Shown: positions 1 to 64,000 of the stretch, piece by piece | How the letters are laid out: each line of letters starts with the position of its first letter | Numbering within the stretch: the first letter of the stretch is position 1 | Assembly: GCA_964572155.1 (NCBI GenBank) | Contig: CAZNDZ010000001.1 | Span: 1,082,732 to 1,146,731 of the forward strand | From: an uncultured Planctomycetales bacterium | GTDB taxonomy: Bacteria > Omnitrophota > Gorgyraeia > Zapsychrales > Fredricksoniimonadaceae | Direction of reading: 5' to 3' | Length of the DNA stretch: 64,000 nt | The notes under the pieces: model-generated | Told to the model about the DNA's origin: nothing | What the model saw: the letters and a program-made list of their open reading frames with translations, nothing else | The model's database searches: none | Made by a program: the position numbers and the translations under genes

Positions 1-1090
1 TGACTTTTTCGACTTCAGCCGCAGGCATTTTGAATCGGCAGGATTTGCATTGATAGTAATAATATTTTGTCCCGTTATGACTTGTCCCGCAGGTTCCTTC
101 CATGGGTTTTTGGCATGCCTCACACATCAGCAATCCACCGTTTAAAAGATAGTTATGGGTATACGATGTGGTTCCATTATGTTTGGTGGCTTGGTTCTGG
201 GTTAGCAGATGCTGGACTTTGTAAAAGGTATCTTCATCTACCAGCGGTTCCCATACCGCAGGCACGACGTGATAACGCTGGTTCTCGGGAAGTTTTTCTT
301 GGGGGAGGCTTCGCCATCGTTTATTGATTTCCTTTTTGCCGACATAGGCTAGATTAATCAGCACATGGCGAATGGATGATCGTCCGAATTTCTTTGGTAC
401 TTGGATTTTATTGCGACGTGAAGTGTATCCTTTTGTCCGGTGGCCGCTGGCATTCAGCCGTCGGGCGGTTTCGATAAGTGATCCACATTCCAAATACTTC
501 TTAAAAGCAAATTGAACGGTGGATTGTTCTTGTTGATTGACGCCTAAATAACCTTTCTTGGCAGGGTCAAGGTCGTAACCTAATAAATGTCCGCCGTTCC
601 ATAGACCACGCTCAGCGCGGGCAAGAGTGGCATCGCGGTTACGTTCGGACGTTTGTGTGCGCTCAAATTCGGCCAAGGCCATCATGATGGTGATGAACAG
701 TTTGCCTTGAGAGGAGGTGGTGTCGTAATTTTGTTTCAGGCAGACGAATTCCACATTATGCTTGGTGAGGATTTCAAAAAAGTTGAGGAAGTCTTTAACC
801 GAACGGCTGATGCGGTCAAGCGCAGTGCAAATGACCGTGTTGACTTTGCCCGATTCCATGTCCGCGAACAATTGGGCAAATTCAGGGCTTCGAAAAGAAT
901 CTTTCCCGGAAACGCCTTTGAGGATATACCGTCCGGTTTCAACCCATTGCTCATCACAGGCCGTATTTTTATATTCAACGTGCGCCTGCAATCGCTGGAG
1001 CTGGTTTGTCAGCGACCCTTCAGGATTGCGCGCTTGTTTGTCTGTGCTGACCCTGATCACAAATCCACATCGTTTAGTTGTTCTTTCCAT
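1..1090 (-). CDS. Large serine recombinase (resolvase/invertase-type catalytic domain plus long C-terminal extension); C-terminus runs past window start
   Basis: Manual translation of the minus strand from ATG at 1090 gives MERTTKRCGFVIRVSTDKQARNPEGSLTNQ..., with the catalytic-serine motif RVSTDKQ. The frame stays open for >360 codons to position 1. It is absent from the ORF track only because no stop lies inside the window. Confidence 0.85.
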   Translation of the reverse strand, partial: MERTTKRCGFVIRVSTDKQARNPEGSLTNQLQRLQAHVEYKNTACDEQWVETGRYILKGVSGKDSFRSPEFAQLFADMESGKVNTVICTALDRISRSVKDFLNFFEILTKHNVEFVCLKQNYDTTSSQGKLFITIMMALAEFERTQTSERNRDATLARAERGLWNGGHLLGYDLDPAKKGYLGVNQQEQSTVQFAFKKYLECGSLIETARRLNASGHRTKGYTSRRNKIQVPKKFGRSSIRHVLINLAYVGKKEINKRWRSLPQEKLPENQRYHVVPAVWEPLVDEDTFYKVQHLLTQNQATKHNGTTSYTHNYLLNGGLLMCEACQKPMEGTCGTSHNGTKYYYYQCKSCRFKMPAAEVEKV

Positions 1091-1120
1091 AGCCCAACCC
1101 TATAACAACCCTTTCCCCAG

Positions 1121-1324
1121 TCAAGCTGAATCACCCTTATTCATGATTTCCCGTGCTTTATTTATGGCTTCAGTTATTTTTTCCTGACGTTTTGGATCAA
1201 AGCGCAATAAGCCTTCCTTTTTAAGCAAATCATAAACGCCCGAAGCAATGATTGTATTTATTTGCTTGTTATATTCATCCCAATCGGGAGGTTCTATATA
1301 TTCAACGTCAACCTTCAGTGCCAC
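1121..1324 (-). CDS. Small hypothetical protein (67 aa) immediately upstream of, and co-oriented with, the serine recombinase
   Basis: ORF in the track; 30 nt from the recombinase start; no recognisable motif. Possibly a recombination directionality factor or regulator, but this is unsupported. Confidence 0.35.
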   Translation of the reverse strand: MALKVDVEYIEPPDWDEYNKQINTIIASGVYDLLKKEGLLRFDPKRQEKITEAINKAREIMNKGDSA

Positions 1325-1375
1325 ATTTAACCCCTTTTAAAGAAAATTAGTTCCCTCATAGATGTACACGACATT

Positions 1376-1950
1376 TTTTTGAAAGTGTCGAAGCGTTTTA
1401 GGCTTACAGCGTCAATAAATTAAATTTTTGTTCGACGCTTTTAGAAATTCTACGTGTCCATAGGTGAAAGGGGGTTTCGACACTTTCCTAAAAACACTGT
1501 GTTCACCTATGGGGGATAGCCCCTTTACTAGTGCTTTACGGAATTTTTTGAAAAGTGTCGGGATTGTTTTTTAATAATTTATGCCGACACTTTGGCAAAT
1601 TTTCCGGAATACACCTATGAGGGCAAATGCCCCTCTACTAGTGATTACGTAATTTTTTGAAAAGTGTCGAACCGATTTTGGCTGATAGCGTCGAGAAAAT
1701 ATTTTTTTAATGCGACACTTTTGGGAATTTTCCGTAATCACATATGAGAGGGCTTACTCCCTTAGGCATACATACGACAAAAATTGGAAAAGTGCCGAGT
1801 TAAATCAAGCCGACACTTTAGGGGAAAACGTCGTACTCATGCATGAGAGTGATTTCAGAAGATGTGCGTTTTGGGAAGTTTTACGTAATCACCTATGGGG
1901 GCAGATTCGACACTTTTTGGAATTTCCTGTAATCACCTATGAGGGGCATT
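1376..1950. repeat. Iteron-type array: at least 6 imperfect direct repeats of a ~40-bp core (CGACACTTT..GGAATTTTCCGTAATCACCTATGAGGGGC) interleaved with inverted half-sites (GAAAAGTGTCG)
   Basis: Core copies read at ~1477, 1585, 1722, 1810, 1868 and 1906. Inverted half-sites sit at ~1376, 1545, 1651 and 1790. The array lies directly upstream of the primase/helicase gene. Confidence 0.6.
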
Positions 1951-1982
1951 AATTAAGAGGGTTGTTAAAAGGGAGAAGGGCG

Positions 1983-4262
1983 ATGTGGAAAAATTTAGCT
2001 GGGATTATTCCCGAAGAATTAAAGAAACAAAGGGCATGGGTTGGCTATGTGCTTAAACCTAAGGGGAATAAGATCGATAAAATCCCCATGAATGTGATGA
2101 CTGGCCAGCCTGCCAAGAGCAATGATCCGGAAACGTGGACGGATTTTGATTCTGCCGTGGCATTGGCTATTCAGCGCGGATATGCGGGCATAGGTTTTAT
2201 GTTCCAGCCGCCTTTTGTAGGCATAGATATAGACCATTGCGTGCAAGATGGCCGCTTATCTGACATGGCGGTCGATATTTTAAAGATCATGAATTGCTAC
2301 GCTGAATATTCCCCCAGCGGCACAGGTGTCCACTTGATCTTTAAAGGTGAAATCAAACGCGCAAGGCGCATTGCAGGCAAGGGACTAGAGATTTATTCAA
2401 AAGGAAGATTTTTTACTGTTACGGGAAATCGGCTAATGGATTATCCAGCTGTGGTTGAGGACAGGACATCGGATCTTAATCAGATATGGTCAAAATATTT
2501 TGAACCGCAAGAGGACATATTATCCAAGATTGCCAAGAGTAAAGATGCCGATAAATTTAACAAACTTTTTTCCGGTCAATGGCAGGGTGATTATCCATCA
2601 CAAAGCGAAGCTGATCTTGCATTGTGCAATAAATTGGCGTTTTGGACAGGCAAGGACGCAGGCAAAATGGATTCGCTATTTCGGCAATCCGGTTTGTTCA
2701 GGACCAAATGGGATGATAAGCATTTTGGCGATGGCAAGACCTATGGCCAAAGTGTTATTGAAAAGGCAGTTAGCAGTTGTTCGAGTTCTTATGAACATCC
2801 TTCCGAGCATTTCTGGCCGCGTCAGAGAGAAAAAATTCCTCAAGGCGAAATCATCACCCGCGACTGTGAAGAAAACATTAAACAATTCTTTCAAGATCAG
2901 CAGGGCAATTGTTTTATTGTTCTGCCCTTCGATAACCATCAAGAGGTGTGCCTAACCGACAGCAGTCGTTTTCGCAATTGGATGGCCAAGCGTTATCGCG
3001 ATGCGTATGGTGCACCACCCAATAATGAAGCATTAAAACAAGCCCGGGTTCAGGTGGAAGCGATTTGCGAGTCATCGCCCAAGGTGGAATTGTTTAACCG
3101 CGTTGGCTGGCATGACGAGGCCATTTATTACGATTTAACAACACCAGACTGGAAGGGAATTAAACTTACCAAAGATGGATGGGAGATTGTAGCGTTACCA
3201 TCCATATTCCGCAGGTATAACCATCAAAGCCAGCAAGTTATTCCAGTTAAAGGTGGCGACCCAAAAGAGATTTTGAAATTTTGCAATGTTGCAAAAGAAG
3301 ACCACTGTCTTTTTATGGTCACTATTGCTACGTTTTTTATTCCCAATATTCCTCATGTCATACCCACCCAAAGCGGTGAGCAGGGTACCGGCAAATCCAA
3401 CAATAGCCGCAAGATCAAAGGATTAAGTGACCCATCCAAGGTTATGCTTATTTCTGCTCCCAAGGATTTGGAGCAAGCGCAAATGATCGCGGACAAGCAT
3501 TGGATTAATAACTTTGACAATATTTCCCGCATCCCTGAATGGCTTAGCGACTTTTTATGTCGTGCAGTCACAGGCGAAGGCGACATGAAGCGCAGTTTAT
3601 ACACTAATGACGATGAGTACATTCGTTCTTACCGTAGATGTTTTGTGCTTAATGGAATTGGCGTATCGGCATGGCGACCTGATTTATTAGACCGCTCGAT
3701 TGTCTTTGATGTTCCTGTTCTTTCTAACCGCCGTCCAGAGCGATTAATTGAAAAGGAATGGAACGAAGCCTTACCGCGCATATTAGGCGGCTTCTTTACA
3801 GCTATTTCCAAAGCCATGAATAGCGTTGATGCCGTAACCGGCCATGAGAAATTTCGCATGGCCGACTTTGCCCAATGGGGCGCCTGTCTTGCTGATGAAT
3901 TAGGTTTCAGCCGAGAAGAGTTTTTCCGCAAGTATCAGGATTCCGTTAATCGTAAATGGCAGGACACCGCTGAGGACAGCTCATTTGCCGCGAAGATCAG
4001 AAACTTGGTTGATAGCAATGCCGGGTTTTGGCAAGGGTCGGTCAGTGACATATTGGAAAAAATAAAATCCCCTAATGGTTTTGATAAGAACATTCCACAA
4101 ACGCCCAAGGCACTCGCGTCTGAATTGATGCGTTTGGCACCTGTCATGCGCAATGTGGGTATTGACATTATCCGAAGTGATAAGCGCGAGGCAGGAACAG
4201 GCAGGAAGGTTTTTATATTCAGGAAGCGGCCAGATGAACTTTCTGAGCCAAGGCCATTTTGA
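1983..4262 (+). CDS. Replication protein: N-terminal primase-polymerase-like domain fused to a P-loop (D5/SF3-like) helicase domain (phage/plasmid primase P4-family-like)
   Basis: Walker A motif GEQGTGKS in the C-terminal half. The N-terminal region is rich in conserved acidic and His residues (GIDIDHC, SGTGVHL). An RBS (GGGAGAAGGG) precedes the ATG at 1983; the track ORF begins at TTG 1962. Confidence 0.75.
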   Translation: MWKNLAGIIPEELKKQRAWVGYVLKPKGNKIDKIPMNVMTGQPAKSNDPETWTDFDSAVALAIQRGYAGIGFMFQPPFVGIDIDHCVQDGRLSDMAVDILKIMNCYAEYSPSGTGVHLIFKGEIKRARRIAGKGLEIYSKGRFFTVTGNRLMDYPAVVEDRTSDLNQIWSKYFEPQEDILSKIAKSKDADKFNKLFSGQWQGDYPSQSEADLALCNKLAFWTGKDAGKMDSLFRQSGLFRTKWDDKHFGDGKTYGQSVIEKAVSSCSSSYEHPSEHFWPRQREKIPQGEIITRDCEENIKQFFQDQQGNCFIVLPFDNHQEVCLTDSSRFRNWMAKRYRDAYGAPPNNEALKQARVQVEAICESSPKVELFNRVGWHDEAIYYDLTTPDWKGIKLTKDGWEIVALPSIFRRYNHQSQQVIPVKGGDPKEILKFCNVAKEDHCLFMVTIATFFIPNIPHVIPTQSGEQGTGKSNNSRKIKGLSDPSKVMLISAPKDLEQAQMIADKHWINNFDNISRIPEWLSDFLCRAVTGEGDMKRSLYTNDDEYIRSYRRCFVLNGIGVSAWRPDLLDRSIVFDVPVLSNRRPERLIEKEWNEALPRILGGFFTAISKAMNSVDAVTGHEKFRMADFAQWGACLADELGFSREEFFRKYQDSVNRKWQDTAEDSSFAAKIRNLVDSNAGFWQGSVSDILEKIKSPNGFDKNIPQTPKALASELMRLAPVMRNVGIDIIRSDKREAGTGRKVFIFRKRPDELSEPRPF

Positions 4263-4448
4263 TGTTCACACAGTTACTGCCTTGGCAGTAAAGGGGTTGT
4301 GGAGTTTTGTGAATATCGTGAATCACACAATCTAATTAAGAAGATTTAATAAAAGAAAAGGAGGTAATAACACAAACAACAATCGTAGAAATCACAGGAA
4401 AAGAAGTTCACAACGCTCACTAACATCACAAAAACGGAGGGTAGGACA

Positions 4449-5111
4449 ATGAAACTCAATTTCTTAAAAGTTTTAAACAATCAGAACAACACGCCGGAAG
4501 AAATCGCCGAGCAGATCGTAGCGCTGGAGCAAAAGCAGGTCGAATACGAAAAGCAATTTTCCGCCTTACGCCTACAGGCTAAAGAATTTCGTCAAAAGAA
4601 ACTGTGCGGTGATGTTATATCTGACGCGCAGATCAATGAAGCAGATCGCAAGGTTGAGAATGCCAGCCTTGATTTAGAAGCGGTCAATGAAAGCATAACC
4701 AAGCTAATTGACAAATTACGTAAGTCGTATGAATCCATCGTCGCCAATGGCCATATCGTTGGAGGCCAGAAAATGAAAACAATAGAACCTGAGCGTGATC
4801 GTCTCATGGAAGAACTGGCGCACGCTAAAGCCAAGCTATTGGTTATCGCTGAGCAAATATGGGGAAATGGTGTAATCCGCAAGTTAAAAGATAGCAGCGT
4901 ATTTGATGATGACGCTAAAACTGATCCTATTATGAAAGAAGATGTGGAACGATTAAGGATGGCCGTTAAACAGCCGAGCTATTATGACAAGTATCAGCAA
5001 GCTCAAAGTTATTCCAGCTGGACGAATAATTTAAGGGTTGAGGATGAGATTGCCCGGGTTCTTGAACAACAGCGGATTAAATTAAACGTACCAGTTAAGG
5101 AATCGGTTTAA
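4449..5111 (+). CDS. Hypothetical coiled-coil protein (220 aa)
   Basis: GGAGGG RBS 7 nt upstream. Heptad-rich, charged sequence with no catalytic motif. Confidence 0.5.
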   Translation: MKLNFLKVLNNQNNTPEEIAEQIVALEQKQVEYEKQFSALRLQAKEFRQKKLCGDVISDAQINEADRKVENASLDLEAVNESITKLIDKLRKSYESIVANGHIVGGQKMKTIEPERDRLMEELAHAKAKLLVIAEQIWGNGVIRKLKDSSVFDDDAKTDPIMKEDVERLRMAVKQPSYYDKYQQAQSYSSWTNNLRVEDEIARVLEQQRIKLNVPVKESV

Positions 5112-5402
5112 GTAAAAATATGCGGAGGGGCTTAAGAAGGTTTCCATAGGCCTGATTAAGTCTTGCTATGAACATGGTGCATAGCAAAAGGGCGGGCGCT
5201 TCCCCCAAAACAATCCTTCCTCCGCACACCTTTTTTGGGTCCTTCCGGGTGGGGTACCGTATGCGGGTCGGGCGATGCTCGGACTGTCAGTGATACAAAA
5301 ATTAAAAAATGTCGTGTCGTGGTCGTATGGGGTGGTTTTGGGTGGTGCTTATGTGTATTCCTCGTCAACAATTTAATTTTATGATGCGACATAGGGTCGG
5401 AC

Positions 5403-5446
5403 AAACCGGACATTGTCAATGTCCGAATGTCCTATTGTGTCCGGTT
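5403..5446. promoter_or_regulatory. Nested inverted repeat (AAACCGGACA...TGTCCGGTTT enclosing the 17-bp palindrome GGACATTGTCAATGTCC); candidate operator upstream of the HTH gene and hsdR
   Basis: Perfect palindrome read directly at 5408-5424 with 10-bp outer arms. It lies ~80 bp upstream of the 5525 ORF. Confidence 0.35.
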
Positions 5447-5524
5447 TAAGGAATTGGTTGTTTGTGAAATTATATGTGATAGAATACGGTTTAAAATGTA
5501 ACAGGCAAATGAGGAGATTTATTA

Positions 5525-5710
5525 ATGCAAGGGCTTGTTAAAGCATTTACATCAGAAGAGATAGCAGAGTATCTACGATTGCATCCGTACACCATTCGAC
5601 GCTTGGCAAGGGAAGGAAAAATCCCCGCCTTCCGTGCTGGCGGCCAATGGCGGTTTAGGAAGGATGATATTGATAAGTGGTCGAAGGCGTATCCGTTTGT
5701 AAAAAAATAA
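5525..5710 (+). CDS. Excisionase/AlpA-family helix-turn-helix DNA-binding protein (61 aa)
   Basis: The sequence ...EIAEYLRLHPYTIRRLAREGKIPAFRAGGQWRFRKDDIDKW is typical of MerR-like excisionase-family HTH_17 proteins. The gene ends 28 bp before hsdR. Confidence 0.7.
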   Translation: MQGLVKAFTSEEIAEYLRLHPYTIRRLAREGKIPAFRAGGQWRFRKDDIDKWSKAYPFVKK

Positions 5711-5738
5711 ATTATAAAGAGAAAAGGGCATACCCCCA

Positions 5739-8495
5739 ATGCCAGAAAAACTAAACGAAGCAAAAACACGTGTCAAAATCATTGATCCCCTTTTAACAGC
5801 TGCTGGATGGGATTTAAACGATCTCACCAAAGTCCGCAGGGAAGTGCCCGTGGATGGATATGACAAAGAACCGTGGAATGGTGTGACGGATTATTGCCTT
5901 TATGACTCCCGCAATAATGTTTTGGCTGTTGTCGAAGCCAAGAAAATGAGCCGAAGCCCACGGGAAGCAGACGAGCAGTTGCGGTATTACTTAAATTACA
6001 TTAGCAAAAATCAGGAATTTACACCGTTTGGATTTATGTCTAATGGGCTCAATACTTATTTCTGGGAAATAGGTTTAGCGCATCCGCGTTTGATTGCAGG
6101 ATTCTTTAGTCCAGAAGATTTGTCGCGTTTGTTATTCCTTCGCCAAAACCAAAAAGAACTTAGTGATTCATCTATTAATCGATCAATTGCCAGTCGACCT
6201 TATCAACAAGAAGCAGTCCGTCGGGTTTGTGAAGCGTTTTCACAAGGCAAAAGACGTGCGCTGATCGTGATGGCAACAGGAACAGGGAAGACTCGCACCA
6301 CAATGGCGCTTATTGAAATATTTCTAAAAACAAATCAGGCTAGGAATGTTCTGTTCTTGGCTGATCGTGATGCGTTGGTTGAGCAGGCGTTATCGGATGG
6401 ATTTAAATCCCATTTACCAAATGAACCACGGGACAGGATTTATACGCGCAATATCGACACGACAAAACGTTTATTTGTGGCAACAGAACAAACAATGAAT
6501 GTGTGTTATACAAAATTTAGTCTTGGATTTTTTGATTTGATTATTTTTGATGAGGCGCATCGTTCCATATTTCACAGGTTTTCAGAAGTCATGGATTATT
6601 TTGACGCGCGTATGGTTGGTCTTACGGCAACACCTGCTACTTTTATTGATAGAGACACATTCGGTGTTTTTGGTTGTCAAAATAGCACACCGACATTCCT
6701 TTACGACTATAAGACCGCAGTAAAGGAAGAATATCTGGTTGATTTTAGTTTATACCAAGCCCAGACAGGATTTCAGCGCAAAGGGATTAAGGGTGTTGAA
6801 TTAAGTGAAGAGGACAAGAACGCTTTAATTACTCAAGGTATTGATCCTGATGAGATTGATTATTCAGGAACAGATATTGAAGTGGCTGTCAGCAACAAAG
6901 ACACCATACGCAAACAATGCGAAGAAATTTGGGATGCGTGTTTAAAAGATCAATCAGGTCAGCTTCCAGGTAAAACAATCATCTTTGCCATGACCAAGGA
7001 ACACGCAGAGCGTATCCGCGAAGTCTTTGAAGAAATGTATCCGCAACAACTGGATTTAGTGCAGGTTATTACGTCCAGCACAGAGCGTGTGCGCGACGGC
7101 AGTTACGGTGATGGTTTAATTACAAAATTCAAAAAGAATAATTTGCCAAGGATTGCTATCTCTGTTGATATGCTCGACACCGGAATCGACGTGCCGGAGG
7201 TGGTTAATCTGGTTTTTATGAAGCCCGTTCAGTCACAAATCAAAATGTGGCAAATGATCGGACGCGGCACCAGAAGCAATGCCACATGCATGTATTTTGA
7301 TAGATTGCCAGACGGTAAGAAAACAGAATTTAAAATCATTGATTTCTGGCAAAACGATTTTCAAAAAGACCCCAAGGGTGGGGCATCTCCCGTTATTCCT
7401 ATTTTGGTGTCCATTTTTAACACGAGATTAAAGAGTTTTGAAGCTCTCGATAAATCAAGGCAGGCCGAAGATTATGCGCAGGTGGTTGCAGATTTACGCG
7501 CTATGGTTGAACGTATTCCTGTCGATTGTTTCTCAGTTAGAAGAGTGTGGGTAGAAATTGAACATGTTTGGGGTGATGAGTTTTGGACGTTATTGACTAA
7601 GGATAAAATTGAATTTTTACGCCTTAGGATTGGGCCCTTGTTGCGATTTGTGGGAGAGGTTGATGTTGCCGCTGAAACATTTACCAGTAAACTTGAGAGA
7701 TTGCGTTATCAAGTATTCACTGGCAAGGTAATGCCTGATTTATTGCGTTCCATTGCCGAAGATGTCAGCCTGTTGCCCGAATATATTTTGAAAGATGAAA
7801 AGTATGCTAAATCAGCAGAGTTGTGTTTGTCTGATAAATTGGCAAGTGCATCACCTAAAGAATTGCGTCAGGTCATTATAGATTTGGCGGGTGTGATGCG
7901 AAACCGTAGGAATCGGCAGAATACCTTTATTTCAATTGATCTGCCAGATTTCATTGATACGCGCGGCCTTATTTCAATTGGCGAGGGTGGTGAGCAGATT
8001 TACGTTGAAGAGTATAGGAAACGGGTTGAAGCAAAGGTGCTGTCTATCATAGAAAATCATCCGGCCATTGAAGCGATCCGTCAGGGCAGGGATGTTAGTG
8101 AAGAAGATTTAATTTCTCTAGAACGGGCTTTGCATGATGGGCTAACAGGGGGAGATATACAGCTAAGTACGCTGAATATCAAGCGGGCGTATGGTCTAAA
8201 GGTCAGTAGTTTCCTTGGGTTTATTCGTCATATTTTATCGCTGGATACCATTCCCGAATATGCGTCTGTCGTTGGACGTTGCTTTGAGAATTTTATTACA
8301 GCGCATCATTACAATGCGGATCAGATTTTATTTTTGCGCGCTGTCCAGAATGTGTTCTTACAAAAGCGAAAACTTAGTGAAGCGGATCTATACGAACCGC
8401 CATTAACCAATTTTGGCAGGAACGCGGTTGATAAATTATTTTCACCAGATGATGTGCGTGATCTTCTGCAATTTGCCCAAAGGATAGAGGTCTAA
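5739..8495 (+). CDS. hsdR: Type I restriction enzyme R subunit
   Basis: N-terminal HsdR_N-like segment (TRVKIIDPLLTAAGWD). DEAD-box helicase Walker A (MATGTGKTRT), DEAH-like box (FDEAH) and the helicase C-terminal domain are present. Confidence 0.85.
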   Translation: MPEKLNEAKTRVKIIDPLLTAAGWDLNDLTKVRREVPVDGYDKEPWNGVTDYCLYDSRNNVLAVVEAKKMSRSPREADEQLRYYLNYISKNQEFTPFGFMSNGLNTYFWEIGLAHPRLIAGFFSPEDLSRLLFLRQNQKELSDSSINRSIASRPYQQEAVRRVCEAFSQGKRRALIVMATGTGKTRTTMALIEIFLKTNQARNVLFLADRDALVEQALSDGFKSHLPNEPRDRIYTRNIDTTKRLFVATEQTMNVCYTKFSLGFFDLIIFDEAHRSIFHRFSEVMDYFDARMVGLTATPATFIDRDTFGVFGCQNSTPTFLYDYKTAVKEEYLVDFSLYQAQTGFQRKGIKGVELSEEDKNALITQGIDPDEIDYSGTDIEVAVSNKDTIRKQCEEIWDACLKDQSGQLPGKTIIFAMTKEHAERIREVFEEMYPQQLDLVQVITSSTERVRDGSYGDGLITKFKKNNLPRIAISVDMLDTGIDVPEVVNLVFMKPVQSQIKMWQMIGRGTRSNATCMYFDRLPDGKKTEFKIIDFWQNDFQKDPKGGASPVIPILVSIFNTRLKSFEALDKSRQAEDYAQVVADLRAMVERIPVDCFSVRRVWVEIEHVWGDEFWTLLTKDKIEFLRLRIGPLLRFVGEVDVAAETFTSKLERLRYQVFTGKVMPDLLRSIAEDVSLLPEYILKDEKYAKSAELCLSDKLASASPKELRQVIIDLAGVMRNRRNRQNTFISIDLPDFIDTRGLISIGEGGEQIYVEEYRKRVEAKVLSIIENHPAIEAIRQGRDVSEEDLISLERALHDGLTGGDIQLSTLNIKRAYGLKVSSFLGFIRHILSLDTIPEYASVVGRCFENFITAHHYNADQILFLRAVQNVFLQKRKLSEADLYEPPLTNFGRNAVDKLFSPDDVRDLLQFAQRIEV

Positions 8496-8498
8496 AAA

Positions 8499-10205
8499 AT
8501 GCTTACAGATTCAAATTTAAAATCAAAAGTTGATTCACTGTGGAATAAGTTATGGTCAGGAGGATTGGCTAATCCTTTAGATGCGATTGAACAGCTTTCA
8601 TTTTTATTGTTTTTAAAGCGTCTGGAAGAAGCCGAAGAGGATCGCGAGCGAGTCGCTAAGTTGCGTAAATTGAAATATGAACCAATATTTAAAGATAAGG
8701 AATTGCGTTGGTCATATTGGTCAAATTTAGATGCGGCGAGCGCTCTTAAAGCAGTAAAGGAAAAAGTATTTCCTTTTATTAAAGAATTAGGTGGTGTCGG
8801 CGGCTCGTTTGCAGAGCAAATGGAAAATGCTGAATTTAAGATTAATAAACCAAATTTATTAATTGAAGCATGTCGTCTGATCGATGAAATGCAAATTTCA
8901 AGCCAGAATCAGGATGTTCAGGGTGATCTTTATGAATACCTTTTAAGTAAGCTAAATATCGCTGGTACCAACGGCCAGTTTAGAACGCCACGTCATATCA
9001 TTCGCATGATGGTGCAGATGATTGACCCGCGTCCCGGTGAAAAGATGTGTGACCCGGCGGCCGGTACGTGCGGATTTCCGGTTAATTTCTATCAGTACAT
9101 TTTAGAAAAGAATACCGATCCAAAATTGCTCACCTATGATGAAGATGGGTTTCCCCACAAATTGGTTGGCGATAAATTAACCAAGGAACAAAATGAATTC
9201 TTACAAAACGAGGCAGTCACTGCGTATGACAACGACGCAGGAATGACCATGCTTCGCATTGGATCAATGAATTTGATCTTGCATGGTATAGCACAACCCA
9301 ATTTTAAGCATACTGATGCACTTTCCAAAGCATATAACGAAGAACGAAAATACGACATTATCTTAGCCAATCCACCTTTTAAGGGGGCAATTGACGCATC
9401 TGACGTTAATCCTACATTACCGACAAAATGTAAGAAGACGGAACTCTTATTTCTACATCTGTTTTTAAGGCTTTTAGAAAACGGTGGACGCGCGGCTGTC
9501 ATTGTGCCAGATGGTGTTTTATTCGGTTCCAATCAGGCGCATTTAGAGATTAGAAAGAAGCTAATTGAGGAAAATCGACTGGATGGTGTTGTGTCCATGC
9601 CAGCGGGTGTGTTTAGGCCTTATGCAGGAGTATCAACAGCCGTATTGTTTTTCACCAAGGGCGCATCAACCGAGAAAGTCTGGTTTTACGATATGGAACA
9701 TGATGGCTTCTCGCTGGATGATAAACGTCAAAAGGTTGAGGAGACTGATATTCCTGATTTGCTTGAGTGCTGGAGGAATCGGTCTGATAAAAAGTTTTCA
9801 CAAACCAGAGATAAGCGTTTGGCAGAGCTTCAAGAGAAGATTACGCCACTAAAGAAAAAACGGTTGGCGCTTTTGGCGGAGGTTAATTGGTTAACATTTG
9901 AACAGGTAATCGCTGAAGATGGTAATGATAAGGCGCGATTAGCATTAGAAGCAGATAAATCAAAGCTGGACGATTTGCATAAAGAAATTGAACCCCTTCA
10001 GAATGAAATCAATCAGCTTACCCGCCAATTTTGGGTGGCCAAGGACAAGCTGAAGGCCAATAAATATGATTTATCCTCTAGCCGATACCGTTTGATTGAG
10101 CAGGATGAGATTTATTATGAGAAACCTGCAATGACTTTACAAAGATTAGATGAAATTAATAAAGTTTCGGATAGTCTTATTGTTAATCTTAAGAAAGAGA
10201 TTTAG
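8499..10205 (+). CDS. hsdM: Type I restriction-modification N6-adenine DNA methyltransferase subunit
   Basis: Contains the motif ILANPPF (NPPF catalytic motif) and the AdoMet-binding segment DPAAGTCGF. It starts 4 nt after the hsdR stop. Confidence 0.9.
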   Translation: MLTDSNLKSKVDSLWNKLWSGGLANPLDAIEQLSFLLFLKRLEEAEEDRERVAKLRKLKYEPIFKDKELRWSYWSNLDAASALKAVKEKVFPFIKELGGVGGSFAEQMENAEFKINKPNLLIEACRLIDEMQISSQNQDVQGDLYEYLLSKLNIAGTNGQFRTPRHIIRMMVQMIDPRPGEKMCDPAAGTCGFPVNFYQYILEKNTDPKLLTYDEDGFPHKLVGDKLTKEQNEFLQNEAVTAYDNDAGMTMLRIGSMNLILHGIAQPNFKHTDALSKAYNEERKYDIILANPPFKGAIDASDVNPTLPTKCKKTELLFLHLFLRLLENGGRAAVIVPDGVLFGSNQAHLEIRKKLIEENRLDGVVSMPAGVFRPYAGVSTAVLFFTKGASTEKVWFYDMEHDGFSLDDKRQKVEETDIPDLLECWRNRSDKKFSQTRDKRLAELQEKITPLKKKRLALLAEVNWLTFEQVIAEDGNDKARLALEADKSKLDDLHKEIEPLQNEINQLTRQFWVAKDKLKANKYDLSSSRYRLIEQDEIYYEKPAMTLQRLDEINKVSDSLIVNLKKEI

Positions 10206-10209
10206 AAAA

Positions 10210-11319
10210 ATGTCATCTGTGCGTTTTGATGAAGTTGCAGAATTTATTAATGGCAAGGCTTTTAAGCCTTCAGATTGGTCAGAGTCTGGATTGCCAATTA
10301 TTCGTATTCAAAATTTAACAGGTACCAGTGAAAGATTTAATTATTTTAATGGTGATGTAGAAGATAAATTTCGCGTTAGGAATGGGGATATTCTAATATC
10401 TTGGTCTGCATCGTTAGGTGTTTACTATTGGCAGGGAGCAGAAGCTGTATTAAATCAACATATTTTTAAAGTTTGCCCGAAAAAGAACATAGATCCAGAT
10501 TACTTTTATTACGCATCGACAGGTAAACTTCAAGAAATGGTTGCCCAAGTTCATGGGGCAACGATGCAACATATAACCAAAGATCGTTTCGATGCGCTTT
10601 TAATTGCCTTGCCCTCTTTAACTGAACAAAGAAGAATAGCAAAATATTTAAAACAAGCCGACCGCCTTCGCCGTATCCGCCGTTTTGCGCTTGAAATGAG
10701 CGATTCATTTCTTCCAGCTGTTTTTGTTGAGATGTTTGGTGATCCTGTGAGAAATGCCCAGGCATGGCCAACAGAATCCTTAGGCGTGCTTGGAAAAGTG
10801 ACAACAGGTGGGACTCCTCCAAGCGCGAAATCAGGAATGTTTGGCGGGAAGACTCCTTTTATTACGCCTGGTGACCTAGAAGTTGATACGAAATATTCGC
10901 AAAGGTTTTTGACTGATGATGGTGTTAATGAAAGTGTTATCGTTAGATCAGGTTCAACATTGGTATGTTGCATTGGGGCAACAATTGGAAAGACGGATAA
11001 AGCGCGTGTTAAATGCTCTTTCAATCAGCAGATCAATGCCATTGAATGGGGAAAAAATATTAATGATGATTTTGGTTTTTATCTTATGCGATTTTTTTCA
11101 AAGATTGTAGCTGAACGTGGTCAATCGACCACATTGCCTATTTTGAAGAAGTCAGCGTTTGAAGAGTTGATTTTGCCAGTTCCACCGTTACCTATTCAAG
11201 AAAAGTTTGCTGATATTGTCGAACGACATGAACAATTACGTTCTACGCAGGTCGAATCCTTACGCCAAGCCGAGCATTTGTTCCAATCCTTGCTTCATCA
11301 GGCGTTTAGTGGGAAATAA
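10210..11319 (+). CDS. hsdS: Type I restriction-modification specificity subunit (two target-recognition domains)
   Basis: ATG at 10210 directly follows the hsdM stop. Shows bipartite target-recognition-domain (TRD) architecture and the conserved central and C-terminal coiled regions typical of HsdS (LPSLTEQRRIAKYL..., LPVPPLPIQEKFADIVE). Confidence 0.8.
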   Translation: MSSVRFDEVAEFINGKAFKPSDWSESGLPIIRIQNLTGTSERFNYFNGDVEDKFRVRNGDILISWSASLGVYYWQGAEAVLNQHIFKVCPKKNIDPDYFYYASTGKLQEMVAQVHGATMQHITKDRFDALLIALPSLTEQRRIAKYLKQADRLRRIRRFALEMSDSFLPAVFVEMFGDPVRNAQAWPTESLGVLGKVTTGGTPPSAKSGMFGGKTPFITPGDLEVDTKYSQRFLTDDGVNESVIVRSGSTLVCCIGATIGKTDKARVKCSFNQQINAIEWGKNINDDFGFYLMRFFSKIVAERGQSTTLPILKKSAFEELILPVPPLPIQEKFADIVERHEQLRSTQVESLRQAEHLFQSLLHQAFSGK

Positions 11320-11333
11320 GAGAGGTATTCATT

Positions 11334-12458
11334 ATGGATAAATGGTTAGGAATAATAACTGGTACTAATCGAGGTATTGTGTCTTTTGAATGGCAACAGG
11401 ATGCACAGAACAAGATTTCTGGCACCTTCAATGTTTATGACGTGGATAATACCAATATTTCTGGAAAAGTAGAAGGTGTCGTTAATGGTGAAAAGATCGG
11501 TTTAAAATTATTAAATATTCAGCCACAAGGAGAAGGGATTTCAAAGTCAGGAACAGCCGACTTAGTTATGAACGGTAAAGAGCTTAAAGGAGTATGGGCT
11601 ACAGATTTAGGCGCAAAAGGTGAATGTGTTCTTTATCAATTAATTCAATCACAGCAAAGTGCTGTATCAGACTTGCCGGATCCAGATTTAACTCTGGAAA
11701 CCAAAGACATAACGATTGCTTTTTGTACTTTCAATAAGAAAAGCATTGAGGATATTTTTAAGATAATGACAGGTATCGTTAATGCAATAAGGAAAGATAA
11801 AAAGGCGCAGGTATTGCCTCCAATTTATTCGATTACTTATGATGCGGAAGAGAGAATTAGAACGTATTCTTTGTCAGAATTTTTACAAAAATTGAATGAT
11901 GCCAAGAAAATCTGGTATGTGGGTTTTGAATTTAAAGATAAGGCCGATCTAAAAAATATTTTTATCAATATTTTTTATCAAGAAAATATTGGTTCAAATA
12001 TAAGAAGCAACGTTTTAGTTGAAAGTACAGATAAAGAAATTGTAATGGTGATCCCAGAAATGGTGAGAGGACTGGTCAGCAAGGTAAGGAATAGAAATTT
12101 ATTTTTTTACCATTGGTTATTTGAGGCGGTCATTCAATTGGCCGCTGTCATAGGAATGTTTCTTTTGTCGTATTTAGTTAGCAATAAGCTGACAATATCA
12201 TTGCCTAACTATAATTTTGCTTTGGATAAGCCCTATATCTTCGTGATTGTGCTTATTATATTTTCCAATCTCTGGACATATGTCTCGAGAATGATTTTAG
12301 GGTTGATTCATAGAAATTTTCCTGTCGTTGACATAAGAAATCGGGAGCGGGTAGGATACCTTCGAGAGGTGATCGTGACTCTTCTCGGGGCATTTATTTT
12401 GTGGGCATTTACAAATTTCGGATCGTTGATTTATAAATGGCTTCTTATAAAGAATTAA
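11334..12458 (+). CDS. Uncharacterised protein: ~260-aa soluble N-terminal region plus three predicted C-terminal transmembrane helices
   Basis: Hydrophobic stretches LFFYHWLFEAVIQLAAVIGMFLLSYLV, IFVIVLIIFSNLWTYVSRMILGLI and VTLLGAFILWAFTNFGSLIY. No recognisable family. It sits 15 nt after hsdS. Confidence 0.6.
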   Translation: MDKWLGIITGTNRGIVSFEWQQDAQNKISGTFNVYDVDNTNISGKVEGVVNGEKIGLKLLNIQPQGEGISKSGTADLVMNGKELKGVWATDLGAKGECVLYQLIQSQQSAVSDLPDPDLTLETKDITIAFCTFNKKSIEDIFKIMTGIVNAIRKDKKAQVLPPIYSITYDAEERIRTYSLSEFLQKLNDAKKIWYVGFEFKDKADLKNIFINIFYQENIGSNIRSNVLVESTDKEIVMVIPEMVRGLVSKVRNRNLFFYHWLFEAVIQLAAVIGMFLLSYLVSNKLTISLPNYNFALDKPYIFVIVLIIFSNLWTYVSRMILGLIHRNFPVVDIRNRERVGYLREVIVTLLGAFILWAFTNFGSLIYKWLLIKN

Positions 12459-12485
12459 GCATCAAAATCCAATAGGTGAATAGTA

Positions 12486-13781
12486 ATGGCAGTACTTAAT
12501 CAAGAGAGCATCAAGGAAATTTATTCTGAGATACGGCTTATGGGCATCCGTTATGCGGGAATGCTTAATAATGTTCATCAGTTATCTGCCACTTTAAAAG
12601 AAGAGAAGGCCAAGGAATATCTTTCTTATGGGGTTGGTAGGAGGATAACGGTTCTAAACCGTTGCATAGAAAACGTATTTACTCTTTTTCCGCTAAATCA
12701 AGAAGCCCCGTTAGAGGCAGATAAAGTAAAAGACGTCGATATTAATCTACATGCTTTTTGTGTAAATATTTTCGGCCTTTTGGATAATTTAGCTTGGGTT
12801 TGGGTATATGAAAAGAAATTGTCGCCAAAGATAAATGAGCATAATGTTGGATTATTTAAAGAAAAAGTGAAGAGATCCTTACCCAAAGCATTTCAAGAGT
12901 ATTTAGATTCAGACTTAATTCAAAAATGGCACCATAAATACCAAAAAGATTATCGAAACGCTGTATCGCACAAGATTCCATTATATGTGCCACCTAAGAC
13001 GCTAAATTCTGAACAGGCCGGACAATATCAAGAAATAGAGAATAAAATTAACGATTGTTATAAGGCTTTTATACATGGGAATTCTGGGGATCAAATCAGT
13101 AAAATAGAAAAGTTGCGAACAGAACAAGAAGCCGTTGGTAGTGCTTGTCCGCTTTTTGTCCATTCATTTACCGAGGCAGATGGCCAGTTATTCATACATC
13201 CTCAAATGATCGCTGATTTTAAGACCATTGAAGAAATTGTCGGAAAATTTTGTCAAGCAATTCATTCTGGGGAAGTTAAGCAAGAGGAAGCCCAAACAGA
13301 TGAAGAAAAGTTTAAATTCTTAGCTGAGCATTTCTTTTACGAAATCCAGCAACTTCTTGTTGCTGTGTACGTCGTTAAGCATCCATTGCCATTCTGGATC
13401 AATATAAAATTAGAGGTCTTTCTTTTACATGCGCGATCTTTGTATGAATTCTTTTATTCAAAAGAAAAGCGTAATGACGATGATGCCCGTGCGTATGATT
13501 TTGTCGGTGATGTCAATAATTGGCTGAAGGAGAGGCCATTAAAATCCAGTGATATTGAACAATCCATTAAGCGTATGAATAAAGAGCTTTCGCATATAAC
13601 TTATAAAAGGCATTCTGGGGTTGTTCTTGAGAAACAATGGGATTTGACGCCTATTAAGGATCACTTGTTGGCCGTGACAAAAGTTTTCTTAGAGAATGTT
13701 CCCAATGGATCAAAGATTATGGATGATATTAATAAATTTGAGGTGATATTAGTTAACAATGGTCTTCCGCCGAATGCATGA
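12486..13781 (+). CDS. Uncharacterised protein (431 aa) carrying two Rx4-6H (HEPN-like) motifs; putative RNase-type defence effector
   Basis: RNAVSH at residues 157-162 and RMNKELSH at 363-370. Otherwise no recognisable family. The assignment is motif-only. Confidence 0.5.
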   Translation: MAVLNQESIKEIYSEIRLMGIRYAGMLNNVHQLSATLKEEKAKEYLSYGVGRRITVLNRCIENVFTLFPLNQEAPLEADKVKDVDINLHAFCVNIFGLLDNLAWVWVYEKKLSPKINEHNVGLFKEKVKRSLPKAFQEYLDSDLIQKWHHKYQKDYRNAVSHKIPLYVPPKTLNSEQAGQYQEIENKINDCYKAFIHGNSGDQISKIEKLRTEQEAVGSACPLFVHSFTEADGQLFIHPQMIADFKTIEEIVGKFCQAIHSGEVKQEEAQTDEEKFKFLAEHFFYEIQQLLVAVYVVKHPLPFWINIKLEVFLLHARSLYEFFYSKEKRNDDDARAYDFVGDVNNWLKERPLKSSDIEQSIKRMNKELSHITYKRHSGVVLEKQWDLTPIKDHLLAVTKVFLENVPNGSKIMDDINKFEVILVNNGLPPNA

Positions 13782-14362
13782 AGGTATTCATATTCATTGC
13801 TATGCTGACACTTCGTTTAACAAATAAAACTTTGAAAGAGCTGCCTTTCCCCAAGTCTGCCATTTTGACCTTGCCCGAGCATGGGGGCGTGCTGGAAGAC
13901 TGGTATGTGCATGTGTTTGTCCATGAAAAGCGGCGGCATTTGATGTTTACGCACGCGGGGTCGTTGGTGTCGTTTGTGGCATCTGGGGTTTATCAGCGTG
14001 ATATGAAGGATATAGAAAAGATTTTCAGGCGTGAGTTTAGTCGGTTTTTGGCATTAGAGAAATTTGACCAGCAAGATATTCTGATGTTCCAATTAGCCTT
14101 GGGTGATATGCGCTTGGCCAAGACCATTGACCGCAGGGTAACGGGATCAATGGTTGAGCTAATCAAAAGTTATAAATGGTATGTGAGCGACACGTATAAT
14201 CATAAGGGACATGTGCCGGAGGATTATGCGCTCTACGAATTAAATCGAATTCCGCTGGGTGCGTTAAAATATGCGTTCGCCATTGAAATGTTCCATAAAA
14301 CCGTGGACGTGCTCAAAGGTTTTCACCATATCCCCGGGCATGGGGCAGTGGGATTGAATTAG
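13778..14362 (+). CDS. Uncharacterised protein (194 aa), translationally coupled to the upstream gene (ATGA overlap), with distinctly higher GC than its neighbours
   Basis: Start overlaps the preceding stop. His-rich (HVFVHEKRRH, HKGH, FHHIPGHG). GC looks ~45% against ~33% for the two upstream genes. Confidence 0.5.
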   Translation: MKVFIFIAMLTLRLTNKTLKELPFPKSAILTLPEHGGVLEDWYVHVFVHEKRRHLMFTHAGSLVSFVASGVYQRDMKDIEKIFRREFSRFLALEKFDQQDILMFQLALGDMRLAKTIDRRVTGSMVELIKSYKWYVSDTYNHKGHVPEDYALYELNRIPLGALKYAFAIEMFHKTVDVLKGFHHIPGHGAVGLN

Positions 14363-14414
14363 GAAGAACAGGTCAGGACGCATCATAGAATTATCAAAAT
14401 TGGGAGTTGACTAA

Positions 14415-15437
14415 ATGGGGAAAAAATTGCAAACGGTTCATAAAGATAACAAAGTTATTCTTTATACTACGGCGGATGGCAAGGTTACCGTTGATGTGTT
14501 TTTTTCGCGGGACAATTTCTGGTTGACCCAAAAAACCTTGGCAGATTTATTCGGGGTTAATGTTCCAGCAGTATCTCGGCATTTAAAGAATATTTATGCC
14601 AGCAAAGAACTTGTGAGGGAGGCAACTGTTTCCAAAATGGAAACTGTTCAAACTGAGGGTGGCCGTAAGATTTCTAGGTATGTTGAGTATTATAATTTGG
14701 ACGCTGTAATTGCCGTAGGGTATCGGGTCAACTCTGTTAAAGCCACGCATTTTCGGATCTGGGCCACAAATACCCTTAGGGAGTTCATGGTTAAGGGTTT
14801 TGTCCTTAATGATGAAATGCTTAAAAATGGGCGGGCTTTTGGTGAAGATTATTTTGATGAACTTTTGGAAAAAATTCGGGAGATTCGCGCAAGCGAGCGT
14901 AGGGCATATCAGAAGATCGCTGATGTGTTTGAGCAATGTAGCAGTGATTACCAAAGTAATAGCCAGGAAACACAGCTGTTTTATCAGATTGTCCAGAATC
15001 ATCTGCACTTTGCGACAGTTGGGAAGACTGCGGCAGAGATTGTTTATCAACGAGCGGACAGTAAAAAACCATTTATGGGTTTGACGACATGGAAGAATTC
15101 TCCAAAAGGGAAGGTTTTAAAGAGTGATGTTACAGTGGCAAAGAATTATTTAAATCAGGAAGAAGTATCCAAGTTGAATCGTCTGGTGACCATGTTTATA
15201 GATTTTGCTGAACTTCGGGCGTTAAATCGGCGCATTATGACAATGAAGGATTGGCTTAAACAAATTGATAAGTTTCTTCAATTGACCGATCAACAGGTGC
15301 TTAGTAATGCGGGGAAGATTTCACATGAAATGGCGACTGCCAAAGCCCATCAAGAATACGATAAATTTCGGGTTAAGCAAGATAGTGAGTACGTGTCAAA
15401 TTTTGATCAGGAATTCGCTAAGTATCTGAAGGGCTAA
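14415..15437 (+). CDS. rhuM: RhuM-family protein (Fic/DOC-related virulence protein RhuM family)
   Basis: Strong resemblance to RhuM proteins along the whole length (ILYTTADGKVTVDV, AVGYRVNS, RIWATNTLREFMVKGFVLNDE, DYFDELLEKIREIRASERR, MGLTTWKN, VTVAKNYL, NRLVTMF). Confidence 0.85.
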   Translation: MGKKLQTVHKDNKVILYTTADGKVTVDVFFSRDNFWLTQKTLADLFGVNVPAVSRHLKNIYASKELVREATVSKMETVQTEGGRKISRYVEYYNLDAVIAVGYRVNSVKATHFRIWATNTLREFMVKGFVLNDEMLKNGRAFGEDYFDELLEKIREIRASERRAYQKIADVFEQCSSDYQSNSQETQLFYQIVQNHLHFATVGKTAAEIVYQRADSKKPFMGLTTWKNSPKGKVLKSDVTVAKNYLNQEEVSKLNRLVTMFIDFAELRALNRRIMTMKDWLKQIDKFLQLTDQQVLSNAGKISHEMATAKAHQEYDKFRVKQDSEYVSNFDQEFAKYLKG

Positions 15438-15536
15438 CGCCCACAATGTGAATATGGTTCCACCGATTGCGCTCGGTGATAAACTTATTCCGGCACCACA
15501 GCAGTCCCAAATCGGACTTCAGTCCGGGGAGCCATT

Positions 15537-15578
15537 TTTAGTCGTGGACGCAAAACGCAATAGCGTTCATAATAAAGG
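15537..15578. repeat. ~42-bp repeat copy 1 (TAGTCGTGGACGCAAAACGCAATAGCGTTCATAATAAAG)
   Basis: ~38/42 identity with the copy at 16328-16369, in the same orientation. Together they bracket the grx/hxlR pair. Confidence 0.6.
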
Positions 15579-15608
15579 CCTCTCTAGATATGTATCCAGA
15601 GAGGCCTT
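15574..15608. terminator. Bidirectional rho-independent terminator-like hairpin (AAAGGCCTCTCT-loop-AGAGAGGCCTTT) between the convergent rhuM and grx-like genes
   Basis: A perfect 12-bp stem read directly. It has an A-run on the 5' side and a T-rich 3' side. Confidence 0.55.
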
Positions 15609-15665
15609 TCGTTCTTATTAAGACAAGTCTATTCTTCTTGAACTTAAAAGAAATATTTATTTTGC

Positions 15666-15890
15666 TTATAAGATGGTTCGAAGTTTAGATTCATCCCAGC
15701 CTTCTATGATCTGACCGTTAGAAATTACGGCAGGAAGAGTCTTAAGACCTAGACGTTTAACTTCAGCCATTAGCTCCGGGTGACCTTTAACGTTGTAACG
15801 TAAGTAGTCAACCCCAGTTGCGCTTAATAAGCCTGCAACTTTTTGGCAATCTGCGCAACCACCATCATAGAAAATAACTGTTTTTGTCAT
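15666..15890 (-). CDS. Glutaredoxin/NrdH-like small redox protein (CxxC = CADC)
   Basis: 74 aa with the motif VIFYDGGCADCQK and a glutaredoxin-like C-terminal segment. Confidence 0.65.
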   Translation of the reverse strand: MTKTVIFYDGGCADCQKVAGLLSATGVDYLRYNVKGHPELMAEVKRLGLKTLPAVISNGQIIEGWDESKLRTIL

Positions 15891-15983
15891 ATTGTCTCCT
15901 TGTTGTTATAATGTTTACTAATGATAGGAAATATAGCAGCTATCTGTGAAGCGTCAATTAGGCACCTTTAGGAAACTAGTCAT

Positions 15984-16259
15984 ATGAATAATGAACAACA
16001 GTTTGAAAATGTTTTCAAATGTAAATGGAGCACTCTTGTATTATCTGAAATTCACGCAGGCACAAAACAACCAGGGCAGTTACTGCGATGTATTGAAGGA
16101 TTGACTAAGAAAGTTTTATATCAAAGACTGAAGAAATTAGAGCGATTTGGTTATATTAAGCGACAACTTATAACTGAGAAACCGTTAAAAGTTTATTACA
16201 CTATCAAACCTTCTGGACTAAAAGTAATAAAAATTATAAAGATGATTAGGTCATTATAA
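15984..16259 (+). CDS. HxlR-family winged-helix transcriptional regulator
   Basis: 91 aa with CKWSTLVLSEI...GTKQPGQL...ITEKPLKVYYTIKP, typical of HxlR/MarR-like winged-helix (wHTH) regulators. Divergent from the grx-like gene. Confidence 0.65.
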   Translation: MNNEQQFENVFKCKWSTLVLSEIHAGTKQPGQLLRCIEGLTKKVLYQRLKKLERFGYIKRQLITEKPLKVYYTIKPSGLKVIKIIKMIRSL

Positions 16260-16327
16260 TTATAGTATTAATATTTCGTTTTGTTTAGACCAGTTGTAGA
16301 ACTTGTTCGCTGGCGTGAATTAACTAT

Positions 16328-16369
16328 AGTCGTGGACACAAAACGTAATAGCGTCCAGAATAAAGTACG
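16328..16369. repeat. ~42-bp repeat copy 2 (TAGTCGTGGACACAAAACGTAATAGCGTCCAGAATAAAG)
   Basis: See copy 1 at 15537. Confidence 0.6.
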
Positions 16370-16394
16370 CCTGTATGCAAGTAATTAACCATTT

Positions 16395-16437
16395 AGGCTC
16401 ACCCGTGAGGGCGAGAAGTGAGCTCCGTTTATAAATC
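16395..16437. repeat. Short intergenic repeat family B, copy 1 (CCCGTGAGGGCGAGAAGTGAGCTCCGTTTATAAATCCGAC) with internal hairpin potential
   Basis: ~37/41 identity with the copy at 18568-18612. CTCAC/GTGAG arms can form a hairpin. Confidence 0.55.
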
Positions 16438-16627
16438 CGACCTGCCTGCCGAGAGGCGATTAAGAGTTATTTTCTATTTTTCTATTCCCCTCATTCAAAA
16501 AACCACCGTTTTATAGGTAACACTACCTAATTTTATTAGCATCCAACCTAATTTATACAATTCTGATTATTTGTTCTAATAAATTAAGTGAATTTATTAG
16601 GAAATGAATAACAAAAAGGAGGGATGT

Positions 16628-17089
16628 ATGAATCTCATACCGTGGAAATCAAGAGCAACGGGGTTGGATGTTTTTCAGGATTTGGAAGAATTTCAAAAAG
16701 AGATGAACCGTATGTTTGATCTGCGGACGCAATGGCCTCTTAAGATGGGTAATGGCGGGATGTGGGCGCCGGCAGTTGATATCATTGATGAAAAAGATCA
16801 GGTCCGTATCAAGGCAGATTTGCCTGGGCTAAAGAAGGAAGACATTGATGTTAGTGCCGACAATGGGGTTTTAACCATTAAGGGGGAGAAAAAAGAAGAA
16901 AAGGAAGTTAAGGAAAAGGACTATGTCCGCTCTGAGCGGTATTACGGTTCATTTCATCGATCATTTAGTTTGCCGGCGGGTGTTGATGCGCAAAAGGTAA
17001 ACGCTGTTTATAAAGATGGCGTCCTGGAGGTCTCCCTTCCAAAAAGGGAAGATGCGAAACCGAAACAAATTAAAGTTGAGGTTAAGTAA
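16628..17089 (+). CDS. Hsp20/alpha-crystallin family small heat-shock protein
   Basis: Alpha-crystallin domain (VDIIDEKDQVRIKADLPG...GVLTIKGEKK...RSFSLPAGVD...DGVLEVSLPK). AAGGAGGG RBS 6 nt before the ATG at 16628. Confidence 0.85.
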   Translation: MNLIPWKSRATGLDVFQDLEEFQKEMNRMFDLRTQWPLKMGNGGMWAPAVDIIDEKDQVRIKADLPGLKKEDIDVSADNGVLTIKGEKKEEKEVKEKDYVRSERYYGSFHRSFSLPAGVDAQKVNAVYKDGVLEVSLPKREDAKPKQIKVEVK

Positions 17090-17239
17090 TCCCGCTGGCC
17101 ATAGCCTCCTGGCTTATGCGGTCAGGGGGCTTAATTGTTAGGGTTGGTAGCCATAAATAAGAAGGATGAATTTACTAGAATGAAAAAGGATGTGTTATCC
17201 GATTAAAATCAATGATTTATAGAACAAAGGAGTTGACAT

Positions 17240-17662
17240 ATGAAAGTCAAAGATATTATGACTCAAAATCCAATTTGTTGTGCTGCAGATACTACGATAA
17301 AAGAGGTTGCCAAGATGATGTTGGATCATGATTGTGGTGAAATCCCGGTAGTTGATAATAAAAAACGACCTATTGGCGTTATCACTGATCGAGATATTAT
17401 CTGTCGTATTTTGGCTAAAGGGGAAAATCCTTTACAAAAGCAAGTAAGTGAATGTATGAGCCAGCCCTGTATCACGATCACTCCTGAAACATCGATTGAA
17501 GTTTTATGTGATGTCCTGGAGGAAAATCAGATTCGACGTATCCCAGTTGTTAATGATCATGGGAGCTGCTGCGGTATTGTTTCTCAGGCGGACATCGCTA
17601 CGCATGATTTGAAAGAAGAACTTATTGAAGTGATGGAGATGGTTTCTCAGCCTTGTAAATGA
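17240..17662 (+). CDS. Tandem CBS-domain protein
   Basis: Two CBS repeats (VKDIMTQNP...IPVVDN and the second ...IRRIPVVNDHG). Good RBS (AAAGGAG). Confidence 0.8.
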   Translation: MKVKDIMTQNPICCAADTTIKEVAKMMLDHDCGEIPVVDNKKRPIGVITDRDIICRILAKGENPLQKQVSECMSQPCITITPETSIEVLCDVLEENQIRRIPVVNDHGSCCGIVSQADIATHDLKEELIEVMEMVSQPCK

Positions 17663-17722
17663 GAGGCTTAAATGTTGGATGTTGATTATTGCAAGTTGTC
17701 CAAATAAAGAAAGGAGAATGAT

Positions 17723-18199
17723 ATGCCTGCTCAACGTCTAAAAATATTCTTGGATCAAAACAATGTTGATTATAAGGTTATTAGACATTCGCCTGCTTTT
17801 ACAAGTCAGGGGACGGCACACGCTGCATTTGAATCAGGAAAAGAATTCGCCAAAACAGTTATGCTTAAGATCGACGAAGAATTGATTATGGTTGTTATAC
17901 AAACGGATCATAGGATTGATCTTGAATATCTTAGGCAAGAGTTGGGTGTGCGTAATATCAGGTTGGCAGCCGAAGAAGAATTTAAAGATTTATTTCCTGA
18001 TTGTGAACCTGGCGCTATGCCCCCCTTAGGTGAGCTTTATGATGTTGATGTATTTATTGATGAGTGTTTTGCGGAGAATGAAATGATTTCTTTTAATGCT
18101 GGCACGCACCATGAAATTATAAAGATGCGTTACAAGGATTTCATTGATGTTGCAAATGCTAAACCAGTGAGATTTATTCTTATGTTTGCCAGGGAGTAA
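17723..18199 (+). CDS. YbaK/ProX-family aminoacyl-tRNA deacylase domain protein
   Basis: 158 aa; the ...KTVMLKIDEE..., ...GAMPPLG..., ...ISFNAGTHHE... pattern is characteristic of YbaK/EbsC. Confidence 0.7.
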   Translation: MPAQRLKIFLDQNNVDYKVIRHSPAFTSQGTAHAAFESGKEFAKTVMLKIDEELIMVVIQTDHRIDLEYLRQELGVRNIRLAAEEEFKDLFPDCEPGAMPPLGELYDVDVFIDECFAENEMISFNAGTHHEIIKMRYKDFIDVANAKPVRFILMFARE

Positions 18200-18313
18200 A
18201 TGAGTAGGTGGTATTAGAGAAGATCTGCTATTGTGGCGTAAGTTTGATACTAGAAAAGTAGAATGGTGCGAAGAAAATAGTCAGCATTTTGAGAGAAATA
18301 CCAATAATTCTGA

Positions 18314-18592
18314 AAATATGGCTGCAGTTTAATTGCGCTCTGGACAATGAGCACGTTGTATCATTCCTTAAATGTTTTTAATAATGCTAATAAAACGTTG
18401 GAACAGGTTGATCATGCGATGATTTATTTATTGATTGCAGGTACCTATACGCCGTTGTGTTTGGTTGTTTTGTGTGGGGGATGGCTTGTTGTGATTACTT
18501 GGATGCCATTAACAAATGCTTTGTCTCATGGGGGAATTTTTTGGCTTGTCCTGGGTGTTTTTTATACGGTTCCCCGTGAGGGCTCAAAGTGA
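18314..18592 (+). pseudogene. Hemolysin-III (YqfA/PAQR) family gene remnant; interrupted upstream by an in-frame stop and truncated at the 3' end by repeat family B
   Basis: KYGCSLIALWTMSTLYHSL...VDHAMIYLLIAGTYTP matches the central helices of hemolysin III. An in-frame TGA lies at 18311 and no N-terminal ~70 aa are present. The frame terminates inside the repeat at 18568. Confidence 0.6.
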
Positions 18593-18612
18593 GCCCCGTT
18601 TATAAATCCGAC
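18568..18612. repeat. Repeat family B, copy 2 (CCCCGTGAGGGCTCAAAGTGAGCCCCGTTTATAAATCCGAC), followed by a GC-rich ~90-bp extension
   Basis: See copy 1. Contains a perfect GGCTCA-AAG-TGAGCC hairpin. Confidence 0.55.
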
Positions 18613-18781
18613 GAATGGGAGGATTTATGGGGCGAGGGTCTGACCCATAGCGACCTGGCTGCCGGCAGGCAGGAGCGAAGGGCGGCGAGCCCACATGGAT
18701 TTTCGCATGCCCAAAATCTCATTGACCGTAAATAACAACAAGAATAATATACGGTATCTAACTTGTAAAAAACTTAAGGAG

Positions 18782-19069
18782 ATGAAGATGTTAAAAGCGA
18801 TGCTAGTGGTATTCATGCTTTGTGTAACACCAAATGTTTTTGCTCAAGAAGAACAAGTGCAAACACCAGAACAAGCGGTCGAGTTATTTATGTTTAAGAG
18901 TGATCTAGAAAAACAATCTATTGTAATAGATTTAATAAGTGCTAAGAAAAAAGAGCAAGCAGGATATCTTTTAGAACAGTGGGAAAAAACTGCTCCTGAA
19001 GGAAAAGGACCCAGTGAATTTCTAAAATCTTATATTAAGGGTTTAATTAATGCTGCTGAAGTTAATTAA
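18782..19069 (+). CDS. Small secreted hypothetical protein (signal peptide MKMLKAMLVVFMLCVTPNVFA)
   Basis: AAGGAG RBS, a hydrophobic N-terminus ending AQ-EE, and a rho-independent terminator downstream. Confidence 0.45.
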   Translation: MKMLKAMLVVFMLCVTPNVFAQEEQVQTPEQAVELFMFKSDLEKQSIVIDLISAKKKEQAGYLLEQWEKTAPEGKGPSEFLKSYIKGLINAAEVN

Positions 19070-19142
19070 AGAACAACATTGAGATAAATTGAGTTCTAAC
19101 AATTCAAAGTTTTGTAGTTTTTATGTGGAATATAAATTAAAA

Positions 19143-19167
19143 AGGGGTCGCTTTTGCGATCCCTTTT
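19143..19167 (+). terminator. Rho-independent terminator-like hairpin (GGGGTCGC-TTT-GCGATCCC) followed by a T-run
   Basis: Read directly; sits after the 18782 ORF. Confidence 0.45.
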
Positions 19168-19293
19168 ATATTTGTTTAACTAATTATATGAAAATTAAGA
19201 ATTAGCTGTTTTTTAAAACATTGCTGCGTGTTTTGTCTTAGTATATACTTATCCAATCAACGTAATTCTTAAAACTAAATTTTGGAGAAATTC

Positions 19294-19905
19294 ATGAAAA
19301 AATTATTGGCTGTTGCATGTGCGTCGCTATGGTTGATGGGGTGTAGTATGGGTACGCTCAATAAGGTGCAATGTCAGAATGCGGATTGGTATACGTTCGG
19401 TTTAGCGGATGGTTCCAACGGCGGTGGGCTTTCGAATATGCAAGGCTATCAAATGGCATGTTCAAAATATGGCGTTAGGATTGATCCAGATATGTATACA
19501 AAGGGGCATGAAAAAGGAATTAGGAGTTACTGTACGCCATCACGAGGATTTGAATCAGGCAAGTCCGGTGTTCAATATCAAGGCGTTTGTCCTCCTGACC
19601 TAGAAGGGCCTTTCTTGGAAGCTTTTGCCAGAGGAAGTGAATTGCACGCTAAGATTACTGATCTTAATAATATTTCAGCTCAAATTGAAAATCACGAGAG
19701 ACAAATCGATGCTCTTGAAGCAAAAAAACGCAAGTTAATTAGCGACAAGAATCCAGAAATGGATAGGGCGACCTTGGTGCGTGAAAGCGATGCGATCCAT
19801 GATAAGGTTGATGATCTTGAGAATAAGATTCGAAGGCTTAAAAAGATTAGAAGAGAAAAAGAAGAGCAATATGGTATTCACGAAGGGTCTTATGCAGATT
19901 ATTAA
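19294..19905 (+). CDS. Lipoprotein (lipobox LMGCS) with an N-terminal Cys-rich DUF2799-like domain and a C-terminal coiled-coil
   Basis: ATG at 19294 has the better RBS (the track ORF starts at TTG 19282). Signal peptide plus LMGC lipobox. Domain motif NADWYTFGLADGSNG...YCTP. Confidence 0.55.
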   Translation: MKKLLAVACASLWLMGCSMGTLNKVQCQNADWYTFGLADGSNGGGLSNMQGYQMACSKYGVRIDPDMYTKGHEKGIRSYCTPSRGFESGKSGVQYQGVCPPDLEGPFLEAFARGSELHAKITDLNNISAQIENHERQIDALEAKKRKLISDKNPEMDRATLVRESDAIHDKVDDLENKIRRLKKIRREKEEQYGIHEGSYADY

Positions 19906-19935
19906 AAAAAATGACAAAAAGTGACTTAAAGACAG

Positions 19936-20157
19936 TTGCTGCAAATGTCTTTATGCAAACAGATGGCTAATATTGGTAGTGAAGTTGAGCGTGCGTTAAA
20001 TTGGCAGGAAAGAAATAACGTTGAGTATAGTCAGAAAGCATTTGATCGGGCGCTTGATTTAATTGGTATTACAATGTCTGGTTTAACAGGCGAAAGTATT
20101 TTATGCATTTCGCATACGCTGCTCGCAAATCCTATTAATCCTCTTATATTTTATTAG
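19936..20157 (+). CDS. Small hypothetical protein (73 aa)
   Basis: ORF only; no supporting features. Confidence 0.25.
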   Translation: MLQMSLCKQMANIGSEVERALNWQERNNVEYSQKAFDRALDLIGITMSGLTGESILCISHTLLANPINPLIFY

Positions 20158-20177
20158 CTAAGTTTTAAAGGAGAGCT

Positions 20178-20408
20178 ATGCATATTTTTATTGGCAATTT
20201 ATCGTTTGCTGCAAAAGAAGAAGATGTTCAAAACCTTTTCGAACAATTTGGTGAGGTTGAATCCGTGAATATCAAGAAGAAAGCCAAAGGCCATGCATTT
20301 GTGGTTATGCCCAATGCGGACGAAGGACATGAGGCGATTGCGGCGTTAAAGGGTCAAATGTTTATGGGTCGTCCCATTGATATCGGCATCCGTGAATTTA
20401 AAAGATAA
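20178..20408 (+). CDS. RNA-recognition-motif (RRM) RNA-binding protein
   Basis: RNP-2 (IFIGNL) and RNP-1 (KGHAFVVM) boxes at canonical spacing. AAAGGAGAG RBS. Confidence 0.75.
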   Translation: MHIFIGNLSFAAKEEDVQNLFEQFGEVESVNIKKKAKGHAFVVMPNADEGHEAIAALKGQMFMGRPIDIGIREFKR

Positions 20409-20410
20409 AT

Positions 20411-21817
20411 ATGAAAATAACTTTCTTAGGCGCTGCACAAAATGTCACTGGTTCAAAGTTCTATGTAGAACATGGACGTTTTACGCTACTTGTTGATGCA
20501 GGTTTGTATCAAGAGCGGGATCTTGTGCATCGCAATTGGGAAAATTTTCCAATACAGCCTTCGAAGATACAGGTTATCCTGTTAACCCACGCCCATATCG
20601 ACCATTGCGGTTATTTGCCTAAGCTTGTTAAAGAAGGATTCAAAGGTAAGATCTATTGCACAGCTCCAACGAAAGAGATAACAAAAATTGCCTTGCTTGA
20701 TTCTGCGCGGGTGCAAGAAGAGGATGCGGCTTATAAGTTGCGGCGACATAAAAAAGAAGGTCGCAAGGGGCCTTATCCGGAAATTCCCTTATATACACAA
20801 GATGATGCCCGAGCTGTTTTCCCATATTTACGTAAGATAGATTTTCAGAAACCCATTGGTCTTTCTAATGACCTGACAGCAACATATTTTGAGGCAGGGC
20901 ATATTTTAGGTTCTGCCATGATTGAATTAAGAGCTAAAACTGGCGGGCAGGAGTTTGTTTATATTTTCTCTGGAGATGTTGGCCGCTTTGATAAACCCTT
21001 GCTCAATGATCCTCATATTTTTGAAAAAGCTGATTATGTGGTGATGGAGGGCACATACGGCAACAGGGTGCATGATGATGGGAAAGTTTGTTTAGAAAAA
21101 TTAGCAGACATCATCAATGTCACGGCAAAGCGCGGTGGCAAGATTATCATCCCAGCTTTTGCGATCAATAGAACGCAAGAGATCATGTTTTATTTAGACC
21201 AGCTTCTAGATCAAAAGCGTATTCCTAAATTGCCGTTGTATGTAGACAGTCCTATGGCCGCTGATGTCACAGAAGTTTATGAGATGTATCCCAATGATTT
21301 TGATGAAGAATCAAGGAAGATCCTGCAAGAAGAACGATCTCTTTTTCATTATCCGCTGTTAAACATGACTAAAAATCCTGAAGAATCTAAAGCCATTAAT
21401 AAGCTGCAAGGTCCTGCCATCATCGTTGCTGGTTCAGGGATGTGCACAGGTGGCCGTATCAAACATCATTTGTTTCACCAATTGCCTAAGCCAGAAAATA
21501 CCATTTTGTTTATGGGTTATCAAGCTGCAGGAACGTTAGGACGCATCTTAATCGATAAACCTAAAGAGGTACGTATTTTAGGTCAAATAATTCCTGTCCT
21601 AGCACAAATTGAAAAAATCAACGGCTTCTCCGCTCATGCGGATCAACAAGAATTAATCCGATGGGTAGAGCCGATGTCAAAGCAATTAAAGAAAATTTTT
21701 ATCGTTCACGCCGAAAAAAATACCGCTGATGAGTTTGCTCAAGTTCTTGCGAACAAACTTCATAAAGATGTCGATATTCCGCAGTATGGTGATGTTTTTG
21801 ACAGTATCAATAATTGA
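20411..21817 (+). CDS. Metallo-beta-lactamase / beta-CASP family RNA-metabolising hydrolase
   Basis: HAHIDHCGY (HxHxDH) motif. A beta-CASP-like middle region and a C-terminal RMMBL-like region with a conserved His. Confidence 0.8.
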   Translation: MKITFLGAAQNVTGSKFYVEHGRFTLLVDAGLYQERDLVHRNWENFPIQPSKIQVILLTHAHIDHCGYLPKLVKEGFKGKIYCTAPTKEITKIALLDSARVQEEDAAYKLRRHKKEGRKGPYPEIPLYTQDDARAVFPYLRKIDFQKPIGLSNDLTATYFEAGHILGSAMIELRAKTGGQEFVYIFSGDVGRFDKPLLNDPHIFEKADYVVMEGTYGNRVHDDGKVCLEKLADIINVTAKRGGKIIIPAFAINRTQEIMFYLDQLLDQKRIPKLPLYVDSPMAADVTEVYEMYPNDFDEESRKILQEERSLFHYPLLNMTKNPEESKAINKLQGPAIIVAGSGMCTGGRIKHHLFHQLPKPENTILFMGYQAAGTLGRILIDKPKEVRILGQIIPVLAQIEKINGFSAHADQQELIRWVEPMSKQLKKIFIVHAEKNTADEFAQVLANKLHKDVDIPQYGDVFDSINN

Positions 21818-21846
21818 TTTTGTTTTTTAAATTTAGAGGGAATGTC

Positions 21847-23145
21847 ATGAAAGTTGGTGTTTGGACAATCTTTTTGTTTATGTGCGCCTTGTCGCAGGCA
21901 TGGGCTGGGGAAAAGGTAGAGCATTTACATTGGGACACAAAGATTGGTGGGGAAGAGCGGTTTCGCTATGAGTATAGAAAAGATTTTGATTATAATAAAA
22001 GCAAGAAAGATACAGGCAGTCTCATTTTCAATCGTCTTAAGATTAACGCACAATTTACACTAAGTGATCAATACTTAAATGAGAAGCTGCAAATTTTTGT
22101 AGAAGCTTTAGATGGGCAAACGGGGGGGCATCGTATTAAAGCTCAGGCTAATCAAAATGATGATTTTGATTTGCATCAAGCGTATGTGAATCTGATAAAA
22201 GTTGGTGGTTCTGATGTTGATCTTAAAGTTGGTCGACAGGAATTAAAATATGGAAAAGGCCGTTTGATGGTTGCTCCTTCGTGGTCAAACCGCATGCGTG
22301 CCATGGATGCTGGGATTATCCATTATCATCATCAAGGATTATATGCGGATGGCATATTTGCACAGGACATGAAATATGATGATAAGAAATTTAATCAATC
22401 TCGTAATGAGGAGTCGATTTTTGGTTTTTATGGAGGGTATCAAGCCACAAAGGTTGCGCCATTATTGGAAATATATTTCTTAAAGATGGTCGATATCAAA
22501 GGTAATAATGATAATCATCGTTATACACTAGGCGGGCGTTTGCAAACCATCTTATCCCCAGGGCTTATCGCGGAAATTGAAGTGCCTGTTCAGTTTGGTA
22601 AAACAGGAACATTATCAGGTGGTGCTAAGACGATTAAGGCTTGGGCTTTTCATATGGATGTGGTTAAGAGCAATGATGAGGTTAAGTGGAAACCTAAATT
22701 TTCCTTATCGTATGACCAAGCATCTGGGGATAGGGATCCTAATGATAGCATCTCAAATACGTTCACACCTTTATATCAAGGAACGCATGAGTCTTATGGG
22801 ATTATCGATTTATTTCGCTGGCAAAATATTCGTAATCCAGAATTCAGCATGACATTTTCTCCAACAGACAAGTTTCGGTTTACCCCGCAACTTGATTTGT
22901 TCTGGCTAGATAGTAAGTCAGATTCATGGTATAGCTCGTCAGGCAGTGTGACGCGCACTAAAACTAGTGGTGATCGCAACCTTTATTTAGGGAGTGAAGC
23001 TTCGGTGCGTTTTTATTATGATGTTACCAAAAATATAAAATTAGAGACGGGATACGCGCATTTCTTTACTGGTGGATATATCAAAGATACTGGCGCAGAT
23101 GATGATATCAATTGGCTATATTCTCAATTAACATTTAAGTTTTAA
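21847..23145 (+). CDS. Outer-membrane beta-barrel, alginate-export (AlgE-like) family porin, paralogue 1
   Basis: Signal peptide ...ALSQAWA. Motifs RFRYEYR, VGRQELKYGKGRL and a C-terminal aromatic (…TFKF) are typical of the Alginate_exp family. GAGGG RBS before the ATG at 21847. Confidence 0.7.
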   Translation: MKVGVWTIFLFMCALSQAWAGEKVEHLHWDTKIGGEERFRYEYRKDFDYNKSKKDTGSLIFNRLKINAQFTLSDQYLNEKLQIFVEALDGQTGGHRIKAQANQNDDFDLHQAYVNLIKVGGSDVDLKVGRQELKYGKGRLMVAPSWSNRMRAMDAGIIHYHHQGLYADGIFAQDMKYDDKKFNQSRNEESIFGFYGGYQATKVAPLLEIYFLKMVDIKGNNDNHRYTLGGRLQTILSPGLIAEIEVPVQFGKTGTLSGGAKTIKAWAFHMDVVKSNDEVKWKPKFSLSYDQASGDRDPNDSISNTFTPLYQGTHESYGIIDLFRWQNIRNPEFSMTFSPTDKFRFTPQLDLFWLDSKSDSWYSSSGSVTRTKTSGDRNLYLGSEASVRFYYDVTKNIKLETGYAHFFTGGYIKDTGADDDINWLYSQLTFKF

Positions 23146-23146
23146 A

Positions 23147-23905
23147 GTGTCGGCTATGTTCAGAAAATATGTTTATTTTGGAGTTGTGTTATGTTTGATG
23201 CCTTTAACAGTGCAAGCGGAGCAAGTAACGGTTGCCGCTGCAGCTAATGTTCAATTTACTTTAGAGGAATTAAAAGCGGCTTTTATAAAAGAGACAGGAG
23301 TCGATGTTAAGTCGGTGATTGGTTCATCAGGAAAATTAACGACTCAAATCGGAAATGGTGCACCGTATGATGTGTTTATGTCGGCCGACGAAGATTATCC
23401 GAAACGTTTGCATGCCGATGGCTTGACTCTTGAGGCGCCACGCGTTTATGCCTATGGGGCATTGGTTTTGTGGACGCTAAAAGGTGTTGATTTATCCAAA
23501 GGTGTAGCAGGTTTGAATGATCGGTCTGTTTTAAAAGTAGCCATTGCGTCTCCCAAGGCGGCACCGTATGGTCGGCAAGCGGTTAATGCCATGAAATATT
23601 TTCATCATCCGTTGATCACTTCAAAATTGGTTTATGGAGAAAGCATTGCGCAGACAAATCAATTTATCCTAACACAAGCGGCAGATGTTGGTTTTACAGC
23701 GAAATCTATTGTATTAGCAGCGAATATGAAAGATAAGGGAACATGGGTTGAAGTTGATCCAAAAGCATACGAACCAATTGCACAAGCAGTGGTTTTATTA
23801 AAGCATTCAAAACAAGAAAACGCGGCAGCAAAAAAATTTTACGAATTTTTATTTAGTCCAACAGCTAAAGATATCTTCAAGAAATACGGTTACACATTGC
23901 CATGA
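23147..23905 (+). CDS. modA: Molybdate/tungstate ABC transporter periplasmic binding protein
   Basis: Signal peptide; ModA-like motifs (AAANVQF, GSSGKL, DVFMSAD, SPKAAPYGRQA). Confidence 0.8.
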   Translation: MSAMFRKYVYFGVVLCLMPLTVQAEQVTVAAAANVQFTLEELKAAFIKETGVDVKSVIGSSGKLTTQIGNGAPYDVFMSADEDYPKRLHADGLTLEAPRVYAYGALVLWTLKGVDLSKGVAGLNDRSVLKVAIASPKAAPYGRQAVNAMKYFHHPLITSKLVYGESIAQTNQFILTQAADVGFTAKSIVLAANMKDKGTWVEVDPKAYEPIAQAVVLLKHSKQENAAAKKFYEFLFSPTAKDIFKKYGYTLP

Positions 23906-24573
23906 TGTCACATGATTTAACGCCATTGTTATTAACCTTTAAGCTAGCGACAGTCACAACCTTGATCTTAATGGTCATTGGGGTTCCGCTGGCATGGTGG
24001 ATTGTCTTTTCCAAAAGCAGGTGGCGTTATGTGGTTGAAACATTGGTCACTATGCCATTGGTGTTGCCTCCGACGGTCTTAGGGTTTTACTTATTAGTGT
24101 TGTTGGGGCCGGCTTCACCCATGGGCATGTTCTTACAAAATGTTTTTGATGTGCGCATGGTTTTCACCTTCGCGGGGCTTGTGACGGGCTCAGTGATTTT
24201 TAGTCTACCTTTTATGGTCAACCCCATCAAAGCAGGTTTCGAATCCATCCCAACGTCCTTGATTGAAGCCGCCTACACCTTGGGCAAAAGTCGATGGACG
24301 ATATTAAAAAGTGTATTACTGCCCAATATTAAACCAGCATTATTGACCGGCATCGTCATGTCGTTTATCCATACCGTCGGTGAATTTGGTGTGGTCTTAA
24401 TGATAGGCGGGAACATCCCAGGTCAAACACGTTTGGTTTCAATGGCGATCTTTGAAGAAGTAGAAGCGTTAAACTTCGATGCGGCAAATTTCTATGCGAT
24501 CATTATGGTTGTTGTTTCATTTGTAATATTATTCATGTTTTATCTATTTAATCGAAGGGTCAAAATCTTTTAA
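23902..24573 (+). CDS. modB: Molybdate ABC transporter permease
   Basis: ABC transmembrane domain with an EAA-like loop (IEAAYTLGKSRWTILKSVLLP); overlaps the modA stop. Confidence 0.8.
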   Translation: MMSHDLTPLLLTFKLATVTTLILMVIGVPLAWWIVFSKSRWRYVVETLVTMPLVLPPTVLGFYLLVLLGPASPMGMFLQNVFDVRMVFTFAGLVTGSVIFSLPFMVNPIKAGFESIPTSLIEAAYTLGKSRWTILKSVLLPNIKPALLTGIVMSFIHTVGEFGVVLMIGGNIPGQTRLVSMAIFEEVEALNFDAANFYAIIMVVVSFVILFMFYLFNRRVKIF

Positions 24574-24574
24574 T

Positions 24575-25237
24575 ATGATCGATGCTCATTTTAAAAAACA
24601 CATCACAACAGGCAACGGCAATGTTGTATTGGATATTCAATTGTCAGTCAATAAGGGTGAATTCTTAGCCTTGTTTGGTGCTTCGGGGGCGGGCAAGTCG
24701 ACGATCCTGCGTATTATAGCGGGATTAACTCAACCCGATGAAGGGTGCATTAAGGTGGATGATATTTCTTGGTTCGACAGCAAGGCCAAACAGAATATTG
24801 AACCACAGCATCGAAGCGTTGGTTTTGTGTTTCAAGAGTATAATTTATTTCCGCATATGACTCTGCGAGAAAATTTGCAGTTTGCCTTAGATAAACTTGA
24901 CGAGGCATTGATTGATGAATATTTGAATATGGCTGGACTTGTTGCCGTACAACAATTTAAGCCCGCCATGTTATCGGGGGGTCAGAAACAGAGGGCTGCA
25001 TTCATGCGCGCGCTGATCCGAAAGCCAAAAGTTTTATTGTTAGATGAACCATTTTCTGCACTGGATTTACCCATACGCCATGCGCTTCAAGATGAAATGC
25101 TCAAATTTCATGAACGATTCCAAATCCCAACGATCCTAGTAACACATGATGTTGCGGATGTAAAACGCCTTGCTAAAAAGGTTTTGATCTTGCAAGAGGG
25201 AACATTAAAGCACGCAGATAAAATTAATTGTTTTTGA
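24575..25237 (+). CDS. modC: ABC transporter ATP-binding protein of the molybdate system; short form lacking a C-terminal TOBE/Mop domain
   Basis: Walker A (GASGAGKST), signature (LSGGQKQRAAF), Walker B (LLLDEPFSALD). Only 220 aa. Confidence 0.75.
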   Translation: MIDAHFKKHITTGNGNVVLDIQLSVNKGEFLALFGASGAGKSTILRIIAGLTQPDEGCIKVDDISWFDSKAKQNIEPQHRSVGFVFQEYNLFPHMTLRENLQFALDKLDEALIDEYLNMAGLVAVQQFKPAMLSGGQKQRAAFMRALIRKPKVLLLDEPFSALDLPIRHALQDEMLKFHERFQIPTILVTHDVADVKRLAKKVLILQEGTLKHADKINCF

Positions 25238-25320
25238 CTTGTTATTTACATCTAAGTTCTTTATGATTGTATGTATTCATTTATTCCTTTGAACAATCAA
25301 TAAATAAGTAGGCGTTAGAC

Positions 25321-25674
25321 ATGATTGAATATATCGCAGTCATTTTTGCTTTTATTTTTGCTATTGGTTTGTCCGCGTTGTTGTTGTGGATTCCAACAGT
25401 TTTGGCTCCCAAGCATCCTAGTGAGATTAAGTCGAGTATCTTTGAATGTGGGCTTAAGCCGTTTTCATCCCCAGGCGATCAAATGCCGGTGCATTTTTAT
25501 ATTGTGGCCATGTTGTTTATCATCTTCGACGTGGAAATGGTTTTTTTATTTCCATGGGCAGTTAATTTTAGAGATTTAGGTATTTTTGGTTTGGTTGAGA
25601 TGGGATTGTTCTTGGCTTTTGTGGTTTTGGGTTATGCGTACGTGATCAAGAAAAAAGCCTTGGAATGGGAGTAA
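25321..25674 (+). CDS. nuoA: NADH-quinone oxidoreductase subunit A
   Basis: Three TM helices and the conserved motif FDVEMVFLFPWA. Confidence 0.85.
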   Translation: MIEYIAVIFAFIFAIGLSALLLWIPTVLAPKHPSEIKSSIFECGLKPFSSPGDQMPVHFYIVAMLFIIFDVEMVFLFPWAVNFRDLGIFGLVEMGLFLAFVVLGYAYVIKKKALEWE

Positions 25675-25677
25675 TCA

Positions 25678-26238
25678 ATGTCAGAGTTTAAATCTTCAGC
25701 AAATTTCTTTACGTCAAATATGGATGCCGCCTTAGGGTGGGCCCGCAAGTTTTCTATTTTTCAATACCCATTCGTTACCGCTTGTTGCGGGATGGAATAT
25801 ATGTCAACCGCGTCAGGGCATTATGACATTGACCGTTTTGGTGCAGGTTTCCCACGTTTTTCCCCACGTCAATCAGACGTGTTATTTGTCGTCGGTACGA
25901 TTAGCCATAAAATGGCCCCAGTTTTAAAAATGGTTCACGATCAAATGTGCGAACCAAAATGGGTTGTGGCTTTTGGTGTTTGTACCTGCACGGGTGGTTT
26001 TTATGATAATTATTCAACGGTCATGGGCATTGATACGATTATCCCTGTTGATATTTATATCCCAGGTTGCCCACCAAGACCAGAAAACGTCATTGATGGT
26101 TTAATGAAATTACAAGAAAAGATTCAAAAGGGTGAGCAGTCACGTACCCTCTATGATCCTACGACAAAAATTGGCCGTCCAGATCATGTTCAAACCCCAT
26201 ATTCGATTCAACAACATATTAAACATATAGAATCTTAA
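25678..26238 (+). CDS. nuoB: NADH-quinone oxidoreductase subunit B
   Basis: N2-cluster Cys pattern (ACCGMEY...GVCTCTGG...PGCPP). Confidence 0.9.
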   Translation: MSEFKSSANFFTSNMDAALGWARKFSIFQYPFVTACCGMEYMSTASGHYDIDRFGAGFPRFSPRQSDVLFVVGTISHKMAPVLKMVHDQMCEPKWVVAFGVCTCTGGFYDNYSTVMGIDTIIPVDIYIPGCPPRPENVIDGLMKLQEKIQKGEQSRTLYDPTTKIGRPDHVQTPYSIQQHIKHIES

Positions 26239-26239
26239 G

Positions 26240-26734
26240 ATGACACCGCTCGAAAAAGTACAAGAACAATTTGCGAAAGATATCATTGAAGCTCACGCTT
26301 TTCGTGGTGATGAAACCGCATTAGTTCGTTCTGAAAGTTATAAAAAAATTGCAAAATTTTTAAAAGACACGCCTGAGTTAGATTTTAACTTCTTAATCGA
26401 TTTAACAGCTGTGGATTATCTATTTTACGCTGGCGGTAGGGTGCAAAGAGAACATCGATTTGAAGTGGTATGTCATTTCTATTCTTTAAAACACAATCAT
26501 CGTATCCGTCTTAAAGTTCCCGTCTATGAAAATAACCTTGTTGTTGATACCCTAAGCGATGTATGGCCTGGGGCAAATTGGTATGAACGTGAAGTTTGGG
26601 ATATGTATGGCATCAAATTTAATGGGCATCCAAATTTAAAACGTATTTTAATGTATGAAGAGTTTCAAGGGCATGCGTTACGCAAGGATTATCCTTTCAA
26701 TAAACGCCAACCTTTGATTGGACCCAAGAATTAG
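26240..26734 (+). CDS. nuoC: NADH-quinone oxidoreductase subunit C (separate from D)
   Basis: 30-kDa subunit motifs (VWPGANWYEREVWDMYGI). Confidence 0.85.
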   Translation: MTPLEKVQEQFAKDIIEAHAFRGDETALVRSESYKKIAKFLKDTPELDFNFLIDLTAVDYLFYAGGRVQREHRFEVVCHFYSLKHNHRIRLKVPVYENNLVVDTLSDVWPGANWYEREVWDMYGIKFNGHPNLKRILMYEEFQGHALRKDYPFNKRQPLIGPKN

Positions 26735-26741
26735 GTAATCT

Positions 26742-28067
26742 ATGGCAACACAAACAAAAACAATGTTACTCAACGTCGGCCCATCGCATCCAGCGATGCA
26801 TGGGGTTATCCGTTTGATCATGGAATTAGACGGGGAAAAGATCAAGGGCGTAGAAGTTGAAATCGGTTATTTGCATCGCGCGTTTGAAAAGATGTGCGAG
26901 ACCGTCATGTATGCCCAATGTTTCCCATATACCGATCGTTTAAATTATGTTTCGCCGTTGATCAACAATGTTGGTTTTGCCATGACGGTTGAGAAATTAT
27001 TAGGCATTGATATCCCAGAACGCGCCAAATATATCCGCGTGATCATGAGTGAAATATCTCGCGTCACCGACCATCTAACATGCATTGCGGCAACAGCCAT
27101 GGAACTTGGTGCGATGACCGTATTCTTATACATGATCAAGGCCCGCGAATATTTGTATGAATTGGTCGAAGAAATCACCGGTGCCCGATTAACCATTTCT
27201 TATGTGCGTATCGGCGGTGTTAAAGCTGATTTAACACCAGGTTTTGCTGAAAAGTCTTTTGAAAAGATTGCCGAAGTGCGCAAGGTTTTAATTGAAGCAG
27301 ATGAATTGTTAACCAGAAGCCGCATTTTCTTTGACCGCATGAAAAATACTGGTCGCATTTCACAAGAAGATGCCATTGCCTATGGCATCACTGGCCCATT
27401 CTTACGTTCAACAGGTGTGGCCTACGATGTGCGCAAAGCTAATCCATACTTGATTTACGACAAACTAGATTTCGAAGTTCCCGTCGGTACAACAGGGGAC
27501 AATTTAGATCGTTATTTTGTGCGCATGGGTGAAATGGAACAGTCACTGCGCATGATCGAACAATGCTTCCAGTTAATTCCGGATGGTCCAATTGCTGGTG
27601 AGTTGACCGGTGAGGTCATCAAAGCCGCAGACATGGTTGACCGTGCGAAGATGGGTGAGACGCAAGGGTTGATCGGCGAGCAAGTTTCCTTAGATCCGAC
27701 GCTGCAAGGGAGCACAAAGAAATATTATAAAGGCATTAGCGCACCTGTGCGTTCGGTGGTTTTACCACCTAAAGAAGAAACATACGGAAATATTGAAGGC
27801 CTCATGAACCATTTTAAATTGGTCATGTATGGTCATGGCATCAAGCCGCCCATGGGTGAAGCATATTTCCCTGTGGAAGGGGCGAATGGCGAATTAGGAT
27901 TTTATATCGTTAGCGATGGACGCGATCATCCTTGGCGCGTGCGTGTTCATCCACCATGTTTTCCAATCATGGCTGCTTTGCCAAAATGTTTGATTGGTCA
28001 ATTGATGGCGGATTTAGTTCCAACCTTTGGTTCCGTTAATATGATTGCAGGGGAGCTTGACCGGTAA
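26742..28067 (+). CDS. nuoD: NADH-quinone oxidoreductase subunit D
   Basis: 49-kDa subunit motifs (GPSHPAMHGV, RIGG). Confidence 0.9.
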   Translation: MATQTKTMLLNVGPSHPAMHGVIRLIMELDGEKIKGVEVEIGYLHRAFEKMCETVMYAQCFPYTDRLNYVSPLINNVGFAMTVEKLLGIDIPERAKYIRVIMSEISRVTDHLTCIAATAMELGAMTVFLYMIKAREYLYELVEEITGARLTISYVRIGGVKADLTPGFAEKSFEKIAEVRKVLIEADELLTRSRIFFDRMKNTGRISQEDAIAYGITGPFLRSTGVAYDVRKANPYLIYDKLDFEVPVGTTGDNLDRYFVRMGEMEQSLRMIEQCFQLIPDGPIAGELTGEVIKAADMVDRAKMGETQGLIGEQVSLDPTLQGSTKKYYKGISAPVRSVVLPPKEETYGNIEGLMNHFKLVMYGHGIKPPMGEAYFPVEGANGELGFYIVSDGRDHPWRVRVHPPCFPIMAALPKCLIGQLMADLVPTFGSVNMIAGELDR

Positions 28068-28528
28068 TGAAAGCAGACTATTTAGCAGATTTAAATAAAT
28101 TGGTTGGTAAATACGAGCAAAAGAAAGCTGCTCTTTTGCCAGTGCTTCACTATATGCAAGAAAAAGAAGGTTTGATCACGCCTCAGGTTGAAGCCGATGT
28201 GGCTAAATTCTTAGAAATTCCCGTCGTACATGTGCATCAGGTGGTTTGCTTCTATCATCTGTTTCATCAAGAGAAAAAAGGCAAATGCCATTTCTCCGTT
28301 TGTGAAACAACGGCCTGTGCCTTGCTTGGAGCGGATGGCATCATCGATCATTTAAAATCACGTTTAGGTATTGAACCAGGGGAAACAACCAAAGACGGTA
28401 AATTTTCTTTAAGTGTTGTTGAATGCTTAGGTGCGTGTGAAATTGCGCCAATGATGCAATTAAATAAAGAATATAAAGGCTTACTCAATAAAAAGATGGT
28501 CGATGAATTAATCGATCTACATAAATAA
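28067..28528 (+). CDS. nuoE: NADH-quinone oxidoreductase subunit E
   Basis: 2Fe-2S Cys pattern (CETTAC...CLGACEIAP). Confidence 0.85.
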   Translation: MKADYLADLNKLVGKYEQKKAALLPVLHYMQEKEGLITPQVEADVAKFLEIPVVHVHQVVCFYHLFHQEKKGKCHFSVCETTACALLGADGIIDHLKSRLGIEPGETTKDGKFSLSVVECLGACEIAPMMQLNKEYKGLLNKKMVDELIDLHK

Positions 28529-28529
28529 T

Positions 28530-29798
28530 ATGGAAAAAGTTGTCACTAGAAATTTTGGTCGTGAAAAGTCGTATACCTTAGATGCGTATTTAGCTAATAA
28601 GGGTTATGAAGCCGCACGCAAAGCATTTACCCAAATGCAACCAGCCCAAGTCATTGAAGAAGTTAAGAAATCAAACCTAAGAGGTTTAGGTGGCGCTGGT
28701 TTTCCGACGGGTATGAAGTGGAGCTTTATCCCTCAAGCAAATCCAAATCCTAAATTTTTAGTTATCAACGGGGATGAAGGTGAGCCAGGGACATTTAAAG
28801 ACAAATACATTTTTGAATTAGATCCGCATGCGCTTTTAGAAGGCATCATCATTGCCTGCTATGCCATTGGCAGTCATAAAGCTTATGTGTACATCCGTGG
28901 TGAATATGTCAAGTCCATCGCCCGCGTGCAAGCAGCCATCGACGAAGCTTATGCTAGAAATTATTTAGGCAAAGGCATTATGGGTACGGTTTTTGATTGC
29001 GACATCGTTGTTCATCCCGGTGCTGGTGCATATATTTGCGGGGAAGAAACTGCTTTATTAGAATCTTTAGAAGGTAAAAAAGGTTTTCCGAGGCTTAAAC
29101 CACCTTTTCCCGCTGTTGTAGGTTTATTTGGCTGCCCGACGGTCATCAATAATGTTGAGACCATTTCCAATGTTGGTCCGATTATTTTAAACGGTGCTGA
29201 ATGGTTTGCAAAATTAGGCTGTGAGAAAAATGGTGGCAACCGCTTATTTTGTATCAGTGGTCATGTCAATAAACCAGGTGTTTATGAATTGCCTAATGGC
29301 ACAACATTACGTGAACTCATTTATGATCATGCTGGTGGCATAAGAAATGGTAAGAAATTAAAAGCCGTTATCCCAGGTGGTATTTCAGCGCCTTTGCTAC
29401 TACCAGATCAAATTGATGTCAAAATGGATTTTGATTCTCTCAAAGCTGCAGGCACCATGGCAGGTTCCGGTGGTATCATCGTCATGGATGAAGACACCGA
29501 CATGGTATGGACCGCGATGATTGCTGCTCGCTTTTATGCCCATGAATCTTGTGGCCAATGTTCCCCTTGCCGTGAAGGCAGTGGATGGGTTTATCGCAAT
29601 ATCAAACGCATTTATGATGGTCATGGCACAGCGACGGATTTATTGAATCTTCCAGGAATTGTTAATAATATCGGCGGTAACACCATTTGTGCATTTGGTG
29701 ATGCCACAACCATGTGTATCAGCAGCTACGTATCGAAATTCCGTAGCGAGTTTGAAAATAAGATCAAAGAGCCAACATATGCCAAAACTAACAATTGA
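28530..29798 (+). CDS. nuoF: NADH-quinone oxidoreductase subunit F
   Basis: FMN/NADH-binding GxGxxG (RGLGGAGFPTG) and 4Fe-4S motif (ESCGQCSPCREG). Confidence 0.9.
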   Translation: MEKVVTRNFGREKSYTLDAYLANKGYEAARKAFTQMQPAQVIEEVKKSNLRGLGGAGFPTGMKWSFIPQANPNPKFLVINGDEGEPGTFKDKYIFELDPHALLEGIIIACYAIGSHKAYVYIRGEYVKSIARVQAAIDEAYARNYLGKGIMGTVFDCDIVVHPGAGAYICGEETALLESLEGKKGFPRLKPPFPAVVGLFGCPTVINNVETISNVGPIILNGAEWFAKLGCEKNGGNRLFCISGHVNKPGVYELPNGTTLRELIYDHAGGIRNGKKLKAVIPGGISAPLLLPDQIDVKMDFDSLKAAGTMAGSGGIIVMDEDTDMVWTAMIAARFYAHESCGQCSPCREGSGWVYRNIKRIYDGHGTATDLLNLPGIVNNIGGNTICAFGDATTMCISSYVSKFRSEFENKIKEPTYAKTNN

Positions 29799-31365
29799 TG
29801 GAAAAGAAATAGAAGTCCCTGCTGGGACATCGATCATTGATGCTGCCGAGAAACTTGGTATCAATATCCCACGTTATTGCTATCATCCGGCTTTACCTGT
29901 TTCTGGTAATTGCCGTATTTGTATGGTGGAAGTTGAAAAGGCGCCAAAATTACAAATTGCTTGTTATACACCCGTCGCTGAAGGCATGGTTGTTAAAACA
30001 ACATCTCCTAAAGTCTTGGAAGTTCGTAAGACCGTTTTGGAGTTTCTGCTTGTTAACCATCCGCTCGATTGCCCTGTGTGTGATCAAGCAGGGGAATGCA
30101 AGTTGCAAGATTATTACATGGATCATGGTCAGTACAGTAGCCGTTTGGGTGATGTGAAGGTAAAGAAAGAAAAGAAAGCTTTCTCGATTGGTACCAACGT
30201 TATGTTAGATCAAGAACGTTGTATTTTATGCACACGCTGTGTACGTTTCTCGGAAAATATCACCAAGACCCATGAATTAGGCGTCTTTAACCGTGGCGAT
30301 CATTCACAGTTGGATGTTTACCCAGGTATGGAGCTTAATAATAAATATTCTGCCAACGTCGTCGACATTTGTCCTGTTGGCGCATTAACGGATAAAGATT
30401 TTCGCTTCAAGTGTCGTGTTTGGTATTTGGAACACACCAAGTCTGTATGCCCAGGATGCAGTATGGGATGTAATATTAATTTAGATTGGGATAAGGGGCG
30501 TCCACGTGTTCAAAAAGGTGCACGTGTCATGCGCTTAAAGCCACGGCATAATCCTGATGTGAACGATTATTGGATGTGTGATGAAGGTCGTTATAATTAT
30601 CATTTTATCGATGAAAATCGTATTCAAACACCACAACATATCAATGACTTAATCCATTGGGATCGCGCCGTTGAAATTGTTGTTCAAAAAATCCGTTCTT
30701 TAAAAGATGCGGGACAACTTGATCGCGTTGGCGTCTTAGCATCTGCCCAATTGACCAATGAAGATTTATTTGCCGTGCGCAAACTTTTCAAAGATGGTTT
30801 AAACATCAATAACATTGAGTATAAAGTCACTCAATCCGCAGGGCATAGCGATAATTTCTTAATCAAAGCAGATAAAAATCCGAACACGGCAGGTGCTGAG
30901 GCTATTCTTAATTCAACCGCTGATGCCAATGCCATTATTCAAAAGGCCAAAGAAGGCAAGTTGGAAGTCTTATACGTTTTTGGTCATGACTTAGTGAAGA
31001 TGTACGGCAAAGAAACCGTCGCGCAGATTGCCAAACACGTAAAGTTATTCATCTATCAAGGCAGCAATATCAATGAAACATGCAGCTATGCGCATTTGAT
31101 TCTACCAAGCGCTGTTTACGCTGAGAAAGATGGTACATTTACGAATTTCCAAGGCCGTGTGCAACGCATCCTGCCAGCATTTTTTCCAATCGCGGAATCA
31201 AAGGGTGATTGGGAAATTATAGGGTTGATCGCTAAAGGTTTGAACGTAGCAACGCCGTATAAGAGTTCAAAGGAAATCTTTAATGATATAGCAAAACACG
31301 TGCCGGTGTTTGCAGAATTAAATTACGATAAAATTGGCGATCAAGGGATGTTAATCAAGAAATAA
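29779..31365 (+). CDS. nuoG: NADH-quinone oxidoreductase subunit G (short, ~528-aa form)
   Basis: ATG at 29779 gives MPKLTIDGKEI..., a 2Fe-2S ferredoxin N-terminus. Then CPVCDQAGEC and CILCTRCVRF clusters. Overlaps the nuoF end by 20 nt; the track ORF is over-extended upstream. Confidence 0.85.
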   Translation: MPKLTIDGKEIEVPAGTSIIDAAEKLGINIPRYCYHPALPVSGNCRICMVEVEKAPKLQIACYTPVAEGMVVKTTSPKVLEVRKTVLEFLLVNHPLDCPVCDQAGECKLQDYYMDHGQYSSRLGDVKVKKEKKAFSIGTNVMLDQERCILCTRCVRFSENITKTHELGVFNRGDHSQLDVYPGMELNNKYSANVVDICPVGALTDKDFRFKCRVWYLEHTKSVCPGCSMGCNINLDWDKGRPRVQKGARVMRLKPRHNPDVNDYWMCDEGRYNYHFIDENRIQTPQHINDLIHWDRAVEIVVQKIRSLKDAGQLDRVGVLASAQLTNEDLFAVRKLFKDGLNINNIEYKVTQSAGHSDNFLIKADKNPNTAGAEAILNSTADANAIIQKAKEGKLEVLYVFGHDLVKMYGKETVAQIAKHVKLFIYQGSNINETCSYAHLILPSAVYAEKDGTFTNFQGRVQRILPAFFPIAESKGDWEIIGLIAKGLNVATPYKSSKEIFNDIAKHVPVFAELNYDKIGDQGMLIKK

Positions 31366-31370
31366 ATTCT

Positions 31371-32456
31371 ATGGCCATCGATATCCTTATTAAATTTGGT
31401 TTAGCAGGTGCGACAGTACTCGGTGCTTTTGGCATTGCAGGGTTATTAACGTGGGTTGAACGCAAACAAAGCGCGGTCATGCAAGATCGTATTGGCGCCA
31501 ACCGTGCGACGATCTTTGGTTTTAAAGCATTAGGGCTTTTCCACGCCATTGCCGACGTGCTAAAGATGCTTAGTAAAGAAGAGTTTATACCAGTCGGAGC
31601 AAATAAGTTTTTATTTAACTTAGCACCGTACTTGTCTGTCACCTTTGCCTTGGTTGGTTTTGCCGCGATTCCAATTGGGAACCAATTGATCGTTGGTGAA
31701 CGTATCATTGACTTACAAGCGGCTAATTTGAATATTGCCTTGATCTTTATTTTTGCCATGATGTCCATGGGTGTTTACGGTGTTGTACTCGCAGGATTTT
31801 CCTCTAATAATAACTATGCCTTTTTAGGTGGCATGCGCGCCGCAGCGCAAATGATTGCCTACGAAGTCACCATGGGTGCAGCGATCATTGGCGTTATTTT
31901 AGTTTATAACACCTTGGACTTACAAACATTGGTGCGTGCCCAAGGCGAATATTTGATGTGGGGCTGGTTGCCTAAGTGGGGTATTTTTGTTCAACCATTA
32001 GCTTTCATTTTATTTTTAACCGCAGCGACGGCAGAAACAAAGCGTACGCCATTTGACTTACCAGAAGGCGAATCTGAAATCATCGGCTACTTCGTTGAAT
32101 ACAGTGGCATGAAGTTTGGTATGTTTTTCATGGCAGATCTTATTGAAACTGTTTTAGTTTCAGCACTCATGGCCACATTATTCTTAGGTGGCTGGCAAGT
32201 TCTATATTTACATCCTGATGGTTTTCATTTCCCATGGGGCGGGCATATTGCCTTATCCAATTGGGTTGTTACAGGGCTTGGTGTTGCCTCATTTTTTGCT
32301 AAGTTAAGTTTCTTCATATTTATTCTGATGGCTGTGCGTTGGACATTGCCAAGATTCCGTTATGACCAGTTGATGCATTTAGGCTGGAGAATTTTATTAC
32401 CAACATCTCTCGTTAATATTGCGATCACTGCGATCGTTATCACCCTTTTAAGGTAA
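31371..32456 (+). CDS. nuoH: NADH-quinone oxidoreductase subunit H
   Basis: Eight TM helices and the conserved motif AETKRTPFDLPEGESE. Confidence 0.9.
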   Translation: MAIDILIKFGLAGATVLGAFGIAGLLTWVERKQSAVMQDRIGANRATIFGFKALGLFHAIADVLKMLSKEEFIPVGANKFLFNLAPYLSVTFALVGFAAIPIGNQLIVGERIIDLQAANLNIALIFIFAMMSMGVYGVVLAGFSSNNNYAFLGGMRAAAQMIAYEVTMGAAIIGVILVYNTLDLQTLVRAQGEYLMWGWLPKWGIFVQPLAFILFLTAATAETKRTPFDLPEGESEIIGYFVEYSGMKFGMFFMADLIETVLVSALMATLFLGGWQVLYLHPDGFHFPWGGHIALSNWVVTGLGVASFFAKLSFFIFILMAVRWTLPRFRYDQLMHLGWRILLPTSLVNIAITAIVITLLR

Positions 32457-32460
32457 ATCT

Positions 32461-33060
32461 ATGTCAACCGAACCTGTTCGTAAGCCAGAATTAGAAAAGT
32501 ATTTTAATAAGTCCGGTGAGTATGATCATTTGCGTGTTGCTCAAATGAAACGCGCATGGAAACAGAAAAATCGTCGGGAATTGACATGGTGGGAGAGTAC
32601 TTATATTCCATCTGTTGCGAGCGGCATTTGGATGACATCGATGCATTTCTTTAGAAATTTGAGTATTCACATCATGCATGCAGTTGGTTTAATGAAAGAT
32701 GTGCGCGCATCGATCACCTATCAATATCCTGAACAACCTCGTCCATTAGCACCGCGTTTACGCACACGCCATCGTTTAACAAAACGTGAAGATGGTACAC
32801 CACGTTGCGTGGGTTGCATGATGTGTGAAACAGTATGCCCAGCTCGTTGCATTGAGATCACCGCTGCTGAACACCCAGATCCAAACATTGAAAAGTTCCC
32901 TAAAGAATTCAAAATTGATTTAGGTAAATGTGTTTATTGCGGTTTTTGCGTCGAGGTTTGCCCAGAAGACGCAATTCGTATGGACACCGGCATCGTTGGC
33001 ACTTCAGAATATTCCCGCGAAAGCATGATCTACGATAAAAAGCGTTTGATGGAAACCTAA
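32461..33060 (+). CDS. nuoI: NADH-quinone oxidoreductase subunit I
   Basis: Two 4Fe-4S motifs (CVGCMMCETVCP, CVYCGFCVEVCP). Confidence 0.9.
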   Translation: MSTEPVRKPELEKYFNKSGEYDHLRVAQMKRAWKQKNRRELTWWESTYIPSVASGIWMTSMHFFRNLSIHIMHAVGLMKDVRASITYQYPEQPRPLAPRLRTRHRLTKREDGTPRCVGCMMCETVCPARCIEITAAEHPDPNIEKFPKEFKIDLGKCVYCGFCVEVCPEDAIRMDTGIVGTSEYSRESMIYDKKRLMET

Positions 33061-33075
33061 ACCCCTAGAGGTTTG

Positions 33076-34146
33076 ATGGTACTTTTATTTTCCTTCCTTT
33101 TACTTGCTGGCACCGTCGCTGGTCAATCGTTTGATTTCTCCCCATTTCGTCATATTTTAGGTTTTATTACCTCGGTATGTTTGGCATTTATCATGATTGA
33201 AGTAGGCACTGAGTTCTCAAGCGAAGATAGAAAGTTTAAAAGCTACGGAAAAGATTTTCTCATTGCGTCGACAGCGGCCATCTTGCCAGCATTGCTGTGT
33301 TTCTTATATTTTTGCATAATGTTACAAAGCCATTGGAAATCGGCTATGCTTATGGGAATATCCTTTGCGCCAACGTCGGCAGGTATCCTTTTTGCCATGC
33401 TGATGGCGGCCGGCTTAAGTGCGTCATGGGTGTATAAAAAGGCAAGGGTGTTAGCTGTGCTAGATGATTTAGTTACCATCCTTTTATTAACCCCGCTTGA
33501 GATCATCATCCATGGGCTAAAGGTTAATAGCTTTGTTACTTTAGGGTTAGTTTCGGCATGTATTTTTGCATCATTTAGATGGAAGAATATGATTCCGTGG
33601 CCAACCACCAAGCCATGGCTTTTATTTTATTCTGTTCTTTTAGCATTTTTAGTTAGTATCATTGAACATAAGGCCAGCATTCATTTGGAAGTGTTAATCC
33701 CTGCGTTCATGTTAGGGTGTTGTTTAAAAATGCAGCATGAACAACAGGCAGAGGTTAGTCCATTGTTAAGTTTAGATACGATGGTCAAAGGCTTGTTCAT
33801 GCTTTTTGTTGGCCTAACATTCCCTAAAGTCGCCTTGGGTACGTTTTCCCTGAGTGTCACACTCATGCATGTCATCGGTTTGACGGTGCTCGCCAATATG
33901 GGTAAGTTTTTCTTAGTGTTCTGCTATAAAAACGAAGCAACCCTTAAAGAACGTATGGCGCTTGGTATTGCCATGTTTCCTCGAGGAGAAGTGGGGGCTG
34001 CGGTTTTGCTCATTGGTTTAGCGTATGGAATTGGCATACAAGAAAACACTTTAGCGTTCTTAAGCTTAAGTTTGAACTTAGTCATGACAGGATTTTTTAT
34101 TTGGATGGTGATTAAACTTTTAAAGCAAAAACCTTTGCCGCAGTAA
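33076..34146 (+). CDS. Polytopic membrane protein, cation/proton-antiporter-like (CPA-type)
   Basis: ~10 TM segments. The motif MFPRGEVGAAVLLIGLAYG resembles the conserved (M/V)PRGEV segment of Na+/H+ exchangers. The 3' end overlaps the convergent nuoN by 35 nt. Confidence 0.5.
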   Translation: MVLLFSFLLLAGTVAGQSFDFSPFRHILGFITSVCLAFIMIEVGTEFSSEDRKFKSYGKDFLIASTAAILPALLCFLYFCIMLQSHWKSAMLMGISFAPTSAGILFAMLMAAGLSASWVYKKARVLAVLDDLVTILLLTPLEIIIHGLKVNSFVTLGLVSACIFASFRWKNMIPWPTTKPWLLFYSVLLAFLVSIIEHKASIHLEVLIPAFMLGCCLKMQHEQQAEVSPLLSLDTMVKGLFMLFVGLTFPKVALGTFSLSVTLMHVIGLTVLANMGKFFLVFCYKNEATLKERMALGIAMFPRGEVGAAVLLIGLAYGIGIQENTLAFLSLSLNLVMTGFFIWMVIKLLKQKPLPQ

Positions 34147-35557
34147 TCGCCGCATCAAGGAACATCCCAGGGAACATCCCAATGATCACCATCGCAACCA
34201 TGGCAATTGATAATAACCATGCCATATGCATGGGTATTTCAATGGCATTTGTGGCGCGGGGAGCGTCTACATAAATGCGACGGGCGACATTTAAATAGTA
34301 ATACACAGAGATGATGATGTTGCCTGATGCAATCAAGGCAAGCCAGACATAACCGCTGTTAATGGTTGCCATAAGCAAGGTGAATTTACCAAAGAAACCA
34401 GCCAGCGGTGGTAAACCTGCCAATGAAACTAACGCCAACAATAAACCTGCAGCTAAAAATCCAGAACGTTTTGCTAACCCTGCATAGTCGGCGATATTGT
34501 CACTTTTAGCAACGGCAGAAAATAAGATGATGACTAAGAAAGCGGCTAAGTTTGTAAACATATAGCCAACAAGGTACAGGTTAACCGCGGATGCGCCTAA
34601 GATAGAACCTGCTGCAATGCCCATGAGCAAATAACCCGCATGTGCAATGCTGGAATAACCAAGCAAACGTTTGATGTTGGTTTGAAACATGGCAACTAAA
34701 TTACCATAAGTCATGGTAATCGCAGCTAATATAGCCAACATTAAACTCCATTGTTCATGCCAACCAGCAAAAACCATAAAGAAAATGCGTAACATGACAA
34801 TGAAACCTGCGGCCTTAGAACCAACGGATAAAAGGGCAGTAACAGGCGTTGGCGCGCCTTGATAAACATCCGGTACCCACATGTGAAAGGGAACAGCTGC
34901 GATCTTAAAGCAAATAGCAGCGACGATAAAAACTAGCCCAAGCAAAGCCATGGGGCTTAAGGCATGATTCATGGTAAACATTTGGATGGCATCAAAACGT
35001 GTGGAATGGGTGACACCATAGATAAAGCTCATGCCAAACAAGAAGAAGCCCGAAGCTAATGCGCCTAAGATTAAATATTTCATACCAGCTTCGATGGATA
35101 ACTTGTCACTTTTAAGGTACGCGGTCATGACATAGAGCGATATGGTCAAGATTTCAATGGCAATGAATAATAACAAGAAATCCGCCGCTGATGCCACAAA
35201 GCACATACCTAGAAGGGCAATCCAAAGGAGGAAATAAAATTCATTCCGATGTTCATTGTTGGATTTGAAATAATACTGCGCCATGGCAAAGATGAAAATC
35301 ATGGCAATTAAAAAGAAGGCTTTAAAGAACCAAGACAAAGAATCCATGACGAACATGCCGCCAAATGTTACGCCTGCGACACTTTGCTGGGTGAACCAAA
35401 ATCCAGTTAATACTACGATGGCAACAAAACTTAAAGTACCAACTAAGGTTTTCTTGGTGTCTTTGGGTAAAATGATCTCAATAGCAATGAGAGTCACCAA
35501 TGTTGCTGTGATCAAAGTTTCAAGAGTAAATAAGTTCCAATTCGTCGTGGGAAACAT
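34112..35557 (-). CDS. nuoN: NADH-quinone oxidoreductase subunit N
   Basis: Antiporter-like subunit with 14 predicted TM helices. Last gene of the minus-strand nuoJKLMN block. Confidence 0.85.
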   Translation of the reverse strand: MFPTTNWNLFTLETLITATLVTLIAIEIILPKDTKKTLVGTLSFVAIVVLTGFWFTQQSVAGVTFGGMFVMDSLSWFFKAFFLIAMIFIFAMAQYYFKSNNEHRNEFYFLLWIALLGMCFVASAADFLLLFIAIEILTISLYVMTAYLKSDKLSIEAGMKYLILGALASGFFLFGMSFIYGVTHSTRFDAIQMFTMNHALSPMALLGLVFIVAAICFKIAAVPFHMWVPDVYQGAPTPVTALLSVGSKAAGFIVMLRIFFMVFAGWHEQWSLMLAILAAITMTYGNLVAMFQTNIKRLLGYSSIAHAGYLLMGIAAGSILGASAVNLYLVGYMFTNLAAFLVIILFSAVAKSDNIADYAGLAKRSGFLAAGLLLALVSLAGLPPLAGFFGKFTLLMATINSGYVWLALIASGNIIISVYYYLNVARRIYVDAPRATNAIEIPMHMAWLLSIAMVAMVIIGMFPGMFLDAAITAAKVFALKV

Positions 35558-35562
35558 AGCCT

Positions 35563-37038
35563 TTAAAGTGACCTCTCTACAATCGTTTTTGTGCTAGTAC
35601 CAATGTGCTTTAATATAAATGAAGGGAAGCAACCAACTATGATCAACAAGATCATCAAGATTAAATAGGGGATGCGTGAAGCAAAGGTAGTTGCGTCTAA
35701 TAATTTAGGTAAACGAGGATTTAATGGTCCTTGAAAGCCTAAACGTATGGTTTTAAGCATGTAAATCGCAGTAATCACGATACCTAAGACAGCAAAAATA
35801 GTATGCCAGCGGTATTGATCCCAAGCGCCTAATAGGACTAAGATTTCTGCCGCAAAATTTGCAAATCCTGGAACACCTGCGGAAGCAAAAGCCACCATGA
35901 TAAAGCAGGTGCCAATAAATGGAAGGGCTTTGACAATGCCACCAAGTTCGTCGAGATTACGGGTTTTAGTTTGTTCGGTGATGTAACCTTCCAAGGCAAA
36001 GGCTAAAGCAGCCATGATGCCATGAGCAAACATGAGTAAGACAACACCATTAATACCAATGATGTTATAACAAGCTAAACCTAAGAGGATGTAACCCATG
36101 TGGCTACAGCTGGAATAACCTAACACATATTTGATATCACGCTGCGTTAAAGCCACAAGGCCGCAGAAGATGATGTTAATCACAGCCAGTGTCGCAATGA
36201 TCGGCATCCAATGGTGAGCGGCATCAGGCATTAATTGCAAACAGAAACGGATGATCGCATACGCACCCATTTTCTTAAGGACACCCGCATGGAGCATGCT
36301 AATCGACGTCGGAGCTGCGGCATAACCTTGAGGAGCCCATGTATGAAAAGGCCACAAGGTCAATGTCACACCAAAACCAAAAACGATGAATGGGAAAATC
36401 CAATTTTGTACAGCTAGCGGTAATGGATTAACAGCTAAATTTTGTTGAAGCGTTACAAAATCAAAGGTGTGTAAACCTGTTGCAAGGTATAGGGCAATCA
36501 AACCAACCAAGGCTAAAGCAGCGCCGGCAATTAAATATAAGGTTAACTTCATGGCTGCATAATCACGGTTACCTGAACCCCAAATGGCCATCATTAAAAA
36601 TACAGGGATGGCAGCAATTTCATGGAAGAAATAAAAGAAGAACACATCTAATGATAAAAACGCGCCATAGGTGCCAATCACAGTGACCAGCAGCAGAATA
36701 TAATATTCTTTCACACGATCTTTGATGTTGCTACTAACAAACACCGCAGCAAAAGATGCAGCACCAAGCAGTAAGAGCATTAAAGAGTTAATCCCGTCAA
36801 CACCTAAATGATATGAAATACCCAAAGGAGCAACCCATGGGATGTTTTCAACGAATTGATATCCACCAGCGACGGCATCATATGCTGTAAATACCCAAAC
36901 AGCTAATAAGAATGGGACAGTGATGGCTGCAATGGCTAGGCGTCGTAACAAGACGGTTTGATTAGCAGGCACAAAGAACATGCAGGCTAAGATTGTCAAC
37001 GGAGAAATCAAGAACCATGAAAGAAAAGGGGATGTCAT
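35563..37038 (-). CDS. nuoM: NADH-quinone oxidoreductase subunit M
   Basis: The start is trimmed to the ATG at 37038 (MTSPFLSWFL...), which overlaps the nuoL stop as ATGA. The track ORF is over-extended to 37131. Confidence 0.85.
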   Translation of the reverse strand: MTSPFLSWFLISPLTILACMFFVPANQTVLLRRLAIAAITVPFLLAVWVFTAYDAVAGGYQFVENIPWVAPLGISYHLGVDGINSLMLLLLGAASFAAVFVSSNIKDRVKEYYILLLVTVIGTYGAFLSLDVFFFYFFHEIAAIPVFLMMAIWGSGNRDYAAMKLTLYLIAGAALALVGLIALYLATGLHTFDFVTLQQNLAVNPLPLAVQNWIFPFIVFGFGVTLTLWPFHTWAPQGYAAAPTSISMLHAGVLKKMGAYAIIRFCLQLMPDAAHHWMPIIATLAVINIIFCGLVALTQRDIKYVLGYSSCSHMGYILLGLACYNIIGINGVVLLMFAHGIMAALAFALEGYITEQTKTRNLDELGGIVKALPFIGTCFIMVAFASAGVPGFANFAAEILVLLGAWDQYRWHTIFAVLGIVITAIYMLKTIRLGFQGPLNPRLPKLLDATTFASRIPYLILMILLIIVGCFPSFILKHIGTSTKTIVERSL

Positions 37039-38876
37039 AATTTTATAACCATTAAAGAATAGATCACGATAACGCCTATAACAAAAACCAAGGCATAGAG
37101 TTGAACCAAACCGGTTTGGAATGAACGGCACAATTTTCCGGTAATATCGGCAGCATCCGTTAACCCATGCACACCTAAACGTACAATAAAGATCTTTTCA
37201 AAGAGAGATAAGATGTTTGCAAATGTTTGTTGAATGTGTTCGACATACCATGTGTAGACGATGTCGAAATAGTATTTATTCTTTAAGACCTGATACAAGC
37301 CGCCAAGTTTTTTCTCAAGGGGGTCAACTGATGGTTTTTGAGCATAGATGACAAATGAGACAACCAAACCTAATAAACCAAAGAACGAAGAAATTAAAGC
37401 AACCTTCATATTTAAAACAGGATGTTCACCCTCGGGAAACAAGAAATGTGGGATGCCAATAAACCCACCAATAACCGATAGGATGGCCAAGAAGATTAAC
37501 GGGAAGGTCATGATTGCTGGTGATTCATGGGTGTGATCATGGTCAGAAGGTTTACCCCAGAAGGCAACCCAGAACAAACGCCCCATATAAAAGGATGTTA
37601 ACGCTGAGGCTAAGGTGGCTAAGACATACAGGCTAGTATTATGTTCATACGCCAATGCTAAGATTTCATCTTTACTCCAAAATCCACTTAAAGGCCAAAT
37701 ACCGCAAAGGGCTAAGGTGCCGATTAAAAATGTAAAGCCAGTGATCGGCATGGTTTTAAGAAGCCCGCGCATTTTCCAAATATTCTGTTCATGATGCATG
37801 GCGTAAATAACACTACCAGCGCCGAGGAATAACAGTGCTTTAAAGAAGGCATGGGTGGTTAAGTGATACATGCCAGGCATAGGTCCCGCTAAACCCAAAG
37901 CCATGACCATCAAACCTAATTGACTAAGTGTCGAGTAAGCCAAAATGCGTTTAATATCATTCTCAACAACAGCCAAAGTTGCGGCCATGAGTGCTGTTAT
38001 GCCACCGACATAGGCAATGACGGTTAAAGCAGCAGTTAATGGTTCGAAGATAAAAAATGTACGGGCTAAAAGATAAACACCAGCGGCCACCATCGTTGCT
38101 GCGTGAATTAAAGCGCTAACAGGGGTTGGGCCTTCCATCGCATCAGCCAGCCAAACATGTAATGGAACTTGGGCAGATTTACCGACAACACCGCAGAATA
38201 ATAATAAAGCGGCGATGGTTAACATGTGAGGGTCAATGTGAGATACAGCCGCGGCTAAATCCGTTAATTGAAAGCTACGTCCTTGACCAACATTGGACAA
38301 ACTCCATAAAAGTAAAATCCCGCATAAGAAACCAAAATCAGCGAGTCGATTGACCATGAAAGCTTTGACACCAGCGTCTGCAGCAGATGGCTTGTGATAC
38401 CAAAAACCAATGAGCAGATAAGAACTTAAACCAACCAATTCCCAGAAGATAAATAACTGGATTAGATTATTAGAGAGGACAATGCCTATCATAGAGAAGG
38501 CAAATAAACTTAAATATGCAAAGAAGCGCGGCATGCTTGGGTCATCTGCCATATAACCACGAGAATAAATGAAGATAGCACTACCAACCCCTGTGACAAC
38601 CAAAAGCATCATGATGGCCAAAGGATTTACTAAGAATCCAAAATTGATGGTCAGTTGATCAAATTGCATCCATGTGAGCGATTGTTGTAATTCAAGAGCA
38701 GGGTGTGATTGGAAAATACTTTTAGCTGTAAGTAACGTACAGACAAAAGAAATTAAAATACCAAGGATGGCTGTTATCGAGCTTAAGTTTTTTGATTTAA
38801 GGAAGAATAGCGTGATCAGCACACATGCAACCATGGGTGCAAAAAAAGCTATCCAGACTAAATTAGGATCTAGCAT
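37035..38876 (-). CDS. nuoL: NADH-quinone oxidoreductase subunit L
   Basis: 613 aa antiporter-like subunit with a long C-terminal extension. Confidence 0.9.
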   Translation of the reverse strand: MLDPNLVWIAFFAPMVACVLITLFFLKSKNLSSITAILGILISFVCTLLTAKSIFQSHPALELQQSLTWMQFDQLTINFGFLVNPLAIMMLLVVTGVGSAIFIYSRGYMADDPSMPRFFAYLSLFAFSMIGIVLSNNLIQLFIFWELVGLSSYLLIGFWYHKPSAADAGVKAFMVNRLADFGFLCGILLLWSLSNVGQGRSFQLTDLAAAVSHIDPHMLTIAALLLFCGVVGKSAQVPLHVWLADAMEGPTPVSALIHAATMVAAGVYLLARTFFIFEPLTAALTVIAYVGGITALMAATLAVVENDIKRILAYSTLSQLGLMVMALGLAGPMPGMYHLTTHAFFKALLFLGAGSVIYAMHHEQNIWKMRGLLKTMPITGFTFLIGTLALCGIWPLSGFWSKDEILALAYEHNTSLYVLATLASALTSFYMGRLFWVAFWGKPSDHDHTHESPAIMTFPLIFLAILSVIGGFIGIPHFLFPEGEHPVLNMKVALISSFFGLLGLVVSFVIYAQKPSVDPLEKKLGGLYQVLKNKYYFDIVYTWYVEHIQQTFANILSLFEKIFIVRLGVHGLTDAADITGKLCRSFQTGLVQLYALVFVIGVIVIYSLMVIKL

Positions 38877-39172
38877 TTCAATTCCTTTAATTCATCTGCT
38901 TGTATCGTCGATAAACGGCGATACATCAACACAATGATGGCTAAGCCAACAGCCACTTCAGCGGCTGCAACTAATATAATAAAGAACACAATCATTTGCC
39001 CGTCATAATCACCGTTAAATTTAGAGAAGCTGACAAAAGATAGATTTGAGGCAGCTAATAATAATTCAAGGGATAATAAAACTTTAAGCACGTTGCGGCT
39101 GGTGGTTACCCCAATTAATCCAATCGCAAAGATAATGCCGCTTAATATAAGGTAATGTGTCAGTGGGATCAT
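38870..39172 (-). CDS. nuoK: NADH-quinone oxidoreductase subunit K
   Basis: 100 aa, three TM helices, conserved Glu residues (LELLLAA, AAAEVAVGLAI). Confidence 0.9.
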   Translation of the reverse strand: MIPLTHYLILSGIIFAIGLIGVTTSRNVLKVLLSLELLLAASNLSFVSFSKFNGDYDGQMIVFFIILVAAAEVAVGLAIIVLMYRRLSTIQADELKELKC

Positions 39173-39687
39173 GTTGTTGATTCCTTGCCAGAACTCAAAA
39201 CTCCTTGTGCTAAAGAAACAATACCAAAGATGGCAATCAATAGCAGTAAGGATGTGAGTTCAAAGGGAAGTAAATAATCAGTAAATAAAATTTTGCCAAT
39301 TGTTTCAATTGAACCACGGATCGTTGAAGGTTCCATGGTGCCTGCGATTAAATAACTTTTAACAGCAAGGTAAATTGTAGAGGCCATAAGCAAACCAGCG
39401 CTCCAACCTAAAAGTTTAAAGCGGCTTTGTTCCATGCTCGTTAATGCAGGGGCATTGAGATTCAAACACATGACCATGAATAGGAAGAAGATTAAAACAG
39501 CGCCAGCATATACTAAAAGTAAGATAATACCGACGAAGTATGCTTCAAGCAGAATAAATAAGGAAGATAAGGCAAAGATGGAAACAACTAAGGATAAAAC
39601 GTTATACAAGGGGTTGCGGGCCAAGACCACAGCAATGCTTGCAAGGATTAAAATAGCGGCAAAAAAGTAGAAAAAATAGAGTGTCAT
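39169..39687 (-). CDS. nuoJ: NADH-quinone oxidoreductase subunit J
   Basis: 172 aa with the NuoJ-like TM pattern. First gene of the minus-strand block. Confidence 0.85.
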   Translation of the reverse strand: MTLYFFYFFAAILILASIAVVLARNPLYNVLSLVVSIFALSSLFILLEAYFVGIILLLVYAGAVLIFFLFMVMCLNLNAPALTSMEQSRFKLLGWSAGLLMASTIYLAVKSYLIAGTMEPSTIRGSIETIGKILFTDYLLPFELTSLLLLIAIFGIVSLAQGVLSSGKESTT

Positions 39688-39786
39688 AGGTTTTGATTAA
39701 TTGATTGAGTGTTTATTATGAAATAAAAAATTAGATTTGTGAACTAAATAATGAAATATATTTACATCTAATATATACTGTTGTCT

Positions 39787-40821
39787 ATGAATAATTCATT
39801 TGGTTTATCTCATGTCAAAAACATCATCGCGATTTCATCCTGCAAAGGTGGGGTTGGTAAGTCCACCATGGCGGCCAGTATCGCATGGGAATTGTCCAAG
39901 CGTAATTTCAAAGTAGGTTTATTGGATGCTGATATTTATGGCCCATCTTTGCCGGCATTATTTAATTTAAATAACGTAGAATTATTTACCGATGAATTTA
40001 AACTCATCATCCCCATTGAGCATGAAGGCCTTAAACTCATGTCCTTTGGTTTTATGTTGGGGGATGCGCCGGCGGTGATGCGTGGACCTATTGTCACCCG
40101 CTATATTCAACAATTATTACTTCAAGTTAATTGGGGTGATTTGGATTATTTGATCATTGATATGCCTCCAGGTACCGGGGATATTCAATTGACCATCACG
40201 CAAAGTGCGCGATTGACAGGTGCTGTTATTGTCACAACACCACAAACATTGTCCTTGGTTGACGTGTCGCGCGGAATCATCATGTTTGAAAAGGTTAGTG
40301 TGCCGATCCTAGGTATAATAGAGAACATGGCATACTTCATGTGCGATCAATGTGATAAAAAGCATTTTATTTTTGGTTCGGGAAAATTGAATGAACGTTT
40401 TGGTGTGCGCACCTTGGCGCAAATCCCCATACAAAAAGAAATGATCACGCATTTTAGACATTATCAACCCAATGATTATATCAAGACAACTGTCGATGGT
40501 ATTTTGTTGTCACTGCAAGATAAAAAATCGCCGAATCAAACGGTGCCCAAGATTAGTTTTGATGAAAAACAAATTCATCTGACGTGGCACAATGGGCAAG
40601 AATTTTTAATCAATAATCGCAAGTTGCGTCTAAGTTGCCAATGCGCCGTCTGTGTTGATGAGATCAATGGCAAACAATTGTTTGATCCAAATAAAATTCC
40701 TGCGGACATTGCCCCCAAAGAAATCACACCTTTAGGCAATTATGCCTTGGCCATCACATGGAGTGACGGACATTCTTCCGGCATTTATCCATATTCCATG
40801 TTGCAACCAGCGGCACATTAG
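39787..40821 (+). CDS. apbC: Mrp/NBP35-family Fe-S cluster carrier ATPase (ApbC-like) with a C-terminal DUF971-like domain
   Basis: Deviant Walker A (SCKGGVGKST). The CxxC motif (CDQC) and C-terminal CQCAVC segment fit Mrp-family Fe-S cluster carriers. Confidence 0.85.
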   Translation: MNNSFGLSHVKNIIAISSCKGGVGKSTMAASIAWELSKRNFKVGLLDADIYGPSLPALFNLNNVELFTDEFKLIIPIEHEGLKLMSFGFMLGDAPAVMRGPIVTRYIQQLLLQVNWGDLDYLIIDMPPGTGDIQLTITQSARLTGAVIVTTPQTLSLVDVSRGIIMFEKVSVPILGIIENMAYFMCDQCDKKHFIFGSGKLNERFGVRTLAQIPIQKEMITHFRHYQPNDYIKTTVDGILLSLQDKKSPNQTVPKISFDEKQIHLTWHNGQEFLINNRKLRLSCQCAVCVDEINGKQLFDPNKIPADIAPKEITPLGNYALAITWSDGHSSGIYPYSMLQPAAH

Positions 40822-40826
40822 AGCAA

Positions 40827-41819
40827 ATGTTTAGCAAAGTACAAAAAACCTCCCAAGTTAAAAACATATTAATCATCAATATGAGCAATATTGGCGACGT
40901 GCTTTTAAGTGCGCCAGCTATGGATATAATCTTGCGGGATTTTCCTTTGGCCAAGTGTTCTGTTGTAGTTGGTGAGCGCGCAGCGTCAGTGTTTGAAGGA
41001 AATGCGCGATTTGAGCATATTTATATTTTTGATAAGCATGCAAAGTTTTTTGAACAAGTGCAATTTATTTTACAATTACGTAAAGCGCATTTTGATTTGG
41101 TTGTGGATTTTCGTAATACCTTAATAGGGTATTTCTTATTTCCTAAATGGGCAACACCGCTGGCTGGGAAGGTGGACAAGGAGGTTCATTTAAAAGAACG
41201 GCATTTAAATCGCCTGCGCACGGTCTATGATTTTGATTTAGAACCTAATGTAAAAAATACCATTTTACCGTCGAAAAACGATGAAGCGTTGGTCGATGGT
41301 TTACTCGCATCTTTCTTAAAAAGAGATGAACCTTTTGTGGCCATTGCGCCAATCGCTGCGGATAAGACCAAGACATGGACGCCCCAAGGTTTTATGGATG
41401 TTTGTAATGCGATTGGCAAAACCTATGGTTATAAAATTGTTTTGTTAGGTTCACAAAAAGACAATGTCATATTAGAGAATATTAAGTCTAATGTAAATTC
41501 TCCGGTCTTAAACATCGCAGGAAAAACAAATTTATTACAAGCAGCGGCATTGATTCGGCGTGCAGCCATGGTCATTGTTCATGATAGTGGTCCGATGCAT
41601 ATTGCTAGCTACTTAGATAAACCAACTGTTGCATTGTTTGGACCAACAGAACCAAAGAGATCGCGTCCTTGGGGTCAGTATTATGCGGTGGTGCATGAAA
41701 ATCAACAATGTGCGCGCTGTTTAAATCAAAGCGCTGACAGTGCACATACATGTATGTCTGCGATAAAACCTGAACACGTTATGAAAGCTTTTGCTCAAGT
41801 AAAAGATCAAATGAAATGA
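40827..41819 (+). CDS. Glycosyltransferase family 9 (LPS heptosyltransferase-like)
   Basis: N-terminal ILIINMSNIGDVLLSAPA and C-terminal ...VHDSGPMHIASYL...LFGPT motifs typical of GT9. Confidence 0.75.
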   Translation: MFSKVQKTSQVKNILIINMSNIGDVLLSAPAMDIILRDFPLAKCSVVVGERAASVFEGNARFEHIYIFDKHAKFFEQVQFILQLRKAHFDLVVDFRNTLIGYFLFPKWATPLAGKVDKEVHLKERHLNRLRTVYDFDLEPNVKNTILPSKNDEALVDGLLASFLKRDEPFVAIAPIAADKTKTWTPQGFMDVCNAIGKTYGYKIVLLGSQKDNVILENIKSNVNSPVLNIAGKTNLLQAAALIRRAAMVIVHDSGPMHIASYLDKPTVALFGPTEPKRSRPWGQYYAVVHENQQCARCLNQSADSAHTCMSAIKPEHVMKAFAQVKDQMK

Positions 41820-42160
41820 TTGATATCCCTGATTTTGTTTATCCAAAAGATGCCGCGGGTCAGGCCTTGTGCCCAAAGTGTAAGAAACCGATTGCGGCCT
41901 GCGATTGTCCGTCGATGGAGCCACCAAAATTAAAAAAAGCGAAGATTGTCCCTAAGATACGTTTGGATAAAAGCGGACGTAAAGGGAAAGTGGTTACATT
42001 GATTGAAGATTTGCCGGTTAATGAATCTTATTTGAAAGATGTGGCAAAACAATTAAAGACCAAAACAGGTAGCGGTGGGACATTTTATGTTGCTGATGGG
42101 CGCGGTGTGATTGAAATACAAGGGGATCATCAACTAGTGATTCGAAAATTTTTTATTTAA
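41816..42160 (+). CDS. SUI1/YciH-family translation initiation factor
   Basis: Contains RKGKVVTLIEDL...GSGGT...IEIQGDH, the SUI1 domain signature. Confidence 0.8.
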   Translation: MIDIPDFVYPKDAAGQALCPKCKKPIAACDCPSMEPPKLKKAKIVPKIRLDKSGRKGKVVTLIEDLPVNESYLKDVAKQLKTKTGSGGTFYVADGRGVIEIQGDHQLVIRKFFI

Positions 42161-42201
42161 TTTATACATTTTGAGTGACAACGCGTGATAAGATCAATCT
42201 T

Positions 42202-43647
42202 ATGAAAAAATTCCAATTACCAAATCACAAGACAAAAATTGTTTGCACCATTGGCCCAGCATCTAATAATCCGGTTATTATTGAAAATTTAATTCGCAGT
42301 GGGATGAATGTTGCTCGTCTAAATTTCTCCCATGAATCTTACGATGCAGCCAAGCTTACTATTGCCATGATCCGTGAAGCGTCCCATAAGACAGGGCGTA
42401 TTGTCGATATCTTAATTGATTTGCCCGGCGCCAAGATTCGTATTGGTGTCTTAAAAGTGCCACTATTCCTTAAAAAAGGTCAACGTGTAACTTTGTCTGT
42501 TGAATCAGCCAAGAAAACAGATAAGAATGTTATTCCCGTCGAGTATAAGCAATTACCTAAGAGTGTTAAGAAGGGCAATACTATTTTTTTAAGCGATGGC
42601 TTTATCCAATTGCGTGTGCTTAAGGTGGATGCTACTAGGGTTGAATGTGTGGTCATGATGGGGGGCGAGTTAAGTTCTCATAAGGGTCTTAATTTGCCTG
42701 GGGCTAAGATGTATGTAAAGCCCGTGACAGCTAGAGATCTTGAGATTATTCGTTTTGGTTTGAGTCAAGGTGTGACCACTTTTGCTTTATCATTCATTGA
42801 AAAAGCTTCCGATATTCGTAATGTGCGCATCATGGCACGCAGGTTGGGTAAAAAGATTAACTTGGTTGCGAAAATTGAACGCCAAGAAGCCATTGATAAT
42901 TTTGATGAAATCTTAGAAGAAGCTGATGTGATCATGGTTGCACGTGGGGATATGGGTGTTGAAATTCCTGTTGAAGAAGTGCCTTTAGTACAAAAGTTGT
43001 TGATCAAAAAAGCTAACAATGCGGGTGTTCCTGTTATCACCGCCACGCAAATGTTGATGTCCATGACAAAGAACATTCGTCCAACCCGCGCGGAAGTTAA
43101 CGACGTTGCCAATGCTATTTTAGACGGCACCGATGCGGTCATGTTGTCAGAAGAAACAGCCATGGGGCATTTCCCTATAGAAGTTGTTCAAATGGTCAGC
43201 AAGATTGCGGTCATTACAGAAGGTAAGTATCAGAGCATGGGAGGTCCATTAGATCGTAAAGAGCGTCGGTTGATTGATGTGGAACAAGGATTGGAAGTTG
43301 AAGATGTGATCTCGCGCAGTGTGGTGCGTGCCATCTCAAAAATAAAAGCAAAATACATTTTAACCCCGACGCATAGCGGTAATACCGTTCGACATGTGTC
43401 GCGTTTTAAACCTGCATGTTGGATCTTAGCGTTTACGCCAAATCGAGTCACCAGTAAGTTTTTGATGTTCTCTTACGGTGTTTATCCTTTCCTTGTTGCC
43501 AGCGATAAAGAGATTGTGCCAAGAGAAATGGTGAAATATATCAAAGCGCGGGACATGATTAGATCCGGTGAAAAGGTTGTTGTCACACAACGTCAATTCT
43601 CCCATATCCCTGGTGAGACGGATGTTATGGGGATTATCACCGTTTAA
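42202..43647 (+). CDS. pyk: Pyruvate kinase
   Basis: KIVCTIGPAS, MVARGDMGVEIP and the typical domain order. The ATG at 42202 is preferred over the GTG at 42175. Confidence 0.9.
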   Translation: MKKFQLPNHKTKIVCTIGPASNNPVIIENLIRSGMNVARLNFSHESYDAAKLTIAMIREASHKTGRIVDILIDLPGAKIRIGVLKVPLFLKKGQRVTLSVESAKKTDKNVIPVEYKQLPKSVKKGNTIFLSDGFIQLRVLKVDATRVECVVMMGGELSSHKGLNLPGAKMYVKPVTARDLEIIRFGLSQGVTTFALSFIEKASDIRNVRIMARRLGKKINLVAKIERQEAIDNFDEILEEADVIMVARGDMGVEIPVEEVPLVQKLLIKKANNAGVPVITATQMLMSMTKNIRPTRAEVNDVANAILDGTDAVMLSEETAMGHFPIEVVQMVSKIAVITEGKYQSMGGPLDRKERRLIDVEQGLEVEDVISRSVVRAISKIKAKYILTPTHSGNTVRHVSRFKPACWILAFTPNRVTSKFLMFSYGVYPFLVASDKEIVPREMVKYIKARDMIRSGEKVVVTQRQFSHIPGETDVMGIITV

Positions 43648-43724
43648 GAATTCTGCTTGTAGCGCTAGGCCTGCCGTGTTAAACTAAATACGTCAAATAA
43701 CGAAGTATATTAAAAGGGGTTTGT

Positions 43725-44276
43725 ATGGAAATTAAGATGATGATTCAAAGCACGCCCAATCCAAATGCGTTGAAATTTGTCTTAAATGTGCCTGTAAAAA
43801 ATGAAGGCAAAGCAACGTATAAAAGCGCGGCGGATTGTGGGCATAACCCATTGGCTAAGGCGATATTTACCGTGTCTAATGTGGTCGAAGTTTATTTCTT
43901 TGATAACTATATCACGGTCACCCAAGACGGCAATGTCGACTGGGATGTGATTGAAGAACAAATTAAAAAAACCATCATGGATAATGCCGAAGGCCATGAT
44001 CCAAATTTTATTGTTGAAGAAGCCAAAAAGCCGGTGTCAGCACCGGAAACACCTGAAATCAATCAGATCAATGAGATCTTAGATCGCACCATTCGTCCTG
44101 CATTACAAATGGATGGCGGGGATTTGCATGTGGTTGGTTATGATGGTCAAGTGGTGATGGTAAGTTACCAAGGCGCCTGCGGTTCTTGTCCGTCGTCGAC
44201 CATGGGAACGCTTAAAGCCATTGAGAATATTTTGCGTGATGAGTTTCAACCTGAAGTTGTTGTGGAGGCGGTTTAA
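43725..44276 (+). CDS. Nfu/NifU-like Fe-S cluster assembly protein (Nfu_N domain plus NifU C-terminal CxxC domain)
   Basis: C-terminal motif GACGSCPSS. N-terminal Nfu_N-like fold region. Confidence 0.8.
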   Translation: MEIKMMIQSTPNPNALKFVLNVPVKNEGKATYKSAADCGHNPLAKAIFTVSNVVEVYFFDNYITVTQDGNVDWDVIEEQIKKTIMDNAEGHDPNFIVEEAKKPVSAPETPEINQINEILDRTIRPALQMDGGDLHVVGYDGQVVMVSYQGACGSCPSSTMGTLKAIENILRDEFQPEVVVEAV

Positions 44277-44744
44277 GTGTTTAAGATCAATCGAAAATTA
44301 GAGTATGCGTTGATTGCCTTACGCCACATGAGTTCCAAGGCACCAGGTCAATTAACATCAGCCAAAGAAATTTGTGATATCTATCATGCGCCATTTGATC
44401 CAACGTCGAGGGTTTTGCAAATCATGGCATCGCATGAGATTGTACGCGCTGAGCAAGGTGCGCATGGTGGTTATCAGATTTTAAAAGATTTAAATAAATT
44501 AACCTTACAAGATTTAACACAGATCATTGAAGGTCCTATACAGATTGTGAATTGTTTTCATGGTAATTATTCTCATTGCGATATTACATCTAGCTGCAAT
44601 GTGATTTCCCCCATGTTAAACCTCAATGAACGCATTGCGGGATTATTTAAAACGATTACGGTCGGGGAATTGATTCAGTCGCGTAATCAAGGTGAGAAAC
44701 AGATCCGTTCTAAATATTTAGCACATCACGAGCAGAAAAGTTAA
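44277..44744 (+). CDS. Rrf2-family transcriptional regulator with a Cys cluster (IscR/SufR-like), directly upstream of the suf operon
   Basis: N-terminal Rrf2 wHTH (KLEYALIALRHM). Cys triad CFHGNYSHCDITSSC. GTG start abuts the nfu stop. Confidence 0.7.
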   Translation: MFKINRKLEYALIALRHMSSKAPGQLTSAKEICDIYHAPFDPTSRVLQIMASHEIVRAEQGAHGGYQILKDLNKLTLQDLTQIIEGPIQIVNCFHGNYSHCDITSSCNVISPMLNLNERIAGLFKTITVGELIQSRNQGEKQIRSKYLAHHEQKS

Positions 44745-44766
44745 TTCAAGGAGTAAATAAGCGCAT

Positions 44767-46227
44767 ATGAGCGACGACGTAAAACAAAAAGAATTATTAG
44801 ATAATAAGTTATCAAGTGGGGACTACCGCTATGGATTTGTGACGGACATCGCCACGGAAGAATTTCCTAAAGGGGTTAATGAAGACATTGTCCGCATGAT
44901 TTCGGCAAAGAAAAAAGAACCACAATGGATGACGGAATGGCGGTTAAAGGCGTTTGCCAATTGGCAAAAAATGACTGAGCCAAAATGGCCAAATTTTGAA
45001 TATGGGCCCATTGATTATCAAGATCTTTATTACTATTCAGCGCCAAAGCAAAATAAAGAAAATCCAAAGAGTTTAGACGAGGTTGATCAAGAGTTGCTAA
45101 AGACCTTTGATCGCTTAGGGATTCCTTTGACGGAACAAAAAAGATTGTCGGGCGTTGCCGTTGACGCGGTGTTTGATAGTATTTCTGTTGGCACAACCCA
45201 TCAAAGCGAATTAGCTAAAGTTGGTGTTATTTTCTGTTCCATGTCAGAAGCCATTACACATCATCCGGAATTGGTAAAAAAATATTTAGGCTCCGTGGTG
45301 CCAGCATCGGATAACTATTTTGCGGCGCTTAATTCAGCTGTATTTTCGGATGGATCATTTTGTTATATCCCCAAAGGTGTGCGTTGTCCTTTAGAATTGT
45401 CGACTTATTTTCGCATCAATGCTGAGAATACAGGGCAATTTGAACGCACCTTGATTGTGGCGGAAGATGATAGTTATGTCAGTTATTTGGAAGGTTGTAC
45501 AGCGCCCATGCGCGACACCAATCAATTGCATGCGGCGGTCGTTGAGCTTGTTGCATTAAATAATGCGGAGATTAAATATTCCACGGTTCAGAATTGGTAT
45601 TCTGGCGACAAAGAAGGTAAGGGTGGGATTTATAATTTTGTGACTAAACGCGGTAAATGTTTGGGAACAAATTCCATTATTTCTTGGACGCAAGTTGAAG
45701 CAGGTTCTGCCATCACATGGAAATACCCCTCAGTTATTTTACAGGGAGATAATTCCGTCGGTAAATTTTATTCAGTGGCATTGACCAATAATCATATGAC
45801 GGCCGATACAGGTACCAAGATGATACACATTGGCAAAAACACCAAGAGCACCATTGTATCTAAGGGTATTTCATCGGATTATTCGCATAATAGCTATCGT
45901 GGGTTGGTTAAGATCATGCCAACGGCGACCAATGCGCGTAATTTTTCGCAATGTGATTCTATGTTGGTTGGTAATAATTGTTCTGCCAATACGTTTCCTT
46001 ATATTGAAGTAAAAAATAATACAGCGGTGTTAGAGCATGAAGCTTCCACATCGAAGATTAATGCTGAACAAATGTTTTATTTGCGTTCACGTGGGCTTGA
46101 TTTGGAAGAATCAATTTCTTTGATCATCAATGGGTTCTGTAAGGATGTGTTTAAAGAACTACCATTAGAATTCTCGGTTGAGGCAGTTAAATTATTAGAA
46201 ATGAAATTAGAGGGGAGCGTCGGGTAA
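44767..46227 (+). CDS. sufB: Fe-S cluster assembly protein SufB
   Basis: 486 aa with high conservation throughout ([30 protein letters not shown]...). Confidence 0.9.
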
Positions 46228-46979
46228 TGTTATCGATAAAGAATTTACATGCCGGTATTGAAGGCAAAGAAATCTTAAAAGGCATTAATTTAAACGTCAA
46301 CGCTGGCGAAGTGCATGCCATCATGGGGCCTAATGGTTCTGGTAAGAGCACGCTCTCTAAGGTCATTGCCGGCCATCCTCAATATCAGGTGACAAGTGGC
46401 AGCATTGAGTATGATGTTAATTTTAAGAAAATTGATTTGGTTGGCATGGAGCCAGATGAGCGCGCCAAAGAAGGCGTATTCTTAGCGTTCCAATATCCCG
46501 TAGAAATCCCAGGCGTACCAACGTCGGTGTTCTTGCGTGCAGCTTTCAATGCCATTTGCCGTCATCAAGGTGCGGAAGAAATGGATCCTATCGATTTCGA
46601 TAAATATTTACGTACGAAGATGAAAATCTTACACATGAATGAAAGTGCCATCGATCGTCCAGTTAATGTAGACTTTTCTGGTGGTGAGAAAAAGCGCAAT
46701 GAAATTCTTCAAATGGCTGTTTTAAATCCTAGGATTGCTGTATTGGATGAAACCGATTCAGGTTTAGACATTGATTCCATGAAGATCGTTGCTGATGGGG
46801 TTAATAAATTACGTAATAAAAATAATGCTGTTATTTTGATCACCCACTACCAACGTTTGCTCAACTACATACAACCTGATTTTGTACACATTTTATATAA
46901 TGGCAAAATCATCAAGACCGAAGGTAAGGAATTAGCCTTGCAAGTCGAAGATAAGGGTTACGATTGGTTAATCAAGTAA
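46227..46979 (+). CDS. sufC: Fe-S cluster assembly ATPase SufC
   Basis: Walker A (GPNGSGKST), signature (FSGGEKKR), Walker B (AVLDETDSGLD). Confidence 0.9.
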   Translation: MLSIKNLHAGIEGKEILKGINLNVNAGEVHAIMGPNGSGKSTLSKVIAGHPQYQVTSGSIEYDVNFKKIDLVGMEPDERAKEGVFLAFQYPVEIPGVPTSVFLRAAFNAICRHQGAEEMDPIDFDKYLRTKMKILHMNESAIDRPVNVDFSGGEKKRNEILQMAVLNPRIAVLDETDSGLDIDSMKIVADGVNKLRNKNNAVILITHYQRLLNYIQPDFVHILYNGKIIKTEGKELALQVEDKGYDWLIK

Positions 46980-46987
46980 GGACTCGT

Positions 46988-48304
46988 ATGATGACAACAA
47001 CACAATTGCCATTGCGCATTGATGGTTTAGATGAATATCAAAGTAAAGTGATTGATGCCTCACCTGCATGGCTTAAAGCATTCCGTCAACGGGCTGTTGC
47101 ACAATTTGTAGCGTTGGGCCTTCCAACCGTTAAAGACGAAGAATATAAATACACCTCATTGGCAGAAATTTCTTCCAAACGTTTGAATTTACCTTCTTCA
47201 CATAAATTAATCGAAGAAGATGAATTGCAAGAATACCTTGATACAAAAGATATCAATGTGGTTGTGGTCAATGGGTTGGTTTCAAAAGAATTATCAAATA
47301 TTACAAACTTACCCAAGGGCATCACGATCATGCCCTTTAGTCAAGCTGCCCAACATTTTCCTTCAGAAGTCGAACAAACCGTTAGTAAGTTGACAGCCAA
47401 TGACACCAAATCTTTATTGGCATTAAACCAAGCCTTGTTCTTAGACGGTGTTTTTATCAAAGTCGATCAAAATGCAGTTGTAGAGCGTTTGATTCATATT
47501 GTACACGTCACAAGTGTTAGCGAAGAGAATGCGGTTGTTTTTCCACGTGTTTTGATTCACGTTGGAAAAAGCGGCCAAGCAAGTTTTCTAGAAAGCCATC
47601 TTTCATACAGCGGCCTTGCGTATTGGAGCAATGCTTTGCTCGATATGCGTTTAGAAGAAAATGCAGTTGTTTCCTATTGTAAGGCAGAAGCAGAAAGTCC
47701 TTACGCACATGTCACAACAACAACGCGTGTATGGCAAGAGAAAGCCAGTAGCTTAGATGCCTTTACATTTAATCATCGAGCACATTTAGTACGAAACAAT
47801 TTTACCGTGTTGTTAAAGGGCGAGGGCACCAATACCGTCATGAATGGTTTTTATGCCTTGGATGAAAAACAACATGTGGATAATCACACCTTGCTTGATA
47901 TTCAACAGCCCAACTGCACCAGTTATCAGTTATATAAAGGGATTTTAAACGGCGCTTCACGCGCAGTTTTTAATGGTAAGATTTTCGTACATGCGATTGC
48001 TCAGAAAACAAATGGTTATCAGTTAAATAAACATTTGGTTTTAGGTAAAGATGCCCGCGTTGATACAAAACCACAATTGGAAATTTTTGCGGATGATGTT
48101 AAGTGTACTCATGGTGCAACCATCGGGCAAATCAACGACGATGAAATCTTTTACTTACAAAGCCGTTGTATCTCAAAAGAAACTGCCACACAATTGTTAT
48201 CCCGTGGTTTTATTGATGACATTATCAATACAATCAAGTTGCCAAGTGTGCGCAATAAATTAAATCATTGGCTAACGGTTAAATTCCCCCAAGTCAAATT
48301 GTAA
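46988..48304 (+). CDS. sufD: Fe-S cluster assembly protein SufD
   Basis: ATG at 46988 follows the sufC stop; the track ORF starts at TTG 46964. SufB/D fold conservation in the C-terminal half. Confidence 0.85.
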   Translation: MMTTTQLPLRIDGLDEYQSKVIDASPAWLKAFRQRAVAQFVALGLPTVKDEEYKYTSLAEISSKRLNLPSSHKLIEEDELQEYLDTKDINVVVVNGLVSKELSNITNLPKGITIMPFSQAAQHFPSEVEQTVSKLTANDTKSLLALNQALFLDGVFIKVDQNAVVERLIHIVHVTSVSEENAVVFPRVLIHVGKSGQASFLESHLSYSGLAYWSNALLDMRLEENAVVSYCKAEAESPYAHVTTTTRVWQEKASSLDAFTFNHRAHLVRNNFTVLLKGEGTNTVMNGFYALDEKQHVDNHTLLDIQQPNCTSYQLYKGILNGASRAVFNGKIFVHAIAQKTNGYQLNKHLVLGKDARVDTKPQLEIFADDVKCTHGATIGQINDDEIFYLQSRCISKETATQLLSRGFIDDIINTIKLPSVRNKLNHWLTVKFPQVKL

Positions 48305-48312
48305 GGCAGTTT

Positions 48313-49539
48313 ATGCATAAGTTCGATATCCAAAAGGTACGACAAGATTTCCCAAATTTAAATGTCAAAATTTATGGCAAAGATTTAGCGTATCTCGACA
48401 ATGCCGCAACCACCTTAAAGCCCAATGTAGTCATAGATACGATGAAAGAGCATTTGAGCCATGGTGTCTCCAATGTGCATCGTGGGGTTCATTATTTGAG
48501 TGAGCAAGCAACGCTTAATTTTGAAGATGCCCGTCAGAAGGTTAAGAATTTTATCAATGCTCGTCGCATCCAAGAAATCATTTTTACCCGTGGTTCAACA
48601 GAATCCATCAATTTAGTTGCACAGTCTTATGGTCGGCATAACTTGCAACAGGGTGATGAGATCATTATTTCTCAGATGGAGCATCATTCAAACATTGTCC
48701 CGTGGCAAATGCTATGCCAACAGGTTGGGGCCACGCTTAAGGTTGTGCCGATCAACTCGAGTGGCGAGTTTATCTTTGATGAATATTTAAAGTTATTGTC
48801 TCCTAAGACGCGGATTGTGAGCGTCGTTTACGTGTCTAATTCTTTAGGAACAGTTAATCCTATCAAGCGCATCATTGATGCAGCTCATAATAATGGTTCT
48901 TTGGTTTTAGTCGATGCGGCACAGGCAGTGACCCACGCGGCCATTGATGTCAAAGAGCTTAATTGTGATTTTTTAGTTTTTTCAGGCCACAAAATCTTTG
49001 GGCCTACAGGTGTTGGTGTTTTATATGGCAAAGAAGCGCTATTAGAAGAAATGCCGCCATATCAAGGTGGTGGGGATATGATCCGCAGCGTCAGCTTCTC
49101 GGGGACGACCTATAATAGCTTGCCTTATAAATTTGAAGCAGGAACACCTGCGATCGCTGAAGTTATTGGTTTAGGGGCAGCGTTAGATTATGTGAAATCC
49201 ATTGGATTTGAAGCCATGTCACAACATAAAGAAGAGTTGCTCGCCCATGGGAATAAAATTTTAGGCATGATCCAAGGATTACGTTTCATCGGTACTGCTC
49301 AAGCAAAGACGTCGATCATTTCCTTTGTCATCGATGGGATTCATCCACATGATCTGGGAACCATCGTTGATGAAGAAGGCGTGGCTATCCGCACGGGGCA
49401 TCATTGCACCCAACCGGTGATGGAGTTTTTTGGAATACCAGCGACGGCACGCGCTTCGCTTGCGTTTTATAATACCAAAGAAGAGTTAGATGCTTTAGCT
49501 AAGGCAATATTAAAAGCAAAGGCTGTGTTTCATGCGTGA
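48313..49539 (+). CDS. sufS: Cysteine desulfurase SufS (class II aminotransferase)
   Basis: PLP-lysine region (FLVFSGHKIFGPTGVG). Active-site Cys in RTGHHCTQP. Confidence 0.9.
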   Translation: MHKFDIQKVRQDFPNLNVKIYGKDLAYLDNAATTLKPNVVIDTMKEHLSHGVSNVHRGVHYLSEQATLNFEDARQKVKNFINARRIQEIIFTRGSTESINLVAQSYGRHNLQQGDEIIISQMEHHSNIVPWQMLCQQVGATLKVVPINSSGEFIFDEYLKLLSPKTRIVSVVYVSNSLGTVNPIKRIIDAAHNNGSLVLVDAAQAVTHAAIDVKELNCDFLVFSGHKIFGPTGVGVLYGKEALLEEMPPYQGGGDMIRSVSFSGTTYNSLPYKFEAGTPAIAEVIGLGAALDYVKSIGFEAMSQHKEELLAHGNKILGMIQGLRFIGTAQAKTSIISFVIDGIHPHDLGTIVDEEGVAIRTGHHCTQPVMEFFGIPATARASLAFYNTKEELDALAKAILKAKAVFHA

Positions 49540-49978
49540 TGAATTGTATCAACAAACCATTTTAGAACATAACCGTCATCCACGTAATTTTCGTAAAATG
49601 GATGATGCGACTTATTTTGCCGAAGGGTATAATCCTTTGTGTGGGGATCATTTGTGGGTTTATGTGAAATTAAATGACCAATCACAAATCCAAGAGGCAA
49701 GTTTTGAAGGTTCTGGTTGTGCGATTTCTAAAGCATCAGCTTCGATGATGACAACCGCGTTAAAAGGTAAGACGATTGAAGAGGCCAATGTTTTGTTTCA
49801 AGAGTTTCATGATCTTGTTCAAGGTAAGCTTGATCCACAAAAGCAAACCAATCATTTAGATAAGCTAGCTGTATTCTCCGGTATTTGGCAATACCCATCA
49901 CGTGTTAAATGTGCTTCCTTAGGCTGGCATACCATGCATGCGGCGTTAGAAAAGCGCCCAAGTGTTTCTACAGAATGA
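49532..49978 (+). CDS. sufU: SufU-type (IscU-like, Zn-dependent) sulfur-transfer scaffold protein
   Basis: Conserved Cys/Asp ligands (NPLCGDH, GSGCAISKAS, C-terminal KCASL). Confidence 0.8.
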   Translation: MRDELYQQTILEHNRHPRNFRKMDDATYFAEGYNPLCGDHLWVYVKLNDQSQIQEASFEGSGCAISKASASMMTTALKGKTIEEANVLFQEFHDLVQGKLDPQKQTNHLDKLAVFSGIWQYPSRVKCASLGWHTMHAALEKRPSVSTE

Positions 49979-50979
49979 TCCTAGATCAATTTAAAAGACC
50001 TTTAAGAGATTTGCGCATATCCGTAATCGATCGATGCAATTTTCGTTGCCCTTATTGCATGCCTTCAAAGAAGTATGACCATGCCTATCAATTCTTAGAT
50101 AAAAATGAATGGTTGACTTTTGATGAGATCGAGCGCGTAGCACGTATCTTTGTAAGCCTTGGTGTTAAAAAATTGCGCCTTACTGGCGGTGAGCCATTAT
50201 TACGCCCAGATATCGATCAATTGATCGTAAAGTTAAATGCGATACATGGTGTAGAAGATCTGGCATTAACCACCAATGGTTCACATTTGGCAGCGTTAGC
50301 TAAGCGATTAAAAGCATCAGGATTAAAACGCCTCACAGTAAGCCTCGATACATTAGACCCAATAATTTTTAAGCAGTTAAATGGTGATCGTGGCGAGATT
50401 GATCAGGTTCTTTTGGGAATTGATGCCGCAGCAGCGGCAGGGTTTAAGCGCATTAAGATCAATGTAGTCATCATTCGTGGGGTAAATGATCAGGGGGTTT
50501 TAGACTTGGTTAAGCATTTTAGAGGTACGGGCCATGTGCTGCGTTTCATCGAATATATGGATGTAGGGAATCAAAATAACTGGTCTATAAATCAGGTTGT
50601 AATGTCCCAGGAAATTATAAATTTGGTGAACCAGAATTTTCCCTTGATTAAAGTTGGTGGGACTGAGAGGGGAGATACGTCGCAGCGATACAGCTATGTT
50701 GATGGGGCTGGGGATATTGAGTTTATCTCGTCAGTAAGTCATGCTTTTTGTGGCACATGCAATCGTTTAAGGTTATCTGTTGACGGTAAAATATATACAT
50801 GTTTATTTGCATCACATGGGGTTGATTTAAAAGCCGCATTAAAAGAGCATCAATCCGATGATTTTCTTAAGAAAATCATTGCAGATGTTTGGCAGGCGCG
50901 TGTTGATCAATATTCACAAGAAAGATCGCGTCTTCAATCCATTCGTTCTAAGGTCGAAATGTTCCATATTGGTGGATAA
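49975..50979 (+). CDS. moaA: GTP 3',8-cyclase MoaA (radical SAM, molybdopterin biosynthesis)
   Basis: CNFRCPYCMP radical-SAM motif and C-terminal CGTCNRLRL second cluster. The ATG overlaps the sufU stop (ATGA). Confidence 0.85.
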   Translation: MILDQFKRPLRDLRISVIDRCNFRCPYCMPSKKYDHAYQFLDKNEWLTFDEIERVARIFVSLGVKKLRLTGGEPLLRPDIDQLIVKLNAIHGVEDLALTTNGSHLAALAKRLKASGLKRLTVSLDTLDPIIFKQLNGDRGEIDQVLLGIDAAAAAGFKRIKINVVIIRGVNDQGVLDLVKHFRGTGHVLRFIEYMDVGNQNNWSINQVVMSQEIINLVNQNFPLIKVGGTERGDTSQRYSYVDGAGDIEFISSVSHAFCGTCNRLRLSVDGKIYTCLFASHGVDLKAALKEHQSDDFLKKIIADVWQARVDQYSQERSRLQSIRSKVEMFHIGG

Positions 50980-50988
50980 ATATTTTCT

Positions 50989-51012
50989 AATTAAAAATAT
51001 TGAATTTTAATT
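50989..51012. promoter_or_regulatory. AT-rich inverted repeat AATTAAAA-N8-TTTTAATT upstream of the NsrR-like Rrf2 gene; candidate operator
   Basis: Read directly; ~45 bp upstream of the ATG at 51056. Confidence 0.3.
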
Positions 51013-51055
51013 TAATTGTGGATAAAATAATCCATAATTGAGGAATCAAAGAACT

Positions 51056-51466
51056 ATGATAAAAATGTATTCAAAAAATTGTGAACATATGTTGCGCATA
51101 TTTAGTCAAATCTCACAAGACAATTATGCACAGGTATTCTTGGCAAAAGAAATCTGCCGAAAAGCAAAAGTTCCAGAATTCTCTGCTCGCAAAGGCTTGC
51201 AATTGTTGGTCCAACATAAGATTCTAAAAGCTGTGTCTGGTCCTGGGGGTGGTTATCAACTTATTAAACATCCTAAGAAAATACAGTTATTAGATATTAT
51301 AGAAGTCATTGATGGAAAAGAATTAAATTTACATTGTGTCATGGGTTTTCCTCAATGTAATGGGCAACAACCTTGTCCAATGCATGATGTTTGGAAAGAT
51401 ATAAAGGGAAGATTGTTGTGTGAGCTTGAGAAAAAGTCTTTATTTAATGTGATGAAAAGGAACTAA
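51056..51466 (+). CDS. Rrf2-family regulator with three C-terminal Cys (NsrR-like NO/nitrosative-stress regulator candidate)
   Basis: Rrf2 wHTH N-terminus. C-terminal Cys spacing (CVMGFPQCNGQQPC) resembles NsrR/IscR cluster ligation. Context: heads the nitrate/nitrite gene cluster. Confidence 0.65.
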   Translation: MIKMYSKNCEHMLRIFSQISQDNYAQVFLAKEICRKAKVPEFSARKGLQLLVQHKILKAVSGPGGGYQLIKHPKKIQLLDIIEVIDGKELNLHCVMGFPQCNGQQPCPMHDVWKDIKGRLLCELEKKSLFNVMKRN

Positions 51467-51469
51467 CTA

Positions 51470-52801
51470 ATGAAAATCATTCTACTTTTAGTGGTATTTG
51501 TCTTTTCTGATTCTTGCTTTGTACATGCTGGTGAATATATGAATACGCATCTGCCTAAGTGGGTAAATGTTGATCTGCAATTACGACATCGTTATGAATG
51601 GCGTTCAAATTTTGACTTTAATGATAATGTTTACGATAAGGATGGGTTTAATTTGTGGAGAGCGCGTTTAGGAGTAACGCTTAAACCGTCAGATGACTTT
51701 AAGTTCTTTTATCAGTTCCAAGATGCACGTATTTCAGATGACTCCACCACAGGTTCTAAGGCGACTTTTGAGAATTGGTTAGACACGAGACAGCTATGGG
51801 CAGAAGCCAAAACAAATAAACTTGCCATTGATGCCATTGATTTTTCTAAAGTAGGTATTCGTTTTGGACGTCAGGAATTAGCTTATGGAGCCCAACGGTT
51901 GTTAGGGGCTATTGATTGGTCAAATGTGGCTCAAACATTTGATGCGGGAAAAGTGATGTTGGAATTTGAGAAACAGAAATTAAATATTGATATTTTTGGG
52001 GGCGGAAAAACCCCTGTTAAATCACCGCTTGAACAAGATGATATTTTTGATGGATCGTCTAATGATTGGGTGGGTGGTTACTATGCCACCTATAAAGGAA
52101 TTGATAATTATACCATTGAACATTATGTCATTAATCGTAATACGGATGGTCAAATCATTTCTTTTGGGCAAACCGGCGATGGGGAAGTTGATGATTATAC
52201 GATAGGGGGACGTATAGCAGGTAAGATTGCAGATACTGCTTTTGATTTTGAATTAGAAGCGGCTAAGCAGGTGGGTAATTCTGGTGCCTTAGATGCTGAT
52301 GCACAAATGGCCATAGCGATCTTAGGTTATACGTTCGACATAAACTGGAAACCTCGCGTATCACTAGAATTTGATTATGCGTCTGGAGATGGTAATAGGA
52401 CTGATGGTAAGCGTCAGACGTTTAATAATATTCATCCAACAAACCATCTCTATTATGGTTATATGGATTTTGTGAGCCTTCAAAATATGAATGATTACCG
52501 GCTCGGGATCAAAGTGGATCCAACAAAGAAGCTAAACATTCAATCAGATTTGCATATGATTTTTCTTGATTCACCTAAAGATAATCTTTATGGTGCTAAC
52601 AAGGCTATAAAAAGAGCCACAGTGGCTAGTGCTGATGCTTATGTAGGTAATGAAGTGGATCTTTTGGCGAAGTATCAATTTAATAGTTATGTCAGCACTA
52701 TGGTAGGTTATTCACATCTTTTTGCGGGTGATTTCCTTAAAGACACAGGTTCATCTGATGATGCTGATTTTGTCTATGTTCAAACGGTTGTTAATTTCTA
52801 A
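51470..52801 (+). CDS. Outer-membrane alginate-export (AlgE-like) family porin, paralogue 2
   Basis: Signal peptide. RHRYEWR and FGRQELAYGAQRLLG motifs. C-terminal ...VVNF. Same length (443 aa) as paralogue 1. Confidence 0.7.
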   Translation: MKIILLLVVFVFSDSCFVHAGEYMNTHLPKWVNVDLQLRHRYEWRSNFDFNDNVYDKDGFNLWRARLGVTLKPSDDFKFFYQFQDARISDDSTTGSKATFENWLDTRQLWAEAKTNKLAIDAIDFSKVGIRFGRQELAYGAQRLLGAIDWSNVAQTFDAGKVMLEFEKQKLNIDIFGGGKTPVKSPLEQDDIFDGSSNDWVGGYYATYKGIDNYTIEHYVINRNTDGQIISFGQTGDGEVDDYTIGGRIAGKIADTAFDFELEAAKQVGNSGALDADAQMAIAILGYTFDINWKPRVSLEFDYASGDGNRTDGKRQTFNNIHPTNHLYYGYMDFVSLQNMNDYRLGIKVDPTKKLNIQSDLHMIFLDSPKDNLYGANKAIKRATVASADAYVGNEVDLLAKYQFNSYVSTMVGYSHLFAGDFLKDTGSSDDADFVYVQTVVNF

Positions 52802-52818
52802 TATGAGGATATGGTAAG

Positions 52819-53871
52819 GTGATAATCCGTTTGCATAAAGAGGGTTTGAGAAATGGCCTAATAGGATCTGCAGTTTTAGTGGGCTTGGTTCTCTTGGGGT
52901 CGCGGCGTTTATTATATTTTGATGCTGCTTTAACGCCGTATTTGTATGCGACGATATTTGCCATTTTTGGCAGTATTTATCGTTATAGTGTCTGGGTTAG
53001 TCGTCCTCCAACAGAGATTCTACTTAAACGAAGTTTACAGTTTGTTTTTAGCCGTAATTTCTTTAAATATTTCATCCTTGTATTTAAAACTTTCATCGAG
53101 CAGATTGTTTTACAAAAGTTTATTGGTCGACGTAGTCCGTATCGATGGGTAATGCATTTTTGTTTGGCGTGGGGATGTTTGTTGGCCTTCGCCGTAACCT
53201 TCCCGTTGGTCTTTGGATGGTTGCATTTTGAGAACCCCATAGAGCATAAAGATTTGTACCAATTGGTTGTGTTTGGGTTTCCGTTACAAATCTTTAATCC
53301 TGAAGGGATTGTTGGATTTCTTTTCTTTAATGCATTAAATTTTTGTTCGCTACTAATCATTGTTGGGACTGTGATGGCATTTTCTCGTCGATTTCTTCAT
53401 CCTGGTGAAATGGCAATTCAATCTTTTGCGCATGATTTGCTGCCGCTCTTGGTCTTGTTTTCAGTTGCAGTAACGGGTTTGTTTTTAACGTATAGCAACC
53501 ATTTTTTAGGCGGTGCTCATTATAGGGTATTAACGACCATTCATTGTTGGACGGTTGTCATGTTGTTGGTTTATTTACCATTTGGAAAGTTTTTTCATAT
53601 TTTTCAAAGAGCAGCTCAAATGGGTGCCGCTTTATATATTGAAGAGAAGGAATGTGGTAAACCAGCTTTATGTATAAAATGTCAACAGCCCTTTACAAGT
53701 GACATGCAAAAAGAAGATGTGAAGAAAGTTTTATCTGACTTAGGCTTTCAATTCCAAGGAGATGATAAAAATTCATCGATGCAGGATTTATGCCCTTTAT
53801 GTCGACGACATATGATGATGGTGACTCAGCATCAGCATTTAAAGGGTAAGTTTGATATTGATCATCGTTAA
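52819..53871 (+). CDS. Polytopic membrane protein, NarI/DsrM/HdrE-like di-heme cytochrome b candidate with a C-terminal Cys-rich (CxxC...CxxC) cytoplasmic tail
   Basis: GTG start. 5-6 TM helices with intramembrane His residues (VMHFCLAWG, IHCW...FHIFQR). Tail CIKCQQPF...CPLCRRH. Confidence 0.5.
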   Translation: MIIRLHKEGLRNGLIGSAVLVGLVLLGSRRLLYFDAALTPYLYATIFAIFGSIYRYSVWVSRPPTEILLKRSLQFVFSRNFFKYFILVFKTFIEQIVLQKFIGRRSPYRWVMHFCLAWGCLLAFAVTFPLVFGWLHFENPIEHKDLYQLVVFGFPLQIFNPEGIVGFLFFNALNFCSLLIIVGTVMAFSRRFLHPGEMAIQSFAHDLLPLLVLFSVAVTGLFLTYSNHFLGGAHYRVLTTIHCWTVVMLLVYLPFGKFFHIFQRAAQMGAALYIEEKECGKPALCIKCQQPFTSDMQKEDVKKVLSDLGFQFQGDDKNSSMQDLCPLCRRHMMMVTQHQHLKGKFDIDHR

Positions 53872-53886
53872 TTAACGGAGCCTCAT

Positions 53887-56070
53887 ATGGCAGAATTGCC
53901 TTTATCAAAAGAGAAAATTGCTGAACAGTTTGGTCCTCATTTGAAATATGACCCACCAGGTGGCTGGGAGCTTTCTGTCAGCGAGCCTGATGCTAAGGTA
54001 AAGACGCATTGTTGTTTTTGTGGTCAGGGTTGTGGGATCATTTTAAAAGTACAAAATAATCAGGTGGTTGGTTTTGATCCTTGGGAAGCTTTTCCTTTTA
54101 ATCAGGGGAAGCTATGTCCCAAGGGAGTTAAGCGATATATGCAAGGTAGCCATCCAGACCGTTTGATGTATCCGATGGAAAATCGTCAGGGTGTTGGGTA
54201 TGAACGTATAAGTTGGGATGATGCTTACACAAAAGTGATTGATGCCATACAGCGCATTCAAGGTGAGCATGGTAAGGATGCATTTGCGCTGCTTTCCGGT
54301 GTTTCATTGTCGAATGAGAAATCGTATTTGATTGGAAAGTTTGCGCGTGTGGCTTTGCAAACAGCAAACCTTGATTATAACGGTCGTTTGTGCATGGTGT
54401 CGGCTGGTGCTGGCAATAAAAAATCTTTTGGCATTGATCGTGCGGCCAATTCATGGGCGGATATTTTAGAGACGGATCTAATTGTCTGCGCGGGCACAAA
54501 CGTATCCGAATGTTCACCCATCACAACCGATTATATTTGGAAAGCCCGTGATAAAAGGGGTGCTAAACTTATTGTCATTGATCCGCGCATGACGCCCATC
54601 GCGCGAACAGCGGATTTATACTTACCTGTGCGTCCCGGTACTGATGTGTACTTAGCAAATACGATCTTGAATTTAATGATACAAGCGGGGCATATTGATG
54701 AAGCATTCATTCGCGAGCATACGACGGGCTTTGAAGATGTTAAAGCAGGGGTTGCTAAATACACACCTGAAGATTGTGAGAAGGTTACCGGTGTTCCAGC
54801 GGCCAATATAAGAAAGGCTGCGCTATGGTGGGGTGAGGCTAAACGCAGCTTTTTATTACACGCGCGGGGTATAGAACATCACACCAAGGGTGTCGATAAT
54901 GTTTGTTCATATATTAACATGGTTTTAGCGTCAGGCCGCATTGGACGCGTTGGTTGTGGGTATGGAACAATTACCGGACAAGGCAATGGCCAAGGTGGTC
55001 GTGAACAAGGACATAAATGCGATCAACTTCCAGGGAACCGCGACATCACTAATCCTGAACATCGAAAATATGTTGCTGGGGTTTGGGGCATTGATGAAAA
55101 AGATATGCCTGGTAAGGGATTGTCTGCTCAAGAGATCATGAACGATATTCATGCGGGTAAGATTAAAGGTCTACTAAGCATTTGTTTTAATCCTTTAGTA
55201 AGTCTTCCAGATCAACAATTCACAGAAGAGGCATTAAAGAAATTAGATTTTTATGTGGCTATTGATTTCTTCTTAAATGAAACAGCTCGGTATGCGGATG
55301 TGATCTTACCAGGTTCTTTGCATGAAGAAGATGAGGGAACGGCTACCACAGCGGAAGGGCGAGTTATTCGGATTCAAGCAGCTGTAACGCCACCTGGCGA
55401 GGCAAAGATTGATTGGCATATATTTCAAGACTTGGCTAAGCGATTAGATAAACAAAAGTATTTTGATTTTAAGACTTCCGAAGATATTTTTAATGAAATG
55501 CGGGTTGCCTCTCATGGAGGCACAGCGGATTATTATGGGATTACTTATGAGATGATTGAGAAAAATATGGGGGTATTTTGGCCCTGTCCGGAAATTGGGC
55601 ATCCTGGAACGCCACGTTTATTCGAAGGTGGGAAGTTTTATCATCCAGATGGAAAAGCTCATTTTAATGCAGTGGAATATCGCTTATCCGCTGATCTTAT
55701 TAATGAGGAGTATCCAATTTATTTAACAACCGGGCGTGTGATCTTTCAATATTTATCAGGGACCCAGACAAGGCGTATTGGTTTCTTAGTTGATCAATGC
55801 CCTGAACCATATGTTGAAATTCATCCGATCTTAGCAGATAAGCATGGGATTAAAGAGGGTGATCAGGTGAAGGTTACATCTAGGAGAGCGGATATTTTAT
55901 TAAAAGCTAAAGTTGTTAAGACAATTCGTCCTGATACTGTTTTTGTTCCGTATCATTGGCCAGATGCTAAATCTGTCAATCGATTGACGCAGCGTGCCTT
56001 AGACCCTATTTCTAAAATCCCAGAATTCAAATTTAGCGCAGTCAGAATTGAGAAGGTAAATTTTACATAA
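53887..56070 (+). CDS. Molybdopterin (bis-PGD) oxidoreductase catalytic subunit, Nap/Nas-type nitrate-reductase-like, without a signal peptide
   Basis: N-terminal 4Fe-4S motif (HCCFCGQGCG...LCPKG). Putative Mo-ligand Cys (NGRLCMVSAGAG). Contains TGQGNGQGGRE. The C-terminal region has an MGD-binding barrel. No RR/Sec N-terminus. Confidence 0.75.
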   Translation: MAELPLSKEKIAEQFGPHLKYDPPGGWELSVSEPDAKVKTHCCFCGQGCGIILKVQNNQVVGFDPWEAFPFNQGKLCPKGVKRYMQGSHPDRLMYPMENRQGVGYERISWDDAYTKVIDAIQRIQGEHGKDAFALLSGVSLSNEKSYLIGKFARVALQTANLDYNGRLCMVSAGAGNKKSFGIDRAANSWADILETDLIVCAGTNVSECSPITTDYIWKARDKRGAKLIVIDPRMTPIARTADLYLPVRPGTDVYLANTILNLMIQAGHIDEAFIREHTTGFEDVKAGVAKYTPEDCEKVTGVPAANIRKAALWWGEAKRSFLLHARGIEHHTKGVDNVCSYINMVLASGRIGRVGCGYGTITGQGNGQGGREQGHKCDQLPGNRDITNPEHRKYVAGVWGIDEKDMPGKGLSAQEIMNDIHAGKIKGLLSICFNPLVSLPDQQFTEEALKKLDFYVAIDFFLNETARYADVILPGSLHEEDEGTATTAEGRVIRIQAAVTPPGEAKIDWHIFQDLAKRLDKQKYFDFKTSEDIFNEMRVASHGGTADYYGITYEMIEKNMGVFWPCPEIGHPGTPRLFEGGKFYHPDGKAHFNAVEYRLSADLINEEYPIYLTTGRVIFQYLSGTQTRRIGFLVDQCPEPYVEIHPILADKHGIKEGDQVKVTSRRADILLKAKVVKTIRPDTVFVPYHWPDAKSVNRLTQRALDPISKIPEFKFSAVRIEKVNFT

Positions 56071-56079
56071 AGAGATAAC

Positions 56080-56697
56080 ATGACCGAGAATTTTCTAGAA
56101 GAGAATGACTTTTTTATAGATCCTCAACGATGTATCGGTTGCAAGGCCTGTGAAGCGGCATGCTCTGAGTGTGCCACTCATCGGGGAGTTCCGATGATCC
56201 ACTTGGATACACTTGATCGGTATAATACCGTTAAGACCGGTCCTACCGTTTGCATGCATTGTGACGATCCGGCGTGCGCTTCGGTCTGTCCAGCGGATGC
56301 GATCAAGCGTACGGAAGATGGAGTTGTTCAATCTTCTCAAAAACCCAGATGCATTGGATGTTCTAATTGTCAAATTGCCTGTCCTTTTGGTGTGCCTAAG
56401 GTTTATAAACTTCAAGCCCAAATGATGAAATGTGATATGTGTTATGATAGGACCTCCATTGGTTTGAAACCCATGTGCGCCACTGTTTGCCCTTCGCAGG
56501 CGTTGTATTTTGGTCCGAAATCGTTTATTGAATCAACACGCAAGAATATCCCTAATAATCAATTTATTTTTGGAAAACAAAAGATAAAAACAAAAGTGTA
56601 CATGATGATGGACACGGCAGATGTTCCAACTGATATGGATGTTGTTAATTTCATGAGTTCTTGTCATTTAGAAGAAGGCGAAGCGTGGGTTTTATAA
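56080..56697 (+). CDS. Four-cluster [4Fe-4S] ferredoxin-like electron-transfer subunit (DmsB/NrfC/PsrB-like)
   Basis: Four Cys groups: [41 protein letters not shown]...CATVCP. No signal peptide. Confidence 0.8.
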
Positions 56698-56714
56698 TCA
56701 AATATAGGTGAGAT

Positions 56715-57251
56715 ATGAATGAACCAATTAAGAAGCGTCTGATTAAGAAGCATGGTCAATTGCCTAAATGGGCGGAAGATTTCTCCATTGAGTCATCGAC
56801 GGATAACAATGTTTCCCGTAGAGATTTTATTCGTTTTCTAGGCCTTGTTTCTTTTGGGCTTTTTATGGGGACAGCAGGTGTTTTTGTAAGATCTTTATTT
56901 GAACAAGCTCAAGCGCCATCAATGGAAGATAAAATTGCTGGTCTTAATGAAATTGCTGTAGGTGAGTCACGTTCTTTTATGATTCCAGGAAAAAGAGAGC
57001 CAGGGATCATGGTTCGTTTAGGTGATGATCGATACGTGGCGTATGGCCAGAAATGCACACATTTGCAATGCCCTGTATTATGGAGTAAAGAAGAAAATAA
57101 ATTGGTATGTCCGTGTCATAATGGTGCTTTTGCTGTTGAGGATGGGCATGTCCTATATGGCCCTCCAGAGCGACCATTACCACAATTAGAATTAGCTGTT
57201 AAACATGATGGCATATATTTTGTAGGTGTAAAAAGTGGCAATTTAGTTTAG
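56715..57251 (+). CDS. Rieske [2Fe-2S] protein with a twin-arginine signal/anchor
   Basis: Tat motif SRRDFIRFLG followed by a hydrophobic helix. Rieske boxes CTHLQC and CPCHNG. Confidence 0.8.
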   Translation: MNEPIKKRLIKKHGQLPKWAEDFSIESSTDNNVSRRDFIRFLGLVSFGLFMGTAGVFVRSLFEQAQAPSMEDKIAGLNEIAVGESRSFMIPGKREPGIMVRLGDDRYVAYGQKCTHLQCPVLWSKEENKLVCPCHNGAFAVEDGHVLYGPPERPLPQLELAVKHDGIYFVGVKSGNLV

Positions 57252-57264
57252 TTAAGAGGAAATT

Positions 57265-57552
57265 ATGAAATTTCGTGATACCAGAGAAGAAACTAAGAAA
57301 ACTATAGAAATTGTTTGTCTAATACTTTCACTAGGCTGTATTTTTCTTCAAATCTGGATTATGGCCACAACGTTAGAATCTTTTTTTCAAGGTAAAACGC
57401 ATCATTTACTGGCGTCTGTAATGCTAAGTATGATTGCTTTTGGTGTTTGTGCGTTAACTGCTTGGACAACGAGTATGAATCTTTTAAAAGGGTCTGAAGA
57501 AGGGCGAACACAAACGTATCATAAAGACACTCAATATAAGAAAATTCTATAG
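57265..57552 (+). CDS. Small two-TM membrane protein (95 aa), uncharacterised
   Basis: ORF with two hydrophobic helices. Sits between the Rieske gene and narK. Confidence 0.4.
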   Translation: MKFRDTREETKKTIEIVCLILSLGCIFLQIWIMATTLESFFQGKTHHLLASVMLSMIAFGVCALTAWTTSMNLLKGSEEGRTQTYHKDTQYKKIL

Positions 57553-59046
57553 GTGCTTATGCAAGATCAAGCAACATCTCAATCCCACAGAGTATTATTC
57601 TTAAATACACTAGCGTTTACGGTGTGTTTTGCTGCCTGGATGCTTAATGGTGTTCTAGTTACGTTCTTATCGAGCAATCAAATATTTAATTGGGGACCGG
57701 TTGAGATGGGTTGGCTTTTGGGTATTCCTGTTTTGACGGGCTCAATTTTTCGTTTGCCAGCTGGAATGCTCACAGATAAATTTGGAGGTAAACCTGTTTT
57801 TGGAACATTGCTTTTGTTGTGTGCAGTCCCAATGTATCTTTTGTCAACCGTCGATAGTTTTATAGGTTTTGCTTGGTGTAGTTTTGGTTTTGGATTAGTG
57901 GGCGTTGGTTTTTCGATTGGTATAGCTTTTTCATCCGTATGGTATCCGAAACAATTACAGGGCACTGCATTGGGAATTTTTGGAGCAGGCAATGCTGGTG
58001 CTGCGATAACGACACTATTAGCACCAAAGCTGCTTAATATTTTTACGCAGAATGGTGCCAATCTTGAAGGGTGGAGAATTCTACCTAAGTGTTATGCGGT
58101 AATGCTTTTTGTAACAGGAATTATTATCTTTGTTTTTTCGATTAACAAAAAGCCTGAATCACAATCAAAGACGTTTATTCAAATGCTTGAGCCACTTAAA
58201 AATATTCGTGTTTGGCGTTTTGGATTTTATTACTTTCTAGTATTTGGTTGTTTTGTTGGTTTTTCGCAATGGTTAGTGCCTTATTTTGTCAGTGCATATT
58301 ATATGCCTTTAGTGACTGCAGGTATTTTGGTTTCTTGTTTTAGTTTTCCTTCTGGGGTTATTCGTGCTGCTGGTGGATGGATTTCAGATCGATGGGGAGC
58401 GCGTAAGGTTATGTATTGGGTTTTAGGTTCATCAACTTTTATTAGCTTTATGCTGATTGTTCCTCAAATGGATATTTATTCTCCTGGAGAGGGTGTCATG
58501 GCTTTTCAGCCGGGTATTGTAACATCTGTCAGTGCGAAAGAAATTGTCGTTGGTGATAAAACGTATGCATTGGCAGAAAAAATTGAACATAAGAATAATT
58601 ATGAAAAAGATGTTTTGGTTCTTCCTACTAAGGAGATTTGGCAGGAACCTTTGGTTCTGGTTGGTCAGAAAGTTCAGAAAAAAGAGCTTTTGGCTAAGGG
58701 TGTTACGCGTATTTATTTTCAAGCAAATGTATGGGTGTTTACATTCTTGGTATTTATATTGGGTGTTATTTGGGGTATAGGAAAAGCAGCAGTTTATAAA
58801 CATATTCCAGACTATTTTCCTAACGAAGTTGGGGTTGTAGGTGGTATGGTGGGGGTATTAGGTGGTTTAGGTGGTTTTGTTTGTCCTATTATATTTGGTT
58901 ATTTACTGAAAGGGACAGGTTTATGGACGAGCTGTTGGATGCTGATGTTTGTCTTGTCCATTATATGTCTTTTGTGGATGCATGCTGTTATCAGTGCCAT
59001 GATGCAAGCTAAGCATCCTGAATCTAGAAAGTTAATCGAACATTAA
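57553..59046 (+). CDS. narK: MFS nitrate/nitrite transporter (NarK family) with a ~90-aa hydrophilic insertion between TM helices
   Basis: MFS topology. Gly-rich NarK-type motifs (GGKPVFG, GIFGAGNAG). Inserted segment PGEGVMAFQPG...RIYFQANV. Confidence 0.75.
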   Translation: MLMQDQATSQSHRVLFLNTLAFTVCFAAWMLNGVLVTFLSSNQIFNWGPVEMGWLLGIPVLTGSIFRLPAGMLTDKFGGKPVFGTLLLLCAVPMYLLSTVDSFIGFAWCSFGFGLVGVGFSIGIAFSSVWYPKQLQGTALGIFGAGNAGAAITTLLAPKLLNIFTQNGANLEGWRILPKCYAVMLFVTGIIIFVFSINKKPESQSKTFIQMLEPLKNIRVWRFGFYYFLVFGCFVGFSQWLVPYFVSAYYMPLVTAGILVSCFSFPSGVIRAAGGWISDRWGARKVMYWVLGSSTFISFMLIVPQMDIYSPGEGVMAFQPGIVTSVSAKEIVVGDKTYALAEKIEHKNNYEKDVLVLPTKEIWQEPLVLVGQKVQKKELLAKGVTRIYFQANVWVFTFLVFILGVIWGIGKAAVYKHIPDYFPNEVGVVGGMVGVLGGLGGFVCPIIFGYLLKGTGLWTSCWMLMFVLSIICLLWMHAVISAMMQAKHPESRKLIEH

Positions 59047-59047
59047 G

Positions 59048-60670
59048 GTGTCAGTGTTAAATGGAGAACAAGTTATGTTAAAAGTTAATATTGAGCATTG
59101 GAATGTCGAAGATGAAAAATTTTGGCAAGAAGAAGGGATGCCTGTTGCTTCACGAAATCTTTGGATATCCATACCAGCTTTGTTGCAGTCATTTTCTATT
59201 TGGATCATGTGGGGTATGATCATTGTTCAGATGAAGAAGTTAGGCTTTACGCTTGGCATGCCGCATCAGACGCCAGAAGATTTAAAAATTTTTAATGAGT
59301 TGTTGTGGACGTTACCAGCGATCGCTGGTCTTTCCGGAGCTACACTGAGAATACCAAATTCTTTTTTAATTGCGATTGGCGGGGGCAGAAATGTGGTTTT
59401 CTTGTCAACGATCTTTCTTTTGATTCCTTCTGTTTTGGCTGGCTTTGCGCTTCAAAATATTAATACATCTTATGCGGTTTTCGCGATCATTGCTGTATTG
59501 TCGGGTTTTGGTGGTGGAAATTTTGCGTCGTCGATGTCTAATATTTCATTCTTTTTTCCAAAGCGCATGCAAGGGACCGCGTTGGGTTTAAACGCTGGGC
59601 TTGGAAATCTGGGTGTTAGTGTCATGCAATTCTTGATTCCTATTGTCATCACGTCAGGTTTTTTCGGTGGCATAGGAGGATCAGGATTGCCTTTAACAGA
59701 AACGGATGGTAGTAAAGCCATAGGCACCTTAGTGTTCTTATCGAATGCTGGTTGGGTTTGGGTAGTATTTTTAAGTATTTCTGCCTGCGCGGCATTTTTT
59801 GGGATGAACAATTTAAAGGCAGCGACACCAACGCTTGGCAATACGATGCAGGAGTTTTTTAAGATAATTCTTTTGGTGAGTTTTGGTTTGTTGGCAGCTG
59901 GCATTGGTGCGTATCTCTTAACCGCTCTAAAAATTAATATGTGGATTGTTCTTCCCGCAACAATCATTTTAGCTCTTGTCCTGATGAGATTTCTTTCTCC
60001 AAAGGAGATTCAAGGAAGTTTGAATAAGCAGTTTTCGATTTTTGCTAATAAACATAATTGGATCATGACCATCCTTTATGTCATGACCTTTGGTTCTTTT
60101 ATTGGGTACTCAGCATCATTTCCTAAGTTGATCCAAGATGTTTTTGGGTATTTACCAGGGGGGGCTGTTAATCCAAACGCTCCAAATCCTATGGTTTGGG
60201 CATTCTTGGGTCCGTTGGTCGGAGCATTGATTCGGCCATTTGGGGGATGGTTAGGTGATAAGATTAATAGTGGATCGAAAGTGACCACATGGAGCACTGT
60301 CGTACAAGTATTTGCAGCCTTAGGTGTGGCCTATTACATCGTGCAAGCTAAAGCAGCTGCTTCTCCAGAAACGTATTGGTGGCCATTCTTTACATTATTT
60401 ATGGTTTTATTCGTAGCAACAGGTCTTGGCAATGGTTCAACATTTAGGAGTATTCCTTATATCTTTCCAAAAGAATTGGCTGGTCCTGTACTTGGATGGA
60501 CATCTGCTATAGCCGCGTATGGCGCTTTTATTATTCCAATTGTTTTCGGGCAGCAAATTAAAGCCGGCCATGCTGAGTACGCACTTTACGGGTTTACAAT
60601 TTATTACGTTATTTGTCTTTTTTTAAATTGGTATTACTATGACAGGAAGAATTCAGGAATTCAGTGTTAA
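59048..60670 (+). CDS. narK: MFS nitrate/nitrite transporter (NarK family), second paralogue (540 aa)
   Basis: NarK N-terminal signature (EDEKFWQEEGMPVASRNLWIS) and nitrate signature-like Gly motifs (GFGGGNFASSM). Confidence 0.8.
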   Translation: MSVLNGEQVMLKVNIEHWNVEDEKFWQEEGMPVASRNLWISIPALLQSFSIWIMWGMIIVQMKKLGFTLGMPHQTPEDLKIFNELLWTLPAIAGLSGATLRIPNSFLIAIGGGRNVVFLSTIFLLIPSVLAGFALQNINTSYAVFAIIAVLSGFGGGNFASSMSNISFFFPKRMQGTALGLNAGLGNLGVSVMQFLIPIVITSGFFGGIGGSGLPLTETDGSKAIGTLVFLSNAGWVWVVFLSISACAAFFGMNNLKAATPTLGNTMQEFFKIILLVSFGLLAAGIGAYLLTALKINMWIVLPATIILALVLMRFLSPKEIQGSLNKQFSIFANKHNWIMTILYVMTFGSFIGYSASFPKLIQDVFGYLPGGAVNPNAPNPMVWAFLGPLVGALIRPFGGWLGDKINSGSKVTTWSTVVQVFAALGVAYYIVQAKAAASPETYWWPFFTLFMVLFVATGLGNGSTFRSIPYIFPKELAGPVLGWTSAIAAYGAFIIPIVFGQQIKAGHAEYALYGFTIYYVICLFLNWYYYDRKNSGIQC

Positions 60671-60671
60671 C

Positions 60672-61136
60672 ATGATCGAAAATAGAAAATATTTCTTTGC
60701 CGTATTATCAATTTGTTTAGGTCTTTTGCTAGGGTTATCTGTGTATATATTCTTTTACGCAAAAGGTTATTCATATCTTGTTAACGATCCAAAGGCTTGC
60801 GCTAATTGTCATATTATGCAGGATTATTATGATTCTTGGGTTAGGTCAAGCCATCATAAGGCAGCGTCGTGCAATGATTGTCACGTTCCGCATCAGCCTG
60901 TCATGAAATATTTATCAAAAGCGAAGAATGGCTATAACCATTCAAGGGCTTTTACGATGCAAGATTTTAAAGAACCAATTCGAATTACAAAAACAAATCT
61001 GATTGATTTACAACATAATTGCATAGAGTGCCACGCAACGTTAACGAGTGAGATTACCGCGCATAAAGATGTTGAACAGGGACAGGCTAGGTGCACTTCG
61101 TGTCACCGCTCATCTGGCCACATGAGATTAGATTAA
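60672..61136 (+). CDS. nrfH: Tetraheme cytochrome c quinol dehydrogenase NrfH (NapC/NirT family)
   Basis: N-terminal TM helix plus four CxxCH motifs (CANCH, CNDCH, CIECH, CTSCH). The ATG at 60672 directly follows the narK stop. Confidence 0.85.
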   Translation: MIENRKYFFAVLSICLGLLLGLSVYIFFYAKGYSYLVNDPKACANCHIMQDYYDSWVRSSHHKAASCNDCHVPHQPVMKYLSKAKNGYNHSRAFTMQDFKEPIRITKTNLIDLQHNCIECHATLTSEITAHKDVEQGQARCTSCHRSSGHMRLD

Positions 61137-61152
61137 TATTTTGGAGGTTATT

Positions 61153-62547
61153 ATGAAGAAGACATTGCCATATGTAGGAATAATTTTTGTGACTGCAGTT
61201 TTGACAGGTTTATTGGTATCGTTTTTTATGAATATTAAAGAACGGAAAGATGAAACGAAAGTGCAGCATGTCAATGTGGTCCAATTAAATGAAGAAATTA
61301 CAGATCCTGCCGTATGGGGGCAAAATTATCCTAGAGAATATGACGGATATAAGAAAACAGCACTTAAAACACATACGCGCTATGGGGGCAGTGAAGGTAT
61401 TTCAAAATTAGATACAGATCCAAACTTAAAGACAATTTTTGCAGGGTATGCATTTAGCGTTGATTATAAAACTCGTCGTGGTCATTATTATTCTTTAATT
61501 GATCAGCAAGAAACAGAAAGGGTTAAGAAATTTAAACAAGTGGGTAATTGCATGCATTGTCATGCAGAGGGCTTAAAGGCAATTTATGAAAAAGTAGGCA
61601 ATGGGGATATGATGGCTGGTTTTGATAAGGTGGCAAGCATGCCGCTTCAGGAGGCTTGGAAGTTTGCAGAACATCCTGTGGCATGTGTTGATTGCCATGA
61701 TCCAAAGACAATGAATTTACGAGTTACACGTCCAGCGTTCTTAAAAGCAATTGAAAAACTAAAGGAAAAAGAAGGTATTCAAAAGTATAATCCAAATGAG
61801 GTAGCTACCCGTCAAGAAATGCGTACGTTCGTATGTGCTCAATGCCATGTGGAATACTATTGTGGGAGTAAGGAAAAAATATTTTACCCTTGGGATAATG
61901 GGTTAAAAGTTGAAGAGATTGAGGCATTTTATGATAAGTTTAAGTTTAAAGATGGTAAACGTTTCTTTGATTTTAAACATGAAATAACAGGTGCTGAAGT
62001 TATCAAAGCGCAGCATCCAGAATTTGAACTTTACAGTCAAGGGATTCATGCTAAGAGTGGTGTTGCATGTGCAGATTGTCACATGCCTTATGTAAGAGAA
62101 GGTGCAGTGAAGATCACAGATCATTATGTCCGTAGTCCTTTGCTCAATGTTGCAAAAGCATGTTTACAGTGTCATCACTTCACAGAAAAAGAAATGATTG
62201 ATCGTGTGGAAACAATACAAGATCGTACCTTTAAGCTACAAAATCGTGCAGAAGAAGCTGTGGTTGCCTTGATTAAAGCAGTGGCTGAATTAAAGAAAAA
62301 TGGCATGACAGACGAAGAGTTATTGCCTTTGCATGAATTGCAGCGAAAAGCACAATGGCGTGTAGATTTTATAAATGCTGAGAATTCTATGGGTTTTCAT
62401 GCTCCACAAGAGGCTGCGCGCATTCTAGCGGAATCAATTGATTATGCAAGGCAAGGTGAAGTTCAGGCTCAAGCTTTACTTTCAAAACATTCGACAAAAA
62501 CGGATTTAGTAAAAGAAACAACAGAGAAGAGGGAAGAAGCAAAATAA
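61153..62547 (+). CDS. nrfA: Pentaheme cytochrome c nitrite reductase NrfA (all five haem motifs CxxCH, no CxxCK)
   Basis: GGAGG RBS. CMHCH, CVDCH, CAQCH, CADCH, CLQCH, plus the RRGHYY region conserved in NrfA. Confidence 0.9.
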   Translation: MKKTLPYVGIIFVTAVLTGLLVSFFMNIKERKDETKVQHVNVVQLNEEITDPAVWGQNYPREYDGYKKTALKTHTRYGGSEGISKLDTDPNLKTIFAGYAFSVDYKTRRGHYYSLIDQQETERVKKFKQVGNCMHCHAEGLKAIYEKVGNGDMMAGFDKVASMPLQEAWKFAEHPVACVDCHDPKTMNLRVTRPAFLKAIEKLKEKEGIQKYNPNEVATRQEMRTFVCAQCHVEYYCGSKEKIFYPWDNGLKVEEIEAFYDKFKFKDGKRFFDFKHEITGAEVIKAQHPEFELYSQGIHAKSGVACADCHMPYVREGAVKITDHYVRSPLLNVAKACLQCHHFTEKEMIDRVETIQDRTFKLQNRAEEAVVALIKAVAELKKNGMTDEELLPLHELQRKAQWRVDFINAENSMGFHAPQEAARILAESIDYARQGEVQAQALLSKHSTKTDLVKETTEKREEAK

Positions 62548-62557
62548 TCGTGTGAAT

Positions 62558-62998
62558 ATGGCTGAAATTATCTCGATCAATATATCTTCCGGAGGTATTC
62601 CTAAATTAGCTTGCTCCAATATTCGTGTGGATATAGGTGGGTTAGAAGGGGACGGGCATAATCATGAAAAACATCGGACACCTCTGCAAGCGGTATGTTT
62701 ACAGGATGTTGAGAAATTAGAAGAACTTAACCGTGAGGGTTATGATCTTGGTTTTGGGGCAACTGGTGAGAACTTGACGGTGCGTGGTTTAAATGTCAAT
62801 GCACTACCGTTAGGAACAATATTACAATTTTCTAATGGGGTAGAATTAGAGCTCACTAAGGTCCGCAAACCTTGTTATGTATTGGATGCCATTGATCCAC
62901 GTCTTAAAGAAGACATTGCAGGGCGCTGTGGCATGTATGCTAAGGTTTTACGAACAGGCTCTTTTAGGCAAGGTGAAGTTATTCGGGTCAAAAATTAA
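62558..62998 (+). CDS. MOSC-domain protein (YiiM/YcbX-like)
   Basis: MOSC beta-barrel motifs (GLEGDGH, GENLTV, conserved Cys in VRKPCYVLD). Confidence 0.75.
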   Translation: MAEIISINISSGGIPKLACSNIRVDIGGLEGDGHNHEKHRTPLQAVCLQDVEKLEELNREGYDLGFGATGENLTVRGLNVNALPLGTILQFSNGVELELTKVRKPCYVLDAIDPRLKEDIAGRCGMYAKVLRTGSFRQGEVIRVKN

Positions 62999-64000
62999 AT
63001 GCAAAATATTTCAGATAAATATCCTGTTGTTTTCCAAACAGGGTTTCGTATTTTCTTTCTTGCTGCAGCAGTCTATACGGTTTTTTCAATGTTTTTCTGG
63101 TTTGTTTTTTATGTCGCTGGAGGTAATATTTTTGTGTCCATGCCTTTAACAGTGTGGCATGGTTATGAAATGATTTTTGGTTTTACGATGGCAGTTGTTG
63201 CAGGGTTCTTATTGACAGCGGTAACAAATTGGACAGGTTTGCCAACTGCAACTGGGGGTATGTTATCGATTTTATTTTTATTTTGGTTTATTGCGCGTGT
63301 TTTGGCATTTATGCCGACAAGCGTGCCGATATGGCCTAAGATCACGTGCGATCTAGTTTTTATGATCCTGTTGATTAGTATTATTTTAAGGCCCATCATC
63401 ATTGTTAAGCAATGGGGGCAATCTGCGGTTATATCAAAATTAATATTAGTCTTTTTATGTGGCGGGGTTTTATTTATATCGCTTCATTATGCCAATATAG
63501 ATGTAGAACACAAGGTTTTACGTTTTGCGATCTATATGATTATAAGTTTAATATTGACGATAGCTCGACGTGTAATGCCATTTTTTATTGAACGTGGGGT
63601 TGGTTATCCCGTTACATTACGCAATAGCAGGGTGCTTGATTTAACCAGCGTCGTTCTTTTGATAGGTTTTTCGATTGTGGATATATTCTTTTATCACCCT
63701 ATTCTTGTTGCCATATTAGCATCTTTATTATGTATTGTTCATGTCATCAGGCTTACGGGTTGGTACACGCATGGCATTTGGAGTAAACCGTTGTTGTGGA
63801 TTTTATATTTAGGGTATTTATTCATTATCTCGGGTTTTTTGCTGAAAGTTTTTGTTCTTTTTGGTCATCGATTTGATGATGCATCTTTACATGCTTTTAC
63901 AGCGGGTGGTATTGGATTATTCATCATTGGTATGATGTCTCGAGTTGCTTTGGGTCATACAGGTAGAAACATTGGGTCTCCACCACATCAATTGGTTTGG
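62999..64000 (+). CDS. nnrS: NnrS-family haem-copper membrane protein (NO-response), 3' end beyond window
   Basis: The frame is open from the ATG at 62999 to the window end (manually checked). NnrS motifs FRIFFL, WHGYEMIFGF, RVALGHTGR. Confidence 0.8.
   Translation, partial: MQNISDKYPVVFQTGFRIFFLAAAVYTVFSMFFWFVFYVAGGNIFVSMPLTVWHGYEMIFGFTMAVVAGFLLTAVTNWTGLPTATGGMLSILFLFWFIARVLAFMPTSVPIWPKITCDLVFMILLISIILRPIIIVKQWGQSAVISKLILVFLCGGVLFISLHYANIDVEHKVLRFAIYMIISLILTIARRVMPFFIERGVGYPVTLRNSRVLDLTSVVLLIGFSIVDIFFYHPILVAILASLLCIVHVIRLTGWYTHGIWSKPLLWILYLGYLFIISGFLLKVFVLFGHRFDDASLHAFTAGGIGLFIIGMMSRVALGHTGRNIGSPPHQLVW

Follow-up and report, generated by a model that had tools for sequence, protein, structure and literature searches.

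A 16-kb Genomic Island Next to a tRNA-Asn Gene of an Omnitrophota Chromosome Combines a Large Serine Recombinase, a Putative Iteron Origin and a Primase-Helicase

Introduction

Omnitrophota is an uncultured phylum of very small cells and, to our knowledge, its mobile elements are essentially unstudied. A literature search on Omnitrophota plus serine recombinase gave nothing. The 64-kb stretch of Omnitrophota DNA analyzed here (the window) begins with a recombinase gene, a repeat field and a primase-helicase gene, an arrangement that the earlier note had taken for the core of a horizontally acquired region of at least ~15 kb, possibly a phage-inducible island or satellite. The questions raised by this locus are whether the integration and replication core is complete, where the element starts and ends, and to what kind of element it belongs. 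The analysis described here indicates that the locus is most likely a genomic island of 16,055 bp, integrative and probably self-replicating, that is located in a Candidatus Omnitrophota chromosome next to tRNA-Asn(GTT). It comprises positions 1-15535 of the window and ~520 bp further to the left.

Results

The minus-strand gene at 1..1090 encodes the N-terminal 363 amino acids of a large serine recombinase (LSR) that reads off the left edge of the window, as had been noted before, and ends about 562 bp to the left of position 1. The complete gene, coding for 550 amino acids, was found at 1405-3057 of a public contig (L001) that matches the window with 100% identity over 14,262 bp. Sequencing runs in which the element is present are SRR10036058, SRR10036059, SRR10036065, ERR15459718, DRR623196 and DRR623197. 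The protein matches Pfam Resolvase (PF00239, E 6.8e-31), Pfam Recombinase (PF07508, E 2.3e-16) and the PHROGs integrase family phrog_95 (E 4.6e-90). Its catalytic domain resembles that of the TP901-1 integrase (3bvp, E 1.5e-16) and includes the motif RVSTDKQ. A resolvase-type catalytic domain, the PF07508 domain and a length above 400 amino acids place it among the LSRs. The 550-amino-acid protein also has paired cysteine motifs (CEAC ... CKSC) and a long heptad-like stretch; the zinc ribbon model PF13408 (Zn_ribbon_recom) was recorded in close relatives (L178, L180) and not in the window recombinase. The top NCBIfam models were CcrB and XisF, both under their cut-offs. The small gene preceding the recombinase in the same orientation, orf67 (1121..1324, minus strand, 67 amino acids), had no match in Pfam, PHROGs or NCBIfam, and it is kept beside the recombinase in L063 (70% identity), L022 (46%) and 12 metagenome loci (48-64%). 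No recombination directionality factor was identified in the element, and orf67 might be a candidate for this role or for that of a regulator.

Leftward extension through identical public contigs, one of the checks proposed in the earlier note, showed the order recR, tRNA-Asn(GTT) and complete recombinase gene. The tRNA-Asn gene (1371-1446 of L001) is intact beside the element. Its last nine nucleotides plus a T, GGGGAGCCAT, form the attL core, which falls to the left of the window edge, at about -529 to -520. A partial tRNA copy at the right end, as is usual for tyrosine integrases, was searched for over the 64 kb with a 25-mer and up to three mismatches; none was found, which pointed to a short core of the serine integrase type. 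The sequence GGGGAGCCAT occurs once in the window (expected count 0.12), at 15526..15535 on the plus strand, identical to the attL core and in the same orientation. This attR core is located in the 230-bp gap between the gene for a RhuM-family protein and the first host-like gene, less than 90 bp from the former. No repeat longer than these 10 bp was detected between both ends. Since some match to the 10-mer arose within 64 kb in 11% of the shuffles, the case for attR depends on its position and flank. This 10-mer also forms the junction of ~20 related loci, including loci where the left flank is not a tRNA gene.

The stretch that follows the attR core (15536..15620, plus strand) has the features expected of a host-derived arm (B'), that is, the displaced native tRNA-Asn trailer and terminator hairpin. 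It reads AAAGGCCTCTCT...AGAGAGGCCTTT followed by a T-rich tail. Its start, TTTTTAG, resembles the TTTAG found 3' of tRNA-Asn in L009, L021, L033 and L025, and the hairpin followed by a T-run is also found at the unoccupied sites L007, L009, L021 and L051. At the left end, the element-side arm 3' of the tRNA gene folds as two hairpins, the second of them terminator-like. From these arms, the predicted attB junction is GAGCCCTCGCG-GGGGAGCCAT-TTTTAGTCGTGGAC (k-mer GAGCCCTCGCGGGGGAGCCATTTTTAGTCGTGGAC) and the predicted attP junction is GGACTTCAGTCC-GGGGAGCCAT-ATTGACGTCTGAC (k-mer CGGACTTCAGTCCGGGGAGCCATATTGACGTCTGAC). The locus thus yields a large serine integrase specific for a tRNA 3' end together with its predicted attB and attP sequences. 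The search for att sites that the earlier note had called for gave the attL core at the tRNA 3' end and a matching 10-bp candidate core at the right, and the crossover would take place within this shared sequence.

The core module recurs with other cargo, as described below, and no empty-site allele of this exact element was found. Exact-protein look-ups with the CBS, flanking glutaredoxin and RhuM proteins retrieved only occupied contigs, and the HSP20 look-up returned no record. A comparison of 47 genome loci anchored on RecR showed that recR and tRNA-Asn stay together and that the flank downstream of them is specific to each species; none of the loci is a cross-species empty site matching the right flank of the window. 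The only part of that flank with conserved synteny in other species is an RRM gene at a distance of 4.6 kb. A single JGI metagenome scan with a degenerate attB/attP/attL/attR pattern identified only attL-type junctions of relatives, and the second core copy of relatives was not reached because their contigs end before the right ends. Public sequences were also searched for an excised circle, by the glutaredoxin and RhuM look-ups and the JGI junction scan, and none was found.

The divergent intergenic region between orf67/recombinase and the replication gene is filled by a field of repeats (1346..1952, about 600 bp). The earlier note had described an iteron field of ~575 bp at this place, and the alignment resolved it into 11 two-part units of ~42 nucleotides with the oriented consensus YCGACACTTTT-N-CGTAATCACCTATGAGGGG. 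The exact 9-mer CGACACTTT is present 10 times in the window, eight of them within 1382-1916. The expected count is 0.27 per window, and none of 100 shuffles reached 10. From left to right, the field begins with a single minus-strand unit and a degenerate one on the plus strand. Three pairs in head-to-head arrangement follow (1474-1564, 1581-1673 and 1709-1801), and after them come three direct units (1807-1952) that end 30 bp before the start of the Rep gene. In relatives the position of the repeats is conserved and the motif shifts with Rep divergence: AAAGTGTCG is found 5-9 times upstream of the Rep homologues of L063, L056, L090, L091 and L071, and the more distant L077, L078 and L080 have RAGACACC repeats in its place. 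This layout suggests that the repeat field is a putative iteron-type replication origin. A scan for a sigma-70-like promoter in the field detected none, and such a scan may not suit Omnitrophota. An open reading frame within the iterons (1710-1952) is probably spurious and is unrelated to the DUF5659 gene that relatives have at that position.

The Rep gene (1983..4262, plus strand, 759 amino acids) reads opposite to the recombinase gene. It codes for a fusion of an archaeo-eukaryotic (AEP) primase-polymerase domain of NrS-1 type (residues ~1-210), a helix bundle (~210-280) and an SF3 helicase of the D5/SaPI type (~285-759), with a winged-helix region at the C-terminus. This agrees with the primase-helicase gene predicted on the opposite strand. 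The primase assignment is based on the PF22763 score (102.3 bits against a cut-off of 27.9) and on the motifs DxD (GIDIDH) and SxH (SGTGVH), which align with those of NrS-1. A PDB profile search with Rep matched the primase half only, and residues 285-759 have no Pfam match, which places them outside D5_N, Pox_D5 and DUF5906. The helicase half is a D5-like SF3 (AAA+) enzyme as judged by the predicted fold, by which alone it is recognized; the top structural match is SaPI5 Rep, and the Walker A motif (G-Q-G-K) and the Walker B aspartate do not vary among 20 homologues. The same helicase module is joined in other proteins to primase domains of the PF09250 or zf-CHC2 type, and D5_N/Pox_D5 helicases are found elsewhere as fusion partners of the NrS-1-type primase. 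The module lacks a Pfam model and has 15,951 cluster representatives at E<=1e-3 in a representative library. The element therefore points to a large, unmodelled D5-like helicase module.

The gene that follows, orf220 (4449..5111, plus strand), encodes an all-helical protein of 220 amino acids and is a core gene always found after Rep. Homologues in this location were identified in L056, L060, L063, L077, L078, L090, L091 and L097 (30-41% identity), and the family consists of 72 unnamed proteins. The AlphaFold model shows long helices (pLDDT 89.6), and a fold search gave no structural match at E<1. Taken together, the gene and repeat identities confirm each of the parts that the earlier note had observed.

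The remaining genes of the element are all on the plus strand. A 61-amino-acid helix-turn-helix protein of the excisionase/MAD1 type (5525..5710), which ends 29 nucleotides upstream of hsdR, scored 57.6 bits with TIGR01764 'excise' (cut-off 28.8); it is MAD1-like and matches Pfam HTH_17. A type I restriction-modification system (5739..11319) was recognized by Pfam and PADLOC and includes hsdR (5739-8495; ResIII/EcoEI_R_C, REase_I), hsdM (8499-10205; N6_Mtase/HsdM_N, MTase_I) and hsdS (10210-11319; Methylase_S, Specificity_I). It is followed by a three-gene cassette (11334..14362) encoding proteins of 374, 431 and 194 amino acids. Pfam, NCBIfam and PADLOC gave no match to the first two, and the third is a DUF6933 protein (E 1.6e-26) that matches the PADLOC candidate family PDC-S63 (E 8e-7). 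The last cargo gene (14415..15437) codes for the RhuM-family protein (Pfam Virulence_RhuM, E 1e-108; PADLOC candidate defence family PDC-S05, E 4e-147). As predicted from these matches, the cargo is anti-phage, with the type I restriction-modification system, RhuM/PDC-S05, DUF6933/PDC-S63 and two further genes.

Genes for packaging, capsid, relaxase or transfer functions were not detected among the island proteins with Pfam, PHROGs, NCBIfam and PADLOC; scans with the first three also covered relaxase, coupling protein, type IV secretion and FtsK-like translocase functions and found none.

Dozens of Omnitrophota contigs carry the core module, with varying defence cargo and sometimes at other sites. 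The order recombinase-orf67-iterons-Rep-orf220 at tRNA-Asn was found in nine metagenome loci with an intact tRNA gene and four with an intron-containing one, and all 13 have the element-side arm ATTGACGTCTGACAGCG in common. The same order is present in L022, L024 and L177. Other copies carry type III restriction-modification with GmrSD, AbiE, Fic, type I restriction-modification with Abi_2, or DpnI. The mobility of this kind of element is documented by two contigs, L056 and L057, which are 99.3% identical and differ by an extra 6.4-kb LSR element in L057. This related element sits precisely at the 3' end of a tRNA-Glu gene, with the 9-bp core ACGCCACTT at both ends, a clean presence/absence polymorphism. 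Two other types of junction were considered as possible attP sites and rejected. Junctions with only the 3' half of the tRNA, taken as attP with half a tRNA, proved to be tRNA-Asn genes split by group I introns. Those with a non-tRNA left flank (L063, L065, L078, L091 and L093) were taken as circular attP, and L078 and L093 lack a circle-type overlap; because of their likeness to L057, these five may be better explained as tandem arrays.

Discussion

These results are compatible with the following pathway. The 550-amino-acid LSR would join attP with the extreme 3' end of tRNA-Asn(GTT), downstream of recR, by a crossover within the shared core GGGGAGCCAT. The native tRNA trailer and terminator would thereby be pushed to the right end of the element (15536-15620), and the element provides a substitute hairpin and terminator directly after the tRNA gene. 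The opposite strand of that stretch also encodes the C-terminal tail of the recombinase. After excision, Rep might bind the 11 iterons upstream of its own gene, melt the DNA and load onto it as an SF3 helicase hexamer, in the manner of SaPI Rep and poxvirus D5. The AEP primase-polymerase domain would then prime synthesis and a host polymerase would copy the circle.

Two parts of this interpretation, the right boundary and the function of the repeats, have alternatives. The repeats could be an operator array for the divergent recombinase and rep promoters and not an origin. They occupy the entire divergent intergenic region. Since autoregulation is common among iteron-binding Reps, both roles are compatible. 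Nevertheless, an operator array in place of an origin is improbable. Iteron origins at which a helicase loads itself typically have the features of this field: eleven copies in 600 bp, paired head-to-head units and a direct array that abuts rep. The motif also co-varies with Rep and not with the recombinase. In L077, L078 and L080 the recombinase is ~74-78% identical, yet the repeats differ and Rep is more divergent. As for the right boundary, the match at 15526 could be a chance one and the true end could lie elsewhere, for example at ~20 kb, before the RRM gene, or earlier. The chance of a 10-mer match somewhere in the window permits this, the region between 15.5 and 20.2 kb is not syntenic with other Omnitrophota, and L051 has other genes between tRNA-Asn and the conserved RRM gene. 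Base composition offers no support to the island, as the G+C content is alike in island and flank. However, the orientation of the 10-mer, its proximity to the last defence gene, the TTTTTAG trailer and terminator directly after it, as in native tRNA-Asn loci, and its use as junction in all related loci, non-tRNA left flanks included, make a boundary elsewhere very unlikely. The tRNA-Glu relatives, with an equally short core at the same tRNA position, argue in the same direction. An older or larger island is conceivable given the unconserved synteny of the right flank. The 16,055-bp island with a putative iteron origin remains the preferred reading, and horizontal acquisition of the left part of the window is thereby supported.

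The lifestyle of the island also admits other explanations. One is a PICI-type phage satellite, excised upon induction by a helper phage, amplified by Rep and packaged in helper capsids. Its 16 kb, with integrase, primase-helicase, iterons and defence cargo, resemble PICIs and PICI-like tycheposons (10.1101/2020.12.28.424599), SaPI5 Rep is the closest helicase structure, and IMG/VR contigs commonly carry distant relatives of the helicase domain. Against these similarities, Pfam and PHROGs revealed no terS, capsid, portal, cpm/ppi-like, structural or packaging genes, no repressor or antirepressor module was recognized, and close Rep relatives are absent from IMG/VR except for one contig with the same island-type module. 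The missing packaging genes are no proof, since the proteins of 220, 374 and 431 amino acids are unannotated. Nothing specific was found in favor of the phage-inducible or satellite option of the earlier note, and we consider it rather improbable. Somewhat less so, although still unlikely, is that the island is an immobilized, domesticated remnant, acquired once and fixed, whose recombinase and Rep are no longer used. All recovered contigs of the species are occupied, several sequencing runs gave the sequence with 100% identity, and L020, L072 and L027 have remnants of a decayed recombinase or RhuM gene at this tRNA. On the other hand, the recombinase (550 amino acids), Rep (759 amino acids), orf67 and orf220 are full-length with intact catalytic and Walker motifs, the iterons are well preserved, including eight exact 9-mers, and the att cores are intact at both ends. 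These features suggest an island that may be currently active and able to adopt an excised replicating state.

The island belongs to an already known kind, the cryptic integrative, self-replicating and tRNA-targeting defence islands that resemble tycheposons, SCC and PICIs, and it is a fairly ordinary, though well-supported, member. Bacterial AEP primase-helicase fusions are almost always found on integrated elements bounded by att repeats, which are generated by tyrosine or serine recombinases, most often in tRNA genes, and one class of these elements lacks phage or conjugation genes (Kazlauskas et al. 2018, PMC5862659). This description of cryptic elements fits the Omnitrophota island. That survey was centered on the PrimPol-PV1 supergroup, whereas Rep combines an NrS-1-like primase with a helicase for which there is no Pfam model. 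Unlike NrS-1, a phage replicase, Rep is encoded in a non-phage island beside iterons, and the helicase halves of both proteins share no detectable sequence similarity. SaPI/PICI elements (Pri-Rep plus iteron origin; SaPI5 primase-helicase, PDB 7OLA) have in common with the island an integrase, a replication module and a size of ~10-20 kb. The island differs from them in having no packaging or interference genes and no recognizable repressor, in a helicase only ~9-12% identical to that of SaPI5, in the location of the iterons upstream of rep in a divergent region, and in its uncultured Omnitrophota host.

SCCmec elements combine Ccr large serine recombinases with a Cch helicase and a primase (PMC7581432). 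The recombinase of the island is not a Ccr protein, as the scores were far below the cut-offs (NF047343 CcrB, 133 bits against an equivalog cut-off of 900; CcrC, 77 against 900; CcrA, 54 against 700). Its target is the 3' end of tRNA-Asn and not that of rlmH (orfX), its primase and helicase are fused, with an AEP primase in contrast to the A-family-polymerase-like primase of SCC, and it has an obvious iteron field. Most tycheposons rely on one particular clade of tyrosine recombinases and leave behind partial copies of the tRNA, and 27 of 937 elements carry an LSR (Hackl et al., bioRxiv 10.1101/2020.12.28.424599). Like them, the island falls within 10-20 kb, lies next to a tRNA gene and carries a site-specific recombinase. 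Frequent primase/helicase genes and variable cargo are also shared, and tandem accretion next to a tRNA, as in tycheposons, is seen in L057. It differs by its serine-type recombinase, the ~10-bp core at the very end of the tRNA with no partial tRNA, its cargo of defence genes and its host phylum.

The understanding of such elements is unchanged by these findings, which extend known principles to a new host group and describe a recurrent family of mobile elements in Omnitrophota. The module formed by the serine integrase, the 67-amino-acid protein, the iterons, the primase-helicase and the 220-amino-acid protein can serve as a marker for defence islands of Omnitrophota and their cargo. The unannotated cassette at 11334-14362 is an example of new cargo that can be reached in this way.

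A further feature of the family is that the recombinase open reading frame reaches the crossover core without meeting a stop codon of its own, and its C-terminal tail is encoded by DNA beyond the junction. Integrase genes of the fusellovirus SSV type are split upon integration, and the tail of the serine recombinase is reminiscent of them. We know of no description of tail switching for serine integrases. If the tail affects activity, a recombinase gene spanning its own att site could act as a built-in sensor of the integration state or as a directionality control, with different enzyme forms in the integrated, excised and tandem states, a speculative idea that we consider doubtful. At tRNA-Asn the reading frame overlaps the 3' half of the tRNA gene. 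In the window element, L022, L020 and L025, the tail is read antisense to that half, and the complement of the anticodon loop supplies the stop codon. The frame of L056 reads across the entire tRNA-Glu gene (572 amino acids), and the same gene ends at the junction in L057 (543 amino acids). In L078 and L093, the recombinase is extended by ~140 amino acids with a ParB-like helix-turn-helix, to a total of about 680.

Recombinase and Left Junction

A minus-strand gene for a large serine recombinase (LSR) leaves the window at its left edge, and 1-1090 covers its N-terminal 363 residues, as identified by Pfam (Resolvase catalytic domain, E 6.8e-31; Recombinase, E 2.3e-16), PHROGs (class integrase, E 4.6e-90) and the PDB, where its catalytic domain matched the TP901-1 integrase. 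Upstream of it on the same strand lies a 67-aa open reading frame (ORF; 1121-1324) for which Pfam, PHROGs and NCBIfam returned no family. The earlier note had described such a recombinase running off the edge with a small co-oriented gene, next to iterons and a primase-helicase, as the core of an integrative element, and every one of these parts was confirmed. The leftward extension that it had called for was carried out with contigs 100% identical to the window, originating from several sequencing runs, which were fetched by an exact-protein look-up of the replication protein Rep. One of these public contigs, L001, extends 1,967 bp beyond the left edge of the window and captures the left junction. 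There, the end of dnaX is followed by recR, tRNA-Asn(GTT) (L001 1371-1446) and, on the opposite strand, the complete LSR gene, which encodes 550 aa. Comparison with RecR-anchored loci of 47 genomes assigned the host to Candidatus Omnitrophota. The pairing of recR and tRNA-Asn is a conserved arrangement in these loci, and a minus-strand LSR gene often comes next (L022, L024, L025, L020 and L012).

The most unusual feature of these elements is that no stop codon of the LSR gene itself precedes the crossover site, so the C-terminal tail of the protein depends on the neighbouring DNA. In L001 the frame runs without a stop into the tRNA gene; its final 13 codons are the antisense of the tRNA-Asn 3′ half (L001 1405-1446, about window -562 to -521), and its stop codon, TAA, complements TTA of the anticodon loop. 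Antisense overlaps were also found in relatives (L022 5197-5238, L025 3201-3239 and L020 10698-10736), where the frame at tRNA-Asn likewise closes with TAA, and an LSR frame overlaps tRNA-Glu in L056 (7607-7711) and L057 (1248-1288). The LSR gene common to L056 and L057 encodes 572 aa in L056, where it passes through all of tRNA-Glu, but 543 aa in L057, where it ends at the junction. In two loci with a non-tRNA left flank, L078 (reverse complement, 1078-3126) and L093 (11025-13064), the frame crosses the core into a ParB-like helix-turn-helix (HTH) extension of about 140 aa, for a total of about 680 aa. The ParB-like HTH domain is a separate 115-aa ORF in L091 (3672-4019).

Replication Module

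Rep (759 aa, 1983-4262, plus strand) starts with a primase-polymerase of the archaeo-eukaryotic type that aligns with the NrS-1 phage enzyme (E about 2e-35) and retains its DxD and SxH motifs; the helix-bundle domain of NrS-1 is also present, scoring 102 bits where the cut-off is 27.9. The C-terminal 475 residues had no sequence match in Pfam, NCBIfam, PADLOC or the PDB; they include a Walker A motif, and an AlphaFold model computed with 20 homologues as input was confident (pLDDT 88, pTM 0.84). A primase-helicase on the strand opposite to the recombinase was therefore correctly predicted, its helicase half being visible by fold only. The helicase module (residues 285-759, window 2835-4259), which corresponds to no Pfam-A model, is found elsewhere fused to PF09250 primase-polymerase or zf-CHC2 primase domains, with at least three different primase types as partners, and NrS-1-type primases are found fused to D5_N/Pox_D5 helicases. 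These domain swaps are consistent with a division of the primase and helicase jobs between the two halves of Rep. In a library of 50%-identity representatives of 1.84 billion proteins, the helicase module forms a very large family, with 15,951 representatives passing E<=1e-3 and 7,679 passing E<=1e-30. More than 2,600 Rep homologues were detectable, mostly in Omnitrophota. Many IMG/VR contigs carry distant helicase relatives (26-32% identity); a single-protein search of IMG/VR returned no close relative of Rep, and a profile search returned one contig with a Rep 61% identical overall that carries the same island-type module.

The iteron field noted earlier was borne out as a dense array of repeats between the 67-aa ORF and Rep. 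The exact 9-mer CGACACTTT occurs 10 times in the 64-kb window, where 0.27 occurrences are expected, and eight of the 10 lie inside 1382-1916. Once oriented, 11 units of about 42 nt in the field align well, each with a half CGACACTTTT and a half GTAATCACCTATGAGGGG. From left to right, the field comprises one minus-strand unit and one degenerate plus-strand unit, three head-to-head pairs, and three direct copies, the last of which ends 30 bp before the Rep start codon. Between five and nine copies of the motif AAAGTGTCG precede Rep in L063, L056, L090, L091 and L071, often with three on one strand and then three on the opposite one. L077, L078 and L080, which have more divergent Reps, carry RAGACACC repeats in this position instead, although their recombinases are still about 74-78% identical to that of the window. 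The repeats thus track Rep rather than the recombinase, which favours origin iterons over recombinase-related sites. They are also putative operators, and a dual role is likely. One public contig annotates an 80-aa ORF located wholly inside the iterons (1710-1952) as a gene; it is probably not one, and it bears no relation to the DUF5659 gene that relatives have in its place.

Related Elements and Mobility

The module recurs in the Rep relatives in a common order: LSR on the minus strand, sometimes the 67-aa gene, repeats, Rep on the plus strand and a homologue of the 220-aa protein encoded next to Rep (4449-5111, plus strand). The last is part of the conserved core; its family consists of 72 unnamed proteins, it is confidently predicted to form long helices, and a structure search gave no informative match. 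The cargo varies, including type I restriction-modification (R-M) with Abi_2 and patatin, type III R-M with GmrSD, AbiE, Fic or DpnI. A metagenome scan with the junction pattern added about 20 loci with the same junction core, a conserved element-side arm ATTGACGTCTGACAGCG...ATCAAATAGCCCT and LSRs 74-79% identical to that of the window. The left flank is an intact tRNA-Asn in nine loci, the tRNA-Asn 3′ half after unrelated sequence in four, and non-tRNA DNA in L065, L078, L091, L093 and also L063. Rfam showed the four half-tRNA loci to be tRNA-Asn genes whose anticodon loop holds a group I intron.

The best evidence of mobility is the pair L056 and L057, in which a Rep element 99.3% identical lies at the same host flank, made up of a BrkB-family gene and tRNA-Glu. 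In L057, but not in L056, a further LSR element of 6.4 kb (1292-7702) separates the tRNA-Glu 3′ end from the resident Rep element; the insertion is exact, and both of its ends carry the 9-bp core ACGCCACTT. It encodes a 505-aa recombinase, a MerR-like protein, a TIR protein and an SDH-type protease, and has no Rep. This clean presence/absence polymorphism indicates that such elements insert precisely at the terminal tRNA nucleotides through a short core and accrete in tandem. Tandem accretion would readily explain why some left flanks are not tRNA.

Probable Right End and Cargo

The window has no copy of the tRNA 3′ half. Similarity to the left junction is limited to the 10-mer GGGGAGCCAT, made up of the nine terminal tRNA bases and a further T, which occurs once (15526-15535), oriented as at the left junction and 88 bp past the end of RhuM, the last cargo gene. 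After the 10-mer come TTTTTAG and a strong hairpin whose tail is T-rich, the layout of unoccupied tRNA-Asn trailers in other Omnitrophota (CCA-TTTAG..., then a terminator). The genes to the right of 15535 are ordinary-looking (glutaredoxin, HxlR, HSP20, CBS, YbaK and a beta-CASP nuclease). The position after RhuM, the trailer and terminator layout, and the ordinary genes beyond argue, together with the 10-bp identity, for a right junction (attR) at 15526-15535, which would place the element length at 16,055 bp. Base composition was uninformative on the island. Exact-protein look-ups and the metagenome junction-pattern scan yielded neither an empty site nor a circular junction for this element. 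Folding of the element-side arm at the left end predicted two hairpins directly past the tRNA, the second terminator-like, so the element appears to substitute for the terminator it displaced.

As cargo, the island carries a complete type I R-M system, RhuM (PDC-S05), a DUF6933 protein (PADLOC candidate PDC-S63) and two proteins without annotation. A 61-aa HTH protein of the excisionase/MAD1 type, whose gene ends 29 nt before hsdR, may be a regulator of the R-M operon or have a part in excision. Between the R-M genes and RhuM, a three-gene cassette (11334-14362) encodes the two unannotated proteins, of 374 aa and 431 aa, with nothing in Pfam, NCBIfam or PADLOC, and the 194-aa DUF6933/PDC-S63 protein; the location of the cassette marks it as a candidate defence system. 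Pfam, PHROGs and NCBIfam scans of the island proteins detected no relaxase, secretion, FtsK-like, terminase, capsid or portal genes.

Proposed Mechanism and Known Systems

In the likeliest pathway, the LSR would integrate a circular form at the tRNA-Asn 3′ end through a crossover within GGGGAGCCAT that keeps the tRNA whole. Once the element is excised, Rep would bind the iterons, load itself as a hexameric helicase and then prime synthesis. The cargo would shield the host from phages and, through the host, the element.

The functionally closest systems include the SaPI/PICI replication modules; SCC, where an LSR, helicase/primase genes and cargo occur together at a housekeeping gene's 3′ end (PMC7581432); tycheposons, cargo islands that lie beside tRNA genes and in a minority of cases carry LSRs (10.1101/2020.12.28.424599); and the "cryptic integrated MGE" class, which carries AEP primase-helicase fusions (PMC5862659). 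However, no hijacking genes like those of PICI were detected here, the Ccr models of SCC scored far below the cut-off and the target differs, and, unlike in tycheposons proper, the recombinase is not of the tyrosine type and there is no partial tRNA. For these reasons the element lies outside those three groups, and we file it under the general kind and not in any of the named families.

Surrounding DNA and tRNA-Asn Variants

The 4.6 kb from attR to the RRM gene (15536-20177) are lineage-specific and could be older material accreted beside the tRNA. An 81-aa ORF in this segment (18347-18592) resembles, by eye only, a fragment of a hemolysin-III-type membrane protein. The first gene beyond attR in common with another species is the RRM gene (20178-20408), 84% identical in L051. 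In L027, another Omnitrophota genome, which has no recombinase at tRNA-Asn, RhuM gene fragments 74-88% identical to the window RhuM (11724-12184) lie about 4 kb downstream of the tRNA, which suggests a decayed relative of the island.

Group I introns (Rfam RF00028, 68-96 bits) split the anticodon loop of tRNA-Asn(GTT) in several Omnitrophota (L024 10640-11260, L067 1748-1990, L070 6890-7111, L072 1302-1524 and L074 5820-6049). The insert in L024 also holds an HNH-type ORF (10703-11131). Integrative elements still occupy the 3′ end of these intron-split tRNA genes.

Follow-up and report, generated by a model that had tools for sequence, protein, structure and literature searches.

A likely stack of independently acquired cassettes behind a Type I restriction-modification operon in an uncultured Planctomycetales bacterium

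Introduction

Do three tightly spaced genes that directly follow a Type I restriction-modification (RM) operon form a single, undescribed anti-phage system? The question is raised by a stretch of 64,000 nucleotides from an uncultured Planctomycetales bacterium (the window, by which we mean this whole stretch), in which three genes, here called g1, g2 and g3, lie between hsdS and a gene of the RhuM family. In the initial annotation they were read as one defence module that combines a membrane protein with a putative HEPN nuclease and a His-rich partner. A gene embedded in a Type I RM system often has a defence role (bioRxiv 10.1101/2024.01.29.577857), and RM-linked HEPN, RhuM and Doc genes are on record (PMC3710099); HEPN genes linked to RM operons include PrrC/RloC, AbiU2, ApeA and HEC-08 (PMC3710099; bioRxiv 10.1101/2024.01.29.577857). 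We have examined the interval by comparing it, gene by gene and domain by domain, with related loci.

Results

Layout of the locus

All three open reading frames are present on the plus strand (374, 431 and 194 aa) and, as had been described, they sit directly behind a Type I RM operon and ahead of the RhuM-family gene (PADLOC REase_I, MTase_I and Specificity_I; Pfam PF13310; Table 1). The hsdR, hsdM and hsdS genes are all present and intact; their Pfam families were assigned on L001, a locus identical to this one that represents the same island, with 100% identity over 13.3 kb. This operon anchors the stack of cargo genes that follows it. A mobile-element backbone lies on its 5' side, and 3' of rhuM, the last gene of the stack, there are unrelated genes on the opposite strand.

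Spacing is tight, as first reported, although the exact figures of 15 and 28 nt need correction: 14 nt separate hsdS from g1 and 27 nt separate g1 from g2, and the longest g3 reading frame is followed by a 52-nt gap before rhuM. By pattern scan, none of the intergenic gaps from hsdS to rhuM contains an intrinsic terminator, so that co-transcription from the hsd promoter is plausible. GC content is 0.354 for g1-g2, 0.458 for g3 and 0.40-0.42 for the hsd genes and rhuM; the deviating composition that had been claimed for g3, which contains 11 His in 194 aa, was therefore borne out.

Table 1. Features of the locus, in window coordinates
Feature	Position	Strand	Basis and remarks
Mobile-element backbone, 5' of RM operon	1962..5710	+	Pfam, PHROGs
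Primase-polymerase gene	1962-4262	+	Pfam NrS1-1 polymerase HBD 1e-29; PHROGs DNA primase 1.5e-87
220-aa ORF of the backbone		+	listed between primase-polymerase and excisionase-like genes
HTH_17 excisionase-like gene	5525-5710	+	PHROGs excisionase 1e-12
Type I RM operon, hsdR-hsdM-hsdS	5739..11319	+	complete
hsdR	5739-8495	+	PADLOC REase_I 4e-120
hsdM	8499-10205	+	PADLOC MTase_I 2e-159
hsdS	10210-11319	+	PADLOC Specificity_I 4e-74
Cassette A, g1 and g2 minus last 22 nt of g2	11324..13759	+	blastn block; GC 0.354
GGTATTCAT, left copy of 9-nt direct repeat	11324..11332	+	edge of cassette A
g1, membrane protein, 374 aa	11334..12458	+	ORF
g1 N module, aa 1 to ~110 (~105-aa domain)	11334..11663	+	motif W.G..SGTNRG; predicted beta-rich
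g1 C module, mid domain aa ~120-255 and three TM helices	11691..12455	+	invariant SN.W motif
g2, 431 aa, all-helical, two fused domains	12486..13781	+	ORF and model
g2 N domain, aa 1 to ~262	12486..13271	+	widespread ~255-aa stand-alone family, unnamed in any library
RNAVSH, R157-H162, Rx4H motif of g2 N domain	12954..12971	+	candidate catalytic pair if HEPN-like
g2 C domain, aa 263-431	13272..13781	+	rare ~170-aa domain, also stand-alone (172-190 aa)
RMNKELSH, R363-H370	13572..13595	+	Rx6H motif of the initial annotation
GGTATTCAT, right repeat copy	13783..13791	+	between g2 stop and cassette B start
Cassette B, g3 alone, single-gene block	13792..14364	+	blastn block; GC 0.458
g3, DUF6933, 186 aa from conserved start	13802..14362	+	longest ORF 13778-14362, 194 aa
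RhuM-family gene	14415..15437	+	Pfam PF13310 1e-108; PADLOC PDC-S05 4e-147

Two blocks of DNA with separate distributions

By blastn the interval falls into two blocks. The first, cassette A, is 87.6% identical over 2436 nt to loci L090 and L103, the rest of whose DNA is not shared with the window; its copy there sits after a different hsdS C-terminus and before MNT, HEPN and Fic genes, so that in both loci an MNT-HEPN toxin-antitoxin pair stands in place of g3. The second, cassette B, is 88.3% identical over 573 nt to L093, with no other DNA in common. L093 is an unrelated Type I RM locus in which GajA (Gabija, E 7.6e-177) and a UvrD-type helicase lie between hsdS and g3, and g3 is present there in the absence of g1 and g2; protein identity between L093 and the window is 90% for g3, 49% for RhuM, 27% for HsdS, 25% for HsdM and 23% for HsdR. 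These comparisons, with one informative comparator locus per cassette, show that cassettes A and B are separate recombination units and that RhuM is a further unit. They also uphold the view of this position behind the Type I RM genes as a defence-type hotspot, as the same slot is occupied by Gabija or by the MNT-HEPN pair in the comparator loci. A 9-nt direct repeat, GGTATTCAT, accompanies the junctions of cassette A: the exact 9-mer has three copies in 64 kb, two of them at these junctions, but this was noticed post hoc and could be chance.

Do the three genes nevertheless work as one system? They are co-directional and tightly spaced, the pattern scan leaves them undivided by a terminator, and the whole arrangement is identical in L001. 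However, L001 carries no independent information because it is the same island at 100% identity; the homology blocks stop between g2 and g3, GC content changes at the same place, and each block occurs without the other, g3 being replaced by MNT-HEPN in L090 and L103 and standing without g1 or g2 in L093. Even the ATGA overlap that seemed to tie g3 to g2 applies only to the longest g3 reading frame and probably does not mark the true start. Three g3 relatives start at the residue equivalent to M9 (MLTLR, MQIIRCT and MLVLRCT), the Pfam profile begins at g3 residue 11-12, and DNA homology to L093 begins at 13792, all of which point to ATG 13802, 20 nt after the g2 stop, as the likely start codon.

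Co-occurrence, although thinly sampled, speaks against it as well. Eight independent contexts were compared for g1 and approximately nine for DUF6933, the family to which g3 belongs, and g1, g2 and g3 were found together only in near-identical copies of this island. None of the seven other, more distant g1 loci contains a g2 or g3 relative: no relatives of g2, g3 or RhuM lie within 8 kb of the g1 relatives (44-53% identity) in L003/L004, L005, L007/L008 and L009, and none are present among the called genes and ORFs of the shorter or DNA-less g1 loci. The 80 loci compared for the g2 N-domain family hold no relatives of g1 or of the g2 C domain, clustering of the neighbourhoods gives no recurrent neighbour, and a DUF6933 gene adjoins the g2 N-domain relative in a single case (L023). 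On plasmids, four of the five DUF6933 loci examined are solitary, and in the one from Methylomonas the partner is a gene of the pRiA4b ORF-3 family. As the trio is not seen together elsewhere (7, 80 and about 9 more distant loci), the reading as a three-gene system fails, and we regard it as very improbable; absence from other genomes is the outcome that the initial annotation had itself named as counting against its module.

g1, a modular membrane protein

Neither Pfam, NCBIfam nor PADLOC yielded a match to g1 above threshold, and among the 5027 component HMMs of PADLOC v2 neither g1 nor g2 found a family at E values up to 1; ten distant g1 relatives had no PADLOC family match either. For these two genes the earlier statement that no named family could be matched thus stands, but for g3 it does not, as described below. 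Full-length homologues of g1 are scarce, only 27 among 5.8 billion clusters, but an exhaustive profile search returned 245 relatives and showed the protein to be modular. The three C-terminal transmembrane (TM) helices that had been noted are seen as three hydrophobic segments (aa ~260-284, 295-322 and 340-366, by hydropathy). In 97 of 146 relatives the C module makes up the whole protein, of ~262 aa, and 78 of these have three predicted TM segments; the module matches PHROG families of unknown function (phrog_30208, E 4e-9). Another 36 of the 146 match the g1 profile by the N module alone, and among those listed with a length of at least 280 aa, 19 of 20 have predicted C-terminal TM segments, mostly two or three. 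The N module may accordingly be viewed as a putative sensing or regulatory domain and the C module as a putative membrane effector, a mechanism proposed from domain architecture.

The neighbours of g1 relatives bear on the idea that g1 works with g2 as a true two-gene system, for instance a sensor or anchor with its effector, in which other g1 relatives would work with TIR, NYN or DUF2971 effectors. One relative (P0122) is encoded directly behind an hsdM-hsdS-hsdR operon, 11 nt from the end of hsdR, and a TIR gene (PDC-S66, 9e-26) comes next; a second (L005) is followed by HEC-09 (NYN, 1.6e-50), with a Type I RM system, ArdC and a resolvase nearby; and a third (L007) by PDC-S31 (DUF2971, 1e-33), in an island that also has AbiV, PLD, NYN and integrase genes. 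Same-strand, effector-like genes thus often come next, and in L104 the gene just 5' of the g1 relative ends with an RNxxxH motif. In the window itself, g1 and g2 have a similar GC content and only the short gap between them, and they travel as a single 2.4-kb block, seen in two different hsdS contexts. Yet the downstream partners are themselves single-gene candidates in PADLOC, and about half of the g1 contexts (L003, L009, L099 and L101) have ordinary neighbours, with no recognised defence or effector-domain gene adjoining g1; the 192-aa gene that follows it in L003 has no match in Pfam or PADLOC. A g1-like gene occurs in none of the 80 g2 N-domain loci, which have no recurring neighbour, and the copies of cassette A in the window and in L090/L103 are ~88% identical and hence one recent lineage. 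We consider a dedicated g1-g2 pair unlikely.

g2 and the HEPN question

Searches of Pfam, NCBIfam, PADLOC, PHROGs and PDB sequences gave no match to g2. An AlphaFold2 model built on a 120-sequence alignment has a mean pLDDT of 78.9, with values above 90 in the N domain and of 50-65 in the C domain. The N domain belongs to a family of 272 homologous clusters, nearly all of 250-265 aa, with a mean column identity of 47% and 28 invariant columns in the alignment, and its relatives are encoded on 130 stretches of the GTDB species-representative collection, from both MAGs and isolates of many phyla. Relatives are found in accessory regions of conjugative rhizobial plasmids. Their contexts are mostly ordinary, roughly a tenth of the immediate neighbours matching PADLOC models, but two of them (L017 and L010) come immediately behind Type I RM genes, and in P0054, P0063 and L014 the domain is fused to a HEPN_AbiU2 domain.

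The nuclease assignment had been based on two Rx4-6H motifs in g2. Both are present, but shuffled versions of g2 contain 1.6 such motifs on average, so that their number is at chance level and it is conservation that separates them. R157 and H162 of the first (RNAVSH; YRDALSH in relatives) do not vary in any of 31 sequences and are conserved at 90% or more in a set of 120, and the N domain thereby has the conserved Rx4-6H motif of HEPN proteins. Against this, no HEPN Pfam model matches any of 120 family members at E values up to 10, the hhalign comparison with the AbiU2 domain was negative (probability 1%), as was a profile search of PDB sequences, and a Foldseek search bearing on the assignment returned nothing. 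HEPN_AbiU2 (PF18734) has no match in g2 at E values up to 10, and in P0054 (2e-8) and P0063 (4e-11) it matches only their differing C domains. A HEPN-like N domain is plausible and suggested by the motif, although the assignment is weak.

The C domain is a different case. Only three relatives were found, P0148 (71% identity), P0149 (partial) and P0150 (31% identity), their neighbours being unrelated genes; conserved motifs are LLHAR.L.EFF, DD.R.Y and NK.LSHIT..R. All four sequences retain N365, K366, S369, H370, I371, T372 and R375, but the position of R363 is occupied by D in P0150, and for this reason RMNKELSH is not a conserved Rx4-6H motif even though its H370 is retained. With hhalign comparisons to the N domain and to AbiU2 also negative, the C domain is poorly supported as a HEPN.

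g3 and its neighbour RhuM

By contrast with g1 and g2, g3 falls into a catalogued family. It matches Pfam PF22016 (DUF6933) with an E value of 1.6e-26 and 93.5 bits, over a cut-off of 27, its residues 12-170 spanning profile positions 2-156 of 157; by this end-to-end match g3 is a DUF6933 protein, a DUF being a family of unknown function. A weak match links it to PADLOC PDC-S63 (E 8.1e-7, 27 bits, positions 2-139 of 190), and a second PDC-S63 model scores 1.5e-3. A literature search found no mention of DUF6933.

One might suspect that the real unit is g3-rhuM, with g3 acting as a partner of RhuM such as an antitoxin or regulator, as DUF6933 lies directly 5' of RhuM in two unrelated Type I RM loci, with gaps of 52 nt in the window and 11 nt in L093. 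But DNA homology between these loci ends 2 nt past the g3 stop, and this, together with the disparity between 90% identity for g3 and 49% for RhuM, indicates that the two genes have separate histories. No RhuM gene adjoins DUF6933 in L023 or on the Methylomonas, Mycolicibacterium, Adhaeribacter, Pseudonocardia and Eleftheria plasmids, and we judge such a partnership quite improbable.

Discussion

The reading that we favour, and hold to be moderately probable, is that cargo cassettes acquired independently of one another have been stacked at the 3' end of the Type I RM operon of a primase-polymerase/excisionase element, and that they are not a three-gene system. Cassettes A and B probably have an anti-phage function, and g1 and g2 can be put forward as two undescribed candidate families within this defence-hotspot stack. 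Each of g1, g2 and g3 would then probably act on its own, as a conflict or abortive-infection-type gene that serves as a backup to restriction. In g1, the ~105-aa N-terminal domain may gate a membrane-damaging mid-domain plus three-TM module; in g2, the N domain, fused here to the rare helical C domain, would be an enzyme that carries the invariant Rx4H pair and most probably works as a dimeric HEPN-like RNase; and g3 would contribute a DUF6933 protein weakly similar to the single-gene candidate PDC-S63.

It is also conceivable that the genes have nothing to do with defence, and are addiction, toxin-like, selfish or accessory-element genes, or genes with an unrelated cellular role, that have gathered at a recombination-prone site. 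Many of their relatives lie among housekeeping genes, no defence phenotype is known for the g1, g2 or g3 family, the rhizobial plasmid setting of g2 N-domain relatives would suit such a role, and all three families are absent from the viral contigs and phage genomes searched, save one small contig. Set against this are the repeated proximity of relatives to RM systems and to known or candidate defence genes, the Gabija genes in the same slot of L093, and the TM-effector and Rx4H architectures, which are typical of abortive-infection proteins (PMC3710099). A role outside defence thus seems unlikely to us.

TM effectors are known from CBASS, Pycsar and retrons, where single-protein sensors with TM effectors serve abortive-infection and signalling defence. 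Like them, g1 combines a soluble N-terminal region with a C-terminal multi-TM module, and its TM module also occurs alone and its N module is swapped onto other TM modules; unlike them, it has no sequence relation in PADLOC or Pfam and no signalling enzyme nearby. A close parallel to the locus as a whole may be the 'guilt by embedding' candidates of the PADLOC HEC and PDC series from Type I RM, BREX, DISARM and Hma loci (bioRxiv 10.1101/2024.01.29.577857), which are likewise small accessory genes in or beside Type I RM systems. Several links lead to that series, as RhuM is PDC-S05, g3 weakly resembles PDC-S63, and neighbours of g1 relatives are PDC-S66, PDC-S31 and HEC-09, the last of which gave no protection when tested (bioRxiv 10.1101/2024.01.29.577857), but g1 and g2 differ from these candidates in lacking any PADLOC model. 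The cargo does not amount to embedded defence genes as Payne et al. define them, since it follows the last RM gene, hsdS, and is adjacent to the RM genes, not between them. For g2, the Bxe_C0808 HEPN family (Anantharaman et al. 2013), of which only a conserved Rx4-6H motif and the remark 'in operon with AbiU2' are given (PMC3710099, Table 1), can be compared by description only: both families are bacterial, have Rx4-6H and are linked to AbiU2. In the g2 N-domain family that link is a fusion (L014, P0054 and P0063), and its proteobacterial members include Paraburkholderia.

Returning to cassette A within the proposed stack, it is tempting to speculate, although we think it rather improbable, that g1 represents a new modular membrane-defence family in which a ~105-aa sensing domain is swapped among three-TM killing modules, with its members recruited to the 3' end of Type I RM operons to act with a variable downstream enzyme that would be Rx4H HEPN-like here and TIR, NYN or DUF2971 elsewhere. 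If that were true, g1-g2 would count as a new two-component system for abortive infection, and the family of the g2 N domain as a new family of RNase toxins.

Gene content behind the Type I restriction-modification operon

Three co-directional open reading frames, referred to here as g1, g2 and g3, do lie directly behind hsdR-hsdM-hsdS and ahead of a RhuM-family gene, as the initial annotation had it; the six-frame ORF list, PADLOC and Pfam agree on the arrangement (see table). The spacing is as tight as described, with gaps of 14 nt between hsdS and g1 and 27 nt between g1 and g2 rather than 15 and 28, and the distinct base composition of g3 is real, as its GC content is 0.458 against 0.354 in g1-g2 (0.40–0.42 in the hsd genes and rhuM). 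Scans of the window for tRNA, tmRNA and Rfam families gave no match, and promoter and terminator scans rose no higher than chance level.

Genes of the restriction-modification operon and of the interval behind it
Feature	Position	Strand	Product	Basis
hsdR	5739-8495	+		PADLOC REase_I 4e-120
hsdM	8499-10205	+		PADLOC MTase_I 2e-159
hsdS	10210-11319	+		PADLOC Specificity_I 4e-74
g1	11334-12458	+	374 aa	six-frame ORF list
g2	12486-13781	+	431 aa	six-frame ORF list
g3, longest ORF	13778-14362	+	194 aa	six-frame ORF list
RhuM-family gene	14415-15437	+		Pfam PF13310 1e-108; PADLOC PDC-S05 4e-147

The ATGA overlap noted between g2 and g3 exists for the longest g3 ORF only. Because three g3 relatives begin at the equivalent of its M9, the match to the Pfam DUF6933 profile begins at residue 11–12 and DNA homology to a related locus, L093, begins at 13792, the real start is probably ATG 13802, 20 nt past the g2 stop. 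Translational coupling of g3 to g2 through the overlap was considered and rejected, the conserved g3 start being 13802.

The operon is carried by an element with a primase-polymerase gene (1962-4262) and an excisionase-like gene. Just upstream of the former, 1352-1945 holds dense iteron-like direct and inverted repeats with units of ~25-40 nt (e.g. TTCGACACTTT...CACCTATGGGGG), which resemble an origin of replication for the RM-island mobile element. Between the two genes is a 220-aa coiled-coil-like ORF (4449-5111) for which neither Pfam nor PHROG gave a match. Two pairs of 39-40-nt repeats of 90% identity (15539-15577/16327-16365 and 16402-16441/18573-18612) follow rhuM on its right; they resemble REP- or MITE-type elements, and the island edge may lie there.

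Separate cassettes in one slot

Since related loci have only single blocks in common with the window, the interval is, judged from shared DNA, a stack of cassette A (g1 and g2, 11324-13759), cassette B (g3 alone, 13792-14364) and RhuM, each lodged behind the RM operon with its own history. One comparison locus, L001, gives no independent information because it is the same island, 100% identical over 13.3 kb. The locus L090 (duplicate: L103) has only cassette A in common with the window, at 87.6% identity and from 10 nt ahead of the g1 start to a recombination junction 22 nt ahead of the window's g2 stop. Upstream of this block another HsdS ends in ...AKAFRGELVPQEG, and its C-terminus has no significant similarity to the window HsdS (best BLASTP E 0.04); downstream are an NTP_transf_2/HEPN (MNT-HEPN) toxin-antitoxin pair and a Fic gene. 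In both copies of this locus the g2 ORF runs on (L090 2848-3026) into a remnant like an AlbA_2/Schlafen-type N-terminus (MKKSETIEFKKS...), giving a product of 483 aa.

Conversely, L093 has g3 and nothing else in common with the window (13792-14364, 88.3% identity). Its gene order is hsdR-hsdM-hsdS, GajA and a UvrD-type helicase, DUF6933, RhuM and Fic, so that the Gabija pair (5904-8995; GajA E 7.6e-177) occupies, between hsdS and DUF6933-RhuM, the slot that g1-g2 fill in the window. The 9-nt repeat GGTATTCAT, with only three copies in 64 kb, occurs at both edges of cassette A (11324-11332 and 13783-13791) and may mark a recombination junction or be there by chance. Protein identity between the two loci is 90% for g3 and 49% for RhuM, and falls to 27% for HsdS, 25% for HsdM and 23% for HsdR. 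A genuine g3-RhuM pair, adjacent in both loci and with such different identities of its two members, is rather improbable.

Distribution of the genes at greater distance

The initial annotation had proposed a candidate three-gene anti-phage module, with a membrane protein and a putative HEPN nuclease, to be refuted if, among other things, the trio did not co-occur in other genomes; no such co-occurrence was found at distant loci. In seven contexts from outside the window lineage, g1 has no g2, g3 or RhuM relative within 8 kb where the DNA sufficed (L003/L004, L005, L007/L008, L009) or among called genes and ORFs at shorter or DNA-less loci. No g1 relative and no relative of the g2 C-terminal domain was found by phmmer at 80 loci encoding the g2 N-terminal domain; a DUF6933 gene was beside that family at one of these (L023), and relatives of both the window hsdR and hsdM were likewise found at one, L017. 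Clustering of the 405 genes neighbouring g2 N-domain genes gave no recurrent partner. At L023 (2382-3776), the sole other neighbouring case, the DUF6933 and g2 N-domain genes adjoin in reversed order with a gap of ~195 nt.

DUF6933 genes are solitary on plasmids of Mycolicibacterium, Adhaeribacter, Pseudonocardia and Eleftheria. On three Methylomonas plasmids they are paired with a pRiA4b ORF-3 gene and may have a different partner there; on that of Methylomonas sp. DH-1 (L094 5375-6525) the two genes overlap at the stop of the 'plasmid pRiA4b ORF-3 family' member.

Because the three genes do not occur together in the distant contexts of g1, the g2 N domain and DUF6933, the trio is not a conserved module, and the original model, for all the tight spacing in the window, is very hard to credit. 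A genuine pair of g1 and g2, which share one block in the window and L090 and are found apart elsewhere, is less likely than independent cassettes but a serious rival.

The g1, g2 and g3 families

The initial annotation's failure to match the proteins to a named defence family was borne out for g1 and g2 in PADLOC, Pfam and NCBIfam, but g3 does have a match: it is Pfam DUF6933 (E 1.6e-26) and weakly matches PDC-S63 (PADLOC E 8e-7), an untested single-gene member of the PADLOC defence candidates found by 'guilt by embedding'. No literature was found on DUF6933 or PDC-S63. PDB sequence searches with g1, g2, the g2 N-domain profile and g3 returned nothing, and a viral-contig scan found no member of any of the three families; tblastn against phage genomes picked up a single small contig with g2 and nothing with g1.

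For g1, Pfam, NCBIfam and PADLOC contain no match above threshold, and the three predicted transmembrane helices are borne out by hydrophobic segments at aa ~260-284, 295-322 and 340-366. Close homologues number only 27, all ~370 aa, and a metagenome scan with the g1 alignment yielded only 6 loci, most of which had already turned up. Two modules are evident among the 245 relatives from an exhaustive profile search. The C module, a mid domain plus the three helices with an invariant SN.W motif, matches a PHROG family of unknown function (4e-9), and 97 of 146 relatives consist of this module alone, at ~262 aa; the N module (aa 1 to ~110) is the sole part matching the g1 profile in 36 of the 146. 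TM segments are predicted in 19 of the 20 N-module-only proteins listed with at least 280 aa, and some 12 have the layout of an N domain plus three TM helices with a divergent C-terminal part.

The genomic context of g1 points to conflict systems. The g1 relative P0122 is encoded 11 nt behind hsdR in an operon of the order hsdM-hsdS-hsdR, and a TIR gene (PDC-S66, 9e-26) comes next. Behind the L005 copy is HEC-09 (1.6e-50), with Type I RM, ArdC and a resolvase nearby; behind the L007 copy is PDC-S31 (1e-33), and the island there also contains AbiV, PLD, NYN and two integrase genes. Four other contexts have ordinary-looking surroundings. At L104 (1-282), the ORF immediately ahead of a g1 homologue ends ...DLRLLRNLILHAKG..., in which RNLILH is an RNxxxH HEPN-type motif; this ORF has no PADLOC match. 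The g1 N domain is proposed to sense or gate, and the three-TM module to damage the membrane.

The g2 protein is a fusion of an N domain (aa 1 to ~262) and a C domain (aa 263-431). The latter is rare, with three stand-alone relatives of 172-190 aa. The family of the former is large (272 clusters) and consists of stand-alone ~255-aa proteins. Relatives are encoded by 130 stretches of the species-representative genome collection; the loci are from isolates and MAGs across many phyla, among them Omnitrophota, Planctomycetota, Patescibacteria, Nitrospirota, Pseudomonadota and Bacteroidota. Both Rx4-6H motifs reported for g2 are present (RNAVSH, aa 157-162; RMNKELSH, aa 363-370), and the Rx6H of the C domain is not conserved. 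Their count was rejected as evidence because same-composition shuffles average 1.6. The N-domain alignment has 28 invariant residues; since these include R157 and H162, within YR[DN]A[LV]SH[RK]IPLYVPP, and several His, Asp, Glu and Asn, they suggest an enzyme.

An AlphaFold2 model of g2 from a 120-sequence alignment is all-helical, with pLDDT >90 across the N domain and 50-65 across the C domain; a single-sequence model (pLDDT 41) was unusable. P0150, which the full-length alignment had wrongly placed against the N domain, was excluded from the modelling. Foldseek searches of the model against the PDB and BFVD viral structures gave nothing with E ≤0.001, and a Pfam scan of 120 N-domain family members, with E up to 10, gave coiled-coil noise only. 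No signal was obtained with hhalign between the N and C domains or between either and the AbiU2 domain. Three relatives (P0054, P0063 and L014) combine a g2-type N domain with HEPN_AbiU2 in a single protein. A HEPN-like RNase is the single most likely activity for g2, and is put forward tentatively. The N-domain neighbours are varied, about one in ten having a PADLOC match (PDC-S01, Type I and IIG RM, Dsr1, DrmD, PD-T4-7 and AbiGi among them), and conjugative rhizobial plasmids also carry relatives in their accessory regions. A reading in which these are not defence genes at all is less likely than the defence reading but a serious rival.

Discussion

The best-supported picture, which we hold with moderate confidence, is a defence hotspot in which independent cassettes are stacked; what the initial annotation observed largely stands, and its single three-gene module does not. 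This kind of locus is already known, since accessory toxin and abortive-infection genes in RM loci, including PrrC/RloC, RhuM, Doc and several HEPN families, are well described (PMC3710099), and RhuM and, weakly, g3 are in the PDC catalogue. That catalogue, from which g1 and g2 are absent, stems from a recent study that made a discovery method of such embedding, in which seven of nine candidates were validated and 145 untested ones were released in PADLOC (bioRxiv 10.1101/2024.01.29.577857). The 2013 HEPN survey has one family, Bxe_C0808, whose sole description there is 'in operon with AbiU2' (PMC3710099); the g2 N-domain family, with its AbiU2 fusions, is comparable by that description.

The unit of analysis is thus corrected: g1, g2, g1-g2 and g3 are separate units to test, not one cassette. 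No surprising mechanism is shown; the locus offers two testable candidate defence families, in none of the profile libraries searched (Pfam, NCBIfam, PADLOC), namely g1, which is rare, modular and membrane-associated, and the g2 N domain, a widespread 255-aa protein with an invariant Rx4H pair. Should either protect against phage, the catalogue of defence families would gain a new entry; should neither do so, an ordinary mosaic of a defence island would still be left. At related loci the slot is filled by g1-g2, Gabija or MNT-HEPN, and DUF6933 and RhuM may be present or absent, which makes the locus a clean example from nature of how cargo is swapped at the 3' end of Type I RM operons.

Follow-up and report, generated by a model that had tools for sequence, protein, structure and literature searches.

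A fusion of two putative HEPN-like helical domains encoded with a membrane-protein gene behind a Type I restriction-modification operon

The window, i.e., the whole stretch of 64,000 nucleotides that was analysed, carries a block of defence-related genes around a Type I restriction-modification (RM) operon. All genes in this part of the window lie on the plus strand. The gene under study (hereafter the target) encodes a protein of 431 aa and, as the preliminary description had placed it, lies directly downstream of the Type I RM genes and one more gene. The features of the locus are as follows.

1962-4262, plus strand: NrS-1-like primase-polymerase gene
5525-5710, plus strand: small HTH_17 gene, upstream of hsdR
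5739..8495, plus strand: hsdR, Type I restriction subunit (ResIII, EcoEI_R_C and HSDR_N; PADLOC REase_I, 4e-120)
8499..10205, plus strand: hsdM, Type I methyltransferase (N6_Mtase and HsdM_N; PADLOC MTase_I, 2e-159)
10150..11319, plus strand: hsdS, Type I specificity subunit (Methylase_S in two stretches; the start may be 10210)
11334..12458, plus strand: gene of the 374-aa partner protein (a soluble N-terminal part and three predicted transmembrane segments)
12474..12479, plus strand: Shine-Dalgarno sequence AGGTGA, read from the sequence, 6 nt 5' of the target ATG
12486..13781, plus strand: target gene, 431 aa, ATG start, encoding a two-domain helical HEPN-like fusion (open reading frame and translation)
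12486..13268, plus strand: N-domain (residues 1-261), a stand-alone family of ~255 aa lacking a Pfam model
12954..12971, plus strand: motif 1, RNAVSH (R157-H162), Rx4H, in the N-domain
13296..13778, plus strand: C-domain (residues 271-431), a large stand-alone family of ~160 aa lacking a Pfam model
13572..13595, plus strand: motif 2, RMNKELSH (R363-H370), Rx6H, in the C-domain
13778..14362, plus strand: DUF6933 gene (PF22016, 1.6e-26; PADLOC PDC-S63, a weak match at 8e-7)
14415..15437, plus strand: RhuM-family gene (PF13310, 1e-108; PADLOC candidate PDC-S05, 4e-147)

The start of hsdS is ambiguous: the longest open reading frame, which shares 56 nt with hsdM, begins at 10150, and the public gene call on an identical contig begins at 10210 and gives 369 aa. 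The ATG of the DUF6933 gene overlaps the target stop codon (ATGA). No tRNA genes were found within the window, and the promoter and terminator scan of the 5-17 kb region gave counts at or below the shuffle expectation. Since the block is followed by housekeeping genes (Hsp20, nuo), we rejected a prophage reading of the window and regard the block as a chromosomal mobile or defence island. The presence of the primase-polymerase and HTH_17 genes upstream of hsdR suggests that the whole RM/defence block is part of an integrative mobile element.

The target and the gene of the 374-aa membrane protein travel as a two-gene cassette directly behind hsdS. Window positions 11324-13759, which correspond exactly to these two genes, recur as one block with 87.6% nucleotide identity in two metagenomic contigs, L048 and L050, and the homology ends at both sides of the block; the short contig L049 matches positions 12822-13759 only. 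In L048 the cassette also lies behind the 3' end of hsdS (Methylase_S, 7.5e-8), and it is followed by genes for MNT, HEPN (PF05168) and DUF4172-Fic in place of DUF6933 and RhuM. The G+C content of the cassette (window 11000-13000) is 35-36%, compared to 39-44% in the flanking RM and RhuM genes, which fits a separate acquisition. The target gene is under purifying selection, with a dN/dS of 0.089 against the 88%-identical metagenomic copy in L048 (N-domain, 0.077; C-domain, 0.108), and the same holds for the gene of the 374-aa protein (dN/dS 0.058 against L048). The latter protein, which the preliminary description had overlooked, has its transmembrane segments at the C-terminus (residues 260-284, 295-322 and 340-366, from hydropathy); it belongs to no Pfam or PADLOC family and matches phrog_30208 weakly.

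At the 3' side, the homology to the groundwater contigs ends 22 nt before the target stop codon (window 13759-13781; L048:2848-3026), and the target open reading frame has 52 extra codons in those contigs. The 3' end of the target gene looks like a module-swap junction. DUF6933 is absent from L048-L050; in a Campylobacterales MAG, one of its homologues (L024:2382-2897) immediately precedes a stand-alone N-domain gene. No mention of DUF6933 was found in the literature searched.

The open reading frame, its length of 431 aa and the positions of both motifs given in the preliminary description were all recovered in the sequence, and the identical protein (P0001) is present on six contigs. The two motifs are the only Rx4-6H matches in the protein. 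When the target protein was shuffled 5000 times, the mean number of such matches was 1.54, and 46% of the shuffles had at least two. The count of Rx4-6H matches is therefore uninformative, and the weight of the motifs comes from their conservation in homologues. The preliminary description had pointed out that its HEPN call was drawn from a short motif and nothing else; the shuffles agree, as the motif count does not exceed chance.

The target is a fusion of two families that have no detectable mutual sequence relationship (hhalign probability 0.4%). We recovered 272 homologues of the target, and nearly all of them were proteins of ~255 aa that cover residues 1-260 only (~60% of the query). 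The family of the C-domain comprises 2391 cluster representatives at E<=1e-3 in an exhaustive profile search. The complete fusion was found only in the lineage of the window and in the 88%-identical groundwater variant, and in 47 loci no C-family genes occurred near N-family genes. An origin of the two domains by internal duplication was considered and rejected on the basis of the hhalign value, despite their co-alignment by MAFFT. Because the domains are not detectably related, "fusion" is a better word than the "tandem" of the preliminary description, which suggests duplication; at the profile level the domains are unrelated, and each normally stands alone. In alignments A2 and A4, MAFFT let N-only and C-only homologues share columns, so mixed-domain alignments need checking.

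In the N-domain family, R157, D/N158 and H162 were kept in 120 of 120 homologues (alignment A5), position 158 being D in 118 and N in two of them. The consensus of the motif is Y-R-D-A-L-S-H-R-I-P-L-Y-V-P-P, and the motif was retained even at 25-31% identity, in homologues from rhizobial plasmids and from a Patescibacteria MAG. Further invariant polar residues are R52, R53, N63, N94, N101, H238, Q240 and D244. The conserved histidines of the domain are H89, H162, H226 and H238, of which H89 is lost in distant homologues, and several Asp and Glu residues are conserved as well.

Two of these distant homologues (25-31% identity), both annotated as hypothetical, are encoded on conjugative rhizobial plasmids: L058 on Sinorhizobium fredii pSF83666d (37562-38341) and L059 on pTiS4 (5296-6183). 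One rhizobial homologue, on a Sinorhizobium plasmid, is found two genes downstream of an "abortive infection family protein", with a recombinase gene adjoining, and the other is near repABC and an integrase gene.

The C-domain motif is also conserved, with the consensus R-x-[NG]-K-E-[LIV]-[AS]-H-L-T-Y-x-R. Among 155 C-domain relatives, the position of R363 is occupied by R in 134 (86%), by K in 11 (7%) and by Q in six (4%), i.e., it is basic in 94%, and H370 is H in 153 (99%). E286, H315, R317 and R375 are conserved at 97-100% in the same 155 sequences (R375 in 99%). The residue that follows R363 is hydrophobic across the family (A, V, I or M) and not polar. The three closest stand-alone homologues of the C-domain have Q in place of R363, which suggested that this arginine might not be conserved; that possibility was discarded, as R is the rule in the wider family. 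The outcome that the preliminary description had named as speaking against it, motifs at non-conserved or non-equivalent positions in homologues, was thus not observed for the N-domain (120/120) or, with the frequencies given above, for the C-domain. Some members of the C-family carry HTH domains. A search for loci with a narrow C-domain alignment mostly recovered the same element, and tblastn with the C-domain, two C-family members and the 374-aa protein gave no match to plasmids or phages.

According to Anantharaman et al. (2013; PMC3710099), the HEPN domain is a four-helix up-down bundle in which an insert between helices 2 and 3 is frequent, and the Rx4-6H motif is located at the end of helix 3. 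The definition also includes a polar residue (N, D or H) after the arginine and a conserved acidic residue in helix 2, typically in the form Ex3[KR] (PMC3710099). To compare the target with this fold we used AF2 models. The C-domain, modelled alone from a 79-sequence alignment, reached a pLDDT of 91.6 and a pTM of 0.86. Its predicted helices span 11-36, 41-63, 94-108, 127-142 and 147-164 in domain numbering, with the insert between the second and the third, i.e., 272-297, 302-324, 355-369, 388-403 and 408-425 in the full protein. R363...H370 (R102...H109 in domain numbering) was located where the third long helix, 355-369, ends. The full-length model had a pLDDT of 78, with ~90 over most of the N-domain. 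The core helices of the N-domain are predicted at 40-67, 78-109, 143-161 and 175-196, with short insert helices between the second and the third; a C-terminal extension contributes further helices. R157-H162 closes helix 143-161, where the local pLDDT is low (55-65; residues ~151-170).

Both domains are thus predicted to be bundles made up of helices only, in which an insert separates core helix 2 from core helix 3. In the models the motif of each domain occupies the C-terminal end of core helix 3 and continues into the next loop. As modelled, both fit the HEPN topology and motif placement of PMC3710099. The polar residue after the arginine is present in the N-domain and absent in the C-domain. 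The conserved acidic residues of helix 2 are D100 and E109 in the N-domain and E310 (93%) in the C-domain, and none of them has the Ex3[KR] form. The motif shape [hydrophobic]-[A/S]-H is common to both domains and to AbiU2.

A natural domain swap provides a further link to HEPN proteins. In P0054 and P0063 the same N-domain (45-50% identity) is joined to a Pfam HEPN_AbiU2 domain, which was detected with E-values of 2e-8 and 4e-11 (34-43 bits) and has its R-x5-H intact. As this is a genuine HEPN_AbiU2 domain, the C-terminal slot holds a HEPN domain in an independent fusion. This also means that the N-domain has been paired twice with a C-terminal helical R...H domain, one of which is an established HEPN.

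The differences between the two motifs raise the question of whether both domains are catalytic. The N-domain alone could be the HEPN-type RNase. The C-domain would then be a four-helix bundle without catalytic function, of either the HEPN or the NTase-substrate-binding type, which would bind a nucleotide, RNA or a partner protein and exert control over the N-domain. The motif of the N-domain has the canonical form R-[DN]-x3-H and is 100% conserved; the C-domain motif has a long spacer of six residues, a hydrophobic residue after the arginine and Q in the closest stand-alone homologues. The HTH domains on some C-family members would also suit a regulatory or binding function, as would a 222-aa open reading frame in L053, in which an AbiEii nucleotidyltransferase fragment is joined to a C-family domain. 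However, the conservation of H370, R375, H315, R317 and E286 at 97-100% in 155 diverse sequences is more active-site-like than scaffold-like, and the equivalent slot in P0054 and P0063 is occupied by an AbiU2 HEPN domain with an intact R-x5-H. We consider catalysis by the N-domain alone rather doubtful. As for the open reading frame in L053 itself (4415-5083), it comprises an AbiEii toxin fragment (PF08843, residues 6-86) and the C-family domain (residues 83-217), and may represent either an NTase-HEPN-like fusion or a frameshifted gene.

Searches for known relatives gave few leads. A Pfam hmmscan of the target returned no match for either domain even at E<=10, and no HEPN family was found by Pfam hmmscan among 79 C-family and 64 N-family members. 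Pfam, NCBIfam, PHROG and PADLOC gave no meaningful assignment for the target and hold no model for either family. In PADLOC-DB 2.0 no model matched the target or the 374-aa protein, and there was no systematic match among family members. A sequence search of the PDB with both domain profiles yielded nothing relevant, and Foldseek against the PDB gave no significant match, with nothing below E 0.47; the fold searches returned mostly generic bundles, which are compatible with HEPN and not specific to it. In hhalign comparisons with a 32-sequence AbiU2 alignment the probability was 1.3% for the C-domain and 10.8% for the N-domain, and against the PF05168 HEPN sequence of L048 it was <=0.5% for both families. 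These comparisons are a weak test, because they covered two HEPN families only and had no secondary-structure term.

Given these results, neither domain may be a HEPN RNase. They could instead belong to another helical-bundle enzyme or sensor, e.g., a His/Asp/Glu metal-dependent hydrolase or a ligand-binding regulator, in which the R...H spacing is a coincidental helix-end motif. Such a reading would explain why there is no profile link to any HEPN family and why generic bundles dominate the fold searches, and it is in line with the roughly 1.5 Rx4-6H matches expected by chance at the composition of the target. In addition, H89, H162, H226 and H238 of the N-domain, together with its conserved Asp and Glu residues, could bind metal, and the invariant polar residues of this domain exceed the needs of a minimal HEPN site. 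At the same time, H89 is not retained in distant homologues, and coincidence would have to account for the fact that two unrelated domains both have a motif where core helix 3 ends and a loop begins, as well as a conserved acidic residue in helix 2. The [hydrophobic]-[A/S]-H shape matches AbiU2, and the AbiU2 swap and the defence-island context fit HEPN. On balance, we find it unlikely that both domains fall outside the HEPN type. The HEPN call of the preliminary description was thus supported in part: the conserved motifs, their placement at helix 3, the AbiU2 swap and the RM linkage speak for it, whereas the lack of a profile match to a known HEPN family and the hydrophobic residue after R363 speak against it. 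The N- and C-domain probably represent two new HEPN-like families in a new fusion.

The association with RM genes, which the preliminary description had noted, recurs beyond the window. Besides L048-L050, an N-domain gene follows hsdR, hsdM and a gene for a 433-aa protein in L016, and in L005 an N-domain gene lies two genes downstream of a Dcm-Vsr-HNH array. Of the C-family, P0129 comes after an MTase-Mrr_cat gene, and P0140 overlaps the end of a gene whose product is an adenine methyltransferase 899 aa or more in length. Neighbourhoods that combine RM, HEPN and RhuM/DOC genes are a described pattern (PMC3710099). Other contexts of the two families are recombinase islands, Fic and Schlafen-like ATPases, and most N-domain loci have unrelated neighbours and do not adjoin RM genes. 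All-against-all BLAST of 125 neighbours from 36 loci revealed no conserved partner gene for the N-domain family; the only recurrence was one extra DUF6933 adjacency.

The composition of the locus would also be compatible with an addiction module resembling a toxin-antitoxin system, which would serve to stabilise either the mobile island or the RM operon and in which membrane protein and two-domain protein would counteract one another. The two genes form a tight unit under purifying selection with a G+C content below that of the surroundings, in L048 an MNT-HEPN toxin-antitoxin pair and Fic are found next to them, and the island has a primase-polymerase. Members of the N- and C-families, though, nearly always occur without the membrane protein or any conserved partner, and the recurrent RM adjacency points to defence. 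An addiction module appears very improbable to us as the function of the cassette, although addiction and defence roles are not mutually exclusive.

Taken together, the target is probably a second-line anti-phage RNase of a putative HEPN type. For the more specific reading, a cytoplasmic effector with two diverged HEPN-type domains that acts as an RNase backing up the Type I RM system, we see the chances as about even. According to this reading, each domain would be a diverged HEPN-type helical bundle, with the invariant R-[DN]-x3-H in the N-domain and the conserved R-x6-H in the C-domain. By analogy with HEPN enzymes, the arginine and histidine residues would form a metal-independent endoribonuclease site, located either between the two domains of one chain or formed via dimerisation. 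The cassette would probably be co-transcribed with hsdRMS, and the effector would be held inactive and released during infection. The trigger may be a phage that evades or inactivates the Type I restriction enzyme whose genes lie just upstream. Once released, the effector would cut host or phage RNA (tRNA, rRNA or mRNA), so that translation stops and the infection is aborted. The 374-aa protein with its three transmembrane segments might serve as a regulator, sensor or anchor of the effector.

A bolder proposal is that the 374-aa protein and the target constitute an anti-phage system of two genes, undescribed so far, that settles behind Type I RM operons. Its RNase site would be intramolecular and Cas13-like, made of two new and mutually unrelated HEPN families and gated by a membrane sensor. 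We regard this as a speculative and rather unlikely scenario. If true, the C-family with its 2391 clusters and the N-family would be new, widespread stand-alone HEPN RNases of defence islands.

Should the effector reading hold, two unannotated families, of which the C-family alone amounts to thousands of sequence clusters in environmental bacteria, would gain a predicted function as abortive-infection RNase effectors. The RNases that back restriction enzymes would moreover gain a new architecture, in which one chain contains two different HEPN-like domains and has a membrane partner. Should the reading fail, a conserved R-x4-6-H at a helix end would prove insufficient for a HEPN call. R157, H162, R363, H370, H315 and R375 are the targets for mutation, and the natural AbiU2 domain swap can be used for testing the pairing of HEPN domains.

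Several known groups of HEPN proteins invite comparison with the target. HepT (DUF86; PDB 5yep, 7ae2 and 8xdj), from HEPN/MNT toxin-antitoxin systems, has no sequence similarity to the target, whose domains are larger and have extra helices. HepT-MntA has an adjacent MNT antitoxin, whereas the neighbours of the target are the 374-aa membrane protein and DUF6933, and no MNT. L048 does encode an MNT, but as part of a separate downstream module in which its partner is a PF05168 HEPN. The AbiU2-type proteins P0054 and P0063 resemble the target in that a helical domain of ~170-200 aa comes after the N-domain and has, near the C-terminal third, an R-x5/6-H that ends in [hydrophobic]-[A/S]-H. However, the target C-domain gave no match to HEPN_AbiU2 (PF18734) at E<=10 and belongs to a separate and much larger family without a model.

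In Cas13, two dissimilar HEPN domains on one chain combine into one RNase site. The target likewise has two mutually dissimilar HEPN-like domains in one polypeptide; unlike Cas13, it has no CRISPR context and no crRNA-binding lobe, and it is about one third of the size.

The closest parallels in genomic setting are PrrC (EcoprrI) and RloC, which are anticodon nucleases of the HEPN type found in association with Type I RM. As in these systems, the gene of the target, a putative effector of putative HEPN type, lies inside or behind hsdRMS, and its locus also has a RhuM gene, as in the neighbourhoods of RM, HEPN and RhuM/DOC genes (PMC3710099). PrrC and RloC consist of an N-terminal ABC/Rad50-type ATPase and a C-terminal HEPN domain, whereas the target, in which Pfam and PADLOC detected no ATPase domain, has two helical domains in place of one HEPN and shares no sequence similarity with them. 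Moreover, genes of the PrrC/RloC type lie between the hsd genes, whereas the target gene comes after hsdS and has a membrane-protein partner. The logic expected to be common to PrrC, RloC and the target is that of a second-line defence that would act after restriction has failed.
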